Under the pieces are notes generated by a model. The model was not told the origin of the DNA. It saw only the letters and a program-made list of their open reading frames with translations, and did not search any database. Source: a virus (taxonomy: Duplodnaviria > Caudoviricetes). Taken from it: a DNA stretch of 64,000 bases. Positions 1 through 64,000 of this stretch are shown in pieces. The position numbers and the translations under genes are program-made. Position 1 is the first letter of the stretch; each line of letters begins with the position of its first letter. The stretch covers positions 1,451 through 65,450 of IMG/VR virus record IMGVR_UViG_3300011405_000002; one strand, 5' to 3'.

Positions 1-3000
1 GGCGCACGGAAGGCGGGCTACTCCGACGCCGAAATCCTCACTCACCTGACGTCCACCCGGAAGTTTGACGTCGCTGGAGCTCGTAAATCCGGGTACAACG
101 ACACCGAGATCATCGATTACCTCTCGAAATCGAAGGCACCGACGAAGCAATCCAGTGTCTTCAGCTCAATCTTGGACCGTTCCACGAGGAACAGAACTGC
201 CGATGTTGCAGTTAAACGGCTTGAGGAAGAACCGCTGTACCGGAAAGAGGCGATTGCCGATCGCACAGCGGAACTGTCTCGGCAGACAGGAAAGCCTGTC
301 GTTACTGCCGCACATCCTGACGACACTCTATTCGGTGGGTTGAAAGAGCAGTTCGTTGATCCTTTGTATCGTCCGGCCCAGGAAGCGAAGCTTGCCATCG
401 AAGGGATCGAGGACTCGGAACTCGCATACAGTCCAGACAAAGAACCCATTCGCTACCAATTGGCCGCTGGCCTCTCTGCTGGCCGCAAGAAGGCCCTCGA
501 AGTCATCACCGACGTTGGACTCGACCCGATCAACCTGCTGCCTCTGGGGACGCTCCTGAGCAAAGGACGGCCTGCTTTAAGACTCGTAGCGGATCTTCTT
601 TTTGTAGGGGTCCAGGAAGTTGGGGCGGTAAAGGCACTTCGTGACGGGCGATATGACGACGCAGCGATCCAACAGGCATTCGCTCTTTTCGGTCTTGCTG
701 GTGCCCGGCATCTTTCGGAGGGGCGCAAGAAACTGATCTTCGAGGAAGCTCGCGGCATGGAGCGCGCGCGGACTGATGCACAGATTCAGACCGATGCTGG
801 GTTCTATCGGAAACTCGCTGAAGATGTGAAGGTTAAGGCAACTGGAGATGTGGCTCAGTTCGAACGGTTGAAGCAGAAGGCGGAAGCGCCTCCAGAAAGC
901 ACGGCTCCATTCACCGATGAACAGAGGCAGACGATCGGGGAGGAGTGGCGAAGGGCGAAAGAATCCGGTGAAGTCTCGGAGATGCCTGTCGAGCAAGCAT
1001 CCGTCCCGGCGGCGGCTGAGGAATCAACGACTTCGCAAGTAGCCGCCCCTCCTGTTCCAAAGCCCGTATCCACCACAAAGACCCTCTACTCCGACCTCGG
1101 GAAGATTCGCGAGCATCCGGCCAAAGGGAACACGGAACCGACTCAGGAGCAGGCGATCGAGTACATCGAGCAGATTCGGGCAGCCGCTGAAACCCATTTA
1201 CCTGAAGCACTTTCCAGCGTTGAAGCAGCGGAGCAGGCCATTCAAGCTGGCGACATGCCGGGGTTCGTAAAGGCTGCGGAGGAAGCCCGTGGGAAGCTTC
1301 GTGCGTCATACGGTGAGCGCCTGGCCGCAGACGAGGCAGCACGGCAAGGGGTTGATCTCCCGCCAAAGCGTGAATCGACCGTCTCCAGTGCCGCTCCTTC
1401 TACCTTCGAACAAATTGCGGAAGATGCTGCAGTTACCTACATGGACAACTGGGCGGATGAGGTGATTGCGGCCGACACGGCGTTGTCAGGAAAAGCGCAG
1501 CGTCTTGAGAACGAGGTGGGTCGCAACTACGAAGACCCTACCGACGAAGGGGCTGGAGTTCGAAGGTTTGGCGGCGGCTACAAAGAGAGTACGCCGTTGG
1601 AGAAATTCACCCAGAACCCAGGGGTTCTCGCCAAAGCCATCAAAAACAAGAAGGGCCGGCTGTATGAAGAGATCAAGCAGGCTTTCCTGGCGGATGTGGT
1701 CGAGCATGAACGGACAGATATCGAGCACGCTCTGACTCTCGAGCGTAAGGCGCGCGGTGAAAAGATCCCGGAAGGCGATCTTGCCGATCCTATACCTGCG
1801 GATGCCGACCTGTCCTTCGACTTTGGCGATTCGATGATGGAATCCCTGAGCAACATGGAAACTGCGGCAAAGGAACGCCTGAAGGCGCGCGGAGAGAAAG
1901 GGCGGCTTGGATCCGAAAAGGGTGCCAGCCCGATTCTCGATGATCTAAACGACTTAATCACCATCGGAGTGGCAAAGATCGGTAAGGGAACCATCCGATT
2001 CACCCGGTGGTCCGCTGAGATGATCGCAGAGTTTGGGGACAGGATCCGTCCGCATCTGCAGGATATCTACAGCAAGAGCCTGGAGCGGGCCCGCGAACTC
2101 AAGAACTTCAGCGCCGACGAATACTTCAACTTCAAGCGGGTGAACCTGAGCGAAGTTGAGAAGCAGCGGTTGATCGATCGCGTGACGGAAGAGACCATGG
2201 CGACCGGCCGGGTTCCGAAAGAGAAGATCACCTTTGACGAGGTTCGTGAAGAGGCTCGGCAGATTGCTGGCGACGACATCCTGAAGTATGTGGAGCAGGC
2301 ACGCAAGGGGGCTACCGAGTACCGGGCGGCGCGCTTTGCCATGCGCCAAAGAATCAACAGTTTGAGTTCTGAGGTTGTGGGCTTGCGGCAGAAGGTTGCG
2401 GAGTTAGGTGGCGTGGATCCCGCACAAGCCATGAATCTCGAGCGAGAACTACTCGTGAAGGAATCTGATCTTTCAGCCCTCCTCGACTCTCACATGAGGA
2501 TTCGGTCGGAAGAAGGCCGAAATCTCGCCATTAATCGGATGGAAGCCGATTCAACGTGGGATACAGCTTACTGGCTGAACCGGGCCCGGCAGGCAGAAGG
2601 ATTGCCGCCTGGAATGCCGCCTTCCGATAAAGTACGCAATGAGATTCAAACTATTATTGACGAAGGCCATCGGGCGCAAACTGAGTTGGACGACGCTATC
2701 CGTGTCGAAACGACCTGGGGCACGCAGCAGGAATTCCCTCCACCTCAGACTCCTCCGTTTGTACCGAAGGCGCCGACTCCAAGCCCGGATATCCCCTCGA
2801 CGCCAGTGCAAACGACCTGGGGAACCCAGCCGCCGCTTGTACCTGTGCCTCCACCGCTGCCGACTGGTGGAACCCTTGGGCCGCCGCCTCCAGCCGTTCG
2901 GGCGCGTGTCACACGGGCGCGCAGGGCGGTCCAGGTGGCTCGGCAGAACATGGCTGCGACAGTCACCAAACTTCAAAAGAGTGGCTGGTTGGAAACGATC

Positions 3001-4746
3001 TCGTCTCTCAGGAAGGCCGGACTGTTCGGTGTCTTCACCCGGGTTCGCAACGTCGGCGCCAACGCAGCCTTTCAGGTGGCCGAAGAGGTGTCCAGACTGC
3101 CGGCCGTTCTGGTAGACATGGCCATGAGTCTCGGCGGTTCTGACCGCCAGGTGCAGGGAATCAGTCCGCGCGCCGTGGCAAAGTCTGGCTATTACGCCGC
3201 CACACAGGGGTTGCGCGATGCTGCCGATGCCATTCGATACGGTGTCACGACCAACGAACTCGGCAAGGTCGAGGTTCAAAAGCCTCTCAATTCTGGAATC
3301 GGATGGCTGGATAAGTTTGCAAACTTCCAGTTCCGGGAGATGGCGGCAGAGGATCGGATCTTCAAGTCGTACGCTTTTCGACGTTCGCTCGAGGAACAGC
3401 TTTGGTTGGAGTCTCGGCGCACAGGCCAGCCGATGCCTTCAGAGACGCAGATTCAATCCTCGATTCAGGCAGCCAAGATGCGCGGCCAGGGATCGGGAGT
3501 GTCGGCTCCTTTGACTCCCAACGAGACGATGATTGCCAATGCAATCTCTTATGCGGAATATGCGACGTTCAACAATAGGAACATCCTCGCTCAGACCTTC
3601 GTGAATAACCCGAAGCGCGCAGCCTTTGCGAGTCCGAGTCCTGCACTGAATGCGGCCGGTGCTGCCCTCGATTTGATCGTGCCGTTTGCTAACACCCCGG
3701 CAAATGTCATCGCCAGGCAGTTCGATTACACCCCACTTGGATCTCTCCCGCGGATGGCTTTAGCGCTCAAAGGTAATGAGCGGCGGACGTTCGAACTGGC
3801 CATGGGGCGAGGGATGACCGGAACCGCCCTGATCTACCTTGGGTGGAAGCTTTCCGAGAAGGGGCTGGCGACTGGAACTTGGGAGGAAGAGGCGGGGCAG
3901 CGGAACGTTGCAGAGGCTGCCGGCAGAACGCCGGGCGCCGTGCGGATTGGCGATCGATGGATTGGAACTGGCCAGCTTGCGCCTGCTGGAAGCTTGGTCA
4001 TGGTGGGTGCGGCTCTCCAAAGGGAAGCCACGCAGCCTTTGAAGAACGAACTGATGCGGCCGGGCAAGGTTGGCGCGATTGCAACCAAAGCAGCGATGGA
4101 ACAGCCGTTTCTTGCGGGTATGTCGAATCTCGTCGAAGCGCTGCAGAATCCCGGGAACCGCGGTGAACGTTTCGCTTCCGGCATGGTCGGGAGTTTTGTT
4201 CCGACGTATCTCTCGGAAATCTCAGCAGGGTTCGACCCGTACTTGCGAGATGCCCGGCCTGAAGGAACCGGCGAGATGCTCTACAAGGGTGCGCAGGCTC
4301 GGACGCCCGGGCGATTCTCACTGCCTCCACGACTTGACGTGCTCGGCCAGGAGCGAGGTAATGCTACGGTTGGTTCTCAGGCTCTTGAGATGTCCAGCGC
4401 AATTCGAAATGAACTGCAGTCCAACAACATCAGCATCGGATTTCCGCAACGGAAACCGGACGAGACTGCCACCACGTACCGTCTTCGTTCTCAGTTTGTT
4501 GGCAGGCTGATCGATGAGAAGGTCCGTGGTGTGTTGAGGCGTCCAGGATATCCCGCAGCCTCCACCGAGAAACGTCGGGAATGGCTCGACAAGGCCGTCG
4601 CCGATGCCCGCGAGCAGGCTTCACAGACATTGGAGCGCACATTTAAAACGGACGAAGCGCACGAAAAGTTCCTAATCCAGCAGATCGAAAGGGTAGAATC
4701 GCGGCTGAAGGTGCGGCCGACTGTGCCAATAACTCCGCGGAGGTAA
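1..4746 (+). CDS. Very large internal virion / DNA-ejection-type protein (large polyvalent protein, LPD38-like C-terminus); 5' end lies outside the window
   Basis: Frame 1 is open from base 1 (GARKAGYSDAEILTHL...GARKSGYNDTEIIDYL) into the 1524-aa ORF. It is helical and Ala/Glu/Arg-rich, with a Pro-rich linker and a C-terminal FANTPANV...TG...IGDRW region. It follows the ejection genes at the window end if the genome is circular. Confidence 0.65.
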   Translation, partial: GARKAGYSDAEILTHLTSTRKFDVAGARKSGYNDTEIIDYLSKSKAPTKQSSVFSSILDRSTRNRTADVAVKRLEEEPLYRKEAIADRTAELSRQTGKPVVTAAHPDDTLFGGLKEQFVDPLYRPAQEAKLAIEGIEDSELAYSPDKEPIRYQLAAGLSAGRKKALEVITDVGLDPINLLPLGTLLSKGRPALRLVADLLFVGVQEVGAVKALRDGRYDDAAIQQAFALFGLAGARHLSEGRKKLIFEEARGMERARTDAQIQTDAGFYRKLAEDVKVKATGDVAQFERLKQKAEAPPESTAPFTDEQRQTIGEEWRRAKESGEVSEMPVEQASVPAAAEESTTSQVAAPPVPKPVSTTKTLYSDLGKIREHPAKGNTEPTQEQAIEYIEQIRAAAETHLPEALSSVEAAEQAIQAGDMPGFVKAAEEARGKLRASYGERLAADEAARQGVDLPPKRESTVSSAAPSTFEQIAEDAAVTYMDNWADEVIAADTALSGKAQRLENEVGRNYEDPTDEGAGVRRFGGGYKESTPLEKFTQNPGVLAKAIKNKKGRLYEEIKQAFLADVVEHERTDIEHALTLERKARGEKIPEGDLADPIPADADLSFDFGDSMMESLSNMETAAKERLKARGEKGRLGSEKGASPILDDLNDLITIGVAKIGKGTIRFTRWSAEMIAEFGDRIRPHLQDIYSKSLERARELKNFSADEYFNFKRVNLSEVEKQRLIDRVTEETMATGRVPKEKITFDEVREEARQIAGDDILKYVEQARKGATEYRAARFAMRQRINSLSSEVVGLRQKVAELGGVDPAQAMNLERELLVKESDLSALLDSHMRIRSEEGRNLAINRMEADSTWDTAYWLNRARQAEGLPPGMPPSDKVRNEIQTIIDEGHRAQTELDDAIRVETTWGTQQEFPPPQTPPFVPKAPTPSPDIPSTPVQTTWGTQPPLVPVPPPLPTGGTLGPPPPAVRARVTRARRAVQVARQNMAATVTKLQKSGWLETISSLRKAGLFGVFTRVRNVGANAAFQVAEEVSRLPAVLVDMAMSLGGSDRQVQGISPRAVAKSGYYAATQGLRDAADAIRYGVTTNELGKVEVQKPLNSGIGWLDKFANFQFREMAAEDRIFKSYAFRRSLEEQLWLESRRTGQPMPSETQIQSSIQAAKMRGQGSGVSAPLTPNETMIANAISYAEYATFNNRNILAQTFVNNPKRAAFASPSPALNAAGAALDLIVPFANTPANVIARQFDYTPLGSLPRMALALKGNERRTFELAMGRGMTGTALIYLGWKLSEKGLATGTWEEEAGQRNVAEAAGRTPGAVRIGDRWIGTGQLAPAGSLVMVGAALQREATQPLKNELMRPGKVGAIATKAAMEQPFLAGMSNLVEALQNPGNRGERFASGMVGSFVPTYLSEISAGFDPYLRDARPEGTGEMLYKGAQARTPGRFSLPPRLDVLGQERGNATVGSQALEMSSAIRNELQSNNISIGFPQRKPDETATTYRLRSQFVGRLIDEKVRGVLRRPGYPAASTEKRREWLDKAVADAREQASQTLERTFKTDEAHEKFLIQQIERVESRLKVRPTVPITPRR

Positions 4747-4753
4747 GTAGCTA

Positions 4754-5122
4754 GTGAAGCGATATTTAACACGTAGGAAATGTGTTGGTGTCTCTGTCGC
4801 AGGAGGCTTCTTCTCTCTCATGGTGATGCTTTGGTGCATCGCTGCGCTAAATATCTCGGCCCAAGCTCAGACTGTTGACGGGCTGCAGATCCAGCTAAAT
4901 GGGGTACGCGATATGGCTCGCGACAACGCGGCCGATATCAAACTTCTCAGTGCCCAGGTCGGGAGAAACAGCGAGGATATATCGCGGCTTACAGGTAGCG
5001 TGACAGAACTAGTCGCAGCATCGAACAAGCTGTATGGCATTGGTTTAGTTATCGGGGCTCTCGGTGGAATCATCTTTATCTTCCAGTCCGTGACTCTTGT
5101 GAAGCAGCGACGGGCAGCCTGA
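4754..5122 (+). CDS. Membrane protein (N-terminal TM/signal, coiled coil, C-terminal TM), holin/XhlA-like
   Basis: Two hydrophobic segments flank a heptad region; last gene of the rightward late unit. Confidence 0.5.
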   Translation: MKRYLTRRKCVGVSVAGGFFSLMVMLWCIAALNISAQAQTVDGLQIQLNGVRDMARDNAADIKLLSAQVGRNSEDISRLTGSVTELVAASNKLYGIGLVIGALGGIIFIFQSVTLVKQRRAA

Positions 5123-5123
5123 T

Positions 5124-5582
5124 CTATTCCGAAGTGGCGAGATAGGTCTCTATGATTCTTTCAGGCTCAGGGGTTGTATCTTCTGAAATCCGTTTTGTTC
5201 GCTTCGCTCGCAATGGAATCATGACGCCTCGCGTTCCTCCGCACTTCCACTCTTCCGATCGGTGAAACGCTATCCGGTTCTCTTCTAATGTCCCGTTGAT
5301 CGTGCTCGCGAGGCGCCGGCACTTCGGATCATGGCAGGCTATATGGGTAGGATCGACCCTGATTCCTTCACCGGGAGCCACGTCAAACCCGCATACTGCG
5401 CAGTGACCCCCGGAACGCACAAACCCAACACGCTTGCAGTAGACGTGCTCAGTGGTGGCTTCTCTTTCCTGTCTTGCTCGAATCCTCGCCTTTCTTTCCA
5501 TGAAGTTCCTCAGCGGCTTTCCTGTGAGGTACTTCAACGTCGGATGCACTACTGACAGAACTGGTGGAAGCTTTTTTGGCAT
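5124..5582 (-). CDS. Hypothetical Cys-rich (Zn-binding) protein
   Basis: CAVC...CHDPKC motifs; converges on the late unit; start uncertain. Confidence 0.45.
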   Translation of the reverse strand: MPKKLPPVLSVVHPTLKYLTGKPLRNFMERKARIRARQEREATTEHVYCKRVGFVRSGGHCAVCGFDVAPGEGIRVDPTHIACHDPKCRRLASTINGTLEENRIAFHRSEEWKCGGTRGVMIPLRAKRTKRISEDTTPEPERIIETYLATSE

Positions 5583-5739
5583 GGGATTCTCCGGTCTCTA
5601 ATCCGTGAGCCTGTTTCGCAAAGTTCGCAATACGCTCAAGCGCTGCCGGTATCTCCTGATCGCTCGGCGCAAAGCCGCTCAGTACAACCTGCAGTTCATC
5701 GCGCAGAGTTTCCAGAATGATTCGTGTTTCCGGTTTCAT
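5449..5739 (-). CDS. Hypothetical protein
   Basis: ATG overlaps the upstream TGA; the 3' part overlaps the 5124-5582 ORF. Confidence 0.4.
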   Translation of the reverse strand: MKPETRIILETLRDELQVVLSGFAPSDQEIPAALERIANFAKQAHGLETGESHAKKASTSSVSSASDVEVPHRKAAEELHGKKGEDSSKTGKRSHH

Positions 5740-5909
5740 GTGGTCTCCTTGGGCTTGATTACGAAGACGAGTGAGCCGTCTTCTAGTAAATCCATTGTCA
5801 CTACGATATTCCCATCGAATGCCAGGCGGTTCAAAGTTTTATCGCGGGCACTACTGTTGGGACTAAGAATCACGCGAGTTTCTCCGTTTATCTTGAACTC
5901 AACGTTCAC
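5736..5909 (-). CDS. Small hypothetical protein (57 aa, not in ORF track)
   Basis: Hand translation MNVEFKINGETRVILSP...KPKETT; 4-bp overlaps with both neighbours. Confidence 0.5.
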   Translation of the reverse strand: MNVEFKINGETRVILSPNSSARDKTLNRLAFDGNIVVTMDLLEDGSLVFVIKPKETT

Positions 5910-6508
5910 GCCTTCGCTCCTTTTCTCTTTGCCACCTTGGGCGGCTTCTTCACGGTTTCTAAAACTTCGATTTGAAAGTCAGTCAACCATTGAGGCTCGG
6001 CATCCCAGTACTGCCCGATCTTGGCCAGGCCAAACGCATCTGCAAGGTTGTCGCTCGAGAGATCAACGCCCCATCGCTTGTAGACTTCCTTGACGATGGT
6101 GTTCTTTTCCGCGTTCCCTTTACCGGCGATGAACTTCTTGAGGCTCGTCGGCGCCACCTCGATCGGCCGCTGGCCCAGTTCTCTCAGGTGATAGCGAACG
6201 ATGCCTCCAAGCTCCGCGATCGCTCTGGAGTACGCCATGTGCGCAGAGAAGGCGTATCCCTCGATCAGCACGCGCGTCTCTTCTTGGGCGCACAGCCCTA
6301 CTGTCTGTCGAATCAAGTCCCAGCGAGCAAAGATGTCTGTTGGAGTGGGGCTCACGAGGATCCCGAGATAAAACATTCCTTCGGTCGACTGCTTGATCTG
6401 TGGCAGTGCTGGTGGAATGCGTCGACTCACCTTGTCGATGGCAGACTGCTCAGGAGAAAGCAGCGCCAGTCCGGTTCCTGAGAGAGAAAGGTCAATGCCC
6501 AGAATCAC
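5906..6508 (-). CDS. ruvC: RuvC-like Holliday junction resolvase
   Basis: ILGIDLSLSGTG, IEGYAF, PTSLKKFIAGKGNAEK and DNLADAFG motifs; GTG start inferred at 6508. Confidence 0.85.
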   Translation of the reverse strand: MILGIDLSLSGTGLALLSPEQSAIDKVSRRIPPALPQIKQSTEGMFYLGILVSPTPTDIFARWDLIRQTVGLCAQEETRVLIEGYAFSAHMAYSRAIAELGGIVRYHLRELGQRPIEVAPTSLKKFIAGKGNAEKNTIVKEVYKRWGVDLSSDNLADAFGLAKIGQYWDAEPQWLTDFQIEVLETVKKPPKVAKRKGAKA

Positions 6509-6695
6509 GTAGTTTCCTTTCGCGTTCCTTCTCGTAGCCACGCTCCCAAGCTCTTGCCTTGGAGATATCTGAGTAAGGAACCTGGTTGATGCCGCGGTTA
6601 CGGTGATAGGCGAGGCGTCCCTGTTCGAATGCGGCAGTGAGTGTTGCTGAAACGCCATTGCCTCTAACGGTTCTTCCGAGAGTGTCGCGCTTCAT
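6492..6695 (-). CDS. Small protein resembling the Rmf/CrpP family
   Basis: FEQGRLAY...PY...RAWERGY pattern. Confidence 0.4.
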   Translation of the reverse strand: MKRDTLGRTVRGNGVSATLTAAFEQGRLAYHRNRGINQVPYSDISKARAWERGYEKERERKLRDSGH

Positions 6696-6919
6696 TTCAG
6701 AGGCACTCCCTGGATGGCGACTTCGAAAGAGTCGGGCGCTGTATCGAACATGAGGCCATGTTCCTCACATAAGGGAACACTGAATCCGGTTCCACGATTT
6801 CCGCCTTCCATCAACCGTGTCGTCGTCTTAGGCTTCGGGCACAATGCCATCGTTCCGCGCACCAGCAGGGCTGCACAGAACTCGTTCGTCTCGTTTACTG
6901 GGGATTCGCCGACGTCCAT
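6692..6919 (-). CDS. Small Zn-finger protein
   Basis: FCAAL...LCP...LCEEH; ATG at 6919, just after the upstream stop. Confidence 0.45.
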   Translation of the reverse strand: MDVGESPVNETNEFCAALLVRGTMALCPKPKTTTRLMEGGNRGTGFSVPLCEEHGLMFDTAPDSFEVAIQGVPLK

Positions 6920-6920
6920 G

Positions 6921-7166
6921 CTACTTCTCCAGTGTGTCGAACTGTTTGAGGAGAGGTGTGTCGGCAGTGTCGTCGACCGTGAAGAACTTGCCATCCTCGG
7001 AAAGAACGGCAGTCTTCGGGTCGATGTTTGCAACCTTGCACAGAGTACCGGCCATCTCAACAACCTTGAACTTGGCAACGGCAACAGCACCCTGCGCCTT
7101 CGTCACTTCGTCGATCAGGGCTTTCAGATTCGCAGCCTCTATCGGATCAATTGAGCAAACTTTCAT
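6921..7166 (-). CDS. Hypothetical protein
   Basis: 81-aa ORF with an upstream AGGAG-type RBS; a similar ORF lies at 12460-12708. Confidence 0.6.
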   Translation of the reverse strand: MKVCSIDPIEAANLKALIDEVTKAQGAVAVAKFKVVEMAGTLCKVANIDPKTAVLSEDGKFFTVDDTADTPLLKQFDTLEK

Positions 7167-7380
7167 AATTCTCCTGTGTTTATGAACCCGAACTTTGGGA
7201 GCCCGGGTCCACGTTGGAAGATTGAGAATGGTGGGGTTTGGGGAGGGAAGTCATATCAATAGCCATTTCAGTACGGCGCACATCTTGGACGTTGGATCGT
7301 GAGGAATGCAGCGGTCGACCGCCAGCGATGTCAGCAGCGCGAGCACCGCTACGATCAACGCTGTAATGGACAGCCAGAGG

Positions 7381-7515
7381 CTATACCGTTTCATCATCCT
7401 TCTTCTCCACCATCCTGGACTTTGCTTTTGCCCATCCGGCCAGACACTTGGGGCACAGCGGCGGCATCTCCGCTTCTTCTTCGTGATCGCAGCCGGGGCA
7501 AATGTAGGTCGTCAT
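7381..7515 (-). CDS. Tiny Zn-ribbon protein (44 aa)
   Basis: MTTYICPGCDH...LCPKC; ATGA overlap with the exonuclease stop. Confidence 0.55.
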   Translation of the reverse strand: MTTYICPGCDHEEEAEMPPLCPKCLAGWAKAKSRMVEKKDDETV

Positions 7516-8114
7516 TGCGCTGCCTCGAATTCGAACAACGCGAGGTCTTTCGTTAGTACCTTGAAGATTTTCATGGTGGTCTTTACGTCGAACATCGCGT
7601 CGTGAGCCTGAGCGTTGATCTCTGCCAGAGTCACAAGGCCCATGTGCTCGGCGACCGTCATCAACTGGAAGTTGGGGAGCAGGTGCCGTTCCTGCATCAG
7701 CCGGATCCCGGCAAGCTTCGACACGTCGAGAATCGGCCAGAAAAACCAACTGCCGAAATATGGGTCTCCTGCCTTCAGGAACCAGGCGCGGATCATGTCG
7801 GCGTCAAAGTCGGCGTTATACCCTACGAAGTGCGCCTTGTCTTTCCGGTCGAACTTGTCGATGTGCTTGCCAAGCATGCCGGTGAATTCCTTGTATCCGG
7901 CCATCGCTGGTTGATACGTCTCGATCTGAGTGACCGTGACTTTGTTGACGTCCAACGCCTCCTGCTCAACCGTATCTTTCTCGAACGGCTGCATCCGAAT
8001 GTTGAACGTCTCGCAAAGTTTCCGATCGTCGTACAGCGTTCCAGCGATCTGGATCAGTCCGTGCTTCTGCGGATCGGTGCCAGTGGTCTCGCAGTCGATA
8101 AAAACGCTTTTCAC
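7512..8114 (-). CDS. DEDDh 3'-5' exonuclease (DnaQ/Pol III epsilon-like)
   Basis: FIDCETTG (ExoI), GYNADFD (ExoII), AHDAMFD (ExoIII). Confidence 0.9.
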   Translation of the reverse strand: MKSVFIDCETTGTDPQKHGLIQIAGTLYDDRKLCETFNIRMQPFEKDTVEQEALDVNKVTVTQIETYQPAMAGYKEFTGMLGKHIDKFDRKDKAHFVGYNADFDADMIRAWFLKAGDPYFGSWFFWPILDVSKLAGIRLMQERHLLPNFQLMTVAEHMGLVTLAEINAQAHDAMFDVKTTMKIFKVLTKDLALFEFEAAQ

Positions 8115-8467
8115 AGTGTCAACCCTCTCCGATGGACTTCAGCCATCATTGACCGAAAACATTGGAACCGATGCATCAGGTACTCATCGCCGTCAAGTTT
8201 CATGATGCCGAAAGCCTCTGACTCGCAAGCGTCCGCGGCACCATCTGGAGCGTTGGCGATGTATCGCCCCATCCGGCTCAGTTCCGCCATCTGGTATTTG
8301 ATCTGATTCCGACGAAGGAAACGAATCGTGTTCATCAGGTGCGAGTCTGCCATTGCCGTGATTGCAATGACTCGATGGTCACGAGTGATCCACACGTCGC
8401 AGGCGTCCGCTGATTTCCACGGGCTGCCGCCAAGCAGTTCTTCGTATTCGCCTTCTGACATTTCCAT
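8111..8467 (-). CDS. Hypothetical protein
   Basis: W.TRDHRVI.I..M.DSHL.NTIRFL pattern common in phage small proteins; 4-bp overlap with the next gene. Confidence 0.6.
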   Translation of the reverse strand: MEMSEGEYEELLGGSPWKSADACDVWITRDHRVIAITAMADSHLMNTIRFLRRNQIKYQMAELSRMGRYIANAPDGAADACESEAFGIMKLDGDEYLMHRFQCFRSMMAEVHRRGLTL

Positions 8468-8477
8468 AGCGAGACTC

Positions 8478-9578
8478 CTACTGATTAACCTTCGTGATCT
8501 TCATCTCAAACTTGCCGACAGGATCTTTCTTTTGAAACTGAAGTTTCGTCTTGTCGTCAGGGAAAACGAGCGTCGTGTTTCCGATCCATCGCGCTTCGAT
8601 CAGGAAATCGCCAGCGATGATCTGCTTCTTGTTCTTGTCCTTGAACGTCTTCGGCGTTCTGACCTTCAGGTACTCCGCGAGGTCATCGTGCGCGTGGTCG
8701 TAAAGCAGGTGTGATTCCTTCACCGTCTCGTGCTGCTCCAGCAGGGCGAGCATGGTCTCATCCGTGATGATGTCGGCCCCATCGTAGGACACGGGAGGAT
8801 TGCACGCGCTGCCGAAGTAGGGACACTTCCGGCATTCGGAAGGATCGTCGATGAACGGAGGCATCTGTCCTTCCTTCATGTGAGCGAGTTGCGCATCGAG
8901 ACCTTCCACGTCAGAAGGAAGTTTCCTGTACCATTCCCGGGCATCCATCGCCACCTCGGCCCGGTTCAGGAAGTCCTCGATGCGTTCGTGGTTCCCGTTC
9001 TCCCATAGTTTGACTTCCAAGAGGAGTGGCAGTCCGTTCCGGTCCAGCAACATGAACCCCAGGTCGATGTTCATGGCCAGCATGTACGCAAGCAACTGGT
9101 GAGCTCCCGATCGCGTCCAACGTCCCTCAAAGAGATCCTCGAACTTCTTCACCTTGGCGACGAGGTTAGGATTCCAGGACTTCACTTCCAGGGGGTGACG
9201 TGTGCGGTCGAACTGCAGTTGGGCGTCCACCTTCCCTACGATCACCACTCGCCCTTTGTGGTCTCGGAGTTCGAACCGTTCCTCGGCGCCCACAAGTTCG
9301 AATTGAGGGGTAGCATTTCTGCCGGCGCGGGCAAGGTCGGAACGCAGGTCGCGCTCCCGATCCTTTCCACGGCGAAAGTTTGCTAGGGTGGTAGTTTCGA
9401 ACGGCTTCACGATACCCGGCGTAATCATGTCGAGAGCCATCTGGCGCGTGCATAAACGCCACGAACTGGCATAGACGTACTCCCGGCTCTTTTGCTGGGA
9501 TCGACGCTCCTCTGTCTCAATGAAGGACTCATACGCCTTCGAGATTGATTCGGCGATGCTGACGGCTTCGGTGCTCAA
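8478..9578 (-). CDS. Cas4/RecB-like PD-(D/E)XK exonuclease
   Basis: ASSWRLC, GKVD, LEVKS, QLLAY and C-terminal CRKCPYFGSAC (split four-Cys cluster); TTG start overlapping the upstream TGA inferred. Confidence 0.8.
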   Translation of the reverse strand: MSTEAVSIAESISKAYESFIETEERRSQQKSREYVYASSWRLCTRQMALDMITPGIVKPFETTTLANFRRGKDRERDLRSDLARAGRNATPQFELVGAEERFELRDHKGRVVIVGKVDAQLQFDRTRHPLEVKSWNPNLVAKVKKFEDLFEGRWTRSGAHQLLAYMLAMNIDLGFMLLDRNGLPLLLEVKLWENGNHERIEDFLNRAEVAMDAREWYRKLPSDVEGLDAQLAHMKEGQMPPFIDDPSECRKCPYFGSACNPPVSYDGADIITDETMLALLEQHETVKESHLLYDHAHDDLAEYLKVRTPKTFKDKNKKQIIAGDFLIEARWIGNTTLVFPDDKTKLQFQKKDPVGKFEMKITKVNQ

Positions 9579-9799
9579 GGCTGTGCCTCCTGCGCTTGCG
9601 GCGGTGTATCCGTAGGTAGCGGAACTTGTGCTGTCGCCGTCTTTCTTTGCTTCCGTTTCTCTTCGGCGGCGCGATCGGCCTCTCGAACTTCGAGCACAGC
9701 TTCGTACCAAGTTCCGAGTTCAACCTGCTCGTCTGGTGACAGGTCAGAAAGGATCGTTTCTTTCAGTCGTTGCAGTGCGGGTTTCGGTGTTCGTGCCAT
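9575..9799 (-). CDS. Hypothetical protein
   Basis: MARTPKP...; AAGGAG RBS. Confidence 0.55.
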   Translation of the reverse strand: MARTPKPALQRLKETILSDLSPDEQVELGTWYEAVLEVREADRAAEEKRKQRKTATAQVPLPTDTPPQAQEAQP

Positions 9800-9821
9800 G
9801 GGTCTCCTTTTCAATTGTGAA

Positions 9822-9968
9822 TCGTGCTGCGCTGTCCCCCGGGTATCCCCTGAGACATCGCGGATTTCGCTGCATCGCCATTTGGCGACTTCGCTGCTCC
9901 AGTGAAACGCCGGTTAGCGCTTTTACGAATCCGACCGGACGCACCGTCTATCGCGAAACGCAGCACGA
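9822..9968 (-). ncRNA. Candidate structured intergenic RNA
   Basis: Perfect 10-bp terminal inverted repeat (9822-9831 / 9959-9968) enclosing several hairpins and filling the intergenic gap. Confidence 0.4.
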
Positions 9969-9970
9969 AC

Positions 9971-10870
9971 TTATTCGTCGTCTGCCCCAGGCTCACGCTG
10001 TGCCGGTGCAGTAGCCTTCTTTTTGTCGCGTTCCGCCTGCTTCCGTTCGGCAATCTTTTTTGCTTCCGCGAGTTGCAGGATGACCTTCGTATCTTTGTGA
10101 CTGGCCCAATTCTTGCAGCCAAAGAATCCTTCCTTGCCATCTTTCCCGGGGCGCCACACGAGAGCAATCTTACAAACGTCGCACTCGGGGATATCCTGCG
10201 CGTCGATACCATGGGCCGACGTGGATCCGCTGCCGGTCTGGCGTTCGTTGCCTGAGCCGAAGCCGCGGCCCTTGTTGCACTCGTTCCAAGTGCGGCCGGT
10301 GCCCTTCCAGGCATTTTCCAGTTCGGCCAGAGGGACAGACTTCAGTCCGGTCAGTTCGCGCGTGATACCGCCATCAAGGTTGGCGCGCGCTGCCTTCTGG
10401 ACAGCCACGACACGCTGTAGCCCGGCTGGCTTCTGCTGCGCATAAGGCTCAGTGCTGTACCTGACGCCTTCCATCTCGAAGACGGCTTCTCCGGTCATAC
10501 CGCAGACGCCATCTCCGGTGATGCGGAAAGCGAACTCGTCGGAATCTTCGGTGCGGATTTCCTCCATGCGGCCAAGGTTGTTCACCTGAATTCCCCAAAG
10601 CTTCTTCACGCGGTCGCATCCCTGGTCGCCAAGAAATCCAGTAACAACGCCTTCAGGACTCTTGAAGAGAGTCCAATCGTTTGGCATCGTGAGTTTGATC
10701 GATGCGACCCTCAGGGTCTCGAGTATCTGTGTGCGCTGCTCGACGATCTGAACGCCTCGGCCGACTTCGAGCGCTGCAAGTTCGTTGACATCGGTGGGAA
10801 CGTGAGGCTTCGCAAGCGACGTTTCTTCCCGTGGGATCACGGTCGGCTCGTTTGTCTTCTCGGTCTCCAT
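9971..10870 (-). CDS. Probable single-strand annealing protein with C-terminal topoisomerase-type Zn ribbon
   Basis: Adjacent to the exonuclease; C-terminal CDVC...GFFGCKNW; N-terminal assignment is contextual only. Confidence 0.5.
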   Translation of the reverse strand: METEKTNEPTVIPREETSLAKPHVPTDVNELAALEVGRGVQIVEQRTQILETLRVASIKLTMPNDWTLFKSPEGVVTGFLGDQGCDRVKKLWGIQVNNLGRMEEIRTEDSDEFAFRITGDGVCGMTGEAVFEMEGVRYSTEPYAQQKPAGLQRVVAVQKAARANLDGGITRELTGLKSVPLAELENAWKGTGRTWNECNKGRGFGSGNERQTGSGSTSAHGIDAQDIPECDVCKIALVWRPGKDGKEGFFGCKNWASHKDTKVILQLAEAKKIAERKQAERDKKKATAPAQREPGADDE

Positions 10871-11364
10871 CAGTAGCTCCTCTCGGCAGCCATCACGGAG
10901 TTGCCCCCGCCTGCGAACGTTTGAATGTCGACGAAATGGCGGTGCTGCTCGAGCCTGAGCGCCTCTTCGAGTTTCTCGATGCGGTTGTGCAGGGATTTCT
11001 CCCGCTGATCGGATCGGCGTTCGTTGCTCATGAACTCCCGGTGGACGGCATCACTCAGTTCGGCTTGGATGCGGTCGACGACGACGCTACGTCCGCCCTT
11101 GGTGCGAAATTCGATGCCTTTCAGGATGCGATCGGCAGGTGATTCGGCCATCACGGGCGCGTCATTCAGAGACTCCTGCATGCCGTTGATGGCACCTGCG
11201 TGGTATCCCACAATTTCTCCGTTGTGGAATTTGTAGCCGGGGCGATAGTCCTTCAGCCCTTTGGCAGTGGACTCCAGCGCAACTTTGCTGGTATCCAGTA
11301 CCGTTTTGGCATCTTTCTTCTTCCCAGTTCTCGTGAATTTAAGTTTCAATGGAACTCCTTTCAA
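10870..11364 (-). CDS. Hypothetical protein
   Basis: 164-aa ORF, stop/start overlap. Confidence 0.6.
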   Translation of the reverse strand: MKGVPLKLKFTRTGKKKDAKTVLDTSKVALESTAKGLKDYRPGYKFHNGEIVGYHAGAINGMQESLNDAPVMAESPADRILKGIEFRTKGGRSVVVDRIQAELSDAVHREFMSNERRSDQREKSLHNRIEKLEEALRLEQHRHFVDIQTFAGGGNSVMAAERSY

Positions 11365-11706
11365 TTAGTTCGGGACGGGTGGTTCGTGAGTCTTGCAAAC
11401 GTGGTCTTTGTGGCATTCGCACGCCAAATAAGTCTGAAGCTTGGCGAACGCGATGACTAACTGCTGGTGCATCGCGAGCATGCAGTCGGGGCCTGACACT
11501 TGCCCAAGTTTGTCGCTATCGATGCCCACTGGAATTGTGAACTCACATCCATCGCTGCGTAGTCCTACGACGTCGATGAAAATGTCGGGCGCTTCAATTG
11601 GTGCCGATCCAACAAGGACAAGCTTCGGCTTCTCGATAGTGCGGATCTTTGGATGAAGACCAACACCTCTCCAGTACCGCTCCGGCTGCTTCAGGAAGGG
11701 GTTCAT
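11365..11706 (-). CDS. Hypothetical protein
   Basis: Tightly packed in the leftward operon. Confidence 0.55.
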   Translation of the reverse strand: MNPFLKQPERYWRGVGLHPKIRTIEKPKLVLVGSAPIEAPDIFIDVVGLRSDGCEFTIPVGIDSDKLGQVSGPDCMLAMHQQLVIAFAKLQTYLACECHKDHVCKTHEPPVPN

Positions 11707-12065
11707 ATGTCTCGCATCCTCCTGAATTCTTCTATCGGTGAGCCGCCCTGGATTGCGCTGCGCACGCTTCTCAGGTCGGTATCAATGACGCCTTCACGGG
11801 CAAGATTACAAATCTCAGCGCAGCGGTTGCGTTCCAGCAAGACGGCGGCTTCGACGGTTTCTTTGAGTCCATCGGCACTGGCTGGCGACGTCACCACAGA
11901 TTGAAGCCAGCCGAACGCATCGGAGTAAGCGTCTGTCTTTGCACTCGCCTCTCGAATCTCCTCCGAACTGCCGCCGTTTCGCTCGATGGCGTCGGCCCTC
12001 TCGGACGCCTGCGTAACCGCCACAGAAAGTCGCTGTCGGTATTCTTCAATCGTTGTCGTCCTCAC
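11703..12065 (-). CDS. Hypothetical protein
   Basis: ATGA overlap; LERNRCAEIC motif typical of phage small proteins. Confidence 0.55.
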   Translation of the reverse strand: MRTTTIEEYRQRLSVAVTQASERADAIERNGGSSEEIREASAKTDAYSDAFGWLQSVVTSPASADGLKETVEAAVLLERNRCAEICNLAREGVIDTDLRSVRSAIQGGSPIEEFRRMRDI

Positions 12066-12475
12066 TTCGCCTCCCTGATAATCTTCGCCTCTTCTTCGGT
12101 GAAGTCGGAAATGACTCCATCGGTAGCGATGATCGATTGGTACGCCTTGTCAACGTCGGCGATTGCTCGCTGCAGGTCGTCGTCGTAGTATTCCTGCTTT
12201 CGAAGTCCGTTTAGCATGAGCCTCGCCAGTCTGAGCGCAACGACGCACTCTCCTGCCAGAAACTTCGCCATCCGGATCTCGCGGGGAGTGAGGGTCGAGT
12301 GTTCCTCCAGCGCCTTCTTCGCCCTCGCGCCAAAGCCTTCCTCGATGCCAAGCTTCTCGAGTTCCTGATTCAGTTCTTCAACATCTTCAGGTTGAACGAA
12401 GCGCATGAGCAGAAAGAGAACCTTCAAAAGCTCTTCCACCGATTCGACAAGAGGGTCGGTCATTTTGAACTCCAC
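12062..12475 (-). CDS. Hypothetical protein
   Basis: GTGA overlap; helical composition. Confidence 0.55.
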   Translation of the reverse strand: MEFKMTDPLVESVEELLKVLFLLMRFVQPEDVEELNQELEKLGIEEGFGARAKKALEEHSTLTPREIRMAKFLAGECVVALRLARLMLNGLRKQEYYDDDLQRAIADVDKAYQSIIATDGVISDFTEEEAKIIREAK

Positions 12476-12708
12476 TGATAAGAGAAATCTTCCGTTACGA
12501 TCAAAACTTTTAGGTCGTCGGAAACTACTGTCAACTTAGGGTCTAGGCCAGCAGCAGCCGCATAGTTTCTGATTGCTTGCTGAATATCACGCATGGCATC
12601 GGCGCGCAGCGTCTCCGCTTCTTTCGCTTCTTGCTCCTTATGTCCGTAGAAAACAGCAAGACGCTGGAGCCGGTCGGTTTGTTCTGGCGATAGATAAGCG
12701 ACCTTCAT
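12460..12708 (-). CDS. Hypothetical protein
   Basis: ATGA overlap; coiled coil plus short beta tail. Confidence 0.55.
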   Translation of the reverse strand: MKVAYLSPEQTDRLQRLAVFYGHKEQEAKEAETLRADAMRDIQQAIRNYAAAAGLDPKLTVVSDDLKVLIVTEDFSYQWSSK

Positions 12709-13004
12709 TTGGAATTCTCCATGGGAATATCAAGACCACTGTTAGGCCCAAGCACGTAGCAAAGCCCAGAAGTGGCATTGCACGCATCGCTGATTTCAAT
12801 GATGGCAACTCCAATTACACGATCACTTCCGTTAAGAACGCGGAGACGGTCTTCCCTTAGATCATCAAAGAAGTCGGTGGCGCGCTCAGCCTTTACGCGC
12901 TCCGAAAACCGCAGCGCCTCGATTGACCCCACGAGTAGTCCGCAGAAAATCCCGCACACCATGAACGCCACGCACAGGAATGCGACTTTCGAAGCCTTGA
13001 TCAT
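12705..13004 (-). CDS. Small membrane protein
   Basis: N-terminal TM (VAFLCVAFMVCGIFCGLLVG); ATG at 13004 with GGAGG-type RBS. Confidence 0.5.
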   Translation of the reverse strand: MIKASKVAFLCVAFMVCGIFCGLLVGSIEALRFSERVKAERATDFFDDLREDRLRVLNGSDRVIGVAIIEISDACNATSGLCYVLGPNSGLDIPMENSK

Positions 13005-13101
13005 TTGGAGCCTCCGCAGATAGAACGGAGTACGTGCGCAGTGAACGCAAGCCACATCGCTGTAGCCAGAAAATGCTGCAGGACTGGCCCGATTTCGATA
13101 G

Positions 13102-14145
13102 TCACGCTCTCCTCCTAAACAGCCCGCTCTTTTGCAGGTCGACGATGGCCTGGTTGCAGGCAGCGGTGTAAGCGCAAAAAGGATCCGACTGGCGCGATTG
13201 CGGAAAGTACCCGTCGATCATGGCAGTCTTTAGGTCTGGGGATGTGCATTCGGCGATCTTTGCCGCCCGTCTCGCGATCTGCCGCTCCTGCTCATTAACC
13301 TGAGTGCGCCACGCGATCAGTTCCGACATGGATATCATCTGCGTGAGGGTCATCGAGTTCTTGGTGTACCGATACTGCGACATCTTCGGGTTTGTCGGGT
13401 CGCAGGGAGCCCAGTCCAGTCCGAAGTGCTCGGCCAGCGATTTATCCGACAGCCCATCAACCCACGCTTTCACCCCACCCTTGTACTGCCAGACCGGCCG
13501 CGGTCTCTTCCGAATCCCCTTCTCAGGCTTGAAGTAGATCAGCGAGGAATTCTGGATCCCGTCTCGCCTCTCGCCTCGGCGCACGTACCGCACTTCCACG
13601 AGGTCCAGGTTGAACGCGAGAACGGCCGGCACAATCGAATGCCTGAGAATCCAGAGGTTCGGCTGCATGTTTGCCCCTACGGTGTGCCAGAACAGCCCGC
13701 AGCGGCCTCCCTGGTACTCGACCAGCACGTCAGGCCCGGCTTCGATCTCAATGCCCTCAGTGAGCCTGTAGGCCACTTTCTCAGGCATCGTGACGGCGAC
13801 CGCATGCGCAAAGTCTGGAGCCACTCTCCTGCCAGCAGCCCTGACAATGGCCTCGACCAGCGCCCCGACTTCTTCCTGCACGTACTTGGCGTCATCGGTC
13901 GGCAGCAACGCCAGCCCGGCAAACTCCTCGATCATGATCCGGTAAGCTGACAGCGCGTCGTCAACATGGCCATCCAACGGAAGCTTCGAGTTCGTGATCA
14001 GTCGAGACAGCGCAGGCTTTACGATCCGGTCTATCGCTTCCTTGATCGTCAGGCGGGAGGGTTCGCTGCCGCCTTGGTCGATGTAGGCCAAAAACCTTTG
14101 TCTCGCACAATTCTGAAATGACTGCACGGCCAGAGGGGAAATCAT
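13102..14145 (-). CDS. Divergent, probably inactive PD-(D/E)XK (Cas4-like) protein
   Basis: ISPLAVQSFQNCARQ N-terminus, EAGPDVLV, and C-terminal FPQ...FCAYTAAC; no D/E-x-K motif visible. Confidence 0.55.
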   Translation of the reverse strand: MISPLAVQSFQNCARQRFLAYIDQGGSEPSRLTIKEAIDRIVKPALSRLITNSKLPLDGHVDDALSAYRIMIEEFAGLALLPTDDAKYVQEEVGALVEAIVRAAGRRVAPDFAHAVAVTMPEKVAYRLTEGIEIEAGPDVLVEYQGGRCGLFWHTVGANMQPNLWILRHSIVPAVLAFNLDLVEVRYVRRGERRDGIQNSSLIYFKPEKGIRKRPRPVWQYKGGVKAWVDGLSDKSLAEHFGLDWAPCDPTNPKMSQYRYTKNSMTLTQMISMSELIAWRTQVNEQERQIARRAAKIAECTSPDLKTAMIDGYFPQSRQSDPFCAYTAACNQAIVDLQKSGLFRRRA

Positions 14146-14345
14146 TTCTCGGCAAGCCCTCGTTCCCATCTGTTCAGGTATGCCGGAAGACTAGCAGCAG
14201 CCTCCAGTTGAGCGATCCGTGCGCGAATCATTCCGCCTTTACGCTTGCAGTCCAGTTCGTGCCACTCCGCTACCGCAGGATCTTGAAACTCCTGGTTGCA
14301 ATAAAAGCAGTGGGTTGGCGTGAAGACGATCCGCTTAGATTTCAT
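14142..14345 (-). CDS. Small C2H2/C3H-like Zn-finger protein
   Basis: HCFYC...WHELDC. Confidence 0.5.
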   Translation of the reverse strand: MKSKRIVFTPTHCFYCNQEFQDPAVAEWHELDCKRKGGMIRARIAQLEAAASLPAYLNRWERGLAEK

Positions 14346-14592
14346 TCTCGTAGCCTTCAACTTCCAGAAGAATCTGGAGCGCTGTATGGACGGCAGCCTT
14401 AACAGAATACGAACAAACGTTGCCGCCTTCGTCTGCGTGTTGCGGCGCTGCAACCAGAGTCGCGGCAGCCTGAAGCAGCGCGTGGCGTCGGCGCTCCTTT
14501 GCGTCAGGCATGGAAGACTGAAAAACACCCTCAACGGCGATGGCAATATTCTGTCCAATTATCTGCCCTACCCAATTCCAATCTTCAGCCAT
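14335..14592 (-). CDS. Hypothetical protein
   Basis: 85-aa ORF in the operon. Confidence 0.5.
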   Translation of the reverse strand: MAEDWNWVGQIIGQNIAIAVEGVFQSSMPDAKERRRHALLQAAATLVAAPQHADEGGNVCSYSVKAAVHTALQILLEVEGYENEI

Positions 14593-14707
14593 TCGATCGC
14601 CTCTTTCGATTCCAGTAACGCGATTTACATTTAGGGCAGACGTCCGGAAGTTTCGGCGTTCTCTGGTACCACCTGTGCGGACATCGCTTACATTTGAGTT
14701 GCTTCAT
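14585..14707 (-). CDS. Tiny Zn-ribbon protein (40 aa, not in ORF track)
   Basis: MKQLKCKRCPHRWYQRTPKLPDVCPKCKSRYWN. Confidence 0.65.
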   Translation of the reverse strand: MKQLKCKRCPHRWYQRTPKLPDVCPKCKSRYWNRKRRSNG

Positions 14708-14724
14708 CGACGGCGGACTTTCTC

Positions 14725-14740
14725 ATAGGTATATACCTAT
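14725..14740. promoter_or_regulatory. Perfect 16-bp palindrome (operator-like)
   Basis: ATAGGTATATACCTAT, 18 bp upstream of the 14707 start. Confidence 0.5.
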
Positions 14741-14749
14741 AAGCAAGAA

Positions 14750-15028
14750 CTATTTTTCTTCGGCTGTAACCATCGGAATCCGCTGGCGTTCCTTCTTGCG
14801 GACGATGACTTGGAAGTCTGGATCTTCACTGCCTTCGAATCCAAGTGGTCGCATTTCGATGCTTGCGAGTTTCAGCCAGCACTTCGGATGGAAGATCAAC
14901 TCCAAGTGGTTTGTCAGTCCGGTGGCTTCCAACTCGTACACGACAATCTGGAACTGATCCTGCGATTGAATCATCGGAGTGTTGCAGAGTTTGCAGCGCA
15001 TCCTACCTCGGCACCTCAACCCTGACAA
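14750..15028 (-). CDS. Small Zn-binding hypothetical protein
   Basis: CKLC...FHPKCW. Confidence 0.5.
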   Translation of the reverse strand: MSGLRCRGRMRCKLCNTPMIQSQDQFQIVVYELEATGLTNHLELIFHPKCWLKLASIEMRPLGFEGSEDPDFQVIVRKKERQRIPMVTAEEK

Positions 15029-15308
15029 TGCGCGCGGAAATCTCGCGGCCGTCCTTCATGCCGGTAAACGATCTGTTCTCCAGGTCTCCGGATGCGTGCC
15101 AGTCCGCGGCGCCGGCCATTGCGGTCAACGCCTCTCGGTGGGAATTGTGCGAGGTAGTCACTCCGTCGAGGATTAGAAGTTCGAATCCCTGCAGGTAAGA
15201 GCACAGCGCCTGGGTGATTACTTTCTCGATCGATCGGCCTTCAGCCTTGGAGCATGCGCGCACGCCTTGCAGCAAGTCATCGTCGATATTGAAAGAGAAG
15301 CGTTTCAT
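15003..15308 (-). CDS. Ribbon-helix-helix (CopG-like) domain protein
   Basis: MKRFSFNIDDDLLQGVRACSKAEGRSIEKVITQAL. Confidence 0.6.
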   Translation of the reverse strand: MKRFSFNIDDDLLQGVRACSKAEGRSIEKVITQALCSYLQGFELLILDGVTTSHNSHREALTAMAGAADWHASGDLENRSFTGMKDGREISARIVRVEVPR

Positions 15309-15326
15309 TTCAGCCCCTACTGCCTG

Positions 15327-15593
15327 TTACCTTATGGTAAAAGTGCGGGAAGGCAATTCTATGATTCCGCCATCGTCACTAAGCTCTCCCATAGCCTCCT
15401 GAATGCATAGTGTCGATGGTGCCCAGCAGACATACGGCGTATCAAGCCTGCCAGACACTTTAACCCACAGCAAAGCGTGGCCCTGAATGGCTAATTCTTC
15501 TACGGACAGCGGCGATTGTGGCCGTGCCGCAGTGATCCCTACGAGCAGCAGCGTTGCGATAAGTAGCGCGCAGCATAGTAATAGTCGTTTCAT
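15327..15593 (-). CDS. Small secreted protein
   Basis: MKRLLLCCALLIATLLLVGITAA signal-like N-terminus; ATGA overlap. Confidence 0.5.
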   Translation of the reverse strand: MKRLLLCCALLIATLLLVGITAARPQSPLSVEELAIQGHALLWVKVSGRLDTPYVCWAPSTLCIQEAMGELSDDGGIIELPSRTFTIR

Positions 15594-15751
15594 TCGCCCT
15601 TTCCTTCCTTCCACTCCGTAGGCCACTCCATGCCCGTCTTCGGATGCTTCACGGTGGCGCCGTCGACTTCCAATTCCAGGAACGGAATGTCCAGAACCTG
15701 CGAGGCGATGCACAACAGGTCGTACTCTTCATGGGTCAATGTTGATGTCAT
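15590..15751 (-). CDS. Small hypothetical protein
   Basis: MTSTLTHEEY...; RBS GGAGG. Confidence 0.45.
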   Translation of the reverse strand: MTSTLTHEEYDLLCIASQVLDIPFLELEVDGATVKHPKTGMEWPTEWKEGKGE

Positions 15752-15869
15752 TACTTCCCCTCCTTCAACCCGTAAATCCCGCAAACGATGATCGTGAACG
15801 CTACGCAGATCGGAATGATGGCTCCGGTCAGCATGGCGAGAAGATAGAACGTGTGGATGATTGCGTGTG

Positions 15870-16178
15870 TCATTTCGCTCCCCTCGCTTCTTCCAGCTCC
15901 GCAGTCAGCTTGGCTACTTGCTCGAAGTCTCTATCGCAGTCTACGTTGCCGCGTATCACGTTGCTGCTGATGTTGGTTTCTTCAACTTCGCAGCGCTTGT
16001 AGCAAATGAAACGCATATTAACTTCGCCGCGATCTAATGCCTCTCGCAGCCGCTTCAATTCCGCAACCCGCTCACCGATGTCGGTCATTTCAGTCTTCCT
16101 GTCATCGTCTCTCACTTCAAGCGGTGTCGCCTTGTGGCGCAGTTCGATTATCTGGCGGTGTGATTTGTCGTCACTCAT
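15870..16178 (-). CDS. Hypothetical protein
   Basis: Operon packing. Confidence 0.5.
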   Translation of the reverse strand: MSDDKSHRQIIELRHKATPLEVRDDDRKTEMTDIGERVAELKRLREALDRGEVNMRFICYKRCEVEETNISSNVIRGNVDCDRDFEQVAKLTAELEEARGAK

Positions 16179-16641
16179 CCTTCAACCCCCTCGTTCTCAA
16201 CTGTCCTCGCAGGCTGCTGACTTCCGTGTCGGTGCCTTTGATGTGCGGCGGTTCGTCCGTGAGGCCTCGTGAAGCGCGGAAGGCTTCTGCGATTGCCTCC
16301 ATTAGCGTGCGCCCCACTTTCGCAAAACCATCAACAATCGGGCCATCCCGCGAATCGCAGGCTACTTCAAAATGGCCCGCCGTAAAGTCGATAGACACGA
16401 TCCAACGTCCCGCGCCAAGCATCGCCTCCAGCAACCCCATCGACGCCTCGGCGGAGGCGTAGAAGTTAGGCACGTCGCCCCACGCCTCTTTCATCGTCGG
16501 ATAAATCCAGCGGTTTTCATGTCGCCTGCCTTGCGGGTCAAGGACAGCGTATCGCGGCTTTTTCGTATGCTCGACCTTGACTAATTCAAGATGCCACCCC
16601 AACGCCTCCGCAATCTGCCTGCATTTCTGCTCAGTTTCCAT
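16171..16641 (-). CDS. Hypothetical protein (possibly related to 17513-17851)
   Basis: IAEALGW...PNFYAS...S..LL..M...W...A..L.AI.EA pattern. Confidence 0.5.
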   Translation of the reverse strand: METEQKCRQIAEALGWHLELVKVEHTKKPRYAVLDPQGRRHENRWIYPTMKEAWGDVPNFYASAEASMGLLEAMLGAGRWIVSIDFTAGHFEVACDSRDGPIVDGFAKVGRTLMEAIAEAFRASRGLTDEPPHIKGTDTEVSSLRGQLRTRGLKDE

Positions 16642-16649
16642 AACTCCTC

Positions 16650-16901
16650 TCAAGATTCCTCGGCGTAGAGAGAGCCGCAAAAACGGCATTTTGGTGTTCC
16701 GAAAGTTCTCGCAAGGGGATCTCCTACCCTACAAATCTGATCATCGGACAGCCCAGCCGCATGTGCTTTTCGTCGCATCTCTTCGGTCATCACAGCAGGT
16801 TCGTGCGGCTGAGCCTCACTTATGAAAGCAACCGTACTGATCGTTGTTGTACCAATTGAATTCAGCCGTTTGATCGTTCTCACCGCACACACGTTTGCCA
16901 T
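16650..16901 (-). CDS. Small Zn-finger protein
   Basis: ICRVG...KCRFCG. Confidence 0.4.
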   Translation of the reverse strand: MANVCAVRTIKRLNSIGTTTISTVAFISEAQPHEPAVMTEEMRRKAHAAGLSDDQICRVGDPLARTFGTPKCRFCGSLYAEES

Positions 16902-16918
16902 TCAACCCCCATCCGCCC

Positions 16919-17116
16919 TCATGGGCGCTTCTTTGTTGCAAGCGTGAACCTGCCGCTTGCCACTCGCTTTGTACTTGCCCGCAGAATCCGGTACAACGTC
17001 ATGCGGGTTATCTTCAACACTCTCGCTGCTTCTGACTTGTTGCCGTTGACTCCCGCAAGTACGACTTCTGCGTGTCGCTGGCACATCTCTTCGAGAGAGT
17101 AGAATTCAGACTTCAT
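16919..17116 (-). CDS. Stand-alone Fis-family helix-turn-helix (HTH_8-like)
   Basis: SLEE...H...VL...NGNKSEAARVLKITRMTLYRIL. Confidence 0.75.
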   Translation of the reverse strand: MKSEFYSLEEMCQRHAEVVLAGVNGNKSEAARVLKITRMTLYRILRASTKRVASGRFTLATKKRP

Positions 17117-17117
17117 G

Positions 17118-17507
17118 TCACTCTCCTGCGGGCGGGGTGGACTTCAGGGCGGAGAGTTCGCATGCACGTCGCAAGGCTTCGGCGGCTTCGGGCTGGGTGG
17201 ATTTGTACGCCGATGCATTGCCGAGAAACGCCCACGGTGAATCCGCGTCGTGAGACGCGAGGTATTGTCCGTACTTGTCCTTTTCCTTATCATCGTCGGA
17301 CTGAAGAAGGTCAGGGTATAACAGCGCCAGCCCGATAGGTTCAGTCAATCCAAGCCATTCCCATTCTTCCGTCGGGTTCCCGACCCCCATACGTATCGAC
17401 GCTTCGCCACCGATGCAATGGGCTGTCCCGCACCAATGGCGCATGTCAAAAGCCTCAAGCCTGCTGTTCTTCAAATCCTCGTAAAGTTTCGTCGCGTTTT
17501 CGTTCAT
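17118..17507 (-). CDS. Hypothetical protein
   Basis: FDMRHWCGTAHCIGG motif typical of a phage hypothetical family. Confidence 0.55.
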   Translation of the reverse strand: MNENATKLYEDLKNSRLEAFDMRHWCGTAHCIGGEASIRMGVGNPTEEWEWLGLTEPIGLALLYPDLLQSDDDKEKDKYGQYLASHDADSPWAFLGNASAYKSTQPEAAEALRRACELSALKSTPPAGE

Positions 17508-17512
17508 CACCC

Positions 17513-17851
17513 TTACCCTCCGCCTATCTTGAGCGCACAGAGACATTGAGCCTCGCCTTCCGTGTCGCCATCCGCTGAGAATGTTTCCATGTTCTGCAAT
17601 CGCGCAATCGAGAACGAGAAGTGCCCGTCTTCCCACTGCTGCAATCGCCACTCGAAGCCAAGTTCTCGGATCTTCTCCCTGAGCATCGCGGAGTCTCGCG
17701 GGGAGGTGGTGAAAAATGGAGCGGCTTCCGGCATTCCACCGCAGTCGTAGAGCTGCTGATGGCTGCCGTGTCGGTCGTAGCGAAATCCTGGCACTTTCTT
17801 TGCCTGAAATACCCTCTCGAATATTTGCTCGTCCATCTCTCGCTTCTCCAC
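17513..17851 (-). CDS. Hypothetical protein
   Basis: PFFTTSPRDS...A.TE..A.C..ALK pattern. Confidence 0.55.
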   Translation of the reverse strand: MEKREMDEQIFERVFQAKKVPGFRYDRHGSHQQLYDCGGMPEAAPFFTTSPRDSAMLREKIRELGFEWRLQQWEDGHFSFSIARLQNMETFSADGDTEGEAQCLCALKIGGG

Positions 17852-17868
17852 GCTACCTCCTCGTGCTG

Positions 17869-18405
17869 CTACTTAACTGGTCTCTTGACCTGGATTCCGC
17901 CTTCGGTGATTCTCTCGATATTGGCATCGTGGAATTCTATGGCACTGCCCTCGGTGTCTGTTGCCAGCATCGTAAAGCTGATGCTCCACGGGAGAGGTGT
18001 CGGAATCGTGATCACGGCAGAATCTTTCGTTATCTGTATAGACGGCTTAGTCGCACCCAACTCCATATTCGGAGTAGCAGAAACCAGTGGCTCTGACTTG
18101 TATTTGACAGGGAAAATCCACTCCGCACTCGTGTCACCAGCAAACAGAACCTTGAATCCAGCGACTGAGCCGTATCCGTGTTCCGGCGGTCGCCTGTTAG
18201 CCAGAAGTTGCTCTTTAAACTCCCACGCTTTTGCGGATTCCTTGTAGGCTAATTCTGCATAGCCGTTGTTTCGTTCCGTCAAGATATCGGAAATCGCGGA
18301 GAATTCCGCCTTGCGACCTAACTTGTAGGCGGCAAGGACGACCGCGCAGGAAATTAAAAGTAATCCGGCGATAGCCAATATTGTTTTCACGTCCACATCC
18401 CCCAT
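17869..18405 (-). CDS. Membrane-anchored hypothetical protein
   Basis: N-terminal TM, coiled coil, beta-rich C-terminus. Confidence 0.55.
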   Translation of the reverse strand: MGDVDVKTILAIAGLLLISCAVVLAAYKLGRKAEFSAISDILTERNNGYAELAYKESAKAWEFKEQLLANRRPPEHGYGSVAGFKVLFAGDTSAEWIFPVKYKSEPLVSATPNMELGATKPSIQITKDSAVITIPTPLPWSISFTMLATDTEGSAIEFHDANIERITEGGIQVKRPVK

Positions 18406-18693
18406 CCTTTCGTCACTTCTCAGTGCGCTCTATCGGAGCCGAATCTTTCGCGATCTCAATCCCGATCTTTTCGGCGAGCGCCTGGTAGTCGAATACGTTC
18501 TTCTCGCATCCGCTTGCTGCCAGGGCGACAGGGATACGCTTCTTGCAGAGTTCGCACTGCATGCTTTCAGTCAGTAAATGCGGTCCAAACATTCGATCTC
18601 CTTTGGCCGGGCGCCTATGTCAGACGCCCGGGTTTACGTGGTACGAGAAATCAAATCGGTTCCGTTCGTTGAACGTGATCCCGCAGACGCAAG

Positions 18694-18915
18694 TCACTTC
18701 TGAATCTCCGTCAACGGCTCTCGAGGGTGCAGGGCGATGCAGCGGGCTTTATGAATCCTCTCAGCCTCGTTGTGGTCTTGGTCGGAATACAGCAAGAATG
18801 TTGCCCCACACCCCTCGCAGACGAGTTGTTCCCGTTTCTTGTCCAGCCTGTTGTGCGTCCATCCGTTCAGGCAGCGCGAGGAGGATTGCATTATTTCGCC
18901 GTCAGCCGCTTGCAC
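18694..18915 (-). CDS. Small Zn-finger protein
   Basis: RCLNG...VCEGCG...HKARC. Confidence 0.45.
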   Translation of the reverse strand: MQAADGEIMQSSSRCLNGWTHNRLDKKREQLVCEGCGATFLLYSDQDHNEAERIHKARCIALHPREPLTEIQK

Positions 18916-19037
18916 TTACAGTTTGCGCGGCGGCAGGCGTTTGGAAGCACGATTACGCCTTTTGAAGTTTGGTACTTCAGCGTTTTGTCGTGTGATTCTC
19001 CTGAGTGTGTGCACTTGCAGAACGTTTTCGTTTTCAT
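18891..19037 (-). CDS. Tiny Cys/His-rich protein (48 aa, not in ORF track)
   Basis: MKTKTFCKCTHSGESH...CRRANCKCKR; RBS AAAGGGG. Confidence 0.55.
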   Translation of the reverse strand: MKTKTFCKCTHSGESHDKTLKYQTSKGVIVLPNACRRANCKCKRLTAK

Positions 19038-19525
19038 TTTGCGCTCGCCCCTTTCATTACCTACAAAATATCTCTTCTCTTGTTTTCAGACTTAAGAGAA
19101 AAACAAGACAAAGACAAAGACCGACCGATTACGCAGCAGCGTAATCTCACACAAAAGAACCCCTACCCCTTCGGCGAAACTTACGAGTCACCGGGTTACA
19201 GTTCTTGCAGCCTGCGAAGCTGCCGGCTATCGATACCACGAACTATTCAGGATTCGATGGTCAGAACCAACGTCGAAATAACCTGGAGTCCCTGACCGGT
19301 GGATACCACTCGTCCGCTGTATAGAGACCCGCACCGGAGGCAGTTCTAAAAAAGTCGTATGCCTATACGGATTAAGTTTTGCAGCAGGAAAAAGTTGGGA
19401 TGGATACTCGTGGTAGGCATCCTCTAGTTTTTCACGCCCCCTAGTTAGTTTGCGTGCCGCGTGGGCTAGAGGTCCCCAAAGCTTCGGCGCAAAGTTGCCT
19501 TCGCACCGCGGCGAGATAAGTAGTC

Positions 19526-19723
19526 TCAAATCTCTGGCGCGTTGTCAACACTTTTCAAGTCCAGTTCTTCCTGCTCGTCGTTTTTCGGTTTTCTTTTCGG
19601 TTTAGCGGCTGCCATGTTCGCTCGACAGGAGTCCCAGCGGCAGATGGCTGCTGCCAAGATTATCGAGAACGCCGCGCACTCCTGGCAGTCCGGATCGCAG
19701 AGAACGCCGTGGATCTTACTCAC
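19526..19723 (-). CDS. Small Cys-rich protein
   Basis: LCDPDCQEC...ICRWDSC. Confidence 0.45.
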   Translation of the reverse strand: MSKIHGVLCDPDCQECAAFSIILAAAICRWDSCRANMAAAKPKRKPKNDEQEELDLKSVDNAPEI

Positions 19724-19922
19724 TCTCTGCCTGCAGTTCGTCGAATGCCTGGATCAGCAGCCGAATATGTCGAAGCTTCTTTGCTGGCGTGGGCCAGTCG
19801 GATTTCACTTCACCGCCGACGTAGCCGACGATGTACGCATAGCGGGTTTCGTTTGCCATTCGGCGCATGGTGTTCTTGTGCATGGTTTTCTCTTCTAAAT
19901 CACTCACTGCCACGCCTCCCAA
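19716..19922 (-). CDS. Small hypothetical protein
   Basis: Operon packing. Confidence 0.4.
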   Translation of the reverse strand: MGGVAVSDLEEKTMHKNTMRRMANETRYAYIVGYVGGEVKSDWPTPAKKLRHIRLLIQAFDELQAESE

Positions 19923-19998
19923 CTGCCAAAAGAGCCGCGGTAAAGAATCCCAGCGTGAAGCAAGCGAAACAGGCGATTACGGTAAGCATTGGAACCTC

Positions 19999-21945
19999 CT
20001 AGAAAAGAGAGCCTTGGGTCTTGAATGCGGGAGCCTGTGCGGTAACGGCTCCGACTGGTTCCGATTCGCGTTCCATCGGCTTGTTGTACACCATGATTGC
20101 CGCGTTGACCATCGTTCCGGACTCTTTGAAACTGCCGGCCGGGAGTACTTCCCAGTGATCCGCGATCGGCTTCAGTTTGTCCTGTTGCCGTGGACCGTTC
20201 GCGCAGATGGCCACAAGCCGGCCGCCAGGCTTTAGAAATGTGATGGCGTGCTGGATGTGCAAAATATCTTTTCCTGCTTCGAAAGGCGGATTCATGATGA
20301 TCCGGTCATAAAAGGCGTCGGGTAGATCCTTTACGATCAAAGAAGCGTTGCCTTCTCTGGCCGGCTTGATGTCGAGGAAATCCGCGCAGATAACTTTAGG
20401 GACTCTCGGGGTAAGCAGCCGGCATAGTTCCGGGTTGATCTCGATAGCCACGTCGCAGCGTTCCCCGCGTTCCTCCCATATTGCGCTGAGTAGGTTCCCG
20501 GTTCCCGCGCTCGGCTCGAGAATCCGCTGGCCTTTCTGGATCTCGGCATACTCCACAACTTGCCGCGCGAGTTCGGCAGGAGTAGGAAACAACTGATTCG
20601 CGGAAACGACTTTAACGCCGGCCTTTAGGGTCTCTCTCATGGCTTGCAGCTCGTCGAGGGTCTTGACGGGTGCCGCGGCTGTCCCTCGGTATTCCTCCCG
20701 GTATGCCTGTTTTGCGGCGTGTACAATGTCGTCTTTCTGCTCGGCTATCGGGTCGTGCTTTACCGGAATCCTGTCGAGTGGCGCGGGCGGTACGTGCACC
20801 TTGGAATCGGTGATGAAAACGGCGTAGTTTCCGCGCTTGTAGTTGGCTCCCTGGGTGACAGTCGTTCGGATCCGGTGAGACTTCCCCACAACGCGCGTGC
20901 CTTTGTAGTCGGCGTAAATCTTCGCGTACTCGGCCTGGGTCATGTCAATTTGGGTGTAATGGATCATCTGGCCGCGGTTCCATGGGTTTTCGATCTCGAA
21001 GCCTTCAGGCTGCCGGTAGTTACACAGCGGCAGGCAGGCTGCCGGGGATTTCGCTTTCTTCTCGAGGAGTACGGTAGCCCCTTGCTCCTCAAGCATCGCG
21101 TGTTCGTATTCGAGACGATTCGAGTAATGGTCTATCCACCGTTCGATTGTCGGAATGTAGCGCGCGTGATGTTCCCTGACGGCCGCCTGTACTTCTTCGA
21201 CGGTCTTTGAGGGGCACGCCTTGTAACGGTCTTCGTCGGGCCGTAGAACGTCGTAGGCGCTCCAGGACTGGTGAGGCTGGTCGCCGTGACATACCGTCAC
21301 GTTGCCGTGTTCTGTGTGGCCGGCAATCCATCGGGCGCGCTCCAGGGTCAATCTCTCGGCGGTCCAGGCCTTCAGCAATGCATCGCTGTGCTCTTTGTTG
21401 CGAAGGCACTTCCTGAGCTCGCTTTCGAGCCCCTTGATTCTCCGGGCCCGCACGTCGGGCCGCTCTTTGTATTTGGCGTTCATCTTGGCGCCGTGCGCTC
21501 TTTGCTGCCAGTACTTCGAAGTCTCCCAGCAATCGACGGCTTTCCTCATGCCGTTCTCGATCCGCTTAGCGTCGCGGCGCGCGTGGCGTTCGCTGTGATG
21601 GCCTACGAGGATAGGCTGGCCCAAGGGGATATTATCCGCGATCGCTGCCACGGCTTTATGAGCTCGGTCGGCATCCTTCGCGCGGTTCTCGCTGTATCCT
21701 TCGAAGCGTTCGGCGCGTTCCTCTGCTCGCTCCACAAGGCTCTTATCCTCGTCTTCGATCTCCTCGCACATCTCGAGCGCGATGTCCTCGGCCTTGGGTG
21801 TCCATACAGCATAAAAGAGCTTCTGCATGGGAGCCCACCGGTACCCGGCAGCCTTTACGCGGGCGTATTCGTCCGGGTCCAGGCGGTGCGCAGGGGTAAG
21901 ACGGATTCGATCATCCGCCGGATCGTAAGTTGCGGAGTGCTGCAT
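19999..21945 (-). CDS. DUF3560-domain protein fused to an N6-adenine-type SAM methyltransferase
   Basis: N-terminal ATYDP.DD.IRL and IPLGQPILVGHHSE..ARRD (DUF3560); C-terminal ILEPSAGTG (motif I) and IMNPPF (motif IV). Confidence 0.85.
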   Translation of the reverse strand: MQHSATYDPADDRIRLTPAHRLDPDEYARVKAAGYRWAPMQKLFYAVWTPKAEDIALEMCEEIEDEDKSLVERAEERAERFEGYSENRAKDADRAHKAVAAIADNIPLGQPILVGHHSERHARRDAKRIENGMRKAVDCWETSKYWQQRAHGAKMNAKYKERPDVRARRIKGLESELRKCLRNKEHSDALLKAWTAERLTLERARWIAGHTEHGNVTVCHGDQPHQSWSAYDVLRPDEDRYKACPSKTVEEVQAAVREHHARYIPTIERWIDHYSNRLEYEHAMLEEQGATVLLEKKAKSPAACLPLCNYRQPEGFEIENPWNRGQMIHYTQIDMTQAEYAKIYADYKGTRVVGKSHRIRTTVTQGANYKRGNYAVFITDSKVHVPPAPLDRIPVKHDPIAEQKDDIVHAAKQAYREEYRGTAAAPVKTLDELQAMRETLKAGVKVVSANQLFPTPAELARQVVEYAEIQKGQRILEPSAGTGNLLSAIWEERGERCDVAIEINPELCRLLTPRVPKVICADFLDIKPAREGNASLIVKDLPDAFYDRIIMNPPFEAGKDILHIQHAITFLKPGGRLVAICANGPRQQDKLKPIADHWEVLPAGSFKESGTMVNAAIMVYNKPMERESEPVGAVTAQAPAFKTQGSLF

Positions 21946-22558
21946 TTCGTTTCCTCTTCGTTTCGGAGATTTTTTTACGTGTTTCTTCGCTGACTGAATG
22001 GCCCATTTTGGCCGCTGAAATTCGAGCTCGTGTCTCTGGTGAATTGACGCGCCCCTTACAGGATTCGCGCATGTTAGCCTTGTATTCGTCGGAACGCGGC
22101 AGAGTAGCCCAAGGCGCTTTTCTTCCCGTGAGAGTGGCTGATATCTTTCGCTTAGTTTCTTCTCTTTGGCCTATTCCTAAGTGGGAATCCCTCAGTCTTT
22201 GCCGTGTTACTTCATTGATCTTGATCCCTCGCCGACCTGCGGCGATGCGGTCTCGCACTTCCTGGGGTGGGTTGCTTGGTCCGTCCCCGCCGTCTGTTTT
22301 GTTGGTGAGGTTCTCGCGGCCGTAATGGGCGATCAGCCGTTTCTCTTCGGTGAAGGCTGCCTCCTCGTCGTCGGTACGAAAAACGACAACGGCGACAGGC
22401 TCGGCGCCTCTGGCAAGTATCAGGCGTATCGTGTGCGAACGGTGAGACGGTTCGCCTGCCTTTGCTCTGTGCTTGTGCTGATACATTCGCTTTCCTTTGC
22501 CCTTACCCACGTAGAAAACTTTTCCGGTTTCGTCTCTGAGTTCGTATACGTAAAACAT
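21911..22558 (-). CDS. GIY-YIG endonuclease with NUMOD3-like repeats (free-standing homing endonuclease)
   Basis: FYVYELRD...FYVGKG..KR...H; NKTDGGDG; repeated ETRKKISE. Confidence 0.85.
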   Translation of the reverse strand: MFYVYELRDETGKVFYVGKGKGKRMYQHKHRAKAGEPSHRSHTIRLILARGAEPVAVVVFRTDDEEAAFTEEKRLIAHYGRENLTNKTDGGDGPSNPPQEVRDRIAAGRRGIKINEVTRQRLRDSHLGIGQREETKRKISATLTGRKAPWATLPRSDEYKANMRESCKGRVNSPETRARISAAKMGHSVSEETRKKISETKRKRNAALRNLRSGG

Positions 22559-22665
22559 GCGCGCATCTTAGGCGCGGTTCACTCCTGAATAGGTCCATCG
22601 TCTTCAGGTTTATAGGTCCAGTCAAGGCGCGTCCCCGGAATGACCGGGGCAGGGACTCTTACGCG

Positions 22666-22923
22666 CTACGCTTCTTTCGGGCTGTCGCATTCGTCGCAGC
22701 GGCCGTCCTCGTCGATGTATCCTCCACATTTGCACTGCCGTGGCTGGTCTTCGTCAAAAGCCTCTAGCACTTCGTTGTTGTAGTACTCGGACAGAATCTC
22801 GTGGATCCCGGGAATGTCGAGTAAATCGCCTTTGTTCGCCATTACGATCTCGGACAGGATCTCGTCAAACTTCTCGCTGGTTAGTCCGCGTTCTTCATAA
22901 GTCTTCAAAGTTTTGGTGCTCAT
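22666..22923 (-). CDS. Small protein with C-terminal Zn ribbon
   Basis: QCKCGG...RCDECD. Confidence 0.55.
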   Translation of the reverse strand: MSTKTLKTYEERGLTSEKFDEILSEIVMANKGDLLDIPGIHEILSEYYNNEVLEAFDEDQPRQCKCGGYIDEDGRCDECDSPKEA

Positions 22924-22934
22924 ATGGTGATCTC

Positions 22935-23684
22935 CTAGAAAAGTTTCTTGGTTGCAGGTTCGAACAAAGGCATAGCCTCAATTCGGGTGTGATCGAAAGT
23001 CTTACTCTCTTTCAAGAGCTCGGTACGCCGGCCGCCGTAGATCAGGCTGTTAAGCTCGGCAGGGGTAGCCGCGAGGGTGGGCTTCTGTGTGCTTCTATCG
23101 CCATCTATGGGCTTCTGTGTGTTGGTTTCAGTTAGCAGGGCTCGGTCAATCCATCCCTGCTCAACGCGAACGGCTTCGGGTGTTACTTCCAGCGGCTCTT
23201 GCAGGTGGGATACCTTGCCGTTGGTGTAGCAATGGAACTCCAAGCGGAACTCGGGCGCGTCCAACTTCTTCGCCTCTTCGCGTTGGCCTGCGCGGTAGGC
23301 TTCAAGGGTGGCGGCGTCGGCCGTGGTCAACGGCAGGCCGTGATACTCGCGGGGATTAAAGGGCTTCTCGTGCTCCGCTGGCGTTACGCCGTCCCAGGCT
23401 TTCACGGGAAACTCTGCTTTGGGCGTGATCTGCTCTTTCGCCCATTCCGCAAAGTTCTGTTCTCTCGCTGCCTGGCAGTTTCCCTCTGACGTGTGTAGTG
23501 TGTAGAGGGCGGCCTGTAGCGCGTTGACGCCTGCTTTCGCGTGCGTGGTCTTCTGGCCGGTGATCTGGGTTATCAGATACGCTCGGTTGCCGACGTTCGC
23601 GGCGCCGGCCAACTGGTACACGTCAAAAGTTCCGTGTGTCCAGTTCTTGAAATTGCGTAAGGCTGCTAGTTGGTTCTCGTGCAT
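22935..23684 (-). CDS. Hypothetical early protein
   Basis: ATG at 23684 with AGGAGG RBS. Confidence 0.55.
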   Translation of the reverse strand: MHENQLAALRNFKNWTHGTFDVYQLAGAANVGNRAYLITQITGQKTTHAKAGVNALQAALYTLHTSEGNCQAAREQNFAEWAKEQITPKAEFPVKAWDGVTPAEHEKPFNPREYHGLPLTTADAATLEAYRAGQREEAKKLDAPEFRLEFHCYTNGKVSHLQEPLEVTPEAVRVEQGWIDRALLTETNTQKPIDGDRSTQKPTLAATPAELNSLIYGGRRTELLKESKTFDHTRIEAMPLFEPATKKLF

Positions 23685-23748
23685 TTGGTTCCTCCTGTCG
23701 AATCCCGGCGCCGAATCTGACATCGGATCGCTTCGCCGGGCCGGGGTA

Positions 23749-24006
23749 TCAGTCGTGCGGAATGTAATCGTCGCCTTCTTCGTCGTCCGGATCTGGCGCA
23801 AAGGCAACGTCTTGGCATTTCTGGCACATTCCCGACATGCTGTACTCTCGACGGTCGATTTCCTCACGGAAGTTCATGTCAGGTGAATCACAGGTGGTGC
23901 ATGATCCTGCGGCTATCGTTGCCTTTCGGTCTTTGCCGGTAAGGTTTGTCAGGAACTCCTCGATAGGCACTGATTTATCTTCGGGTTTCATGGTCCTATT
24001 CTCCAA
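23749..24006 (-). CDS. Small Zn-finger protein
   Basis: CTTC...RREYSMSGMCQKCQD, a recurrent phage family pattern. Confidence 0.6.
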   Translation of the reverse strand: MENRTMKPEDKSVPIEEFLTNLTGKDRKATIAAGSCTTCDSPDMNFREEIDRREYSMSGMCQKCQDVAFAPDPDDEEGDDYIPHD

Positions 24007-24463
24007 TCTCGATAACGTTCGGGGTGATCTGCTTGATGTGCGAGTCCGCGCGCTTGATGGCGTCGGCGATTGATTCGACGCAGGCGCCTACGTGGTACGT
24101 GTCGCCGTGTTCATCGGTGTAACCGTGGCCGATAATCGGTTGCTCGCATCGGTGGCAGCGTAACTCTTCCGGTTGCGTGCCGATCTCGACGCAGCCGAAG
24201 CAATAGCCTGGTTCGTCGGACTTGTTGTTGATCGTGATCTCGGCCGCGCAGCACTGACAGTAATCGCGGTCGTCTCCGTTGGTCTCATGCCGCGCAAAGG
24301 GGTGAGGGTCGCCAAGAAATTCTTTCAGGCGGTCCAGCGTGTGACCTAACCAGAAATCGCCTTTTCCGTCTTTGTAGCCGTTCATCAGAAACAGGTCATT
24401 GATTGCGTCGATAGCCTGCTGTTTCGTCTGAATTGGTTCTGTTGTCGGTAGTCCGTCTCTCAT
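23996..24463 (-). CDS. Multi-Zn-finger protein
   Basis: CQCC, CFGC, CHRC, HVGAC motifs. Confidence 0.55.
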   Translation of the reverse strand: MRDGLPTTEPIQTKQQAIDAINDLFLMNGYKDGKGDFWLGHTLDRLKEFLGDPHPFARHETNGDDRDYCQCCAAEITINNKSDEPGYCFGCVEIGTQPEELRCHRCEQPIIGHGYTDEHGDTYHVGACVESIADAIKRADSHIKQITPNVIEIGE

Positions 24464-24708
24464 ACCAATACCTCCGCGAAATATCCGTCGTTGATTGCGT
24501 CGTCTGCCTGTCCGAACAACTCGCACAGGTTCATTCCGTAGCGTTGAGAAGCCAGCATGAAGACTTCTCCAGTAACCTGGTCAACGTCTTCACCGGCCTT
24601 AAACAAACTGCCAGCCTTGGACCTGATCTCGGCAGACCACGCGTTACCGTTCCGGGTTACGATCAGCCTGAACCGGGCGTCAGGGGTAAAGAAAGTGCGG
24701 GTGATCAT
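24460..24708 (-). CDS. Hypothetical early protein
   Basis: ATGA overlaps. Confidence 0.55.
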   Translation of the reverse strand: MITRTFFTPDARFRLIVTRNGNAWSAEIRSKAGSLFKAGEDVDQVTGEVFMLASQRYGMNLCELFGQADDAINDGYFAEVLV

Positions 24709-24914
24709 TCTTCCCCTTTTAGCCGGTTATCGAGTTTGTCATCGCACGCAAGGCAGTGAAAAATAGCTTGCCCCAACTTGCAGCACGCCACGGCGTAGTC
24801 AAGGCTTGCGTTTATTTGCTTGCCATATTCCACGGTGAAATTATCTTTCCCGTGCTGCCAGAGGCGGATAGGGAAAGAGCCATTCAGTAACTCGAAACAG
24901 AGTTTACGTCTCAT
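24705..24914 (-). CDS. Hypothetical early protein
   Basis: I.L.Q.GKD.FTV.YGKQ...L.YA.A...LG..IFH.LAC pattern; GGAGG RBS. Confidence 0.6.
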   Translation of the reverse strand: MRRKLCFELLNGSFPIRLWQHGKDNFTVEYGKQINASLDYAVACCKLGQAIFHCLACDDKLDNRLKGEE

Positions 24915-24959
24915 ACTGTCCTCCAAAGCCTGCCGGGGCATTGCAGCCCCGTGCGCTGT

Positions 24960-25112
24960 TCAGGCTGCGATAAACGTCTCCAGTTGCTCGTTCAGCCGTT
25001 GGCGTACTCGGAACAGGAACTGCCAAGCCGGGTAATTCTTCACGACGACTTCCAACTGCGCTTTCTTCAGGATCTCGTTTGCCGCTTCCAGTGCGATTAT
25101 TCTTTCGTTCAT
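24960..25112 (-). CDS. First ORF of the leftward arm (50 aa, not in ORF track)
   Basis: MNERIIALEAANEILKKAQLEVV...; GGAGG RBS. Confidence 0.5.
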   Translation of the reverse strand: MNERIIALEAANEILKKAQLEVVVKNYPAWQFLFRVRQRLNEQLETFIAA

Positions 25113-25195
25113 GTTCGTGGCCTCCATGCCGCAATGCTTTGCGATTTGAATGCCAAACGCTAAGTGCTTTGTTTTCGTATGACTTACAGCAGAAT

Positions 25196-25287
25196 GTGAC
25201 GTATTTTGTCACTCACTCACATGGCCGAATAGCAGGTAACTCAAGCAGAATCAATGCGTTGCCACTTTTTGTCAGTCGAAATGACAA
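25196..25287. promoter_or_regulatory. Two 7-bp-spaced inverted repeats upstream of the early arm
   Basis: GTGAC-N7-GTCAC (25196-25212) and TTGTCA-N7-TGACAA (25269-25287). Confidence 0.4.
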
Positions 25288-25773
25288 TTTGCGGCACACA
25301 ACATAAAACCCCCGGATCGCTCCGAGGGTCTCATGCGGTTCGTATCGGTTTTTTGTCGGCCTCAGGGCAGGCTTGACGCTTGACAGTCTGCATGGTTCGG
25401 GTGTACAAGTCAACCCCATGCGTAGGTTCGCATCGGATTTGTCCGGCAATTCGTCATCCCGCATAAACACACGTCAAGCCATGAGTGTGTCCGGAACCAC
25501 CACGGTATCAGTGGGCGCTGAGGGTAATAGAAGCAATTCAGGATCACGCGCGGAACGAACAATAACGCGCGAAGAACTGTCACACAGTCACAGTCAGGTA
25601 CACAGGCCCTGACCGTCTCCCTTTGCTGGTCTTCTGCTCGAAACCAGCCGGAAAGTAGGCCCGATCAAATAACCATCGGGCGACCTGAATCCGCAATTGA
25701 GACGCAGAACGACAGTGAATGCCAATACTACCCTGGGTAAGTACTGCCTGTCAGAGACCGGAGAGCAAGACGC

Positions 25774-25986
25774 ATGTCTGAATCGAAGCCCATTCCTGAT
25801 CCCATCCCCTGCGATGAATGTCTTCAGATCGACTCCCACTCCAGTGATTGCTTCATCGGTGAGAAGATCGCACGCGAAGAACTCCTTGATGCGGCGCAGC
25901 AGGACCATCCAAGTTCCCCTTGTGATGACGAAATATCGGCACTTCACGCTCAATGGCTCGCAAAGGCAAGAATCATCAAGACCTGA
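25774..25986 (+). CDS. Small hypothetical protein
   Basis: 70 aa, CDEC...HSSDC; isolated in the non-coding zone. Confidence 0.4.
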   Translation: MSESKPIPDPIPCDECLQIDSHSSDCFIGEKIAREELLDAAQQDHPSSPCDDEISALHAQWLAKARIIKT

Positions 25987-26424
25987 GTCGTGTCTCGTCT
26001 CAATCGCTGCCTCATGAGATGCGAAACGTATGAGTGACGATATATCGGCAGTCTCGCAAGGTCACATGCCTGAGCAGTGCCGACATATCGGCAGTTCGGG
26101 TGCCTGGATGATAGCGAAGACCTTCAGAGTTCGGATCGGGATGGTTGTCTGCTATGCGTAAATCGGTCGTTTACTGCATGTTGTCAGCCTGGACGCTATC
26201 TCCCTTGCCATCAACGCGCAATGATCCCCTCTATGTTACCCGTTTGTTGACCGCCACCCATGCCGGCCACCGCGGGCTGTCGGACTGGCAGGACTCGAGT
26301 CGATGGTCTTGCTGTAGGCTTTCTTGTTGTCGAGGGGGTCGCTGTTGGCGCCGGATAGGCGCTTGATCTCGGACTCTCCATTTTAAATTTCAAAAAACAA
26401 CTTTTGAGGTTTTCAGGAGGCTGG

Positions 26425-26673
26425 ATGAAGATTCGGAAGATTGACGTGGGATTCCTGCATTGGTGCCCTGGGTGTGATGAGGCGCATATCGTTGAGGTTC
26501 CGAGGTGGACGTGGAACGGAGATGAGGAAAGGCCAACTGTGACGCCATCGGTGAATATGCCGGGGAGATGCCATTACGTGTTGACAGGAGGAGTTATTCG
26601 ATTTTGCGGCGATTGTTCGCATGGGATGGCTGGTAAAGTTGTTGAGATGCCTGACTTTCCTTCCGACTGGTGA
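26425..26673 (+). CDS. DUF6527-like Zn-binding protein
   Basis: CPGC..AH...WTWNG...PT..PS....RCH...G.I.F..DC.H..AG; AGGAGG RBS. Confidence 0.7.
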   Translation: MKIRKIDVGFLHWCPGCDEAHIVEVPRWTWNGDEERPTVTPSVNMPGRCHYVLTGGVIRFCGDCSHGMAGKVVEMPDFPSDW

Positions 26674-26726
26674 ATGAACAAAAATAGTTCTTGCAACGTT
26701 TGTTAGTCTTCTGTAAAAGGGTTGCT

Positions 26727-28616
26727 GTGAATTATTACAATGACAACGATCCGGGAGCGGTGGGGTGGCTGAAAGGGTTGATAGCGAACGGGTTGATCTC
26801 GGAAGGGGTGGTGGATGATCGAAGCGTCGGTGATGTGCGGGGAGAGGATTTGCGGGGATACGAGCGGGTTGCTCTTTTCGCTGGGATTGCCGGATGGGAT
26901 CTCGCGTTCCAACTTGCAGGCTGGCCGGCAGGCCGACCTGTTTGGAGCGCCAGTTTCCCCTGTCAGCCGTTCAGTGCGGCCGGAAAAGGTAAAGGGGGCG
27001 AAGACGAGCGTCACTTGTGGCCGGTCGGACTCGGGCTCATCCGAGAGTGCAAACCTGAGTGCATTTTTGGGGAGCAGGTTGAAGCAGCGATTGGACACGG
27101 ATGGCTCGATCGAGTTTTCTCTGACCTGGAAGCAGAAGGTTACGCCTGCGGGGCGGTTATTCTCCCTGCTGCGAGCGTCGGCGCGCCGCATATCCGATCG
27201 AGGATATTCTGGGTGGCGGTCTCCAGACACGGGAGAAAACCGCGGGGGAGCGTATCAGGATCCAGAGAAGGCGCTTCGGCTCGCCGAAGCGGGGCATCAG
27301 ATCAATCTGGAGGATCAGAGCATTCTGGCGCATTGGCCAACCCCGGACGCGAGCGAGGGTGGACCAAGGACTCCGGACGCCCGGAGAGGTTCAGCGCCGG
27401 GATTGAAGGCAGCTTCGCTTTTGGCCCCACATCCGGAGGTACCGGTCCCGCCGTTGCTAACCGGATGGGCTCGCCCATCCGCGCGCGGGAGCCAGGAGCA
27501 GCCGATAGGATCGTGGCAGACTCCGAAAGCCGAAGAGAAAGTTCGGAGCGAGGAGTTCCTGCGGGGGCGATCTCCGAATCCAGTGGAGGTTTTCGGTTGG
27601 ACGAGTCCAACCGCAGTGGACGGCAGGAGGGGCAGTCTTCCTCCGAGACCGACAGACACGGGAGTTCTGTTGAGCCAGATGGTAGCGGTGTCAGGCTGGC
27701 CGTCACCCCTTGCGAGCGAAGTTCGCCAAGGCTATCAGAATCGCCACAACGGGAAGAAGGGGAGTCAGGAGAGTTTAATCACGATAGCCATTCATGCAGT
27801 TTACGGACTGCCAATTTCTGGTCCGACTTCGATCTCGTCCCCTGCGCAGACGGGAAAGCGAGGCGCGTTGGCTGCCGACTTCAGTTTGTGGTTGATGGGA
27901 TTTCCGAGGGCTTGGCTGCTGGTAGGACAGCGAGTATTCGCGAAGAGGAGCAAGTAGATGGGGAGGCCGAGGATGGAAGATCCGCTTCAATTTTGCAAAG
28001 CTTGCGGGGCGCAGATGCACCGGCAGAGGTTTCCGAACGGAGCATTGGAGGATCTGACTCAGTTCCGCAAGAGGGTCTTTTGCAACCAAGCCTGCATGGC
28101 TGCGTGGATGATGAAACCTGTCGAGTTACTCACAGTCGAAACGAGCCGAATCCGCGCCAGGAAGAATCGGAAGCCAGCGTGCGAAACCTGCGGCCGGACT
28201 CGCCGCTTGGTCGTTCACCATATGGACGAGAACCCATTCAACAACGAGTTGTCCAACCTGAAGACGTTGTGCATTACCTGTCACAATCGCTGGCATTGGG
28301 AACATGGGAAGCAGAATTCGAGACGAGCGGCGCCATGCCTGGTTTGCTCAAAGCCTTCCAGGCGTCACCGATACTGCGAGAAGCACGCGGAACGTTTCCG
28401 GAAATATGGCGATCCGCTACTGACGAAACGAGGCAATTCGTTGGGCAGTTTCTTTGTGCGCGAGGTGTCAGATGGGATCTCGTTAAGATCCTCGTTCCTA
28501 CCAAAGAGCAACCCGGTAGAGTAAAACTCTTGAAGGGCGCCGGCAACGCGATAGTGCCGTGGGTGGCTGCGGAGTTTATCCGAGCGTTTTTGGAATGGGA
28601 GGCAGAGCAATGCTGA
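26727..28616 (+). CDS. C5-cytosine DNA methyltransferase, alpha subunit (motifs I-VIII and X)
   Basis: YYNDND, LFAGIAG (I), FPCQPFS (IV), GEQV (VI), PH.RSRIFW (VIII), C-terminal LKGAGNAIVP (X); GTG start inferred. Confidence 0.85.
   Translation: MNYYNDNDPGAVGWLKGLIANGLISEGVVDDRSVGDVRGEDLRGYERVALFAGIAGWDLAFQLAGWPAGRPVWSASFPCQPFSAAGKGKGGEDERHLWPVGLGLIRECKPECIFGEQVEAAIGHGWLDRVFSDLEAEGYACGAVILPAASVGAPHIRSRIFWVAVSRHGRKPRGSVSGSREGASARRSGASDQSGGSEHSGALANPGRERGWTKDSGRPERFSAGIEGSFAFGPTSGGTGPAVANRMGSPIRAREPGAADRIVADSESRRESSERGVPAGAISESSGGFRLDESNRSGRQEGQSSSETDRHGSSVEPDGSGVRLAVTPCERSSPRLSESPQREEGESGEFNHDSHSCSLRTANFWSDFDLVPCADGKARRVGCRLQFVVDGISEGLAAGRTASIREEEQVDGEAEDGRSASILQSLRGADAPAEVSERSIGGSDSVPQEGLLQPSLHGCVDDETCRVTHSRNEPNPRQEESEASVRNLRPDSPLGRSPYGREPIQQRVVQPEDVVHYLSQSLALGTWEAEFETSGAMPGLLKAFQASPILREARGTFPEIWRSATDETRQFVGQFLCARGVRWDLVKILVPTKEQPGRVKLLKGAGNAIVPWVAAEFIRAFLEWEAEQC
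26815..27957 (+). CDS. Overprinted +1-frame ORF, probable methyltransferase beta subunit (motif IX)
   Basis: SRLKQRL...LTWK..TPAGR, six W-x-[TSR]-P repeats, C-terminal F.LWLMGFP.AW; true start uncertain. Confidence 0.7.
   Translation: MIEASVMCGERICGDTSGLLFSLGLPDGISRSNLQAGRQADLFGAPVSPVSRSVRPEKVKGAKTSVTCGRSDSGSSESANLSAFLGSRLKQRLDTDGSIEFSLTWKQKVTPAGRLFSLLRASARRISDRGYSGWRSPDTGENRGGAYQDPEKALRLAEAGHQINLEDQSILAHWPTPDASEGGPRTPDARRGSAPGLKAASLLAPHPEVPVPPLLTGWARPSARGSQEQPIGSWQTPKAEEKVRSEEFLRGRSPNPVEVFGWTSPTAVDGRRGSLPPRPTDTGVLLSQMVAVSGWPSPLASEVRQGYQNRHNGKKGSQESLITIAIHAVYGLPISGPTSISSPAQTGKRGALAADFSLWLMGFPRAWLLVGQRVFAKRSK
27958..28524 (+). CDS. HNH endonuclease nested inside the methyltransferase alpha ORF
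   Basis: CETCG...VHHMDENPFNNELSNLKTLCITCH; ATG directly follows the beta TAG. Confidence 0.8.
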   Translation: MGRPRMEDPLQFCKACGAQMHRQRFPNGALEDLTQFRKRVFCNQACMAAWMMKPVELLTVETSRIRARKNRKPACETCGRTRRLVVHHMDENPFNNELSNLKTLCITCHNRWHWEHGKQNSRRAAPCLVCSKPSRRHRYCEKHAERFRKYGDPLLTKRGNSLGSFFVREVSDGISLRSSFLPKSNPVE

Positions 28617-29209
28617 AAGCCGCGATTTACATTCGTGTAAGCACTGCAAAACAAGAGGGCGAGAACCAAGCCACCGTCCTGCGGGAGTACGCGGCCCGGG
28701 AGGGTTGGTCGGTCGTGGAGTACGAGGACCAGGCTTCCGGGAAGACTTCGGATCGGGAGGCGTTTAACCGGTTGTTTGAGGATGCGCGGTTGAAGAAGTT
28801 CGATCTGGTGTTGTTTTGGGCGTTGGACCGGTTTTCGAGGGAAGGGGCGCTGAAGACGCTGGAGTTGCTGCAGGAGTTGAGTAAAGCGGGTGTGGCGTGG
28901 AAGTCGTACTCGGAGCAGTACCTGGATTCGTTGGGGCCGTTCGCGGAGGCGGTGATTGCGATATTGGCGGCGATCGCGAAGCAGGAGCGGATCCGGATCT
29001 CGGAGCGCACTCTTGCCGGCTTGGCCCGGGCGAACGCAGAAGGGCGCCATGGAGGAAGGCCGGCGCGGATCTTTGATCGAGAGAAGGTGGTGGCTTTGAG
29101 GGAGCAGGGAAAGTCCTGGAACCAGATCTCCGCGGAGATGGGGATAGCGAAGGCGACGGCGATGAAGGCGTTCAAGCTTGCCCCACCGTCCCCCACGGCA
29201 GTAGGATAG
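28610..29209 (+). CDS. Small serine recombinase (resolvase/invertase) with C-terminal HTH
   Basis: IYIRVST.KQ, SGK..DR, LDRFSR; C-terminal GRP...SWNQIS.EMGIAKAT. Confidence 0.9.
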   Translation: MLKAAIYIRVSTAKQEGENQATVLREYAAREGWSVVEYEDQASGKTSDREAFNRLFEDARLKKFDLVLFWALDRFSREGALKTLELLQELSKAGVAWKSYSEQYLDSLGPFAEAVIAILAAIAKQERIRISERTLAGLARANAEGRHGGRPARIFDREKVVALREQGKSWNQISAEMGIAKATAMKAFKLAPPSPTAVG

Positions 29210-29213
29210 CGCG

Positions 29214-29483
29214 ATGAATCGAAGAGGCTTCTTTGAGATTGTTTCAGCGTTACCGGTGCTCGGGTGGTTTGGTAGGAAGTTCTTCGAGCCAAAGCCGAAA
29301 CCTACCGGCGAAGTGTTCTTCAGCCATCCTGATCTCAAGTTCACGATCTCGGAGGATCCGAACTGGAAAGCCGCGTGGTCTCCAGACTTTCCGTTTTGGC
29401 ACGGCGAATACCCTGTGTACGAAATCAAACTTCCCGGCTGGAAAAAGGTCTACATCGATCCCGATCTGAAGGAGAAACCATGA
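29214..29483 (+). CDS. Small protein with Tat-like leader
   Basis: MNRRGFFEIVSALPVLG. Confidence 0.5.
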   Translation: MNRRGFFEIVSALPVLGWFGRKFFEPKPKPTGEVFFSHPDLKFTISEDPNWKAAWSPDFPFWHGEYPVYEIKLPGWKKVYIDPDLKEKP

Positions 29484-30070
29484 AGCGACGCGGATTTCTG
29501 AGTTGCCTGCCGTTCCTGGCGCCGGCCGTTGTGGCTGCGGTGCCGAAGCAGGAGAACCCGGATGACTTCGAATGGGAAGGCTGTCGGGTGAAGTGGCGGG
29601 ATTACGTTGGAGAGCAGGCGAGCGATCGACTGGAAGGATTCTGGACGGCGTGGCCAATTCGAGAGGAAGACCGCAATCGCCAGTATCCCTATTTCGTTTC
29701 GATGACAAGCCGGGACTGGAACGAAGAGTCAATTGTCAGTCGCTACAATCCCGGGAACGCGTTTCGCATGGGATGCCTGATGATCACGCGACAGAGTTCG
29801 GACGATGAGAAAGAGACCGCCAAGACGGCATCTCTCGCCGCCCTGAAGCAGTTCATCCTCGACGAGAAGAAGCCTGAGCCGGAATACACTTTCAAGTTTT
29901 CAGGATTCAAAGCGCCGGTTGGCGGTTCTTATGACCCAGCGAGCGAATTCCCTGTCGATCAAGTCGTGACCGTTGACCTTTCCGCGTATCACCCTGAAGG
30001 CGGCCCGCTCTTTGGTGAGGTGTTCTCAGACCATCCGTTATTGGACTATGCGAGGCTGAAGCGTGGCTGA
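29480..30070 (+). CDS. Hypothetical protein with Tat-like leader
   Basis: MKRRGFLSCLPFLAPAVVAA; AAGGAG RBS. Confidence 0.5.
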   Translation: MKRRGFLSCLPFLAPAVVAAVPKQENPDDFEWEGCRVKWRDYVGEQASDRLEGFWTAWPIREEDRNRQYPYFVSMTSRDWNEESIVSRYNPGNAFRMGCLMITRQSSDDEKETAKTASLAALKQFILDEKKPEPEYTFKFSGFKAPVGGSYDPASEFPVDQVVTVDLSAYHPEGGPLFGEVFSDHPLLDYARLKRG

Positions 30071-30254
30071 TCCAGTCGATTTCTCAGCGCTCCAAGATTT
30101 GTACAACACTGTGCAAACTCAGTCTGGCGTCTGCGATCACGCCAGTTCAACGATCATGTTGGCCGATGGCGTGTATACGTTCCATTGTTCCGATTGTGGA
30201 CGTCACGGCATTGGAGATGAAAAGGCAGCACGATACCTGGGATGGATCGAATGA
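30063..30254 (+). CDS. Small Zn-ribbon protein
   Basis: VCDH...HCSDCG. Confidence 0.5.
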   Translation: MADPVDFSALQDLYNTVQTQSGVCDHASSTIMLADGVYTFHCSDCGRHGIGDEKAARYLGWIE

Positions 30255-30293
30255 CCTACGGCCTTATCGACCTGTCGGGAAACGCGGACTCTT

Positions 30294-30782
30294 TCAGCCG
30301 GCCGACTGAGCCTGACTCGTTCCAGAGGTTTGACCCGCGGCTTTCATTCTTTCGACCTCGGCGCGCAAATCGGAAATCTCCTGCTGGCGTTCCTCTTCAA
30401 GCTTCTGAAACGCTGTCGTCAGGTGGACAACTACCTCCTCGATCGCGTCCCGATACTGCTGCCGCGTAACCAGCTTTCCATCCAGCAAGTACCTGTAAAG
30501 CATCGCCAGAGGTTCGAGCACGCAATGTAGGAGCTCGTGGATGACGGACTGCTCCTGTCCATCCTTGCCGTCCGTAAAGAACTTCGGCATGAACGTGACG
30601 GTCGCAAACTTGTAGATCGAGTTCGGATCGCACTTTGCCCTGGTGTCGGGGTCGGCCTCATCGTAGGCGTCGAACATCGGCGTGATCCGGTAGTGTGAAA
30701 GAAACAGCACGTTGCGCCAGTACTTGATCGCTTCTGAGACTTCCGCCTTCTGGACGTCGGTGGGTTGGAAGGGGTCGCTCAA
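30294..30782 (-). CDS. HExxH metallopeptidase-like protein
   Basis: VIHELLHC followed by a distal E (EEVVVH); TTG start inferred. Confidence 0.6.
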   Translation of the reverse strand: MSDPFQPTDVQKAEVSEAIKYWRNVLFLSHYRITPMFDAYDEADPDTRAKCDPNSIYKFATVTFMPKFFTDGKDGQEQSVIHELLHCVLEPLAMLYRYLLDGKLVTRQQYRDAIEEVVVHLTTAFQKLEEERQQEISDLRAEVERMKAAGQTSGTSQAQSAG

Positions 30783-30955
30783 TTTGCCTCCGGAAGATTT
30801 CCGTCGTCGTCTATTTCGATCCCGCACCAGCAGCACTTATCCTGAGTCCAAATGCAGTTGCAGTGATGACCGCATTTCCGGAGAGATTTAGGGCACTCGT
30901 TTGGCTTGCCTTCAGATTCTTCGCAGGTTGAGCAGTGTCGATCGAGTTCGTTCAC
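30779..30955 (-). CDS. 58-aa protein with 9 Cys
   Basis: MNELDRHCSTC...CPKSLRKCGHHCNCIW...KCCWCG; GTGA overlap. Confidence 0.55.
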   Translation of the reverse strand: MNELDRHCSTCEESEGKPNECPKSLRKCGHHCNCIWTQDKCCWCGIEIDDDGNLPEAN

Positions 30956-31203
30956 AGTGCCAACTTCCTTCCGTTCTTCTCGTAGAGACCCCAGTGCGCC
31001 TGGCAGAAATCGATGTTTGGACCGAGAGCCTCTGCCGGCCGCGCGCAGTGCTCGCAGAGCCATCGGTCGCAGGTTCCCTTGGTAATCGGGTAATCGCACT
31101 GCCTGGAGCTGGGGCGCCCGCAGGAATCGCAGGGCTTTCGCTTCTGCCGACCACCGCAGATGATCCCGGAAACGCTTCCGATCTTGAACGGCGTGCAGGC
31201 CAT
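30952..31203 (-). CDS. Zn-finger protein
   Basis: CDSCG...CDYP...TCDRWLC..C...DFC..H. Confidence 0.65.
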   Translation of the reverse strand: MACTPFKIGSVSGIICGGRQKRKPCDSCGRPSSRQCDYPITKGTCDRWLCEHCARPAEALGPNIDFCQAHWGLYEKNGRKLAL

Positions 31204-31658
31204 TACCGCTCCCAGTTCCAGAGCTGGCGGTTTCCCTTGGCAGCAATCCCGGGCTCAAAGACGTCGATCATCTTCAGCATCCACGCATACCGACCGTCCT
31301 CGTAATTGCCGAACAGCATCTCTCTGTCGGTCAGTTCGTTTTCTAGCTCGGAGACGCGAACAACGTCGTATAGATTCACGACGCAGAGAACCTTTCCCGC
31401 TGGCAGTCCCTTGAGGATCGTGTCTACGCGACTCCCGGTCCTGTCGTCTCGGTCTCGACGTGCTCCAAAGACTTCAGCAAGCTCATCTCTGAAAGGCTCA
31501 GTCTGAGCAGACCGACCAAGCCATTTCACAGGAAGTTTCGCCGCAGAGTGAATTGCGAGTTCTCCGCGATACTTTGTCGACCAGCATCTCGTTTCAATCT
31601 TCTTCACTTCCATGGCTACGAGAGTGGCCCATGGTTGCCAGAGTGTTAAGGCCTTCAT
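31203..31658 (-). CDS. ASCH domain protein
   Basis: MKALTLWQPWA.L....K.IETR.W.T.YRG.LAIHS ... AKGN..LW. Confidence 0.85.
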   Translation of the reverse strand: MKALTLWQPWATLVAMEVKKIETRCWSTKYRGELAIHSAAKLPVKWLGRSAQTEPFRDELAEVFGARRDRDDRTGSRVDTILKGLPAGKVLCVVNLYDVVRVSELENELTDREMLFGNYEDGRYAWMLKMIDVFEPGIAAKGNRQLWNWER

Positions 31659-31879
31659 CAGTTCACCGTCTCGAACTGCGTGAGGATCGCCCGGTAGCGG
31701 GCCTGCTTGTAGGACTCGCCTTCTGCCGGCGTGGTGGATCCGACGCAGCGGTAGGGCGCGTCTGACTGGCACATCACACCTTTTCCGTCGTCCTTCGCTC
31801 TGGACGTGTAGCGGTGTTTCATCTCACAAGAACACTGTTGGACCCAAATTCGATCAGTCTCCGAAGCGGTTGCATTCAC
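31658..31879 (-). CDS. Small Zn-binding protein
   Basis: CSCEMKH...CQSD...YRC. Confidence 0.5.
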   Translation of the reverse strand: MNATASETDRIWVQQCSCEMKHRYTSRAKDDGKGVMCQSDAPYRCVGSTTPAEGESYKQARYRAILTQFETVN

Positions 31880-32117
31880 AGGACGATTCTCCTGGCTGCC
31901 GAAACTGACACTGGCCAGCTTCGTAGCGGTTCGAAAGGTTCATTCCCAGTTGGTGGAGGCTTTTGGCATGTCCGCACTTCAGACACTTCAAGGCGGACTT
32001 TCCAGCACCATAGATTGCCTCGTGCGGGGTGGACGGGTGATTCTGAGTGGCCAACCCTTTGAGTTTCGCGTTGCTGACGTTCGTACGTTGGTGGCGGGAG
32101 CGTCTCACTGGCGTCAC
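31854..32117 (-). CDS. Small Cys/His Zn-finger protein
   Basis: CLKCGH...H...C...CEC..F. Confidence 0.5.
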   Translation of the reverse strand: MTPVRRSRHQRTNVSNAKLKGLATQNHPSTPHEAIYGAGKSALKCLKCGHAKSLHQLGMNLSNRYEAGQCQFRQPGESSCECNRFGD

Positions 32118-32518
32118 CTACTCACTTTCTTGACGAGCGACTGAAACTGCGGACTCTCGGTTAACTGCCTGACAGGAACCGCCTCGCCACTGGCAATCTG
32201 CTCTTTTGAGGGCCACGCTGCGATTTGTGCGCTCTCCCGCTCCTGCATAACCCGAACTGCAATCGGCTGGACGTGCTTTCGAACATCAGCGGGCGTTGGA
32301 AATTCCGTGCAGGTTCCGCGGGCCGCCTTGAATGCGAGGTCGAGCACTTCCGGATTCGTCCGCTCGAACTCCTCAAGGAATTCGTCGAACCGTTCTGGAA
32401 AATCATCGAGAGTCTTTCCGTACATCGGGTAGATCGACGAGTAGCGTTTGAGCCAGTTTCCGACTAACAAAATCCTTTGCTGCTCTGGTGTTGGCGTTTT
32501 CTCGCTTGGGTTGCTCAT
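32114..32518 (-). CDS. Replicative helicase loader/inhibitor-like protein
   Basis: A........EFPTPADVR motif; directly downstream of an initiator-like ORF. Confidence 0.55.
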   Translation of the reverse strand: MSNPSEKTPTPEQQRILLVGNWLKRYSSIYPMYGKTLDDFPERFDEFLEEFERTNPEVLDLAFKAARGTCTEFPTPADVRKHVQPIAVRVMQERESAQIAAWPSKEQIASGEAVPVRQLTESPQFQSLVKKVSR

Positions 32519-32834
32519 GAGTCACCTTTTCGATAGCTGTGAACAAGGTTGGTTCGTCGTGAAGAACTTCCGTGCGTTCCTCGTAATAGTCTTCCCATCG
32601 GGTTAACCAAGTGCAGAGATGCAGAACATAGTGAGCGATCTCTTCGAGTGTTTCACCTCTGGCCATCTTCGTCCGGTACATCGTCGCGACTTCTATAGCG
32701 TAGGCGTCCCTGGCGATTGCCAGCTTACGAAGTCCGTTGTCTGTTTTGCAGATCGCATCGAAACGACGCTGGGCCCTGGATCGATCGCCGATCTTTATCC
32801 AAGGCCCTGATTTCTTAAACTCAAGCAGCGTCAT
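32403..32834 (-). CDS. Replication-initiator C-terminal-like domain without an evident N-terminal HTH
   Basis: YVLHLCTWLTRWED resembles the H..TWL...RWED motif of phage replisome organisers. Confidence 0.5.
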   Translation of the reverse strand: MTLLEFKKSGPWIKIGDRSRAQRRFDAICKTDNGLRKLAIARDAYAIEVATMYRTKMARGETLEEIAHYVLHLCTWLTRWEDYYEERTEVLHDEPTLFTAIEKVTHEQPKRENANTRAAKDFVSRKLAQTLLVDLPDVRKDSR

Positions 32835-32840
32835 TGGAGG

Positions 32841-33146
32841 CTAATAGCGTTCCGACCGTGACCGTCCGTGCCCGGTATCGTTGTCAGACCGCGGCGCCTT
32901 CGGTCTAGCCTCGTTGACGGTGAGCGATCGCCCGGCGAGGTTCGACCCGTTCGCCTTCTCGATCACCTTCCGAACATCCGTGTCTTCGGTGACGTCGACG
33001 AAGCCGAAGCCTTTTGACCTGCCCGTGTCGCGGTCCATCACGATATCGACCTTGATGACCTTGGCGCCGAACGATTGCATGTGGCGCGAGATGTCGTCCT
33101 GGCCGAGAGAAAAACTGAGGTTTCCTACATAGATGCGAGTGTTCAT
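32841..33146 (-). CDS. RRM (RNP-1) RNA-binding protein
   Basis: RNP2 IYVGNL, RNP1 KGFGFVDV, DRDTGRS, GRSLTVNEARP. Confidence 0.93.
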   Translation of the reverse strand: MNTRIYVGNLSFSLGQDDISRHMQSFGAKVIKVDIVMDRDTGRSKGFGFVDVTEDTDVRKVIEKANGSNLAGRSLTVNEARPKAPRSDNDTGHGRSRSERY

Positions 33147-33173
33147 GAGAATGAGAGTCCTTTCAGGTTTGAG

Positions 33174-33962
33174 TTATTGAGAGACGGGAATTGTAAGCTT
33201 TCTGATCATCACGTCGCCATCGAGGAAGTGGGAGTCGCAGACGAACTGGTTCTCGCCTTCGATCTGTTTGGTCGCAGGCCCGCTGCAGACCTTGCATGGT
33301 TGTCCGGCAGGCTGGTTCGCCTCCGCAGCTTTCTCGAGTTCCTTCTCTCGATCTTCCTGAGAGAGCGGTTGCTTATCGACCTGTTCGTTGGTGTCGAGGC
33401 GGAAGAGCCCGCGGGCATTCTCGCCTTCGAGGATTCTCCATTCGCACTTCACGCGCTCGAACGTGAACGGTTTCTTCAGGACGCGCGCGATCTCCTGCAT
33501 CTGCTCATCGATGTTTTTCAGGCGAGCATTGAAATCAGAGTCCGCGTCTTTCTTTTCTTCCTTCACTTCGAGGGCCGACTGATAGAGCAGCGCCAGGCGC
33601 GTCTTCTTCTGGTTGAGCAGTTCGTCACTCAACGGGAGCTCGATTTCTCGATGGATGACCCCAGGCGTGCTGAACAACTCCGGTTGAACTTCTGCGACAG
33701 GCGCGCGACCGTGGCCCGTCTCGGCAACGTGTGCTTCCATTCCTGAAAGCGTTGGTGATGTAAACGAGCAGCCAGCGGAACAGACGTATCCGCTGCGGTC
33801 AGGCTCCTCCTCTTGATCGACGACTGATCCGACGTCGATTATATTTTCAGATCCAACGATCTCCTCTGCGGTGGGACCGTCGAGAAACGATTCTTCGATA
33901 ACAGTAACGCCACTTTCCGACGTCACTTTCATTTCAGGCTTTGGCCCGGCTTTCCCTTTCAT
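33174..33962 (-). CDS. Hypothetical acidic protein with Zn-finger-like segments
   Basis: ATG at 33962 with AAGGAG RBS (the track's TTG start is the -35 box); CSAGC...H..TGH and CKVC...C..H. Confidence 0.65.
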   Translation of the reverse strand: MKGKAGPKPEMKVTSESGVTVIEESFLDGPTAEEIVGSENIIDVGSVVDQEEEPDRSGYVCSAGCSFTSPTLSGMEAHVAETGHGRAPVAEVQPELFSTPGVIHREIELPLSDELLNQKKTRLALLYQSALEVKEEKKDADSDFNARLKNIDEQMQEIARVLKKPFTFERVKCEWRILEGENARGLFRLDTNEQVDKQPLSQEDREKELEKAAEANQPAGQPCKVCSGPATKQIEGENQFVCDSHFLDGDVMIRKLTIPVSQ

Positions 33963-33987
33963 TGCGGTGGACTCCTTTCGAGAGCGC

Positions 33988-34016
33988 AGAATAGACATCG
34001 TTAAACAAAATGTCAA
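33988..34016 (-). promoter_or_regulatory. Leftward sigma70-type promoter
   Basis: TTGACA-17 nt-TATTCT on the minus strand; the spacer carries GACAT-N11-ATGTC. Confidence 0.75.
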
Positions 34017-34024
34017 CTGCGAAC

Positions 34025-34053
34025 TTTACATTCTGATTGTCATTGTGTATGGT
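34025..34053 (+). promoter_or_regulatory. Rightward sigma70-type promoter (leaderless transcript predicted)
   Basis: TTTACA-17 nt-TATGGT, with ATG 6 nt later. Confidence 0.65.
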
Positions 34054-34059
34054 GTGCGC

Positions 34060-34230
34060 ATGGAACTGGAATTACCAATTCAGAAGAACGAGCAACTGGC
34101 TATCAGGCTGGAGCCGGAACTGAAGAAGCGGCTGGATGATCACGCCAAGAAAGTCGGGCATTCTGCGTCGACCGTAGCCCGTGCCATCATCAAAGCATTC
34201 TTCGATGAACAGAGGAGAAAGAAACAATGA
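34060..34230 (+). CDS. Arc/RHH-type repressor (56 aa)
   Basis: QLAIRLEPELKKRLDDHAKKVGHSASTVARAII. Confidence 0.8.
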   Translation: MELELPIQKNEQLAIRLEPELKKRLDDHAKKVGHSASTVARAIIKAFFDEQRRKKQ

Positions 34231-34649
34231 TTGAAACGGTTCGCATTCCCAGCAAAAGTTTCTCGGCCTTATCTGGGTCAGAGATAATCGAAATTCTCTG
34301 CACTCAACTACGATCCGCCCTTGAGGCTGATGATTCATTTTCGCCGCACCTTACATTCCCCGTAGTCGAGGCGCAGTGGTCTCTCACTTTCAGGGCGTAT
34401 CCTGGCCGCAACAGCGTGACGCCGATCGAGGTGAAGGTGGGCCTAAAAGCGAAGGGCGAAGGCGAACTGCCTGAACTTCAGGAGCCCATCGTCGGCGATA
34501 AGAAAGGCGAGATCGTGACGGACACCCCGGACGCAGAGCGCGTGAAGCACGGCATGCCGGTGACGAGGCCGGAACTGGTAGGAGGCCGCTTTGTTGACCA
34601 GAAAATTATCGAGAAGCCGCTTCCTGAGATTCCGAGAATGGAGGACTGA
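34227..34649 (+). CDS. Hypothetical protein
   Basis: ATGA overlap. Confidence 0.6.
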   Translation: MIETVRIPSKSFSALSGSEIIEILCTQLRSALEADDSFSPHLTFPVVEAQWSLTFRAYPGRNSVTPIEVKVGLKAKGEGELPELQEPIVGDKKGEIVTDTPDAERVKHGMPVTRPELVGGRFVDQKIIEKPLPEIPRMED

Positions 34650-34846
34650 TGCGTCAAAGCAAGTTTGAGATTTACCGGGACGCCAAGAAGGAATACCGGT
34701 GGCGGCTTCGAAATGCGAACGGGAAAATCACCGCCGATAGCGGCGAGGGCTATGAAAGAAAGAACGCCGCCGCAAGGGCTGCACGGCGACATCAGGTTTC
34801 GGTCTATACCGCGGTCATCGTTTTCATCGAACCGAAGGTGAAGTAA
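34649..34846 (+). CDS. YegP/DUF1508-family protein
   Basis: KFEIYRD...YRWRL...NG...ADSGEGY. Confidence 0.8.
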   Translation: MRQSKFEIYRDAKKEYRWRLRNANGKITADSGEGYERKNAAARAARRHQVSVYTAVIVFIEPKVK

Positions 34847-34940
34847 TGGGACGCGAGAAATGGCCGGCCGATCCGAAGGCTAAACTTCAGTCCCTGGCCG
34901 GTCTGTTTCCAGAGAAGTTCAAGAAGGCCAAGAAAAAGAA

Positions 34941-35174
34941 GTGAGCCTGATCAATCTGACTGTAAACATGACTCGGGTCGCGGAGGCGTTAGAGCGTATC
35001 GCGGTCTGTATGGAACGCGCCTTCCCGGTTCCCGAGTTTCACGAAACAAAGAAGCGTGGCGCAGAGGCCATCGTGAGGTCATCCCCAGCGGCACAATGGG
35101 AAAGAGAACAAAAACAGATTCGAAGGAAAATCCGGGAGGAGGAGGGCCTGCCTCCACTCCCAGAGAACGAGTAG
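34941..35174 (+). CDS. Small hypothetical protein
   Basis: Operon packing. Confidence 0.5.
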   Translation: MSLINLTVNMTRVAEALERIAVCMERAFPVPEFHETKKRGAEAIVRSSPAAQWEREQKQIRRKIREEEGLPPLPENE

Positions 35175-35461
35175 CGAAGAAAGAGTCGGCGATTGTTGAT
35201 CTCCCGGCTGCCTTTTTTGAGACTCCTGTTTCCGCGCAGACAACGATGAACCGTGCGGACCTTCGAATGGTTCTCACGAAGTACGAGGGCCGTCTGGACG
35301 CGAAGGGCTACTCTTGGGATATCAAGTCCAAGGTGCTTGGTGGAGGCATCTACCTCGTAAGCCTCAAGCGCGGCGAGCGCGTCGTGGTTGTCGAGGAGGA
35401 GTCGGATCTACCTCGCTTTGAGCGAGACATTCTTTTGCTGAGTGAGGCGTTGCGTGGATAA
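35096..35461 (+). CDS. Hypothetical protein
   Basis: Start uncertain; overlaps neighbours. Confidence 0.4.
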   Translation: MGKRTKTDSKENPGGGGPASTPRERVAKKESAIVDLPAAFFETPVSAQTTMNRADLRMVLTKYEGRLDAKGYSWDIKSKVLGGGIYLVSLKRGERVVVVEEESDLPRFERDILLLSEALRG

Positions 35462-35804
35462 GCAAGAATTCAACGACGGCGTTCCTGCCGTTCCGAAAAT
35501 GAGAACTTTCAAAGGCGATCTGTCTGTCAAGACGATCATGGAAACGTATTGCGAGTGCTGCTTTGGAAACGTCGAGCCGACGCAGATTCGATGCAACAAG
35601 GAAACGTGGCGCAAATTGCTTCACAAAATGATCGACGTTGCCGACCCGCGCTATGGCGGCATGATGTTGATGCGGATCAACGCCGCCAGCGTCGTTTACG
35701 ATCCCGAAGTTCCTGAAGGCCAGTTGCACTTCGACGTTCCGGCTGACAACGGAAGGTTTGGTGCGATTCTGGAGTTGGATGTAGAATCGGCTTCGAACTT
35801 ATGA
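35442..35804 (+). CDS. Hypothetical protein
   Basis: 120-aa ORF upstream of terminase. Confidence 0.45.
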   Translation: MRRCVDKQEFNDGVPAVPKMRTFKGDLSVKTIMETYCECCFGNVEPTQIRCNKETWRKLLHKMIDVADPRYGGMMLMRINAASVVYDPEVPEGQLHFDVPADNGRFGAILELDVESASNL

Positions 35805-35953
35805 GTGACCTATAAACACAACAACAGCGCGAGGACGGGATGGAATTCCTCACAAGAAGTTTGCTCGGCACTTCCGGGCGACTGTAGCGGGCTGGTGGCC
35901 CTAACGACCGATACGGGCCATCCCCACAAAATTTGACACTTGCAAGTCAGGGG

Positions 35954-35989
35954 AAGGCCGGGAGCCAAAAACTCTCGGCCTTTTCGTTT
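35954..35989 (+). terminator. Intrinsic terminator-like hairpin just before the terminase start
   Basis: AAGGCCGGGAG-CCAAAAA-CTCTCGGCCTT followed by TTCGTTT. Confidence 0.5.
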
Positions 35990-36006
35990 GTGCTATCCTG
36001 CCGCCA

Positions 36007-38169
36007 ATGTACAGCCGCGTAGTCGTAGAATCCCGCCTGAAGAAAGCCTCTCAGGCACTCGGGTTCGAAATCCAATACCACAGCGACTCTGACCGTGAGC
36101 GCAACGTTGCCGACCTGGTGGCGCTTCGAGACCAAGAGACAGGTGCGCTGAAGGGCAAACTCGATCAGGACCAAATTCGTTTCATCCGGAACGAAAGGGC
36201 GCGCGTGACATGCGACCTGAGCGCGTATCACCAGTACGTTCACATCGTTGGGTGGGAAGGACGGAAGGTCCGCTATAAGCCCAACATTGCCCAAAGGATC
36301 ATGGGCGATCTTCGCGCAGAGATGGAAGGAAAAGGCCACGCTATCAAGATCATGAATCTCAAGGCGCGGCGCCTCGGTATCTCAACAGACGAGGAAATCG
36401 CCATCGGGCATCGCGTGCAATGCTGGTCTCACACCACAGGGATCGTTGCGTCTGCGGATCCAGAGATGTCTGCGAAGATGTCGCAGATCCTCGAATTCAA
36501 CTGGCAGCACATGCCATGGTTTCTGATGCCGCGGAAGACGCGCTACAACGTCGGCGAACTGATTGGCTTCGGTGATATTGGAAGTCAGGTTTCGATTCAG
36601 GCCGGTTCGCAGTTGAAAGGTATCGGTCGCGGTGACACGCCGCAGGTTGCCCACCTCTCGGAAATTTCGTACTACAAGAATCCTGAAGAACTGATCGAAG
36701 CGTCCCTGGTCCGCGCAATGATTCCGAATCCCTACACACTTCTCTTGCTCGAGACGACGGCAGCCGGCCGATTCGGATGGACGTACGACACTTGGGTTCA
36801 CTCGAAAGAGAACTGGCCAAACTCCGACTTGCGTCCAGTTTTCCTGCCCTGGTACGTGGGCTCAGATATCTATCCGTCTGAAACATGGATCAAGCAATTC
36901 CCGATTCCAGTTGGTTGGCGTCCACACGAACTGACGATCAAACACGCGGAGCAAGCTGCAGCGTACGTGCGCGTGAGCGACATTCTCCGAAAGTACTTGG
37001 GGCCAGACTGGAAGATGCCGCTTGAGCAGATGTGGTGGTGGGAGTTTGAATACCGGGCGGCAAAGCAGAAAAAGACTCTCGCCAAGTTCCTTGCTGAAAT
37101 TGCGGCCGATGATGAATCGGCGTTCCAGTCGGGTAACGTCTCGTGTTTCGACGTCGAAGTGATCGCGTCTCACCGGGCAAATACGAAGCCGCCGATCGAC
37201 GTCTACGGGTTCAACGGTGCGCACATTGCGCCGAAGCTTCGTGTGGATCCTTCGCGGTCGAAGATCCGCAATCACAACAAGCCCTGCATCGATATCACCG
37301 CGCGATGGCATCGGATGCACGAGCCGATGACGTTCCAGTTGGTTCCAGTGTTGTGGAATCCTGACAGGTCGCATCTTGACCACTTGCTAATTTACGAGCA
37401 CCCGCGCGCCGATCAGAACTACGGGTTCGGCGTCGACACATCGGAAGGCGTGGGACGGGATTGCTCGGTATTTAATGGCATTCGCAAGGGCACGATGTAC
37501 GACGATGCCGAACAGGTGTGCCTGTATTCAAGTTCGACGATTGGCGCTCTCGACCTCTGGTCTCTCCTGATGGCTGTTGGGACATACTACTCCACGAAAG
37601 ACATCAATGGGATTCTGCGCCAGGCGCGTATCGCAATCGAGGTTGGACGTGGAAGTGGAGAGGCCTGCCAGGAAGAGTTGAAGAAATCTGGATGGTCAAA
37701 CTTCCACCCGTGGCATCGAATGGCAGCACCTCAGAAGTTCCAGAGTGCATCCCAGAGCATCGGGTGGCGCATGACTGAAGCTTCTCGCCGATTTATGCTG
37801 CTTTGGCTCATCGACGCGATCGATAACTACTGGCTGCGCGTGAATGCTCCTTCAACGGTTTCGGAACTGGAGGGTCTTGAGAAGGACAGCCAGTCACAGA
37901 AACTGAAAGCGTCCTACGGCATGAGGGACGACGAAGTGATCTCGCTCGGGATCGGACTCGCTTCGCTCCACCTCGACGAACTGCTTTTGAAGAAGTCGAT
38001 GGACCGCCGAAAGAACGCGACCGTGGCCCGCGAGTATCTCCGGTACAAGCCTCCCCTCTCAGCCTCCAGCCTGCCAGAGCACATGCTCAACAGCGTGCGG
38101 TCGACTGTCGATCAGGAGTATGAGAGTGAAGGGTTTCTTGGTATAAGCCAGCGTCTTATGGGAAGATAG
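36007..38169 (+). CDS. terL: Terminase large subunit
   Basis: LKARRLGIS (Walker A variant), GRG.T...HLSE (Walker B), ETTA.G coupling motif, GVDTSEGVGRD nuclease, DDEV. Confidence 0.9.
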   Translation: MYSRVVVESRLKKASQALGFEIQYHSDSDRERNVADLVALRDQETGALKGKLDQDQIRFIRNERARVTCDLSAYHQYVHIVGWEGRKVRYKPNIAQRIMGDLRAEMEGKGHAIKIMNLKARRLGISTDEEIAIGHRVQCWSHTTGIVASADPEMSAKMSQILEFNWQHMPWFLMPRKTRYNVGELIGFGDIGSQVSIQAGSQLKGIGRGDTPQVAHLSEISYYKNPEELIEASLVRAMIPNPYTLLLLETTAAGRFGWTYDTWVHSKENWPNSDLRPVFLPWYVGSDIYPSETWIKQFPIPVGWRPHELTIKHAEQAAAYVRVSDILRKYLGPDWKMPLEQMWWWEFEYRAAKQKKTLAKFLAEIAADDESAFQSGNVSCFDVEVIASHRANTKPPIDVYGFNGAHIAPKLRVDPSRSKIRNHNKPCIDITARWHRMHEPMTFQLVPVLWNPDRSHLDHLLIYEHPRADQNYGFGVDTSEGVGRDCSVFNGIRKGTMYDDAEQVCLYSSSTIGALDLWSLLMAVGTYYSTKDINGILRQARIAIEVGRGSGEACQEELKKSGWSNFHPWHRMAAPQKFQSASQSIGWRMTEASRRFMLLWLIDAIDNYWLRVNAPSTVSELEGLEKDSQSQKLKASYGMRDDEVISLGIGLASLHLDELLLKKSMDRRKNATVAREYLRYKPPLSASSLPEHMLNSVRSTVDQEYESEGFLGISQRLMGR

Positions 38170-38175
38170 GCGCCG

Positions 38176-38445
38176 ATGAGACGCGGACCTGTTTTCCCAT
38201 TCTCGAAGAAGCGGTTCCTGGCTGGCAAGCGGATCGTCTCCCATGCCGACATCGAGAATCGCGATTGCCCTGCCTGCGGTGGAACCGGAAAGAAAACTCT
38301 CGCTCAGGTTGGGAATACGTTCACGAAGAAATCTGAAGTTGCGTGGTGGTGTGACGTTTGTGCTGGCACAGGGACAATCGCGACAACGGAAAGTACCTAC
38401 AGGGATCTTCAGGAACATTACGGAGTCAAGCATGTCGTCATCTAA
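38176..38445 (+). CDS. Small Zn-finger protein
   Basis: CPACGGTG...CDVCAGTG (DnaJ-type CxxCxGxG repeats). Confidence 0.55.
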   Translation: MRRGPVFPFSKKRFLAGKRIVSHADIENRDCPACGGTGKKTLAQVGNTFTKKSEVAWWCDVCAGTGTIATTESTYRDLQEHYGVKHVVI

Positions 38446-38498
38446 ATCATCTTCTAAGCCTGAAGTTGGGTGCCGCAATAAGACAAAGGAAAGCGCCA

Positions 38499-39110
38499 AT
38501 GCCAATCTATGATTTCGTCGGAAAGTGCGGGAAGTCTTTCGAGGCAGTAGTCCCGTCTGGTACCGAGAAAACTTCGTGCAGGTGCGAGAAGGCTCGATGC
38601 GTTGCGAAGCGTGACGAAATAGTCAGACTCCGTGGGCACAGCAGACAAGAAGCTATGAATGCGGCTCGGTTTTTAGCTCCAGTTGTGTACCGCGCGAAAG
38701 ACGGTACATATAGATTCCCTGGATCCACAAATTCCAAGGAAACACGGCGCCTCGAAAGACTCGGGATGGAGCGCGTTGAACTTAACGACACGGTTAAAAT
38801 AAGAAAATTCGAAAAATCCATGAACGAGTCGGAGCGCCAGAAGTATCAGGCATTTCAGGCAGGCCGTGAGCGTCTCTACCGCGATCAACGTAAGATCAGC
38901 CGCGACTCTCCTGAATGGAAAGCCGCCTATTCTCGAATGAGTCCGCGGGAGCGAGAGTTTGCCGATTACGCGATGAAACAGAACGATGAGAAGCGGTTTG
39001 CTGAACGGTCGTTCGACGCCGGCTTCAACATCCAGGCGTTTTCGTACGACTCTTCGAATCGTGAGGAGCATCGGGACGTGTCGACCGGATGGCGTGGGAG
39101 GAAGTACTGA
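38499..39110 (+). CDS. FmdB-like Zn-ribbon protein, often found between terminase and portal
   Basis: MPIYDF..KCG..FE; AAGGAA RBS. Confidence 0.6.
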   Translation: MPIYDFVGKCGKSFEAVVPSGTEKTSCRCEKARCVAKRDEIVRLRGHSRQEAMNAARFLAPVVYRAKDGTYRFPGSTNSKETRRLERLGMERVELNDTVKIRKFEKSMNESERQKYQAFQAGRERLYRDQRKISRDSPEWKAAYSRMSPREREFADYAMKQNDEKRFAERSFDAGFNIQAFSYDSSNREEHRDVSTGWRGRKY

Positions 39111-39430
39111 TGTTTGAATACCTGCAACCGAAGGATGGTCCTGTCGTCGATGGCTTAGAACCGTACGAGATCGTGATGGCAGAAAAGCAGCCGGAATACA
39201 ATCCGCTGCGCATCCTGCCCGGTGCCACGCCTCATGGCGAGCGGCTCTCACGGTGGACCTTCACGCCCGAGCAGCGTCTGGCAATAGCAAACGGAGCGGA
39301 TATCTTCCTTGAACTCCTGACGTTCAATCTTCCGATGCAGCCGATCCGGATTGCCGTTGGCGACAATCCCAGCGATGAGGTCTTCCGTCAAGGCTACAAT
39401 CTGGTCTACTTCGAAAAGGTTCCGGTCTAA
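39110..39430 (+). CDS. Conserved-type phage hypothetical protein
   Basis: QPEYNPL...SRW..T.EQR..IA.G..I.L.LLTF..P.QP. Confidence 0.6.
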   Translation: MFEYLQPKDGPVVDGLEPYEIVMAEKQPEYNPLRILPGATPHGERLSRWTFTPEQRLAIANGADIFLELLTFNLPMQPIRIAVGDNPSDEVFRQGYNLVYFEKVPV

Positions 39431-41509
39431 ATGTCACGTCGCCTGTCCGACTACCGCGCTCCTCGATTCGACTCCGCGGAGCCGGAAAAGGTCGGCTGGT
39501 TCGACGATCAGTTCAAGCAGGCTCAAGCCTTCCTCCAGTCTCAGCGAGCATTCCCCGACCTCGACAAAGCCCGGGAGTTCATTGCGGGCCCCGACATGGA
39601 GCGCCTTCCGGATTCCTACAGCCGTGTCGACCTCAACATGGGCAAGCGGCAGATCCGCGAGAACATCGCTACCCTCTCGAACGTCAGGCCGTTATGGGGC
39701 TTCCACACCGATCAGAAGGAACTTGAAGGACTCGTCGACTATCGCAACCGGATGCTGCGCGCATGGCATCAAAACACGTTCTTCGACCGATCTCTTGAAG
39801 ACACCCTGAAATACACAGGTGTCGAAGGAACCGGCTACATCCGGCCGTACTGGGATCCGAACCACTACGCTCCAGGCCGCGGCGAAATCGTCTGCGCATC
39901 CTACGGCGCCGGCCAAGTCTTCCCTGTCCAGATGGGGCAGGATCGCAACATCCAGAAAGCCTACGCGGTGATCATCCACCATCAGGTTCCTCTCGCCCAG
40001 GCGCACGCGATGTATCCCACCAAGCAGCACCTCATCACTCCTGACCGCGATGGGCCTACTGGACTCTTGAAAGTATGGGGCAAGGTGCAGCGCTGGCTTT
40101 CCCCTGCGTTGAACGTTGGCGGAACTGGCCGCGGACAAGGAACCGATAACGCCATCTTTCCGGTCGCTGATATCTACGAAGTGATCATCCTCGACCCGTC
40201 CATCAACGAGACCGATCATGAGATGTCTTTCGGGAAGCCGGATACGTCGTGGTTCTATAAGGTGCCGTACGTTGGAATGGAAATCCCGGCTGGCTACAAC
40301 AACACGTCTGGCCAGTTGCTTTACCGCAAAGCGCTTCCTGAAGACTGCATGATGTATCCGCTCAGGCGCAGGATGGTCTTCTCGTCGAAGTGCTGCCTTG
40401 ATGACGACACGCAGCAGGAATGGCACGGCAAAGTGCCTCTGGTGAAGTTCCAGTTAGATTCCTGGCCGTGGGAGTATCTCGGGTTTGGAATGCCTCGCGA
40501 CTACCGCCCGGTGCAGGATTCGAATCGGCGTATCCTCCGCGGGATCGACGACAAGATCAATGCGGGCCTGAATCCGGCTCTGAAATACAACGACGGCACG
40601 ATCGCGCGCTCTCTCGTCGAAGAACTCGACGTTCGACAGCCTGGCCAGAGTGTTGGCGTGGATATGAGCCTTGGGGAACAGATCGCCCCGCTTCTCGGTT
40701 CCGATTACTACCGAGTCGATGCTGCCGTCTATCAGCACGTCGAATGGATGTTCCAGCAGGCTTCTTACCTGATCGGAGCGCCGGCGCTCGCGGGGCTCGC
40801 CTCTCTTCGCCAGATGCCATCCGATCAAACTCAGGAGAAGTTTGCCGAAGCGATGGGCGCCCTTGTGTGGGACTACTCTCGTGAAGTCGAACGCGGACTC
40901 TCAGAATTCGGCGAGCTCTGGAAATGTATGTCGTTCCAACGGTACGACGCCCGGCGCACGGTCCACATGACCGAGATCGACGGTGTGACTGATCGCATCA
41001 TCAACTGGGAACCTGAAACGGTTATTCCTTCGCATCTGCCGAACGAGAGCAAGCAATCGCCTTCTCAGTACAACTGGTATCAGCGCGCGCGTTTCTACAT
41101 GGACAAGATGTACATGCAGATCAAGCCGATGACCGCGCACCAGGTCACTCAGATTTCGCACCGGCTGTTCCTCGAACGACTGCGCGAACAAGGATTCCCG
41201 ATCGATCCTGAAACATTGGCCGATGCTTCAGACATTCCAAACTTCGGCAAGATCAAAGGCGCCACGGTTCTCGAGAAGTACATCAACTGGAAACAACTCG
41301 AAGCGGCGATTCAGGCGAAGGCAATCAAGTTGGCGCAGGAAGGTCTGGCGCAAGGGAATGCGACCGATCCGAACGCTGAAGGAGGTGGAGGCGCTGCAGC
41401 AGCCGCGGCGAGTGGTCCTGCTAAACCCGAAGGCCGTCCGCCTACCGGCACAGACGCACCTCGTCTTGAAACCAAGGACGGCGGCCGTACGTCGATAACG
41501 CAGTCATGA
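39431..41509 (+). CDS. Portal protein
   Basis: 692 aa between terminase and scaffold; WHGKVPLV, Q..NR.L..I.D, Gln/Ala-rich tail. Confidence 0.8.
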   Translation: MSRRLSDYRAPRFDSAEPEKVGWFDDQFKQAQAFLQSQRAFPDLDKAREFIAGPDMERLPDSYSRVDLNMGKRQIRENIATLSNVRPLWGFHTDQKELEGLVDYRNRMLRAWHQNTFFDRSLEDTLKYTGVEGTGYIRPYWDPNHYAPGRGEIVCASYGAGQVFPVQMGQDRNIQKAYAVIIHHQVPLAQAHAMYPTKQHLITPDRDGPTGLLKVWGKVQRWLSPALNVGGTGRGQGTDNAIFPVADIYEVIILDPSINETDHEMSFGKPDTSWFYKVPYVGMEIPAGYNNTSGQLLYRKALPEDCMMYPLRRRMVFSSKCCLDDDTQQEWHGKVPLVKFQLDSWPWEYLGFGMPRDYRPVQDSNRRILRGIDDKINAGLNPALKYNDGTIARSLVEELDVRQPGQSVGVDMSLGEQIAPLLGSDYYRVDAAVYQHVEWMFQQASYLIGAPALAGLASLRQMPSDQTQEKFAEAMGALVWDYSREVERGLSEFGELWKCMSFQRYDARRTVHMTEIDGVTDRIINWEPETVIPSHLPNESKQSPSQYNWYQRARFYMDKMYMQIKPMTAHQVTQISHRLFLERLREQGFPIDPETLADASDIPNFGKIKGATVLEKYINWKQLEAAIQAKAIKLAQEGLAQGNATDPNAEGGGGAAAAAASGPAKPEGRPPTGTDAPRLETKDGGRTSITQS

Positions 41510-41688
41510 AAACCGAAATCGAACTGACTCCACTATCGGAAACCCTCACGCGCAAAGTGCGCCACAATCCCCGCGACTTGGAATTATTGAGAATGTTGAT
41601 CAAGGAAGCCAAGAAAACAGGCGTGATGCACTTGCATTTTCAAAGCGGCACTCTCTGCGTTATCGAACTCGAAGAAAAAGAATCCTAA
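41506..41688 (+). CDS. Small hypothetical protein
   Basis: ATGA overlap; G.M.LHFQ.G. Confidence 0.5.
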   Translation: MKTEIELTPLSETLTRKVRHNPRDLELLRMLIKEAKKTGVMHLHFQSGTLCVIELEEKES

Positions 41689-41885
41689 AAAGATTCCCTA
41701 AAACACTTCAGCCCCCTGAGTTACTATTCAGGAGGCTGAGATGTCGAGTAGTTCGCGTAGTTCACAAGTGTGCAAAACTTGCAATCAGAAATTACCACGG
41801 AGTTTGAGTTATCGCCTACAATTTTCTCCAATTCTGATGCCGTTAAAAAACAAAAGGCTGGGACATCTCTAGTGAAAGCAGTAAA

Positions 41886-42010
41886 CCAGATTCGGCCACC
41901 CGCATTGCTCTGGTGGCTCTTTCCCGGGCAACGAGTGCGTAGTCGATTCGCACTAAACGAGGGCTCGCGTCCCGGTCCACAAAAGCCTGTGACTCTTAAA
42001 CTGAATCTGG
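41886..42010 (+). ncRNA. Candidate multi-stem RNA
   Basis: Closing stem CCAGATTC/GAATCTGG enclosing three internal hairpins. Confidence 0.4.
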
Positions 42011-42199
42011 AATAAAACTTCTTATCCAAAGGCTGCCAGTCAACCACTCTAATACAGGGAAGAGGGGAGAGGCCCTCGGTGTATCTGCAGTCAAGAAAAG
42101 AAAAGTATTGCAATCGAAATCCGCATTGGGTGTAAAGTGACACTCGAACTGCGGGTTTACCGGTTGTTGTAAGGATCAACTCCTTTCGAAACAGACGAA

Positions 42200-42235
42200 G
42201 CTCGGCAGAGGTTAAAAGCCTTTGCCGGGCTTTTT
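42200..42235 (+). terminator. Intrinsic terminator-like hairpin before the capsid operon
   Basis: GCTCGGCAGAGG-TTAAAAG-CCTTTGCCGGGC-TTTTT. Confidence 0.6.
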
Positions 42236-42266
42236 GTATTTTGGAGCACGAAAGAATGGCGAATCG

Positions 42267-42521
42267 ATGTCAATGAATCCCTCGTACGGAGGCTCTGCGG
42301 TGGCTCAAGGAGCGCAGCAGCAGACCAACATCGCCGACGAAATCAGAACGGTGATGCGCCAGGTTCGTGAAATTCAAGGCCAACTCGACGCGATTGCTCA
42401 AACCTTTCCAGTTGCCTCGGAACCGTTCGATCGTTCGAAGGCTGCAATGCTGGAAGGTATCAAGGCAATCTTGGCAAACTCCGCAGGCCCTGAACCGGCA
42501 GCCACAAGGACTCTCGCATGA
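42267..42521 (+). CDS. Small head-assembly-region protein
   Basis: Helical 84 aa upstream of the scaffold gene. Confidence 0.55.
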   Translation: MSMNPSYGGSAVAQGAQQQTNIADEIRTVMRQVREIQGQLDAIAQTFPVASEPFDRSKAAMLEGIKAILANSAGPEPAATRTLA

Positions 42522-42654
42522 AAACGCAACGCTGGACCCTGATGCAGCTTGCGGGCAGGAAGGTGTTCTCGATCGCTCGACCCGTCATCGACGGAAGGCA
42601 GTCGGCCCAAACACTGGACCCTAACCCCAAACAATCAACAGGAAGGCAATAGCG

Positions 42655-43596
42655 ATGGACTTCGATCTCAAGATTTTCCTCGACGATTTGAAACTGACTC
42701 CCGAAGAACGGACCCAGGCTGAAGCTTTATTCACTCCCCGGGTTGACGTTCTGAAATCCCGCGTGATGGCGCAGGCCGACTACAGCCGGAACATGGACAA
42801 CCTTCGAAAGTTGAAGGACGGCCTGACGGCGAAAGAAACGGCGATCGAGAACGACTTCGCTCGAGTGGCGCAGTTCGAAGCCAAGATGGGCGAGATTCTC
42901 GGCACGTCCGATGTGAACCAGGTGGCGCCGGCGCTCCAGACTCTCCTGACCGACCGGGAGACTTTGAAGGCGCAGTACGCAGCTATGGAAGCAGAGCTCA
43001 AGAAACATGCTGGCGAGTACGGGTTCGAGTTTAAGCCCCCCGTTGGAGGCACGCCGAATACCCCGAATACTCCCGTCCACAAGCAGAACACGGTGGACAC
43101 GACAAAGTTCGTGACGCGCGACGAAGTGACGGCGGATCTCCGGTCGACCTATCCGCAGGTGGCCGCCCAGATCCACGACATCAACATCCAGCACACGAAA
43201 CTTTTCGGAGCCCCTCTTGAGAACGCCAGTGAACTCGTGGCCCTCTCGATGCAGTCCGCGCAGGACGCCATTCGATTCCGCGATCCTTCCCGCGAGAAGA
43301 CTCCCAGTCAGATTTGGCAGGAGAAGTACAACGTCTCCGGCAAGTTGGCTGAAGTCGCGGAAGCCGGGATCCAGGCCCGAATCGCAAAGGGCATCGAGGA
43401 AGACCGGATCAAGCGGGCGTCTCAGCAAGGCAATTCGCCGATACCGAACGCCGGACTTCCCGGTTCTCCGGTCATTGGCGCGCAATTTAAGCCGGTTGTC
43501 GACGCGACCAAAGTCGTCAACGCTGGCAACCAGAACCGCGGCGTCGAAGGGGCAATGCAGCGCTTCGGCACGTATTACGGCGGTCAAAGTCAGTAA
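42655..43596 (+). CDS. Capsid scaffolding protein
   Basis: Coiled-coil, acidic, directly upstream of the major capsid gene. Confidence 0.7.
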   Translation: MDFDLKIFLDDLKLTPEERTQAEALFTPRVDVLKSRVMAQADYSRNMDNLRKLKDGLTAKETAIENDFARVAQFEAKMGEILGTSDVNQVAPALQTLLTDRETLKAQYAAMEAELKKHAGEYGFEFKPPVGGTPNTPNTPVHKQNTVDTTKFVTRDEVTADLRSTYPQVAAQIHDINIQHTKLFGAPLENASELVALSMQSAQDAIRFRDPSREKTPSQIWQEKYNVSGKLAEVAEAGIQARIAKGIEEDRIKRASQQGNSPIPNAGLPGSPVIGAQFKPVVDATKVVNAGNQNRGVEGAMQRFGTYYGGQSQ

Positions 43597-43645
43597 CTAT
43601 CCCCGGGCGTTAATCGATCCGGGCCGTCAGACATAGGAGCTAAAA

Positions 43646-44776
43646 ATGCCCGATCCGATCCTGGATCCACTTAACGTTACGACTCTAAAGGAAATCTACC
43701 CCGCGGTCATCGAAGACTTGTTCTTCCTGAACGCCCCTTTCCTTGCCCACATGCGCGCGAAGGCCCTCGTACCGTTTGGTGGTGGCGCCTTCATGCAGAA
43801 CGACTTTGCGTACGGCGCACTGATCGGCGGCTTCTATCAGCCGGGCGACAACTTCAACATCGATGTCGTGGACGTTCTCTCTGCGACGATCTTCGATCCG
43901 AAGTATGTACAGGTGACGCTTTCCGAGTATCTCGAGAACATGCTCGTCACCAACAAGGGCCCCTTGGCGGTCTTCTCGCTGGTGAACACGAAACTGCGTA
44001 TCGCGATGAACACGATCTCCGCGATCGTCGCGGTGGCGCTCAACCGGCACGGGCAGCCGTCCGGTGGTGGTGTGGTCGGCAATCGTCCCAAGGCGATCAA
44101 CGGCACCATCGAAGCCTACAACAACGGGACTGACCCCGGGTGGGAGGGATCGATCTTCACGGCGTATGGCACCCAGGCGCGCAACGGCGTGGTTGGCGAC
44201 TCCCTGAACTCGACTCCGTATTGGAACGGCACAGCGGCAGGCGCAGCGGCACCGATCTCCTATCCGGTGATTGAGGAGACCTACCAGGATTGCTGCCGTG
44301 GTGCGGAGGAACCCGATCTCGGCATCGGCAACAAGGCTGTGTTCGCGTACATCAAAGAGCGCATCCAGACCCAGCAGATTTACCAGCAGGAACGGGATCC
44401 GTTCTACGGCGCGTCAGGCTTCAAGATCAACAACGCGATGTTCTTGAAGGACGACTACTTCCCGTCCCTGAAGTACGGCAAGAATCAGCCGCTCATCGGG
44501 AACTGGCTGACGTCGACATTCGTGTCGCCGGCTTCCCCGACAGCCGCGTCGAACTACCCGGTCTCGCAGACTTGCACAGTCGGCGAACTGTTCATGTGGT
44601 TCAACACCTCGAAGTGGATGCTCCGAATCGCGAACGATCCTGAATTCGGATTTGGCTGGTCTGGCTTCGTGAGAGCTCAGGACGGAACGCGCGTGGCCGG
44701 GCAAGTTAAGGCCTCGCTCAACGCACAAAATCGTGCGCCATGGAGTGGCAAGCAAGTCCTTGGAATCAACGGTTGA
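43646..44776 (+). CDS. Major capsid protein (HK97 fold)
   Basis: 376 aa, strong RBS and strongly biased codon use; TT......IED....P.L..., ...G..F.G..F..D pattern. Confidence 0.85.
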   Translation: MPDPILDPLNVTTLKEIYPAVIEDLFFLNAPFLAHMRAKALVPFGGGAFMQNDFAYGALIGGFYQPGDNFNIDVVDVLSATIFDPKYVQVTLSEYLENMLVTNKGPLAVFSLVNTKLRIAMNTISAIVAVALNRHGQPSGGGVVGNRPKAINGTIEAYNNGTDPGWEGSIFTAYGTQARNGVVGDSLNSTPYWNGTAAGAAAPISYPVIEETYQDCCRGAEEPDLGIGNKAVFAYIKERIQTQQIYQQERDPFYGASGFKINNAMFLKDDYFPSLKYGKNQPLIGNWLTSTFVSPASPTAASNYPVSQTCTVGELFMWFNTSKWMLRIANDPEFGFGWSGFVRAQDGTRVAGQVKASLNAQNRAPWSGKQVLGING

Positions 44777-44799
44777 TTAAGCCGTAACGTCTCTAAAAC

Positions 44800-44817
44800 G
44801 GGGGCTGTAGAGCCCCC
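44800..44817 (+). other. GC hairpin after the major capsid gene
   Basis: GGGGGCT-GTAG-AGCCCCC. Confidence 0.4.
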
Positions 44818-44858
44818 TTCCAGATCGCCCAAGGAAGGGCTCGAAGGAGGATTTCACA

Positions 44859-45521
44859 ATGCCCAGTCGTTTTGAACAAGTCATCAACTCGATGTCGAGT
44901 GGTAGCCAGCGCGGCTACAACACCGTCAACGATCCCACGCCTGGAATGGCGGTCTCTTCCGGAACCGGCGCACAGAAGATTTCCCAGTTGGGCAATCGGC
45001 TGGTGCTCGGCCCTGACGAGATTCTGTACGATTCCACCATCGGCACGCTTTACGGCGGCGTTTATCAGTACGTGCGGTTTCGCTCGGCTGATGTCACGGC
45101 GGCGGCGCGCGGGCTGATCTATCTGTGGGACACCACAGTCGACGAGGATCTTTATCAGGTATCGAACCTGGAGACCATCGGTGGCACAGCCGGTTCTCAG
45201 ACGTGCTCGTTCCGCGCGGGCATTTGCCTGAACGCGGTGACGGCCGCATACTATGCGTGGATTCAGGTGGCCGGGAAAGCCTCCGTGGACTTCCGCGCGG
45301 TTCTCACGGGTGTCGCCGCGGACGGCTGCGGGGTATACCAGGCAAATGCAGGAGCTGGAGCGGATAACGCAACGGCTGACGTTCTGGATGGCAGCGGTGC
45401 CAATCCGACGTTCGATCAGGTGGCGCAGATGCAGCGCCTGTATCTCGGCCAGGCAGACGGTATTCCGGTTGCCGGTGCAATTTCGACAATCATGAACATG
45501 CCGCTCTTGCTGCGGGTTTGA
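44859..45521 (+). CDS. Probable capsid decoration/cement protein
   Basis: G..YQYVRF...AG......A..YAWIQV.G pattern; follows the capsid gene. Confidence 0.65.
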   Translation: MPSRFEQVINSMSSGSQRGYNTVNDPTPGMAVSSGTGAQKISQLGNRLVLGPDEILYDSTIGTLYGGVYQYVRFRSADVTAAARGLIYLWDTTVDEDLYQVSNLETIGGTAGSQTCSFRAGICLNAVTAAYYAWIQVAGKASVDFRAVLTGVAADGCGVYQANAGAGADNATADVLDGSGANPTFDQVAQMQRLYLGQADGIPVAGAISTIMNMPLLLRV

Positions 45522-45531
45522 AGGAGAGACC

Positions 45532-46461
45532 ATGAAAAAGAAACTTACACTTATTGCATTTGCAGCCGCGGTGATGGCGCTTTCGGCATTGCCGTTTTTC
45601 AGTCAGGCGAATCTGCGGCAGCCGACAGTCAGCACGACCGGGCTCCTGAACGTAACCTGGACGGCCGGCACATTGAACAACGGTGGGCATGCCGTTGCGA
45701 TCACTGCGGGTACGCTTAATGCGACGGCCAGTAAGACCGATTGCGCGGCGCCTACCTACACGTCGTGCGATTTCGTGTATGCGGATTCGTCTGGAACCGT
45801 TGCGCACTCCGCGACTCTTGCCACCGCCGCGGCCTCTGGCAACACGATCATGGCGATCATCGAGTCGAGCGGTACGGCGATCACGAAAATGTCGTTCCCG
45901 TTGCAGAACTCAGGCGTTGGACTTGCCGGACTTGGTGTTATCACTTCGCCGACTCTCGTCACGCCAAACATTGGCGCAGCGACCGGAACCTCCCTTGACT
46001 TAACTGGTTCAGTCGACGTCGGCGTTGCCGGAACCACAGTCGGTACCGTGGTGATGCACAATGCAACATCCGGCGCAATCACCCTAACTCCAACCACCGG
46101 GGCTCTTGGCACTGTATCGGCCACATTCCCGGCTGCGTCGATCACGGTTCCTGGAACCACGATGACCTCGTGTCTTACATCTGCTACCTGTGCAACACCT
46201 ACAGCGCAGAGTACAAACGGTAAGATAGCCTACGGTTCTGGGGCTTTGTCATCGGCTACTCCATCGGTGGCTACTATTTCGGGCATCTCCCCGGCTTTTA
46301 CAGCCACAACGTCAATGTTCTGTACTGCAAGTCCGCTTGGTACGACAGCGACAATTGCGGCATCTTCCATGGTAATCAACCTTGTTTCTACTTCATCCTT
46401 TACCGTAACCGGGCCAGACACTGTTACCACGGGATTTCACTGGATTTGCGTCGGCAATTAA
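45532..46461 (+). CDS. Signal-peptide-bearing fibre-like protein
   Basis: MKKKLTLIAFAAAVMALSALPFFSQA; TSPTLVTPNIGAATG fibre repeat; C-terminal WICVGN. Confidence 0.7.
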   Translation: MKKKLTLIAFAAAVMALSALPFFSQANLRQPTVSTTGLLNVTWTAGTLNNGGHAVAITAGTLNATASKTDCAAPTYTSCDFVYADSSGTVAHSATLATAAASGNTIMAIIESSGTAITKMSFPLQNSGVGLAGLGVITSPTLVTPNIGAATGTSLDLTGSVDVGVAGTTVGTVVMHNATSGAITLTPTTGALGTVSATFPAASITVPGTTMTSCLTSATCATPTAQSTNGKIAYGSGALSSATPSVATISGISPAFTATTSMFCTASPLGTTATIAASSMVINLVSTSSFTVTGPDTVTTGFHWICVGN

Positions 46462-46471
46462 GGAGTAATCA

Positions 46472-46810
46472 ATGGCAGCAACAGTAGCAACCGCGATTGT
46501 CCAGCAGAAGGTTGTAGCTCATGCCACTGCGATGAAGGGTGTGCCCGTGTATTACACGGGTCCCTCTTTGTACACGCAGTTGGCCGGTGGCGGCGACGTC
46601 CTGCAGGCGCAATCGATCATGTTGAAAAACATCTTCGCGGCTGGCGTCGTTGCAGATTCGACAGGCACCTATTGGATCATTCCGATCCTGACGTCAGGTC
46701 CAACGACTTCGATCAAGTTCATGTGGGTCACAATCGCGACTGGCGCGGAAGTGGCAGGTTCCACGGATCTTGACGGCTATCACGCGAATCTGATGGTCTG
46801 GGGTAACTAA
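46472..46810 (+). CDS. Small structural protein
   Basis: YT...GG..L......L..I, ...GAEVA...DL pattern. Confidence 0.6.
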   Translation: MAATVATAIVQQKVVAHATAMKGVPVYYTGPSLYTQLAGGGDVLQAQSIMLKNIFAAGVVADSTGTYWIIPILTSGPTTSIKFMWVTIATGAEVAGSTDLDGYHANLMVWGN

Positions 46811-46832
46811 TAGCAGGGGTCATGGGTAGCAA

Positions 46833-47834
46833 ATGGCAGATGTCGTCAGCTTGGCTTCAGAGTTGGTGGGTTGGGTGCCAAAGCTTCCTCCAGGCTTGGC
46901 TCGGATCCTTGTCAACAGGGCTTGGCGCGACATCTGCGATTCCCGTCTTTGGAGTTTTCTAGTCGAGGACGCGCAGATATACTCGCCGGCGCTCATCTCC
47001 GATGGCACGGCTTCCGTAACTCAATTCTCCGATCAGGTCACTCTTGACGCCACGGCTTCGGCTTTGGTGCTCGCCCAGGTTCTCAACACGGGTGCCCCGA
47101 TGAACACCAGGCAGTTCCGGGTTTCGACCACAGGGCCGATCTACAACATCACGGCGATCGATGTGACGAATCCTGCGGCCATTGTGCTGACGATTGCTCT
47201 GGGGACCAATGCGATAGGGTATTCGGGGGAGACAAACGCGGCGGCAAGTTATCAAATTTTCCGCTGCTATTACGACGCTCCGTCCAGAGACTTTAAGAAG
47301 TGGCTCTCTGTTTACGACCCGTCGTCAGGCTACTGGCTGAAGATCAACAAGCAGCAGGCTGATATTAATCGAATGGACCCCCAGCGCTCATCGCAAGGGC
47401 AGCCGTATATCGTGGCAAGCTTCAAGGCTGGATCAGCCGCAAATGGCCGCGCGCCAAAACAGGAGTGGTACCCAACGCCGACGTTCGAAAAAAGCTATTC
47501 AACCCTGTACATACGGCGAGGCGCTGAGCTTGTTGACGATGAAGATATCCCGGATACGATCCCGCCTGGCCTTGTTGTTTGGAAAGCTCTGTCGCATTCC
47601 GGAATGTGGGGGCTGGCTAATCAGGGAGCGATACCCGACCTGCGTGGCGTGGACTGGCGCTACTTCATCACTCACGGTCAGGAGAACTACGACAAGATGC
47701 TGCCGGGCGTGAAGAAGACAGACGACGAAGTTTATCTGATGAGTCTGGTTAAGCGAACGAACAATTCGCAGTGGCCTTTAGACTCGAAATGGCTCCAGAG
47801 TCATTGCCCATGGGGTGCCGGAGGTGGGTGGTGA
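46833..47834 (+). CDS. Head-tail adaptor-like protein
   Basis: LVNRAWRDIC....WSFL; W.P.P...Y...Y.R. Confidence 0.6.
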   Translation: MADVVSLASELVGWVPKLPPGLARILVNRAWRDICDSRLWSFLVEDAQIYSPALISDGTASVTQFSDQVTLDATASALVLAQVLNTGAPMNTRQFRVSTTGPIYNITAIDVTNPAAIVLTIALGTNAIGYSGETNAAASYQIFRCYYDAPSRDFKKWLSVYDPSSGYWLKINKQQADINRMDPQRSSQGQPYIVASFKAGSAANGRAPKQEWYPTPTFEKSYSTLYIRRGAELVDDEDIPDTIPPGLVVWKALSHSGMWGLANQGAIPDLRGVDWRYFITHGQENYDKMLPGVKKTDDEVYLMSLVKRTNNSQWPLDSKWLQSHCPWGAGGGW

Positions 47835-48373
47835 TTTCGCTTTTTAGAGTTTCGTCGTTGGCTGTGTGGAATTTGCGGTGTCGTCAGAGCGTCGTGAATG
47901 CTCCATCCAGAACGGATGCGATTGCGCAATCGCTCTACAGGAAGTTTGTAAGTCTCAGCCCACGCGAACAGATGCTTTGTCTCTCCTTTGTAGGTATAGA
48001 GTCGATTGTTGCGCTTATTCATGTGCTGTTGGCTTCGAGTGGCCCAACGCACATTACCGGGTTCGTAGTTGCCGTTATTGTTGGGATAGCGGTCCAAGGA
48101 ATGATTCGAACTTGGCCGCTGTCCGACATCTCTCAGAAATGTCGCGAAATCACGAAACCACTCTTCGCAAACTACGATACCTCTGCCTCCATAGTGTTCG
48201 AAATGAACGTATCCAGGATTTGTGCATCGCTGCTTCATATTGACCCACGCCTCATACTCAGGAGTTTTGTGGCTTCCGTGAGTGACGCAGGCGGCTTGAG
48301 CTTTGAGAATATTCTTCTTGGATGCCGCGAGATGCTTCGCGCTTTCCACAAATGGTACTATTCGTTTAGCCAT
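47801..48373 (-). CDS. HNH homing endonuclease, antisense insertion in the structural cluster
   Basis: W.NMKQRC.NP...YGGRGI.VC.EW, HSLDR..NNNGNYEPGNVRWAT. Confidence 0.9.
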   Translation of the reverse strand: MAKRIVPFVESAKHLAASKKNILKAQAACVTHGSHKTPEYEAWVNMKQRCTNPGYVHFEHYGGRGIVVCEEWFRDFATFLRDVGQRPSSNHSLDRYPNNNGNYEPGNVRWATRSQQHMNKRNNRLYTYKGETKHLFAWAETYKLPVERLRNRIRSGWSIHDALTTPQIPHSQRRNSKKRNHHPPPAPHGQ

Positions 48374-48483
48374 TGCGTGATACGTCCTTTCCGTATTGCG
48401 ATTGGTGAGGCCTCGAAGAGAGCGTCAACTTTCATCGGGGCCGTTTCTATGTTAGCAAACGTTCCAGTTTAAGGAGAACAAAA

Positions 48484-48720
48484 ATGGGCGACCTTCACTC
48501 CACGTTTACCGACGCGATTCCGGCTCCGTCAATTGATCCTAAAGTGCCAATCAGTCAGCCGGGAGGTGAGTCGATGAATTCCCCGTTTAAGGACGGGAAC
48601 ATGGGTACCGGATCGATGCAGAGTCCGGCTATTCCATCTGGTCTTGCTATCGGAAATCTCACGCAAGGACCACTTGCTACGCCATTTCGCGACGGCCCCA
48701 TGAAAGGCAAGAACTCGTAG
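48484..48720 (+). CDS. Small Pro/Gly-rich protein
   Basis: AAGGAG RBS; internal PF.DG repeat. Confidence 0.55.
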   Translation: MGDLHSTFTDAIPAPSIDPKVPISQPGGESMNSPFKDGNMGTGSMQSPAIPSGLAIGNLTQGPLATPFRDGPMKGKNS

Positions 48721-48728
48721 GAGGACCC

Positions 48729-50729
48729 GTGCGTCGACTTCTTATTCTGATCGGATTGCTGCTCTGCGCCCAGACTGCGTTTGGATTCGAGAAGTATCAG
48801 AACTGGGTGCAGCAGGGAGGGCAGACGATAACGACTGCTGGCATCGCGAGCACGTCCTTTGCTCAAAGATCATTTCTGACTGGGGCGTGCTCCGGGAAGC
48901 CGTGTATCACTGTCTACGATCCTCCCGGTCAAACGTCGACTCTAGCGACTATTTATTCCGATAATGGCGTGACGCCACTCGCAAACCCATTCGCCATTCA
49001 GGGTGCGACAACAGGCCAGTTCTTCTTCTACGCAGCAGCCGGGCATTACGATGTCCGGGTCACTGCAACCGGCATGACCACCTACACGCTGGGCGATGTT
49101 GTTATCGGCACCCCCGGGCTGAACGATTGCACGAACTTCCCCGGGGCTAACGCTGGCGCTCAGATCGCGGCATGCGTGGCAGCGCTGCCGTCGACGGGCG
49201 GAACTGCTGACGCGAGAGGCTTCAAGGGCGCTCAAACATGGTCGGCTCCCGTGGCGATCTCCCGGAACACGAATCTTCTGCTCGGAGCCGCAACCTATAC
49301 CGTCACAGGAAATGCTTTCTCCTATTCCTCTGGCGTGCTCTACGTTCGCGGGTTGGACATGGGGCAGACCACGATTGCCTTGTCTGGTACGTCCGCGTGG
49401 AACTTTAATCCAGCCTACGTAACCAGCGGTATGGGTTTTTCGAACCTAAGTGTTACTTCAACCTCGACATCATCTGACGCTGTTCCGATTGGTAACGCCT
49501 CATTCATCCCAGGCTACGTCGATATCCACGACGTCAAGATTACGGGCCCGGGTGGAACGACGGGAAGTGCTGACGGGTTTGCCATTGCAGGCATACAAGT
49601 CTCGCAGCTTCAAAACATCTGGATCTTCAAGTATCCCGGCGATTGCCTGCATATCGATGCGGAAGGTAGCGGAGAAACGCACTTCATTAACGTGAATCCT
49701 GATTCTTGTGGCGACTGGGGAATCCATATCCTGAGCACGACTGTCAATCAGTCGGGCGGATATACGTTCACTGATTCGATTATTTCTAACCGCGATTTGA
49801 TAAGTGGCTCTGGAGGCGTCGCTGTCCAGAAGGCATCTGGGGCGCAGGCACAACTAAACTTCACATTCATTGGCGGGGGATCAGACAACATCAAGGGCGG
49901 TCCTGCGATGTTGTTCAAGAACACCTCAAATATCAAGGTCATCGGCGCTCAGGTGTTTCAGGCGGATTCTGCTGGAACAAACTGCAATCTGAACGCTGGC
50001 ACGAATTGTTATGCCGGGATTCATGTTTTCAACGTCAATAATGCAATCATCGCCGGAAATACTATCGCCAGTAATTCTCGGACTGTTGCGTTCGAGGATG
50101 TGGTCAATGCTGTCGTGGTTTCTGGAAATGTACTTCTCGGTGACGGCACGAACACGGTCGGCTATTTCATTGAAACCGGAACCATCACCAAAGGGTACAT
50201 CGACACGACGAACACGACGACGATTGGCGGTATCTACGATCTCGGGATGATGACCAACAGTCCTGCCGATATGCTTGCTGCGCGCAGCACGTTCCTGAAC
50301 GGCTACCCCGACTCCTACGGCAACTACATTCAAGGCACCTCGCGCCTTTGCGCTTTAACGGGCGCTACGCCGTGCAAGAACTGGAAGGTCGAGTCTGGCG
50401 TCCTGCGGCTTTTTGCTAACGACAACTCCACGCGAATTCTGCAAGTCGGTGACGACGGCACGCTGGAGGTTCAGACAAAACTGATACAGCCTTCAGCCGA
50501 TACCTGGGCTGGAACTGCGACAATCACGAACGGTCAAGTAAATGCGACAGTCACGTTCCCAGTAGCCTACGGCAGCGTGCCTTCCTGCACAATGTCGCCG
50601 CGAGCCGATCCTGGCGTGGGCGTTCGTTGGTATAAGAACGCGAATACGGCACAGTTGGTTGTTACGATGACCTCCGCATCGGTAGGTAGTACGGTGTTTG
50701 ATTACATCTGCGTTGGAAACCCGAACTGA
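48729..50729 (+). CDS. Signal-peptide-bearing tailspike-like beta-helix protein
   Basis: MRRLLILIGLLLCAQTAFG; TIYSDNG.TPLANPF head domain; I..N repeats; C-terminal FP.AY...P.C...YICVGN. Confidence 0.7.
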   Translation: MRRLLILIGLLLCAQTAFGFEKYQNWVQQGGQTITTAGIASTSFAQRSFLTGACSGKPCITVYDPPGQTSTLATIYSDNGVTPLANPFAIQGATTGQFFFYAAAGHYDVRVTATGMTTYTLGDVVIGTPGLNDCTNFPGANAGAQIAACVAALPSTGGTADARGFKGAQTWSAPVAISRNTNLLLGAATYTVTGNAFSYSSGVLYVRGLDMGQTTIALSGTSAWNFNPAYVTSGMGFSNLSVTSTSTSSDAVPIGNASFIPGYVDIHDVKITGPGGTTGSADGFAIAGIQVSQLQNIWIFKYPGDCLHIDAEGSGETHFINVNPDSCGDWGIHILSTTVNQSGGYTFTDSIISNRDLISGSGGVAVQKASGAQAQLNFTFIGGGSDNIKGGPAMLFKNTSNIKVIGAQVFQADSAGTNCNLNAGTNCYAGIHVFNVNNAIIAGNTIASNSRTVAFEDVVNAVVVSGNVLLGDGTNTVGYFIETGTITKGYIDTTNTTTIGGIYDLGMMTNSPADMLAARSTFLNGYPDSYGNYIQGTSRLCALTGATPCKNWKVESGVLRLFANDNSTRILQVGDDGTLEVQTKLIQPSADTWAGTATITNGQVNATVTFPVAYGSVPSCTMSPRADPGVGVRWYKNANTAQLVVTMTSASVGSTVFDYICVGNPN

Positions 50730-50735
50730 GGATGG

Positions 50736-52103
50736 ATGCCTTACTCCTTCATCACATGGTCCCAACTGAAGCAGCAACTGGCAGGCCGACTGTCGATCAC
50801 TCTCACTGCGACTTCCTACTGGGCTGACACTGAACTCGGGCTGATTCTCGCGGAAGCCCTTCGCACGTACGGTAGCATCACGCAGTTTTGGAAAGAGCGC
50901 GGTGTTTTCAATACGGTCTCCGGGACGGCATTTTACGATCTGACCGTTCAACTTCCTTCGCTTCTCGGGATGACGATCACCGACCGCGACATGATCCTGC
51001 AGTTGCAGTATGCGCTGATGGAGAATCAGGCTATCAGTTCGCAATCCTCATGGCTCGGCACGGAGCAATTCACCCTCGACGATCTTACCCAGGCGCTGCA
51101 GCGGCGAAGAAATCAACTTCTTGTTGAAACCGGGATCATGCTGACCAACTCGCAGCCGGCCGTTCCGCCTTCGCCGATTGGCAGGGTGCCGCTTTCCGAG
51201 AACGTCATTGATGTCCGGTGGGCATCATGGGTGGGCCTCAGTGACGCGGGCGCGGCGGTTTATCGGCAACTTCAACGGTCGGATGAATTCGGACTGAATG
51301 CCTTTTCGCGGGGCTGGGCGCTGAACGCCGGAAGACCGACGCAGTACAGCGTTGCGATTACGCCTCCGGTATCACTCCAGTTGGCCCCTCCTCCGAACGA
51401 CGTTGGGTCTCTGGACATGCTTTCGGTGAATGCCGGGGCAAACTTCAATCCCTCAGTGTCGGCCACGCTATTGGGCATCCCTGACGATTTGTCGTGGGTT
51501 CTGAAGTGGGGAGCGCTGGCTGACTTGTTTGGGCGCGCCGGCATGTCTCAGGATCTGCTGAGAGCTCAATACTGCGAGATGCGGTGGCGCCAGGGCGTTG
51601 AGATTGCGCGGATGCAGTCGCCTCTGATGAACGCTCAGATTCAGGGCGTGGACGTGCAGATTTCTTCTCTCGAAGACTTTGAGCGGTTCGATCAGACCTA
51701 CTGGAGAAACACTTCAGATCAGCCGACAAAGGTCGGAGTGTGTGGCTACAACATGATCGCGCTATCGAAGGTGCCGAACGGAATCTATTCAGTTACTGGA
51801 GATATCGCCAGGAAGGCGCCTATCCCGGTAGTTGATGGCCCGGTACAAATGAGCCAAGAAGAACTCGACGTGATCCTGGATTACGCCGAACACGTCGCAG
51901 TATCCAAGCAGGGCGGGTCGACGCTGACAGACTCGATGCCTTTGATGAACAACTTCTATCGGATGGCTTCGATCAGGAACCAGAGGATGCGGGCGAATGC
52001 GGCATTCTTCGAAGCATTGGGCGATAGGGCGATCAGGCCGAAAGAGCAGCATCCGCGAAGGTCGCCCAGAGAGACTCAGGACGTGCAGGAGGTTTCGAAG
52101 TAA
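50736..52103 (+). CDS. Second adaptor / tail tubular A-like protein
   Basis: W...EL...L.EALR; P..Y......L.P.P motifs repeated. Confidence 0.6.
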   Translation: MPYSFITWSQLKQQLAGRLSITLTATSYWADTELGLILAEALRTYGSITQFWKERGVFNTVSGTAFYDLTVQLPSLLGMTITDRDMILQLQYALMENQAISSQSSWLGTEQFTLDDLTQALQRRRNQLLVETGIMLTNSQPAVPPSPIGRVPLSENVIDVRWASWVGLSDAGAAVYRQLQRSDEFGLNAFSRGWALNAGRPTQYSVAITPPVSLQLAPPPNDVGSLDMLSVNAGANFNPSVSATLLGIPDDLSWVLKWGALADLFGRAGMSQDLLRAQYCEMRWRQGVEIARMQSPLMNAQIQGVDVQISSLEDFERFDQTYWRNTSDQPTKVGVCGYNMIALSKVPNGIYSVTGDIARKAPIPVVDGPVQMSQEELDVILDYAEHVAVSKQGGSTLTDSMPLMNNFYRMASIRNQRMRANAAFFEALGDRAIRPKEQHPRRSPRETQDVQEVSK

Positions 52104-52387
52104 TGGACGAACTATTTGCTCACCCGAAGGTAATTCTCGAAGTGCTCATTGCCTATTGGCTTTTCAGCGCGTTCGTCACCAGCATGCCGCCACCGGAAGT
52201 CGGATCATTTTGGTATAAATGGATCTACGATCTGCTTCATCTTTTCGCTGGTTCAGTCAAGAAATTCGCTGACAGCAAAATACAGTCCTTGGAGTCTAGC
52301 GTGAGCCGAAAGACTCCAGACGGAGGAGAGGTTGTCGAGAAAACGACCATCAAGGAAACAGGGCCAGCGCCAGACGGGAAATCGTGA
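52103..52387 (+). CDS. Holin-like membrane protein
   Basis: Hydrophobic segment, MP.P....WY.W.Y..LH, charged tail. Confidence 0.5.
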   Translation: MDELFAHPKVILEVLIAYWLFSAFVTSMPPPEVGSFWYKWIYDLLHLFAGSVKKFADSKIQSLESSVSRKTPDGGEVVEKTTIKETGPAPDGKS

Positions 52388-52602
52388 AAGCGCCGACTGT
52401 CTCATTTGATTTGCTCTGGAAAGTCGCCGGTCTGGTTTTTGTAGCTGGAATGCTGTACTCGAATACGAAGGCTTCAGGAGAACAGACTCGGCGCGATCTG
52501 GAGACTCACGCCACGTCAGAAGAAAAGCGGATTGATCGTGAGGAAAAGCGGATTGATCGTATCGAGGAATACCTTGCTGCATTGCGGAGGAATGGGCTGT
52601 AG
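52384..52602 (+). CDS. Small single-TM coiled-coil protein
   Basis: TM followed by EEKRIDR twice. Confidence 0.55.
   Translation: MKAPTVSFDLLWKVAGLVFVAGMLYSNTKASGEQTRRDLETHATSEEKRIDREEKRIDRIEEYLAALRRNGL
52519..52560 (+). repeat. 21-bp tandem duplication
   Basis: GAAGAAAAGCGGATTGATCGT / GAGGAAAAGCGGATTGATCGT. Confidence 0.8.
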
Positions 52603-55600
52603 ATGGCGGACTACACTCGTCTGAAACGGAAGATGGCCTGTACGGGGCTGCAGCTTGCGCCTCCGGATATCCTCGCTCCAGGAAAATTCTCTCGTTTGAA
52701 AAATGCGCGTTCGTACGAACCAGGCACCATCGAATCACGCGCTGGCTTCGCTCGGATCAACTCGACCGCTCTTGCCGATGCGATCCATTCCGTTCGCCGG
52801 ATGAACGATCAGTTGCCAGGTGCGGCGAATCCTTTCATCAGGGTGTCGGCTGCAGGAACAAAACTCTACACGGGAACCTCTGGCAATCTGACCGAAGTAG
52901 ACACCGGATATTCAGGGAACCCGGTCGCGCTCGTGCCGTTCCGTCCTGACGGTTCACCTCAGTCGTGGATGTACGTTGCCGACACCGCGAAGATGCGCAA
53001 GGTGAGCATGGACGCGGCAACGGATTACGGTCTTGGGATCGCCGCGCCGAACTCGCCGCCGACTGCAGCCTTGGCCATCCCGAACAACGCATACCTTGAA
53101 GACTTCTCTTACGCGAGCGACGTTGCGCTGCAGGCGGTCTGGATTGAAGGAGGAACTGCCGGAAACCCCACACGCGAGCAGTGGCGCGTCAATACGACCA
53201 TCTCGCAGATTCTGTTCGATACGGGCACGACCGGATGGGCATGCGTCAATCCGGCAGTGGCAGCGGGAATATTGGCTGGATCTCGACTGCTGATTAACAC
53301 GGGAGGCGGAACCGTAGAAACCGTCCTCGTCCACGATGTATTCCCCGCAACGTCAGGGACCATCACGATCGGATCGATTATCTACGATGCCGGAACTTCA
53401 GGGGCCTGCTCGATCGTGTTGAGCATTCCTGTCCGCGAGATCCAGGTGGATTCGATGATCCGGATTGCAGCGGCAGAAAACTGCCGGGTGCTCTCGGTGA
53501 CTCCGGGACCGAACGGGCTGACTTGTATCAGAACCAGTACGGCGTCTACGCGGGCCGCTGGCGATGCTCTGGCCGGACTGGCATCCTTCCGTGCGTATTT
53601 CGTGAGCACGCACGCTGCAGCCGAAACTGTGACTCAGGATGCCATGGTGAGTGCGATCACTACTGGCACGGGCTATCTGACGTCGACGGCGCTTGCGGCA
53701 AACCTTTCGCTTGTCGGTGGACGTCCAATCCAGTCGACCGACTACCTGCAGGTGGGCTTTCTCCTGACCGATCCTTCGAAACTGACGTCGGGAAAGATCA
53801 TGTTCGATATCGACGTGGCCGGATCCGGGGCCGGGACGATCTTTCAGAGAAACTTCTACTACTTCGAGTTTCGAGCGTCTGACTTTGTGCCGGCTGCCCA
53901 GGGAACCTTGTCGCTGCTCACCACCCAGCAGCGCGCGATTCAAAGACAGATCATCGACGAGGCCGCGGTCATTGCTCAGTTTGGCTACTATCCGGAGTTC
54001 TTGCCGCCCCCTGGAACTGACGTGTCAGGAATCGATCCGAATCAGTACCAGTATCCCTATTATGGTTCCATTCCCACCATGACCGTTTATGAGGAAGACA
54101 CTGGCTCTCCGGTTCAATCCTCCACCAGCGCGCAAAGCGATGCAGGAAAGGCTCAATGGACGCAGTTCAAGATTCCTTTGAGCGTTCTCGAGGCGAACCG
54201 TGTTGGGTCCGACCTGACGCGGACCTGGAAGGACATGAACTCGTGCCGGGTGCAGTTTGTGGTTACTGGGGCGGTCGACGTGTATGTGTCGGCGATCCTT
54301 GTCGGCGGTACCTACGGTCCTGACACTGGAGACCTCGGGACGCAATTCCTTTATCGCTATCGGGCAGAGTCGGCGATCGGCGCAATGTCGAATCCGTCTC
54401 CTCCGATGCGTGGAGGCCCCTCTCCTCGAAGCGAGCGGGTGATCCTGACTCTTTCCACCGTGTCTGACGCACAGGCCACGCAACTGAGAATTGAACGGTA
54501 TGGCGGCAACCTTCAGGGATGGCATCGGATCGGAAGTGTTCCGAACACGGGGACTCCGACTTTCAACGATGATCAATCGGAAACGGCTCTGGCCAACGCG
54601 CCACCTCTGGAACTCGACAATCATCAGCCGTTCCCAACGATAGACACTCCAAAGAGTGGAACCTGCAACGTCGCAGGGACATCTGTTGTGCGAGTCTCTG
54701 GAGACACTTTCAATACCTCGTGGGGCCGCGGCACGATCATCAACATCGCGGGCGTCGACTACACGTTTTACAATCAGCCGACCAGCACGACCTTCGTTCA
54801 GATAAACGAGAATGCGGGAACTGGATCCGCGGTCGCCTGGTACATCAAAGAGCCGATTCTCCTTGCGCAGCCGCTGCCTTCTTTGTGGGGACCGCATCCT
54901 CTGATCGACGTTCTGTTCGCGTGCGGGAGCGTCTATCAGCCGGGCAGCCTGTTCTGGACGAAGCCCGGGAACGCCGATTCCGCACCGATCCGATTCACGC
55001 AGGAAGTGACGGCGCCGACTGAGCCTCTCGTTAATGGCGTGATGCTCCCTGACGGTCGGTCAATCGTCTATTCCTCGCAGCGAAGTTTTGCGATCTATCC
55101 GGCGCTGAACGATGTTTCTGTCATGACGATCCTCGAGGCCGGGAAGCGCGGACTGTTCGCGCGCCGCTGTCTGTGCTCCGGGGAAGGAAAGATTTGGTTT
55201 CGCGCTGTCGATGGGATTTACGAGAGTGGCGGTGGAGCGGTCTCTGAATCAATCACAGGCGATCTCTACGTGCTATTCCCACATGGCGATACCGCTGGCC
55301 AGACATTCGGCGACTACATTCCACCGGACGACACGCTGCCCTATTCTCAGCAGCTCTCGTACGCGCGCGGTTGGGTCTATTACGACTACGTGGGCACGGA
55401 CGCGAATCGGCATCGGCTGTCTTACGACGTGGCAGCAAAAGCCTGGTGGCCAGACGAGCCTGCTGTTGAACTCCTGATGGCCTATCAGGAGGAAGGTCAG
55501 AGCGTGCAGTCGGTGATCTACGGTGGCGCCGATGGGCGACTACATACCGCTGGCGGCACAACAGACGACGGCACCGCTATCCCAGGGCAATTCCGAACCG

Positions 55601-56229
55601 GCTGCGAGGATGCGGACGATTCGCGCTCCGAGAAGCAGTTCGGCGATGCGATGCTCGACTTCGTGAGCCCCTCAGTTGCGATCTCTGTCATTGCCGGATT
55701 TGACAATTACACGGTCTTGAAGGCTGCACAGGCGTTCACGAATGCAGATCGGGAAGATCAGAAGAACCTGATAGTGAATTCTGGAGACGGGCAGGACGCG
55801 CGCAACATGGCGATCGATGTCCAGTGGGCAGCATCGGGCCCCAAGTTTTACGAGTGGCAGCCGTCTTTCAAGCAGAAGCCCGGAGACATGGTGCGCAACA
55901 CCTGGCAGACGCAGGAGATGACTTTCGGGTATCCGCACTACTTCCATCACGACCATGAAAGCCTGTGGGCGGTGATCTCTACCGAAGATACCGTGCTCAC
56001 AATTACTATCGACGGGACGGATTTCACGTATACCATTCCATCGACAGGCGGCGTTTATGCAAAGCAGATGGTGGAACTGAAGATCATGAAAGGGAAGTCC
56101 GTCAAGTATACGATTGTCGGAACTGAGGGGTGTCGGTTGTTCCCGGAGGATTGCACGATAAATTTGCGCGGTTGGGGGGATTCTGGCCCATACCGTCCAG
56201 TGAGACCATTTGGCGGCGGGGCCGCGTAG
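52603..56229 (+). CDS. Tail nozzle / tubular protein B-like (1208 aa, with a large insertion)
   Basis: N-terminal L.NAR......ESR.GF; beta-propeller-like middle; C-terminal K.F....LD... sandwich. Confidence 0.7.
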   Translation: MADYTRLKRKMACTGLQLAPPDILAPGKFSRLKNARSYEPGTIESRAGFARINSTALADAIHSVRRMNDQLPGAANPFIRVSAAGTKLYTGTSGNLTEVDTGYSGNPVALVPFRPDGSPQSWMYVADTAKMRKVSMDAATDYGLGIAAPNSPPTAALAIPNNAYLEDFSYASDVALQAVWIEGGTAGNPTREQWRVNTTISQILFDTGTTGWACVNPAVAAGILAGSRLLINTGGGTVETVLVHDVFPATSGTITIGSIIYDAGTSGACSIVLSIPVREIQVDSMIRIAAAENCRVLSVTPGPNGLTCIRTSTASTRAAGDALAGLASFRAYFVSTHAAAETVTQDAMVSAITTGTGYLTSTALAANLSLVGGRPIQSTDYLQVGFLLTDPSKLTSGKIMFDIDVAGSGAGTIFQRNFYYFEFRASDFVPAAQGTLSLLTTQQRAIQRQIIDEAAVIAQFGYYPEFLPPPGTDVSGIDPNQYQYPYYGSIPTMTVYEEDTGSPVQSSTSAQSDAGKAQWTQFKIPLSVLEANRVGSDLTRTWKDMNSCRVQFVVTGAVDVYVSAILVGGTYGPDTGDLGTQFLYRYRAESAIGAMSNPSPPMRGGPSPRSERVILTLSTVSDAQATQLRIERYGGNLQGWHRIGSVPNTGTPTFNDDQSETALANAPPLELDNHQPFPTIDTPKSGTCNVAGTSVVRVSGDTFNTSWGRGTIINIAGVDYTFYNQPTSTTFVQINENAGTGSAVAWYIKEPILLAQPLPSLWGPHPLIDVLFACGSVYQPGSLFWTKPGNADSAPIRFTQEVTAPTEPLVNGVMLPDGRSIVYSSQRSFAIYPALNDVSVMTILEAGKRGLFARRCLCSGEGKIWFRAVDGIYESGGGAVSESITGDLYVLFPHGDTAGQTFGDYIPPDDTLPYSQQLSYARGWVYYDYVGTDANRHRLSYDVAAKAWWPDEPAVELLMAYQEEGQSVQSVIYGGADGRLHTAGGTTDDGTAIPGQFRTGCEDADDSRSEKQFGDAMLDFVSPSVAISVIAGFDNYTVLKAAQAFTNADREDQKNLIVNSGDGQDARNMAIDVQWAASGPKFYEWQPSFKQKPGDMVRNTWQTQEMTFGYPHYFHHDHESLWAVISTEDTVLTITIDGTDFTYTIPSTGGVYAKQMVELKIMKGKSVKYTIVGTEGCRLFPEDCTINLRGWGDSGPYRPVRPFGGGAA

Positions 56230-56240
56230 GGAGGATTTGA

Positions 56241-56552
56241 ATGATCCGTTCAATCATTGTTACGTCTACAGGCGCCGGCTCAAAAGTGCGAGCGACTTCG
56301 GCCAACACTCCGCAGGAAAAGTGCCAGTGGATTTCGGTTGCAGCGGATCCAGACAACACGGGTTTTCTTGCCCATGGAGACGCGACAATTACCGCTGAGA
56401 TTGGCCAGCAGATCGCTCCAGGTGGAGGCAGTGGCATCATTCAATACCCGCCGTGCAGTGGGTTGATGTCTTACGGCTACATGCTCAGTGAACTCTATAT
56501 CTATTTCGAGGCGGCCGACGATAAGGCGCAAATCAATTTCATGACCCGATAG
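56241..56552 (+). CDS. Small beta-sandwich structural protein
   Basis: GGAGG RBS; I.A...NTG....G pattern. Confidence 0.6.
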   Translation: MIRSIIVTSTGAGSKVRATSANTPQEKCQWISVAADPDNTGFLAHGDATITAEIGQQIAPGGGSGIIQYPPCSGLMSYGYMLSELYIYFEAADDKAQINFMTR

Positions 56553-56566
56553 AAGGAGAGAATGTC

Positions 56567-57124
56567 ATGCGTAAGTTTCTAAGAATCGCCCGTCTCGCAA
56601 TCTGTTTCACCCTGGCTGGAGGAGTCCTGCTTGCCCAGCAGGGAACCACGATCCTCCGGGACTACAACTCGAACACTCAAGCGAATGTCGCTTCGAATCA
56701 CGCGCTCGACGTGAATATGTTCAGTTCGACAGGTACTGCAATAGCTCCGGTAACTGACCCCTGCGATGGAGTGGCTAAGAGCAAGTACGTTATCAATACG
56801 ACGTCTGCTGCCACCTTCGAGATCGACAATGCGTCAGGTTCCGACAAGTGGTACATCTGCTCTGTCAACATCATCGTCCAAGGCGCTCAGAAAGTAGCTA
56901 TAGCGGCCGATAACACGGATGGCTGTGGCTCGATTACTGAGGGCTTAAATGGTGGAACAACCGCGGCTACAGGCTGGAGTTTTGCGGCAGACGGTTCCGG
57001 CATTGCCCTCGGAGCGAGTAAGGGAACAGTCCTCGGGCCATCCACCGGTGGCTACTATCTCTGCATGCTCACATCGACAACGGCGCAGACGTCCGGATCG
57101 ATTCAGTACGTTCACGCGCCGTAG
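56567..57124 (+). CDS. Signal-peptide-bearing jelly-roll-like protein
   Basis: MRKFLRIARLAICFTLAGGVLLA-QQ; 4 mature Cys. Confidence 0.7.
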   Translation: MRKFLRIARLAICFTLAGGVLLAQQGTTILRDYNSNTQANVASNHALDVNMFSSTGTAIAPVTDPCDGVAKSKYVINTTSAATFEIDNASGSDKWYICSVNIIVQGAQKVAIAADNTDGCGSITEGLNGGTTAATGWSFAADGSGIALGASKGTVLGPSTGGYYLCMLTSTTAQTSGSIQYVHAP

Positions 57125-57131
57125 GAGCCTT

Positions 57132-58298
57132 ATGCGAAAACTTCTCCTCATCCTCCTGCTGCTCGTCGCGGCTCCCGCGTGGGCGCAGACGGCGACATGG
57201 ATTGACTCTGGTGGCGATGCGACGACAGACACGTCGATGGCGAGTACGACCTCTGGGACTGTAACCGTCGATGCGGTAACTTTCCATACAGGGCCAAATT
57301 CTTACAAGATCGGCACAGGCGCAGCGACGGGCCAATTTAACCGGACAAATGTGCTCGCTGACGCTGGACGACGGTGCAGCATCTGGTACAACTTTCCTGA
57401 CGCTACTCCTGCGACGAATACCTTTATCACGCTGTTTGAGGATTCGGCTGGAGCGACAAATGTAATCCGCATGCGCCTGAACACGACCGGCAAGTTGGAG
57501 ATGCTCAGCACGGCGTCTCTCGGATCAGAGGGCGCGACGGTATTATCAGATAACACATGGACGCGGATCGGTGTCTCTTACACGATCTCGGGCACAACCG
57601 CAAACATTACAGTTCGGATCAATGGCAACACTGAACTCACGCTAACTGGCGTGACGCTTGCGAACGCTTCAACGAATCGCCTGTCAATCCGAACTAACGT
57701 ATCGACAACGACGTTCTTTACAGACGACATCTGGTGCGACGACGGCACCGACCTTGGCGATCCCGGCGACATTCGCGTCACGGCGAAGCGACCGATTTCG
57801 AACGGCACAACTAATGAGTTCACGACTGAAGTCGGTGCTGGCCCTGCACCAAACGGAATCGGCACTGGTCATGCGCCCAACGTCAGTGAGCGTCCTCTTT
57901 CTACAACCTATGGATGGGCTCTGAACAAGAGCGATATAAAGACCGAGGAGTACAACATCCAGACAATCTCGGCTGGAGACGTAGATATAACCGGGTTGAC
58001 TATTAAGGGAGTTCTTGGTTGGGTACGCGCTGATGCCAACCCAACGCCAGAAAATGGCTCCATCATGCTGCAAGGCAGTTCTTCCGGAACCATTGCGCTG
58101 ACTTCAACGGCAGCTACATTCTTCAAGATCGGAAGCGCAACTTATCCCGCTGGCACAGGGACGGACATCGGCCTTGTGACCGACACTACGGCAAATATCG
58201 ACTCGCTCTACGAAGCGGGAATCGTTATCGGCTATCTCAATGGCGCAGCAGCCGCATGTGTGCAGAGTCTAATGCTATTGGGGGCTGGAGGATGTTAA
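57132..58298 (+). CDS. Signal-peptide-bearing ConA/LamG-like protein
   Basis: MRKLLLILLLLVAAPAWA-QT; W..IG.......RING...L lectin-like strands; AGGAG RBS. Confidence 0.75.
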   Translation: MRKLLLILLLLVAAPAWAQTATWIDSGGDATTDTSMASTTSGTVTVDAVTFHTGPNSYKIGTGAATGQFNRTNVLADAGRRCSIWYNFPDATPATNTFITLFEDSAGATNVIRMRLNTTGKLEMLSTASLGSEGATVLSDNTWTRIGVSYTISGTTANITVRINGNTELTLTGVTLANASTNRLSIRTNVSTTTFFTDDIWCDDGTDLGDPGDIRVTAKRPISNGTTNEFTTEVGAGPAPNGIGTGHAPNVSERPLSTTYGWALNKSDIKTEEYNIQTISAGDVDITGLTIKGVLGWVRADANPTPENGSIMLQGSSSGTIALTSTAATFFKIGSATYPAGTGTDIGLVTDTTANIDSLYEAGIVIGYLNGAAAACVQSLMLLGAGGC

Positions 58299-61200
58299 TG
58301 CCCACAGCGATGACACCGGCTGGTTGTTTTAGAGACGCCGCAGCGTCCGCAAGTCGTTACGGGCGTCAGACCAAAGAAGCGCTTAAAAAGTTGTTTTATC
58401 ATTCGGTAATTCTATTGACGCTTGCGCTTCTGTCAAGAACTACCGTACTCACGCAGGCCGCCTGCACGACAACGATTAATGGAGATCAGCCTACGGTTCA
58501 GACTGCGGTGAATGCGGCATCCGATGGCGATGTGATTTGCCTTAACGCAGGGAGTTGGATCTATACCACGCACGTTGAAATCACAGACAGCGGGACGGTG
58601 GGCGTTGAAATTCGCGGTGCTGGCAGTTTTCAATCGCCTTGGGGTGCGGACCCATCGACACAGACGATAATCACCAATCACTCGACAGGCAACGGCGTGT
58701 TCTTTGGCTACGAGCCTAACGGGACGCACAATCCAACGATTTCGAATATTACGTTCCTGATCGACTCCAGCACTCAGGCCGGACAGTACGTGTTTGGCAC
58801 GTCGATGGCAGCGGGCCAGCACAAAGAATGGATTGTCCACCACAACACGTTCACATTTAACACGACGCCGGGGTGTAACGCGAAAGCCGGGTTTATCGGC
58901 ACCGGCCATGCTGTCATCTACCGGAACATTTTTACGACCACGTTTTGCACTGGTGGATTCACGAATGTCAATGTGCTGGATGTGGCGTTTGGCGGCAACG
59001 CCACCACCTCGTGGGAGTCCGCATCGACATTTGGATCTGCCGACAGCGGCGGTACGGGCAATGTTTATCTCGAAACCAATTACATCGAAGGGTTCCTAAT
59101 CACCGACATCTCGACGTCAGCGAGATTCGTCGGGCGATTCAACGAGATCCATCTTGGAACTTTCGGCGGTCACGGATACGACTCGAATGTGACGGGTATT
59201 CGCGGTGCTGAGTACTACTACAATACGTTTTCGTGTAACGACATCTACTCCGGCTCAAGAGTGCCCCTGACAAACTGGATCTCTCAGCGCGGGGGCACTG
59301 GCTTCGTACACAACAACACGTTTCCTGCTCCTGCTTCGCCGTGCAACATTACAACGGCCCAGCCAGCGGCATACCACTCCGCGTCTTTCAAAACGCTCCA
59401 GTGTATCGGTATCCCTGGTTGGCCGGGTTCGTATCCTGACACCTATCCTGTGTCGCATCAGCCAGGATGGGGATGGATTAGCGGTTCAAACCAGAACGTA
59501 GGGACAACAGCGAAACAGAACTGGCCAGGCGGTGCTTCTGGATTCGCACAAGCCTTAGAGCCGATCTATCTGGCCAACAACACGAACAACACGGGAGTAA
59601 ACCCCGTGACCGTGCAAGGCAACGGCGGCGAGTGCAGGGCCATGGCGTATTCGAATAAATCGAAGGCGAGTGGTACGACCTTGGTTATTCCTGCCGCGAC
59701 AACTGCCAGCACGTCGATCCCCTACGCCAATGTCGGGCAGGAGTTGGTTGCAGTGCTTGGCGATCTAGTCGGCGGCACGACGCCGACGATTGCGTCAAGC
59801 CCTACATGTACGTGGAACCCTTTAACCGCGGGTACTAACGGCTCCATGAGGCTGTCTGCATGGAATTGTACGGTCGTCACTGGCGGCGCTGTCACAGTCA
59901 CGTTTACGCACGACTCCTCAGCAGCAGCGCGATCTGGGACCGTTGCTGTTCTGCGAGGAATGACGGCGAGCCCTCTGGACGCAAACCCAGCGGTCGTAAC
60001 AGACAACACCAGTCCCTACGATGCGCCTTTGAGCGGCACGCTGTCTCAGGCCGTCGAGATCGTACTCGGATACTTTGCTCTGAATGGGCCGACCGTCAAC
60101 GCTTCGAATGGTGGGGCGGTTCTCTTAACGACTGACACTATAGCGGCGGGGGCGTCCGACACAATCTCCGTTTCGAACGGCTCTACCGGCGGAGCAGTCG
60201 GCGTTGGCTTCAACGCGACCACTGGTGGTGCTGCTACAGACAACGTAACGGCTGGCATCACCTACCGTGTTGTCAATGCGACAACTTCAATCGCTCCGAG
60301 AATCACAAACACAACCGCAAACCGAGACGGTTTGGCCGGAACTGTGTCTTTTAAAGTGACAGGCACCGCCAGCAGCTTAGACCTGCTCGACGCTGACGTC
60401 ATCGCGTTCAACCGAGAAATCTATAACGATATTCCTGCGAGCGGCGCTTCATTTGATGGCACGGTTGGTACGGGTTCTGGTGCTCGCGCATCCCGCCCTG
60501 CAACCTGCACGACTGGCGTGGCCTACTGGTCCACCGATCAAGGTTCCTGGAACACGAGTGGTAGCGGCGGGAATGGTGTGCTGGACAAGTGCACAGGGAC
60601 AAATACGTGGACGAACGCCTGGTATGTTCCCTACGACTATCCACATCCATTGGCGACGGTTAATGGTGCATCCCCTCCGACTCCTGGAAACTCGGGAATC
60701 CTCACGACTTCTGCCGTCACATCGACCACACTGACAGTAAGCTGGACAGCGGCATCAGCAGCGACCGGCACTCCGCTGTACTACCTGTGCCGCTCTGCGT
60801 CTCCGATCACTACCGTTGCCGAATGCCTCGCAGCGACTCAACTTCAGGACTACACGGCGGCCTTCACGACCTACAATGACACGGGGCGCACTCCGCTCAC
60901 GACGTATTACTACAACTACGTCCTGACGGACGACACGGGATTGACAGTGCTCGGCAACGATGTTTCTCAGTTGATGCCGTGCGGGGCGACGAAGGTTGTC
61001 TTTACGGCGCAGCCAAGTAGCGCAGTTATTGGTGCAACGCTCGGGACCGTTACGGCTGTTATTCAGAACGCATCGAGTACGACCTGTACTGATTCCTCGG
61101 CCTCAATTGTGTTGTCGACGAATGCCAGTACGACATGGGGTGTACTTACGAGTTCAACCGGAATCCCAGGACTGACAAAAGCTGCGACCGCTGGCGTGGC

Positions 61201-61366
61201 AACATGGACAGACCTTTTTGCGAGTTCAACGATCGGCACTGGCCCAATCGACGCGAATTCTACTGGGCTGACAAAGGCGACAAGCGACTCCATTGCGATT
61301 ACTGACGCTCCTATTCCTCCTGCCGGGGGCGGTGCTGGAGTGAGACTTAGAGTGCGAACTCGCTGA
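58298..61366 (+). CDS. Large adhesin/fibre protein (beta-helix plus FN3/Ig-like domains), probable extended signal peptide
   Basis: ATG overlaps the upstream TAA; Q.AVNAASDGD.I.L..G start, WYVPYDYPHPL end of beta-helix, LTVSWTAA...YY.Y FN3. Confidence 0.7.
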   Translation: MPTAMTPAGCFRDAAASASRYGRQTKEALKKLFYHSVILLTLALLSRTTVLTQAACTTTINGDQPTVQTAVNAASDGDVICLNAGSWIYTTHVEITDSGTVGVEIRGAGSFQSPWGADPSTQTIITNHSTGNGVFFGYEPNGTHNPTISNITFLIDSSTQAGQYVFGTSMAAGQHKEWIVHHNTFTFNTTPGCNAKAGFIGTGHAVIYRNIFTTTFCTGGFTNVNVLDVAFGGNATTSWESASTFGSADSGGTGNVYLETNYIEGFLITDISTSARFVGRFNEIHLGTFGGHGYDSNVTGIRGAEYYYNTFSCNDIYSGSRVPLTNWISQRGGTGFVHNNTFPAPASPCNITTAQPAAYHSASFKTLQCIGIPGWPGSYPDTYPVSHQPGWGWISGSNQNVGTTAKQNWPGGASGFAQALEPIYLANNTNNTGVNPVTVQGNGGECRAMAYSNKSKASGTTLVIPAATTASTSIPYANVGQELVAVLGDLVGGTTPTIASSPTCTWNPLTAGTNGSMRLSAWNCTVVTGGAVTVTFTHDSSAAARSGTVAVLRGMTASPLDANPAVVTDNTSPYDAPLSGTLSQAVEIVLGYFALNGPTVNASNGGAVLLTTDTIAAGASDTISVSNGSTGGAVGVGFNATTGGAATDNVTAGITYRVVNATTSIAPRITNTTANRDGLAGTVSFKVTGTASSLDLLDADVIAFNREIYNDIPASGASFDGTVGTGSGARASRPATCTTGVAYWSTDQGSWNTSGSGGNGVLDKCTGTNTWTNAWYVPYDYPHPLATVNGASPPTPGNSGILTTSAVTSTTLTVSWTAASAATGTPLYYLCRSASPITTVAECLAATQLQDYTAAFTTYNDTGRTPLTTYYYNYVLTDDTGLTVLGNDVSQLMPCGATKVVFTAQPSSAVIGATLGTVTAVIQNASSTTCTDSSASIVLSTNASTTWGVLTSSTGIPGLTKAATAGVATWTDLFASSTIGTGPIDANSTGLTKATSDSIAITDAPIPPAGGGAGVRLRVRTR

Positions 61367-62421
61367 TGCCGCGTGACTACTCTATTCTTCACAGTTTACA
61401 AGGAACAATTTCTCCTGCGGCGATATCAACGTTTCAATTGATCCTGACGCATCTCTACGATCTCAACGATGAGGTCCAGAAGATTCCCAAGACTCCGCAG
61501 AAAATCTCGATATCCGATATCGAACAGCAGATCCAGGCGCGCAAGCGGATAAACCTCAGTCAGTTTCTCGGGATCCTTGCGCAACCTCAGAACGCAGCAA
61601 TCCCGGAAGTTGAAGCGCTTCCCAGTGTGAACGATCCTTTGTCGCAGGATGGTGGCGCGGTTCGCATGGATGGCGTGCTCTACGTCTTCGATGGTGATCC
61701 GGAGCCGGGATCTTGGGTGCCAATCATTTCGGCCGGCACGATTCAGGACACGCGGGCAAATCGGACGAACTATCCTCCTGCTAACTACGACAACTTCCTG
61801 TACCGAGAGACGGACGCTGGGTCGAGTCTTTGGTACATCAGCGATGGAGTGGCGTGGACGTACGCATTCGGTCGTTACAAAAGAACTCAGGCGCAGATCG
61901 CTGCATTCACCGCGGGGCTCGGAGTCAACGACACAGGTCTGCTTCTTGAGATCACAAACTACGATCACGTTCTCGAATGGGGAGGCGCTGCGCTTTCGTG
62001 GGGGTACGGGAACCCGGCGCCGTCTGGCATGTATTGCCTGTTCGAGACTGCGCCAACAACTCAAGGCTGGCAGATTTGCGATGGATCGACAGTCGATCGC
62101 CTGAATGCGGATGGAACGGTTACGAGCGTCACAGTTCCCGATCTTTCGACTCCTGCATACCTGAAGGGTGGAACGGCCGCCGCGGCGGTTGCAGCGGCAT
62201 CTGGCACGGCCGCCAACACGACAGCAACGAACCAGGCAACAGTGGTGGCGCCGCATACAGTAGTTGAGCGGCTGGACGATGCAGGCGCTGGAGTCTGGGT
62301 ATTCGACAATCAGGCAGACGCGGACCATGCCTCCCACAATCACACGCAGGACGCGCACAATCACGCACCGGGAACTTTAGAACTTCTGAATAAGCAAGCG
62401 ATACTTTACTATAGGCGGTAA
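61366..62421 (+). CDS. Tail protein with collar-like domain
   Basis: GWQICDG...VPDL...YLKG. Confidence 0.6.
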   Translation: MPRDYSILHSLQGTISPAAISTFQLILTHLYDLNDEVQKIPKTPQKISISDIEQQIQARKRINLSQFLGILAQPQNAAIPEVEALPSVNDPLSQDGGAVRMDGVLYVFDGDPEPGSWVPIISAGTIQDTRANRTNYPPANYDNFLYRETDAGSSLWYISDGVAWTYAFGRYKRTQAQIAAFTAGLGVNDTGLLLEITNYDHVLEWGGAALSWGYGNPAPSGMYCLFETAPTTQGWQICDGSTVDRLNADGTVTSVTVPDLSTPAYLKGGTAAAAVAAASGTAANTTATNQATVVAPHTVVERLDDAGAGVWVFDNQADADHASHNHTQDAHNHAPGTLELLNKQAILYYRR

Positions 62422-62423
62422 TT

Positions 62424-63095
62424 ATGGCAAGCCTTTGGAAGATTCTCGGAGGAGTGGCAGGCATCGCAGGCCAGGTGTTCGGACTTCCAACTGGCGCTGC
62501 TGGTGTCGGGCTTCTTACGAGCGGTCTGACGAGTGGCGGGAAAAAGAAAACGACGACTGGCGATGGCGAAGAGGCCTCTGATCTCGATTCCCTGGTAGGC
62601 AAGCAGTCTTCGCTCTCTTCAAAGTTTCTTGGCGAAGGTTCAAATCTTGCCGGCCGCGGCGAAGAGTCGATCGACAAATCGCTGCGTTACCTGATGCCTT
62701 TGCTTGGCGGCGACAAGACCGCCGTGACGTCGACGCTGGCACCTGAGTACGACACGATCCTTCAGCAGTACGATACAGCGCGTAAGACGGCTTCTGAGAC
62801 TGGGCCTCGCGGGGGCGCAAAGGGTGAGGCGATTGCGGAATCCACGTTCAAGCAGGCTGATGCTCTGTCTCGATTACTTCAGGTTGTTCGCAGGGAAGCG
62901 GCGAGCGAAGTTACCCGGATTGGTGAGTCTCGTGCGAACCGTGGTGTTGCAAAGGAAGGTCTCGGGATCCAGAGTCTCGACAACGTGATCGCGTCCCTGA
63001 CGGCGAAACGCGGGCAGAATCTCCAGACGTATGGTGATATTGGGCAGGGGATCGGTTCGGTGGTCGCCTCGCTGCTCCTCAAGGGGAACAACTGA
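62424..63095 (+). CDS. DNA-ejection / pilot-type protein
   Basis: Gly/Ala-rich amphipathic termini; RGG-containing helical core. Confidence 0.6.
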   Translation: MASLWKILGGVAGIAGQVFGLPTGAAGVGLLTSGLTSGGKKKTTTGDGEEASDLDSLVGKQSSLSSKFLGEGSNLAGRGEESIDKSLRYLMPLLGGDKTAVTSTLAPEYDTILQQYDTARKTASETGPRGGAKGEAIAESTFKQADALSRLLQVVRREAASEVTRIGESRANRGVAKEGLGIQSLDNVIASLTAKRGQNLQTYGDIGQGIGSVVASLLLKGNN

Positions 63096-63898
63096 TGCTT
63101 TCTGCGCGTGAAGCACTAGAGTTCCGAGACACGCTGATCGCTCGGTTGCGGATGCACGCTGACAGGATCGCAAAGATTGACCAAATTGATCCTGTGAAGC
63201 CGCTTCATGTTGCCGCTGCGATACAGGCTGCATCGTTGGTCTTATGGGCTCCAGAGATGCAGTTGGCGGCTACGGCTGGCCAGGAACATTTCGTCGGACT
63301 AGACTGGAACCCTGACGCTCTTGTGCCTCCGCTGCAATTGTGGCTATTGCCGCATCAAAAAAGAATTCGCTCCGACGTTGATCGATTTCTTCACGAAAAC
63401 GACTATCGACTTGTCGCAATAATGGTTGGCACCCAGGCGTCTGAAGGTGGTGGCATGGGGTGTATCTTCTTGTTGCTTCCTGATTCTGGTGTTTCGAAGG
63501 ATCGTCCGCCGATGATGCGCGCCCAAGAGTTGACCGGCAAGATTGGCGAAAGCGCCTCCAATGTTGCTGCGATGTGCGGGTTTATGGCTCTGGATATAGT
63601 GGAACTCGAAAGAACGAGACTGACTGGCGCAGACGTTAGACTGTGCCATTCATGGAAGAGGACGCCGCCAGATATTCGGACAGTCGTTCTGCGACGAAAA
63701 AAGTTCGCGACTGCAAGTAATTCTCAGTCTTCAATTGATTGGTCTTGTCGATGGGTTGTGTCTGGCCACTGGCGTCGACAATGGTGTCCATCAATCAACG
63801 GACACAGGCCGACATTTATCGAAGGCTATGTAAAAGGGCCGGAATCTAAACCGCTGATGGCGCATACGGCAGAGCGCGTGTATGCGGTGACGAGGTAG
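63095..63898 (+). CDS. Non-structural-looking hypothetical protein among ejection genes
   Basis: C-terminal VSGHWRRQWCPS...RP.FI..Y.KGP...PL; codon style more T-rich than neighbours. Confidence 0.55.
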   Translation: MLSAREALEFRDTLIARLRMHADRIAKIDQIDPVKPLHVAAAIQAASLVLWAPEMQLAATAGQEHFVGLDWNPDALVPPLQLWLLPHQKRIRSDVDRFLHENDYRLVAIMVGTQASEGGGMGCIFLLLPDSGVSKDRPPMMRAQELTGKIGESASNVAAMCGFMALDIVELERTRLTGADVRLCHSWKRTPPDIRTVVLRRKKFATASNSQSSIDWSCRWVVSGHWRRQWCPSINGHRPTFIEGYVKGPESKPLMAHTAERVYAVTR

Positions 63899-63900
63899 CC

Positions 63901-64000
63901 ATGCCGCAATCAGGTGGCGCGTTTGCCGGACTTGTTTCTGGGCTAGTCAGCGGGTTCGGAAAAGAATACCGCAACATCGAGCAGCAGAAGCACGAAGACA
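63901..64000 (+). CDS. Start of another ejection-type protein (truncated by the window)
   Basis: MPQSGGAFAGLVSGLVSGFGKEY. Confidence 0.55.
   Translation, partial: MPQSGGAFAGLVSGLVSGFGKEYRNIEQQKHED

Follow-up and report, generated by a model that had tools for sequence, protein, structure and literature searches.

How can a complete endonuclease gene lie inside a phage methyltransferase gene whose own reading frame stays open from one end to the other? The locus that raises this question takes up 1.9 kb of the window (the whole stretch of viral DNA that we analyzed, 64,000 nucleotides) and holds three ORFs in two frames, which are given here with their sequence elements and the downstream neighbor.

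26691..28616, + strand: alpha, the C5 DNA methyltransferase reading frame (ORF list; PF00145, E 6.7e-18, on residues 87-179)
26815..27957, + strand: beta ORF, in the +1 frame and nested in alpha, with its stop TAG at 27955-27957
27903..28511, + strand: the insertion measured in the alpha frame, ~203 codons with boundaries good to +/- 2 codons, between ..VVDGI and PGRV.
27943..27950, + strand: Shine-Dalgarno-like AAGAGGAG, 7 nt 5' of the HNH ATG (read from the sequence)
27958..28524, + strand: HNH endonuclease ORF, 188 aa, +1 relative to alpha, from ATG 27958 to TAA 28522-28524
28512..28559, + strand: host sequence resumed after the cassette, PGRVKLLKGAGNAIVP (motif X, GN at 28542; read from the sequence, pLDDT ~90)
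28610..29209, + strand: small serine recombinase, downstream context (PF00239, E 2e-33), its ATG overlapping the alpha stop (ATGCTGA)

The alpha frame is stop-free over 641 codons, from 26691 to the TGA at 28614-28616, and its likely start is the GTG at 26727. Beta and the 567-bp HNH gene form a single +1 frame, in which the HNH ATG directly adjoins the beta TAG; the whole HNH ORF lies inside alpha, which remains open throughout and reaches motif X (GNAIVP) soon after the HNH TAA, the final HNH codons and the TAA overlapping the PGRV of alpha. A preliminary description of this DNA had reported the same arrangement, with motif X resuming just after the HNH gene, and had counted three proteins in two frames; its layout proved correct, and the three ORFs that would encode those proteins are all present. 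Both junctions are spanned by contigs of other public runs, from soil and freshwater metagenomes, that match the window at 100% identity (X8 at 27816-28022 and 28483-28633; X11 at 27846-27996), so the layout is not an assembly artefact. Contigs from an RNA library were found at 26927-27690 and 28067-28217; such libraries can hold DNA, and gaps in this coverage carry no meaning. A promoter scan of 26300-29400 gave no sigma-70-like site, and terminator-like sites there were at chance level.

The gene that houses the HNH is a putative alpha/beta split C5 methyltransferase. Alpha runs from N-terminal motifs I-VIII through a long linker predicted to be disordered, a C.DGK hairpin and the read-through of the ~200-codon cassette to motif X, and PF00145 is its only Pfam match. 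FPCQPFS (with the catalytic PCQ) and GNAIVP are present and are invariant across the family in alignments of homologues, R610, L614, G618 and N619 do not vary among 45 homologues, and all family-invariant residues are intact in alpha. Motif IX was seen only in the beta frame, not in alpha, as the motif-IX-like LWLMGFPRAW, and, judged by the W-x-T/S-P repeats of beta, the target-recognition part probably resides there as well. Conservation of beta extends to L001 (30% identity, E 5e-36) and to L086-L089, its tblastn matches fall beneath annotated phage C5 methyltransferase genes, and the alpha frame across it contains no stops vs 13.5 expected. AlphaFold2 models residues 10-180 and 616-641 of alpha at pLDDT ~90, and residues 192-379 and 395-615 mostly at pLDDT below 50; the latter covers what the preliminary description had called low-complexity filler in the alpha-frame reading of the HNH segment, a judgment that the model bears out.

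Split enzymes of this kind are known. M.AquI is a comparable two-polypeptide C5 methyltransferase, and the beta chain of M.EcoHK31I has 61 residues. In M.EcoHK31I, a different frame within the alpha gene encodes the beta polypeptide (PMC2836561). Like that system, the window gene would specify a two-polypeptide C5 methyltransferase whose smaller chain, with motif IX, is encoded in an alternative frame of the alpha gene, alpha retaining motifs I-VIII and X. Unlike it, the beta found here is much larger (380 codons), alpha over beta is disordered filler, and an HNH gene is nested as well; the heterodimer here is putative, known from its genes.

That the nested gene encodes an HNH nuclease is indicated by several comparisons. 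The match to Pfam PF01844 (E 4e-4, 20.8 bits) falls just below the gathering cut-off of 21.4. The protein has an N-terminal zinc ribbon (C13, C16, C42, C46), an HNH core (C75, C78, H87, H88, N100, C105, C108, H109, H113) and a C-terminal C..C...C..H finger, and the residues of all three are invariant in a 15-member alignment. AlphaFold2 gives the HNH frame a pLDDT of 86, vs ~30-59 for the alpha reading of the same DNA. In VIA-align, nearly all top matches of the HNH model are HNH nucleases, with modest Z of at most 5.5: Z 5.5 to the GVE2 HNH (rmsd 2.7 A, 63 aligned) and Z 4.3 to I-HmuI. The HNH profile found the IscB HNH in the PDB (E 1.8e-4), and Foldseek of the model vs the PDB returned nothing at E <= 0.001, the model being a multi-domain string with pTM 0.47. 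The protein presumably cleaves DNA.

An alignment with homologues that lack the HNH (P0014, P0054 and P0058, with L086 as an insertion-free allele), which the preliminary description had proposed, sets the insertion site between ..DGI and PGRV.., where the window has its ~203 extra codons. From C.DGK to GNAIVP there are ~30 residues in insertion-free relatives vs 234 in the window, and the C.DGK-to-GNAI distance in cassette carriers is 170-258 residues. When viral contigs were scanned with alpha, nothing close turned up, the best relative being at 55%, and the cassette junctions are placed to within +/- 2 codons. At the same place the alpha family already has a disordered linker of ~190 residues, overprinted by beta, in keeping with the earlier suggestion that the endonuclease gene had landed in a tolerant linker.

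We consider the HNH segment to be probably a homing-endonuclease cassette that does without splicing, that is, a 'hidden HNH' of the type of the ShiLan domain, in a phage C5 cytosine methyltransferase gene. On this explanation, ~0.6 kb of DNA with a complete HNH gene would have entered the loop just upstream of methyltransferase motif X, in such a register that the HNH frame is +1 to the host and the -1 frame of the cassette, which is stop-free, continues the host frame. Ribosomes translating alpha would then go through the cassette, so that the C.DGK hairpin and the motif X helix come to be separated by ~200 additional disordered residues, and the full-length alpha so made would presumably be active. 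The HNH would be made separately, from its own ATG behind the GAGGAG Shine-Dalgarno, and probably also by the restart of ribosomes that have ended beta at the adjacent TAG. In a co-infection it likely cuts methyltransferase alleles free of the cassette, and repair would then copy the cassette together with its flanks.

Shine-Dalgarno-like sites also occur in L082 (AGGAGG), L003 and L014, and nothing comparable was found upstream of the HNH in L001, L088 and L089, so the mode of HNH expression is not uniform across the family. We also weighed whether reading through the one intervening stop could yield beta and the HNH as a fusion, and put this idea aside: the beta ORF is missing from single-chain hosts, and the stop itself varies (TAG, TAA, TGA).

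The open host frame was assessed by permuting the synonymous codons of the HNH gene (5000 permutations) and counting stops in the other frames. For the window there are no alpha-frame stops across the HNH vs a mean of 6.9 in permutations, none of which (0/5000) was stop-free; the third frame has 7 stops vs 7.7 expected. The same avoidance was found at 11 of 11 loci (the window and 10 others), with no host-frame stops observed vs 3.8-11.2 expected; permutations without a stop were absent for seven of the 11, and P was 0.0002-0.0104 for the remaining four, while the third frame carries the expected number of stops. Selection maintains the open host frame. This extends to every cassette-bearing locus, including L096, where the HNH frame has decayed to contain a stop and the alpha frame is open nonetheless. 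Thus the proposal of the preliminary description that the host frame had been kept open holds, and the alpha-frame stops in homologues that would have told against it did not appear at any of the 11 loci. A comparison of the frames by codon position, likewise suggested there, was made on four cassettes: substitutions pile up at HNH third positions (e.g., 6/14/43), which places the HNH frame under purifying selection. Changes synonymous for the HNH but nonsynonymous for alpha reach 2.0-2.9 times expectation, and HNH-nonsynonymous changes 0.3-1.1 times. Once transitions and transversions were separated, the alpha reading of the cassette showed no consistent amino-acid constraint.

The earlier view that an endonuclease had colonized the gene gains further support from the distribution of the family. 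The alpha/beta/HNH layout recurs in L001, at 35% alpha identity, where identity is 43% (139 bits) in the HNH frame vs 27% (47 bits) in the alpha frame of the same DNA, and also in L002, L003, L014, L087-L089, L096-L099 and Komagataeibacter phage phiKX1. Related +1 HNHs lie in ordinary single-chain C5 methyltransferases (L004, L006, L009, L010, L012, L100 and Staphylococcus phage CUB-EPI_14) at two other sites, making three insertion sites overall, always in the +1 frame. About half of the close methyltransferase homologues have no cassette, and the two states are intermixed on a tree of the N-terminal domain, requiring at least 23 changes of insertion state. Between P0011 and P0118, identity is 78% over the N-terminal domain and 99% over the insert. 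L088 and L099 share a 590-nt cassette tract of 99-100% identity within flanks that are only 55-83% identical, and such a tract in diverged flanks is a homing signature of co-conversion-like form. Mobility is seen for the family, and recent mobility not for the window copy, whose insert is at best 36% identical to any relative; its own cassette may be old and fixed, though it presumably still homes.

On a different reading of these data, the HNH would be not a selfish element but a domesticated partner, working with the methyltransferase in whose gene it lies; the HNH might, for example, cut unmethylated DNA of the host or of competitors while the phage genome is protected, the one locus serving as a restriction-modification-like or exclusion module. 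Indeed, every HNH-family member whose DNA was examined (20 distinct loci and four near-duplicates) sits inside a C5 methyltransferase gene, at one of the three different sites; the purifying selection on the HNH frame is strong; and in alpha/beta hosts the position of the HNH suits a coupling of its translation to that of beta, the specificity subunit. The site preference of a homing lineage would explain the association with methyltransferases equally well, however, and a partnership does not sit easily with the many close homologues that lack the HNH in a mixed pattern on the tree, with a copy (L096) whose HNH is broken while the host frame is intact, or with near-identical cassettes and converted flanks in diverged genes, as homing predicts. 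We therefore regard domestication as unlikely.

Quite unlikely, in our estimation, is a more elaborate proposal in which the HNH lineage would be a C5 methyltransferase specialist, carrying an inherited stop-free passenger frame and functionally tied to its host gene. The inherited frame would explain the constant +1 placement, and in alpha/beta enzymes the HNH would be expressed by restart after the specificity subunit. Such a nuclease may spare DNA methylated by the host enzyme, so that the whole would amount to a self-spreading, restriction-modification-like module at a single locus.

It is also conceivable that the methyltransferase has been disabled by the ~200-residue insert, or that the gene is in pieces, motif X being translated on its own as a small peptide that starts at TTG 28530. 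The insert does come between the C.DGK hairpin and motif X, which have to pack against each other; phages can do without their methyltransferases, and genes split by free-standing endonucleases are known. A dead gene or a separately made motif X, on the other hand, would not select for the open frame that all cassette loci display, the one with a decayed HNH among them, and the intact family-invariant residues of alpha and the tolerance of the family for a ~190-residue disordered linker at the same place add to the case against this account, which we hold to be very unlikely.

As for splicing, the preliminary description had seen no intein or intron core, and neither did our searches: a permissive Rfam scan (E up to 1) matched no RNA family, Pfam detected no Hint domain in alpha, there is room outside the HNH ORF for only ~55 nt of intron core upstream and ~0 nt downstream, and an HNH that is out of the host frame and behind a stop cannot belong to an intein. 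Even granting that phage group I introns often carry HNH genes, as do some inteins, and that divergent introns can escape covariance models, removal of the cassette by an unrecognised self-splicing intron or non-canonical intein is highly improbable, since it would leave the open host frame incidental when strong selection against host-frame stops is something a spliced element does not need, and no cassette-skipping joint was found in contigs of one RNA-library run and three DNA runs, a weak test with contigs this short.

The homing cassette read through by its host can be set beside better-known elements. HNH homing endonucleases are borne by introns or inteins or are free-standing, as exemplified by I-HmuI and by the T4-type Mob/Seg enzymes of 'intronless homing'. 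The window element and its family resemble these in pairing an HNH nuclease with flanking zinc modules that would bind DNA, in targeting a conserved part of a phage gene, in co-converted flanks (L088/L099) and in a cycle of gain and decay (L096). They differ in having no splicing element and in not being intergenic, the host protein being preserved by dual coding.

The closest parallel is the ShiLan domain, a hidden out-of-frame HNH in the mycobacteriophage DNA methylase gp65, together with the Pacc40 gp60 insertion (Gosselin et al. 2023, PMC9957025; Arsenault, Gosselin & Gogarten 2025, PMC11855218). The hidden HNH idea is thus already published, the same model having been proposed first in 2025 for mycobacteriophage methylases (PMC11855218); what is new here is an apparently different HNH lineage, a different frame and an alpha/beta split host. 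Shared with ShiLan are a ~200-codon insertion at a conserved site of a phage DNA methylase, a host frame that lacks stops and whose product is predicted disordered over the insert, a full HNH ORF with zinc fingers on its flanks that is set in a different frame and has its stop codon at the 3' junction, the failure to detect any intron or intein, and a disjunct distribution that implies transfer between diverged methylases (here for the family, not the window copy); the evidence is computational in both cases. In a tblastn search of 50,697 phage records with two members of the HNH family, no mycobacteriophage matched, and as far as this search goes the lineage is a separate one. The HNH occupies the second frame (+1) here and the third frame in ShiLan (PMC11855218). 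Its ATG lies ~55 nt into the insert and has a clear Shine-Dalgarno, whereas ShiLan has a GTG 18 nt in and no RBS, and the present host is an alpha/beta split C5 methyltransferase in which the HNH comes right after the nested beta. The resemblance that PMC11855218 reports between the beginning of the insert and the DNA that follows the insertion site was absent in the window and six relatives, and was found only in L014.

The locus adds an independent and statistically well-supported case of a third route by which homing endonucleases may persist inside protein-coding genes, namely, dual coding with a read-through host frame in place of RNA or protein splicing. Nor would this route be a mycobacteriophage oddity, for it is widespread in the C5 methyltransferases of uncultured phages. 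Natural two-frame DNA over 0.6 kb, here as part of a locus with three predicted proteins in two frames, offers material for studies of overlapping-gene evolution. In annotation, such methyltransferases are liable to be mis-split or their nested genes missed: the nested gene is also present in cultured Staphylococcus and Komagataeibacter phages, where it stands unannotated.

The phage genome to which the window belongs is uncultured and complete (65.4 kb, with terminal repeats). Its methyltransferase locus has exactly the layout of the preliminary description, in which a 567-bp HNH gene starts in frame +1 at the base after the beta stop and lies wholly inside a stop-free alpha frame, with motif X following:

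26691-28616, + strand, alpha, C5 cytosine methyltransferase frame, open for 641 codons
26815-27957, + strand, beta, with W-x-T/S-P repeats and the motif-IX-like LWLMGFPRAW at its end
7 nt 5' of the HNH ATG, + strand, Shine-Dalgarno sequence AAGAGGAG
27958-28524, + strand, HNH ORF of 188 codons, its ATG immediately 3' of the beta TAG

Alpha residues 1-180 form the C5 methyltransferase core, motifs I-VIII (PF00145, E 6.7e-18, Pfam), and motif X (GNAIVP) falls within the C-terminal 30 residues. The beta and HNH ORFs are both in frame +1 with one stop codon between them, and the HNH TAA overlaps the alpha codons for PGRV. An assembly artefact is ruled out, since both cassette junctions are bridged by contigs from other public runs that are 100% identical to the window. 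Pieces of window 26400-29400, also 100% identical, turn up in runs on soil, freshwater and freshwater sediment from separate studies (2017-2025), from which the phage seems to be widespread and its sequence stable. Downstream, the start of a serine recombinase gene and the alpha stop overlap in ATGCTGA (28610-28616), suggesting that translation of the recombinase is coupled to that of the methyltransferase.

The HNH product scores 20.8 bits with Pfam, just below the curated cut-off of 21.4, and its zinc ligands and HNH residues are invariant in an alignment of 15 homologues. Its AlphaFold2 model is confident (pLDDT 86); the core (residues 58-123) best matches the GVE2 HNH structure (Z 5.5, rmsd 2.7 Å, 63 residues), followed in order by Gme, TagI, SciA and I-HmuI (Z 4.3), and the family profile matches, among solved structures, HNH domains of IscB and McrA. 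The alpha reading of the same DNA, earlier likened to low-complexity filler, is predicted to be disordered (pLDDT 30-59, AlphaFold2), and so is the part of alpha that overlaps beta (about 33); values of about 90 are reached in the methyltransferase core and motif X helix.

We shuffled synonymous HNH codons 5000 times, keeping the HNH protein and codon usage. The alpha frame across the HNH ORF has no stops versus a mean of 6.9 in the shuffles, none of which was stop-free (0/5000), and the remaining (third) frame has 7 versus 7.7 expected; across beta the alpha frame has 0 versus 13.5 expected. Homologues had been proposed as the place to look for such stops, and the host frame under the HNH ORF had none in all 11 of the 11 cassette loci tested (4-11 expected). 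Wherever the relative frame was computed or printed, across three insertion sites, the HNH frame is +1 to the host, as would be expected if the stop-free frame were inherited with the cassette, which is our inference.

The window and a relative (L001) share 43% identity in the HNH frame (139 bits) and 27% in the alpha frame of the same DNA (47 bits). Codon-position conservation, another proposed check, was followed in four moderately diverged cassettes: substitutions are concentrated at HNH third positions (e.g. 6/14/43), HNH-altering changes are depleted, changes synonymous for HNH and nonsynonymous for alpha occur at 2-3 times expectation, and constraint on alpha amino acids, with transitions and transversions separated, has no consistent sign. 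What is selected is thus the HNH protein, and in the alpha frame chiefly freedom from stops. One locus (L096:1001-2494) has an in-frame stop inside HNH (..SSKHR*QSC..) and an intact methyltransferase frame; here the endonuclease seems to be decaying while the host frame is maintained, the stage expected for a homing element in a still-needed host gene.

An intein is impossible, because the HNH ORF is out of frame with its host and preceded by a stop. As to other splicing, a permissive Rfam scan of 26000-29500 gave no match, Pfam gave no domain in alpha other than PF00145, and the insert has room outside the HNH ORF for about 55 nt upstream and none downstream, all agreeing with the earlier statement that no intein or intron core is visible. 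Contigs of one RNA library and three DNA runs contained no joints across the cassette, a weak test. The alpha frame is probably translated through the cassette, the best argument being that selection for an open host frame points to a frame that is read through, not spliced.

Alignment with insertion-free homologues, as had been recommended, located an insertion of ~203 codons between ..DGI and PGRV... In a set of 120 alpha homologues the C.DGK-to-GNAI distance forms three groups (about 30, 40-72 and 170-258 residues), with the window at 234. In an insertion-free allele (L086) beta ends 17 nt short of the alpha stop; in all alleles with the cassette, a same-frame stop 0-6 nt before the HNH start truncates it.

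The three-ORF layout recurs in L001, at only 35% alpha identity, in L002, L003, L014, L087-L089 and L096-L099, and, unannotated, in the cultured Komagataeibacter phages phiKX1/2. HNH homologues (31-51% identity) also lie within ordinary single-chain C5 methyltransferases, either directly after motif IX (L009, L010, L012) or just before it (L004, L006, L100 and Staphylococcus phage CUB-EPI_14 gp45).

Insertion state changes at least 23 times on an N-terminal-domain tree of 106 labelled sequences (shuffles give 25-41), and in that domain proteins with and without the insertion are equally close to the window (60-68%). For two alpha homologues (P0011 and P0118), identity is 78% over the conserved domain and 99% over the insert. 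In their DNA, L088 and L099 are 99-100% identical over a tract of ~590 nt that begins at the FWSDF/C.DGK codons, spans the cassette and ends at the GNA(I/V)VP codons. Identity ahead of this tract is 55-83%, and beyond it little similarity is left, the signature of homing with flank co-conversion. The window cassette itself has no close relative (best insert identity 36%). The proposal that a homing endonuclease colonised the gene without splicing, keeping the host frame open, is supported, with signs of mobility in relatives; full-length alpha, its activity and HNH cleavage are predicted from sequence.

Hidden HNHs of this kind were already published in 2025. In mycobacteriophage methylase gp65 an insertion of 202 codons without a stop, the ShiLan domain, conceals an HNH of 195 aa encoded in a different frame. 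This domain contains neither intron nor intein, and its distribution is disjunct; the evidence is computational, and the same model and experiments were put forward (PMC9957025; PMC11855218). The window matches this arrangement and adds a variant: as far as tblastn can tell its HNH is a separate lineage, it lies in frame +1 whereas that of ShiLan is reported in the third frame, its ATG start has a clear Shine-Dalgarno where ShiLan has a leaderless-type GTG, and the insert start bears no resemblance to what follows the insertion site. Its host, moreover, is of the M.EcoHK31I type, an alpha/beta enzyme whose beta ORF lies inside the alpha frame (PMC2836561), hence the three proteins from two frames claimed earlier, for which all three ORFs were confirmed; by their arrangement, ribosomes finishing beta can, in principle, restart at HNH. 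L014 (2986-3488) alone shows DNA similarity between the opening codons of the insert and the sequence past the site (local score 20, reached by 0/300 shuffles), and its HNH ORF runs across motif X.

In phiKX1 (LC644975.1; L083:1836-3495) alpha, beta and HNH frames of 549, 376 and 173 codons are all open, the last extending beyond the alpha stop, and the record annotates mere fragments there as 'hypothetical protein'. CUB-EPI_14 gp45 (L082:1342-3147), annotated as a DNA-cytosine methyltransferase, contains an unannotated +1 HNH ORF (2501-2980) preceded by AGGAGG and 43% identical to the window HNH; two genes downstream, gp47 is annotated as an HNH endonuclease in its own right. A second long +1 ORF of 215 codons (L012:1538-2182), in the same 823-codon methyltransferase frame as a nested HNH, may be another nested endonuclease-like gene. 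Host-frame pseudo-motifs such as L.P.LHG, LR.MR and P.EQ....L..LS recur in L100:1036-3192 and many alpha homologues; conservation of the HNH frame produces them as a side effect, and they could wrongly be taken to mark a methyltransferase domain. Weak HNH matches (E about 0.02) in Brucella phage records (e.g. NC_019446.1:3617-3964) lie where the annotation gives both large terminase and HNH endonuclease, and may be another overlapping or mis-annotated HNH.

Follow-up and report, generated by a model that had tools for sequence, protein, structure and literature searches.

Sec-type leaders and paired cysteines on spike- and lectin-like proteins in the virion module of a Tunturi-like soil phage

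The late-gene module and its relatives

The window (the whole 64,000-nt stretch of DNA that was analysed) covers nearly the full genome of a podovirus-type soil phage, which on sequence comparison is a distant relative of the cultured Tunturiibacter (Acidobacteriota) phages Tunturi 1 and 2 (PP887698 and PP885685; podovirus-type genomes of 63 kb). Orthologues of the Tunturi_1 TerL, portal, major capsid protein (MCP), gp10, gp11, gp30 and gp31 were detected by tblastn (E = 1e-34 to 5e-89), with the core genes 25–38% identical to those of Tunturi 1/2, and the TerL, portal, MCP, tail, adaptor-like and nozzle-like genes held in common place the window in a Tunturi-like podovirus lineage. All features described below lie on the plus strand.

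Downstream of the genes for the portal protein (39431–41509) and the MCP (43646–44776), the latter providing the link to Tunturi 1/2, five genes whose products carry Sec-type leaders, here designated A (45532), C (48729), E (56567), F (57132) and G (58298), are interleaved with genes for leaderless proteins. The leaderless products are protein B (46472–46810; 112 aa, no cysteine), a homologue of Tunturi_1 gp10; a 333-aa tail protein (46833–47834) with 39% identity to gp11, annotated as 'tail protein'; a 455-aa adaptor-like protein (50736–52103) homologous to gp30; and a 1208-aa nozzle-like protein (52603–56229) with 13 cysteines, homologous to gp31, a 'virion structural protein'. Adaptor or nozzle roles for the last three are weakly suggested by faint matches, including that of the L010 homologue of the 455-aa protein to SU10_adaptor, and by the annotation of another record. 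As originally predicted, the core virion proteins of the window (portal, capsid, adaptor-like and nozzle-like) have no leaders. In Tunturi 1, by comparison, the spike genes are not interleaved but form a single block, flanked by gp11 on one side and the lysis genes on the other, and the C-terminal parts of the spikes are unrelated to those of the window.

Searches of Pfam and PHROGs with the five proteins and their neighbors returned almost no matches, and a PDB sequence search was blank for F, G and the products of 50736 and 52603, with chance-level matches only for C and the product of 46833. Among GenBank phages, tblastn with protein F or the C-type N-terminal module gave no match, and the capsid query alone led to Tunturi 1/2. 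Scanning IMG/VR for related loci yielded none with the nozzle-like query and one with the capsid query. Endolysin, holin and spanin families were not recognized anywhere in the window, nor was a leaderless spike or fibre candidate found among its open reading frames.

Leaders and cysteine patterns

Leaders were called with an n/h/c heuristic of this analysis and with homologues, not with SignalP, taking a positive n-region, an uninterrupted h-region of 7–15 residues and small residues at −3 and −1 as the marks of a Sec (signal peptidase I) signal. All five proteins carry these marks, with predicted cleavage at MKKKLTLIAFAAAVMALSALPFFSQA↓N in A (leader residues 1–26, SQA↓N), MRRLLILIGLLLCAQTAFG↓F in C, which has a GTG start (1–19, AFG↓F), MRKFLRIARLAICFTLAGGVLLA↓QQ in E (1–23, LLA↓QQ) and MRKLLLILLLLVAAPAWA↓Q in F (1–18, AWA↓Q). 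The leader of G is extended, with a long n-region of 35 aa followed by SVILLTLALLS..TQA↓AC (h-region 36–46). The original prediction of four textbook leaders and a fifth, extended one at 58298 was reproduced, with all five open reading frames in place and their leaders read identically. Strong Shine–Dalgarno sites precede every start (AGGAG in A, E and F, AGGAGG in C and GGAGG in G). Internal initiation yielding leaderless isoforms was ruled out, as none of the five genes has an in-frame start with such a site near the predicted cleavage position. A lipobox ([LVI][ASTVI][GAS]C closing the h-region) is likewise absent from all five leaders, and a lipoprotein reading of Cys56 in G was rejected by alignment with its relatives, in which the cysteine after the leader falls at +2 or +3 past AQA and not at the lipobox position.

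Recounting the mature cysteines gave 6 in A, 12 in C, 4 in E, 4 in F and 16 in G, exactly as first reported, and most of these form close pairs of neighboring cysteines. Consecutive cysteines lie closer together than expected by chance in C (permutation P = 0.0016), G (P = 0.027) and A (P = 0.044); for E and F, with four cysteines each, the closeness is not significant. Proteins without an export leader mostly have odd numbers of cysteines, with 5 in the portal, 3 in the capsid and 13 in the nozzle-like protein but 2 in the 455-aa adaptor-like protein, and the terminase has 7. Mature counts are even in most leader-bearing relatives (16/17 for G, 77/98 for C and 14/17 for F), compared with 43 of the 103 leaderless F relatives. 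The cysteines thus follow a disulfide-type pattern, being even in number, in close consecutive pairs, and kept or lost pairwise.

Folds and families of the five proteins

Protein C (48729–50729; 666 aa) consists of an N-terminal module (residues ~20–130), a right-handed beta-helix and a C-terminal beta domain ending in FDYICVGNPN, and its 12 mature cysteines fall into six consecutive pairs. No Pfam family matched, but its predicted structure is a right-handed parallel beta-helix (AF2 pLDDT, 84.6), for which Foldseek returned Det7 gp208, Sf6, P22 and AlgE4 (E = 1e-6 to 1e-3) and BFVD returned pectate-lyase phage proteins (E = 7e-13). By its model, protein C is a beta-helix tailspike. Its family comprises 1,270 matches that are conserved over the N-terminal ~200 aa, and at least 108 of the best 154 of these carry leaders. 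The original prediction looked to homologues for conserved leaders and cysteine pairs; leaders are indeed kept among relatives, and in the C family a cysteine pair, WC[EQ]QGG...SCT[VI]TVY, tracks the leader, occurring in 84/99 leader-bearing and 0/10 leaderless members (Fisher P = 7.7e-8), an association that reflects few independent events and is underpowered on supported branches, where it comes down to one contrast. Leaderless members start six residues ahead of a conserved Trp, a start that coincides with the predicted cleavage site of protein C. The N-terminal module is also common to leaderless fibres at the same syntenic place in sister phages, including L010 (two paralogues alike in their first 45 residues), L014 and L002.

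Protein F (57132–58298; 388 aa; mature cysteines 82/202 and 376/388) was modelled as two beta-sandwiches of the ConA/LamG lectin kind, the first of them ConA/LamG-like (AF2 pLDDT, 91.5). At TM scores of 0.3–0.6, the model matched CBM22, a PL20 lyase, the receptor-binding domain of TM4 gp23 and the lectin-like subdomain of clostridial neurotoxin binding domains, a likeness at the level of the generic fold only. Several F relatives match PF13385 (Concanavalin A-like lectin/LamG), although F itself has no match at Pfam E < 0.01. Of the tailspike-, fibre- or lectin-like domains attributed to these proteins, a tailspike fold and a lectin-like fold were seen in the models of C and F, respectively, the two proteins that were folded. 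Within the F family, 17 of 120 relatives have a leader fused straight onto the conserved mature start and 103 begin directly with MATTFLEPG.., and the tree calls for at least ten gains or losses of the leader. Here leader and cysteines are not significantly associated (sign test over 10 independent contrasts; median P = 0.125), and some leader-bearing relatives have no cysteine. The start of leaderless relatives at the predicted cleavage site, in both the C and F families, and the even cysteine counts of leader-bearing relatives indicate that the leaders are real. Scanning GTDB genomes for the F family recovered three MAG loci, from Paceibacterota and Gammaproteobacteria, which are uninformative about the host of the phage.

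Protein G (58298–61366; 1022 aa) starts on the stop codon of F (TAATG), and its 16 mature cysteines form consecutive pairs; a canonical leader followed by a conserved cysteine is present in 17 of 18 close relatives. Protein A (45532–46461; 309 aa) is a Thr/Ala/Gly-rich, fibre-like protein with cysteine pairs 71/79, 214/220 and 264/306 and the C-terminal end FHWICVGN, and its L011 homologue (978–1382) also has a leader. A and C were rejected as paralogues, since their common part is a short C-terminal motif only. Protein E (56567–57124) has 185 aa. The ESM Atlas offered mere leads for A and E, those for A being viral hypothetical clusters only.

Export, late docking and alternative explanations

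For tailed phages, virion assembly is taken to be confined to the reducing cytoplasm. The secretion signals and paired cysteines of the five proteins suggest that these probably fold outside it. Under the explanation that we prefer, A, C, E, F and G would bear Sec leaders cleavable by signal peptidase I and pass through the inner membrane, after which periplasmic oxidation would link consecutive cysteines in chains of disulfides, with capsid, portal, adaptor and nozzle being built in the cytoplasm. Protein C would be placed onto the tail as the last assembly step, once a holin has made an opening in the inner membrane or lysis has occurred, and E, F and G would be either further late-docking appendages or free exported helpers that bind or cut sugars. 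We give this explanation as a whole a probability of about 0.5, and its parts differ in strength. Export and oxidative folding, which the original prediction proposed for receptor-binding or decoration proteins, are well supported at the sequence level by the conserved leaders, the leaderless starts at the cleavage site, the even cysteine numbers and the cysteine pair that tracks the leader. Docking on particles at or after lysis is plausible for protein C, given that directly behind its cleavage site stands the N-terminal module which sister phages have, at the corresponding gene position, in leaderless fibres, so that it would join the tail last. Late docking is conceivable in view of the P22 tailspike, which adds last and can be put on heads in vitro. 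For E, F and G, the alternative named in the original prediction, exported proteins co-expressed with late genes, may apply instead. The lysis step is left without identified genes in the window.

A less probable but substantial alternative is that the five proteins are exported and oxidized yet stay free, as late accessory lectins or depolymerases that strip or mask the slime, capsule or receptor of the infected cell, from the periplasm or after release, freeing progeny or blocking superinfection; receptor binding would fall to the nozzle-like protein or to something unrecognized. A periplasmic protein is, after all, kept physically apart from cytoplasmic assembly. In sister phage L014, a G homologue with a leader (65% identity) lies beside an SLT lysis gene, which two further leader ORFs (one XepA-like) also adjoin, and a separate leaderless C-type fibre is encoded between the adaptor-like and nozzle-like genes; leader-bearing proteins thus need not be the receptor-binding proteins of the virion. 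Leader-bearing genes adjoin lysis-like genes in L012 and L005 as well, and the F family, with its repeated leader switches, occurs with an unchanged N-terminus in unrelated phage types of 38–62% GC. Against free helpers, protein C and Tunturi_1 gp12 (E = 3e-32 to the N-terminal module of C, leader included) share the module that leaderless fibres carry at the corresponding locus, and this module is swapped where the tail type changes, as in P0122, a protein that has the beta-helix of C at 53% identity behind a different N-terminus and is encoded in a phage with a P22-type portal. A conserved N-terminus with a variable C-terminus is, moreover, the usual build of virion-attached receptor-binding proteins, and the window would be left without a recognizable spike or fibre. 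Were the proteins free helpers, they would represent a large unrecognized class of late accessory proteins that target the cell envelope in slime-rich soil bacteria.

It is improbable that the leaders stay uncleaved and, as signal anchors, tie the proteins to the periplasmic face of the inner membrane to exclude other phages or to provide a staging site. The length and strong hydrophobicity of the h-regions would fit such anchoring, the n-region of G is unusually long, and phage SAR endolysins and the debate over T4 RI illustrate how hard cleaved and anchored signals are to distinguish; but in all five the h-region is short and is followed by small residues at −3 and −1, leaderless C and F relatives begin where cleavage is predicted, and in the AF2 models of C and F the leader is a separate, lower-confidence N-terminal helix of just 11–12 residues. 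Least probable is that the leaders, known from sequence and scored by heuristic, are annotation or chance artefacts on cytoplasmic proteins with ordinary assembly, given the strong Shine–Dalgarno sites without alternative starts, the retention of leaders in hundreds of relatives as well as in a cultured phage, and cysteine parity and pairing that track the leader.

Five Tunturi_1 proteins (gp12, gp13, gp14, gp16 and gp17) have the same kind of leader as those of the window, four of them with consecutive cysteine pairs (non-random spacing in gp12, gp13, gp14 and gp17). We suggest, at slightly under even odds, that in a tailed-phage lineage including cultured Acidobacteria phages the receptor-binding spikes are Sec-exported, cleaved and disulfide-bonded in the periplasm, and that particles built in the cytoplasm receive them only after holin opening of the inner membrane. 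Signal peptides go unmentioned in the Tunturi paper (PMC11924767), which contains no virion proteomics, and full-text literature searches found no paper on Sec leaders of tailed-phage spikes. If spikes are indeed exported, oxidized and added at lysis, assembly would span two compartments, a pathway that would be undescribed for Caudoviricetes; infectivity would depend on the host Sec and Dsb systems, cytoplasmic expression of such spikes or depolymerases would give misfolded protein, and pipelines that take signal peptides as anti-structural evidence would mislabel receptor-binding proteins. With Tunturi 1 and 2 and their host in culture, the question is directly testable.

Among known systems, protein C shares its right-handed beta-helix, and the plan of an N-terminal module with a variable receptor-binding part, with Det7 gp208, Sf6, P22 gp9, HK620, phi297, LKA1 and the Klebsiella depolymerases. 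To our knowledge, these beta-helix tailspikes and depolymerases are made without signal peptides and folded in the cytoplasm, whereas protein C has a leader predicted to be cleavable and probably forms six disulfides. Secreted or SAR endolysins (fOg44 Lys44), the T4 antiholin RI, spanins, Cor/Llp/Lom/Bor and PBSX XepA are also phage-encoded and use host Sec, and are often encoded beside tail or lysis genes, as is the XepA-family leader protein next to the L014 G homologue. Such lysis and exclusion factors are small, however, whereas the exported candidates of the window are 300–1000-aa spike-, fibre- or lectin-like proteins; a muralytic domain was not found in any of the five. The coat proteins of filamentous phages (Inoviridae) are exported virion proteins, and their passage through Sec/YidC precedes assembly. 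Inoviridae virions assemble at the membrane and are extruded, in contrast to the phage of the window, which is tailed and portal/terminase-packaged with leaderless core proteins.

Signal peptides, cysteines and folds of five late proteins

Five late genes, all on the plus strand, encode proteins with a predicted Sec-type signal peptide (leader): A (45532-46461, 309 aa), C (48729-50729, 666 aa, GTG start), E (56567-57124, 185 aa), F (57132-58298, 388 aa) and G (58298-61366, 1022 aa). Leaders were called with our own n/h/c heuristic and, with greater weight, by comparison with relatives. A strong Shine-Dalgarno site precedes each start, and all leaders show n/h/c organization with small residues at -3 and -1, bearing out the signal peptides originally predicted for four of these ORFs. 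The fifth, that of G, which had been called plausible and in which a 35-residue n-region precedes the h-region, was settled by canonical leaders in 17 of 18 close relatives, each followed by a conserved (A/P/S)CT. The start of G overlaps the stop of F (TAATG), with GGAGG upstream. None of the five proteins has a lipobox, and leaderless isoforms made by internal initiation are unsupported, as no in-frame start with a Shine-Dalgarno site was found near the predicted cleavage site of any of the five genes. The portal, capsid, nozzle-like protein and 455-aa adaptor-like protein (5, 3, 13 and 2 cysteines, respectively) lack leaders, also as predicted, and so does the terminase (7 cysteines).

On recount, the mature parts held 6 (A), 12 (C), 4 (E), 4 (F) and 16 (G) cysteines, exactly the numbers first reported. 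Those of C form six consecutive pairs (54/59, 134/149, 306/327, 419/427, 541/549 and 620/661), with gaps of 5-41 residues within pairs and 71-157 between them (permutation p = 0.0016), and G and A likewise have consecutive pairs (p = 0.027 and 0.044); for E and F, which have just 4 cysteines each, the spacing was not significant. Mature cysteine counts were even in 16 of 17 G relatives (range, 12-22), 77 of 98 leader-bearing C relatives and 14 of 17 leader-bearing versus 43 of 103 leaderless F relatives, with relatives being non-independent samples in these parity counts as in the leader and cysteine counts by family. The observed pattern of leaders and cysteines is confirmed and lies far beyond chance.

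Structural models were built for C and F, two of the proteins whose domains had looked like tailspikes, fibres or lectins at the outset. The C model, built with 49 relatives, is a confident right-handed beta-helix (pLDDT 84.6), preceded by the leader as a separate helix (residues 2-13) and a small N-terminal beta module and followed by a C-terminal beta domain. Foldseek matched it to the tailspikes of Det7, Sf6, P22, phi297, LKA1 and HK620, Klebsiella depolymerases and the alginate epimerase AlgE4, and matches in BFVD were phage 'pectate lyase superfamily' proteins. The F model (60 relatives; pLDDT 91.5) comprises two beta-sandwiches, from which the leader stands apart as a helix of its own, and resembles, at the level of generic fold only, carbohydrate-binding jelly rolls of the ConA/LamG type and, in mycobacteriophage TM4, the receptor-binding domain of gp23. 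PF13385 is present in some F relatives, and Ig-like or LamG domains in some G relatives; the ESM Atlas neighbours of A and E were all viral hypothetical proteins. A and C share a C-terminal motif (FHWICVGN, 46440-46461, and FDYICVGNPN, 50700-50729) and a T-F-P-x-A-x-x-(S/T)-V-P stretch ~60-110 residues before it, suggesting that the two proteins end in the same kind of small domain. The leaderless 112-aa protein B ends in LMVWGN (46790-46810), and P0122, a homologue of C, in YACHGNPN.

Gain and loss of leaders among relatives

Among 120 of the 149 matches to F that were examined, 103 were leaderless and started MATTFLEPG(T/G)DA.., and in 17 a classic leader was joined straight onto this same conserved start (..PAWA/QTATWIDSGGDA in F itself and ..PSWA/AVKFIESGSDA in the homologue P0003; slash, junction). 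A tree of the mature parts required at least 10-11 changes of leader state and, with good support, grouped F in a clade whose five members bear leaders and are richer in cysteine. Ten independent contrasts ran in the expected direction (~5.6 versus 0.9) but were not significant (median p = 0.125), and several leader-bearing relatives carry zero cysteines, so a leader is not in every case accompanied by disulfides. The family has a conserved C-terminal motif, L-x-L-L-G-(V/A)-G (58250-58298 in the window; also P0002-P0005 and P0021), which is bracketed by two cysteines in the leader-bearing clade (C..LMLLGAGGC) and by none in leaderless members.

An exhaustive phmmer search with C gave 1270 matches with a common N-terminal part of ~200 residues and variable C-termini, and leaders were present in at least 108 of the best 154 of these. 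All leaderless members start six residues before a conserved aromatic (MQKIQGW..), at what is the predicted cleavage site of C. After alignment to a profile of the N-terminal module, both cysteines of a pair (..GWC[EQ]QGG.., ~25 residues, ..SCT[VI]TVY) were found in 84 of 99 leader-bearing members and 0 of 10 leaderless ones, which read W[VST]E...[SA]AT instead (Fisher 7.7e-8), with only one leader/leaderless contrast on supported branches. C itself lacks the first cysteine of this pair and has the local CSGKPC pair in its stead, so that its count stays even. In the C-family protein P0133 the leader ends ..SAFG/MEKYQDWC, with a methionine retained at the start point of leaderless relatives (MEKIYGW..), and this looks as if the ORF had been extended at its 5' end to give the leader. 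The original prediction had proposed a check of homologues: leaders recurred in members of the F, C and G families and the C-module cysteine pair tracked the leader. As far as sequence comparison can tell, these relatives show the leaders to be real and functional.

Lineage and leader-bearing genes of other phages

The parent IMG/VR record, of which the window is bases 1451-65450, is 65,450 bp long, has direct terminal repeats and is rated complete. Pfam and PHROGs gave few matches, including the portal (39431-41509) and major capsid protein (MCP; 43646-44776). Among 50,697 GenBank phage records, the capsid had relatives only in Tunturi 1 and Tunturi 2 (28.7% identity over its entire length, E 1e-42), two cultured podoviruses with 63-kb genomes and a host, Tunturiibacter, from the Acidobacteriota (PMC11924767). 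Searching the window with Tunturi_1 proteins (tblastn) recovered orthologues of TerL (36007), portal (39431), gp7 (42655), MCP (43646), gp10 (46472), gp11 'tail protein' (46833), gp30 (50736) and gp31 'virion structural protein' (52603), so the window phage is a distant member of this lineage; to name Acidobacteriota as its host is no more than a reasonable guess. An ORF at 1-4746 (+), open at the 5' end of the window (>1329 aa, zero cysteines, no family match), probably encodes an internal or ejection protein, because it follows 61366-63898 across the terminal repeat.

Leaders were also predicted in Tunturi_1, on gp12 (1190 aa, 20 mature cysteines), gp13 (675 aa, 10), gp14 (919 aa, 20; annotated tail spike), gp16 (149 aa) and gp17 (1184 aa, 32; annotated virion structural protein), one example being MKKFIQLALLFILPAAASA/Q. 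Cysteines occur in consecutive pairs in gp12, gp13, gp14 and gp17 (permutation p 1e-4 to 4e-3), and the match of gp12 to the N-terminal profile of C begins at residue 1 and includes the leader (E 3e-32). The portal, MCP, gp11, gp30 and gp31 are leaderless. Several leader-bearing ORFs were likewise found in the structural modules of four other loci: L003, a phage with a P22-type portal and a copy of the C beta-helix at 53% identity; L005 (42% GC); L011, a close relative in which both the A and C homologues bear leaders; and L012 (38% GC), with two such genes directly before holin-like and PG_binding endolysin-like genes. The predicted pattern is thus common to a cultured phage and unrelated phages. 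The terms 'signal peptide' and 'mass spectrometry' do not occur in the Tunturi paper (PMC11924767), and the question of export and docking is directly testable in this cultured relative.

Virion parts or free exported proteins

Strong comparative evidence points, as the most likely mechanism, to a route in which the five proteins would be made late, exported via SecYEG, cleaved by signal peptidase I (leaving an N-terminal Gln in E and F, two of the five) and oxidized during translocation, which would favour consecutive cysteine pairs, before folding in the periplasm, for C presumably with trimerization. Export and oxidative folding of the five proteins are very likely. Particles with portal, adaptor and nozzle would form in the cytoplasm, and assembly would end with C docking by its N-terminal module, once holin has opened the inner membrane or the cell lyses. 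Late docking is conceivable because tailspikes of the P22 type are the last part to be added and heads can receive them in vitro, and for C we consider it plausible but unproven. No lysis genes, including endolysin, were recognized in the window. Two small overlapping ORFs between the adaptor-like and nozzle-like genes (52103-52387 and 52384-52602, +; 94 and 72 aa) encode membrane proteins, the second with a coiled-coil tail, that may be holin/antiholin-like; Tunturi_1 and the related contig L010 have nothing there, and the related locus L014 has a 51-aa ORF and a C-type fibre gene.

Alternatively, with about one chance in three, some or all of the leader-bearing proteins are exported but stay free of the virion, as lectins or depolymerases that act on the envelope of the infected cell itself. 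This reading draws on L014, where a G homologue (10001-13051) keeps its leader, is grouped with two more leader-bearing ORFs and adjoins an SLT-type lysis gene, while the separate fibre gene between adaptor-like and nozzle-like genes is leaderless. An ordinary fibre made in the cytoplasm can therefore occur in one genome together with leader-bearing proteins, and instead of being appendages, E, F and G may serve as exported accessories. For C, however, leaderless fibres carry its module at the same gene position in L002, L014 and L010, the last a 67-kb contig of the same lineage with no leaders in its structural module; here two consecutive fibre genes share the first 45 residues of the module and adjoin the adaptor-like and nozzle-like genes on the upstream side, in the gene order seen for C. 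Furthermore, P0122, from a phage of another tail type, keeps the C helix but has another N-terminus, and virion-attached receptor-binding proteins usually combine a conserved, tail-type-specific N-terminus with a variable, host-specific C-terminus. The window also contains no leaderless spike or fibre candidate, which again favours attachment to the virion.

The L014 homologue is 65% identical to G, far above the ~29-31% of the capsid, adaptor-like and nozzle-like proteins, a contrast that points to recent exchange of the spike gene between phages that are otherwise divergent and probably share a host. One of its leader-bearing neighbours belongs to the XepA family (PF27453; 394 aa, 8056-9240) and follows the SLT gene and two membrane ORFs, a leader-bearing late protein inside a lysis cassette.

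Exported phage proteins include secreted and SAR endolysins, T4 RI, spanins, Cor/Llp/Lom/Bor, PBSX XepA and filamentous-phage coats, and to our knowledge no large tailed-phage protein resembling a spike or fibre is among them; a full-text literature search found no paper on Sec leaders of tailed-phage spikes. What would be new here is an export step for tailspikes and fibres, themselves a known kind of protein. Outside the late region, a 196-aa ORF (29480-30070, +) with no Pfam or PHROG match starts MKRRGFLSCLPFLAPAVVAAVP, which looks like a twin-arginine (Tat) rather than a Sec signal. Leader- or anchor-like N-termini also occur in three small ORFs that lie apart from the late spike genes (4754-5122, +; 15327-15614, -; 12705-13004, -).
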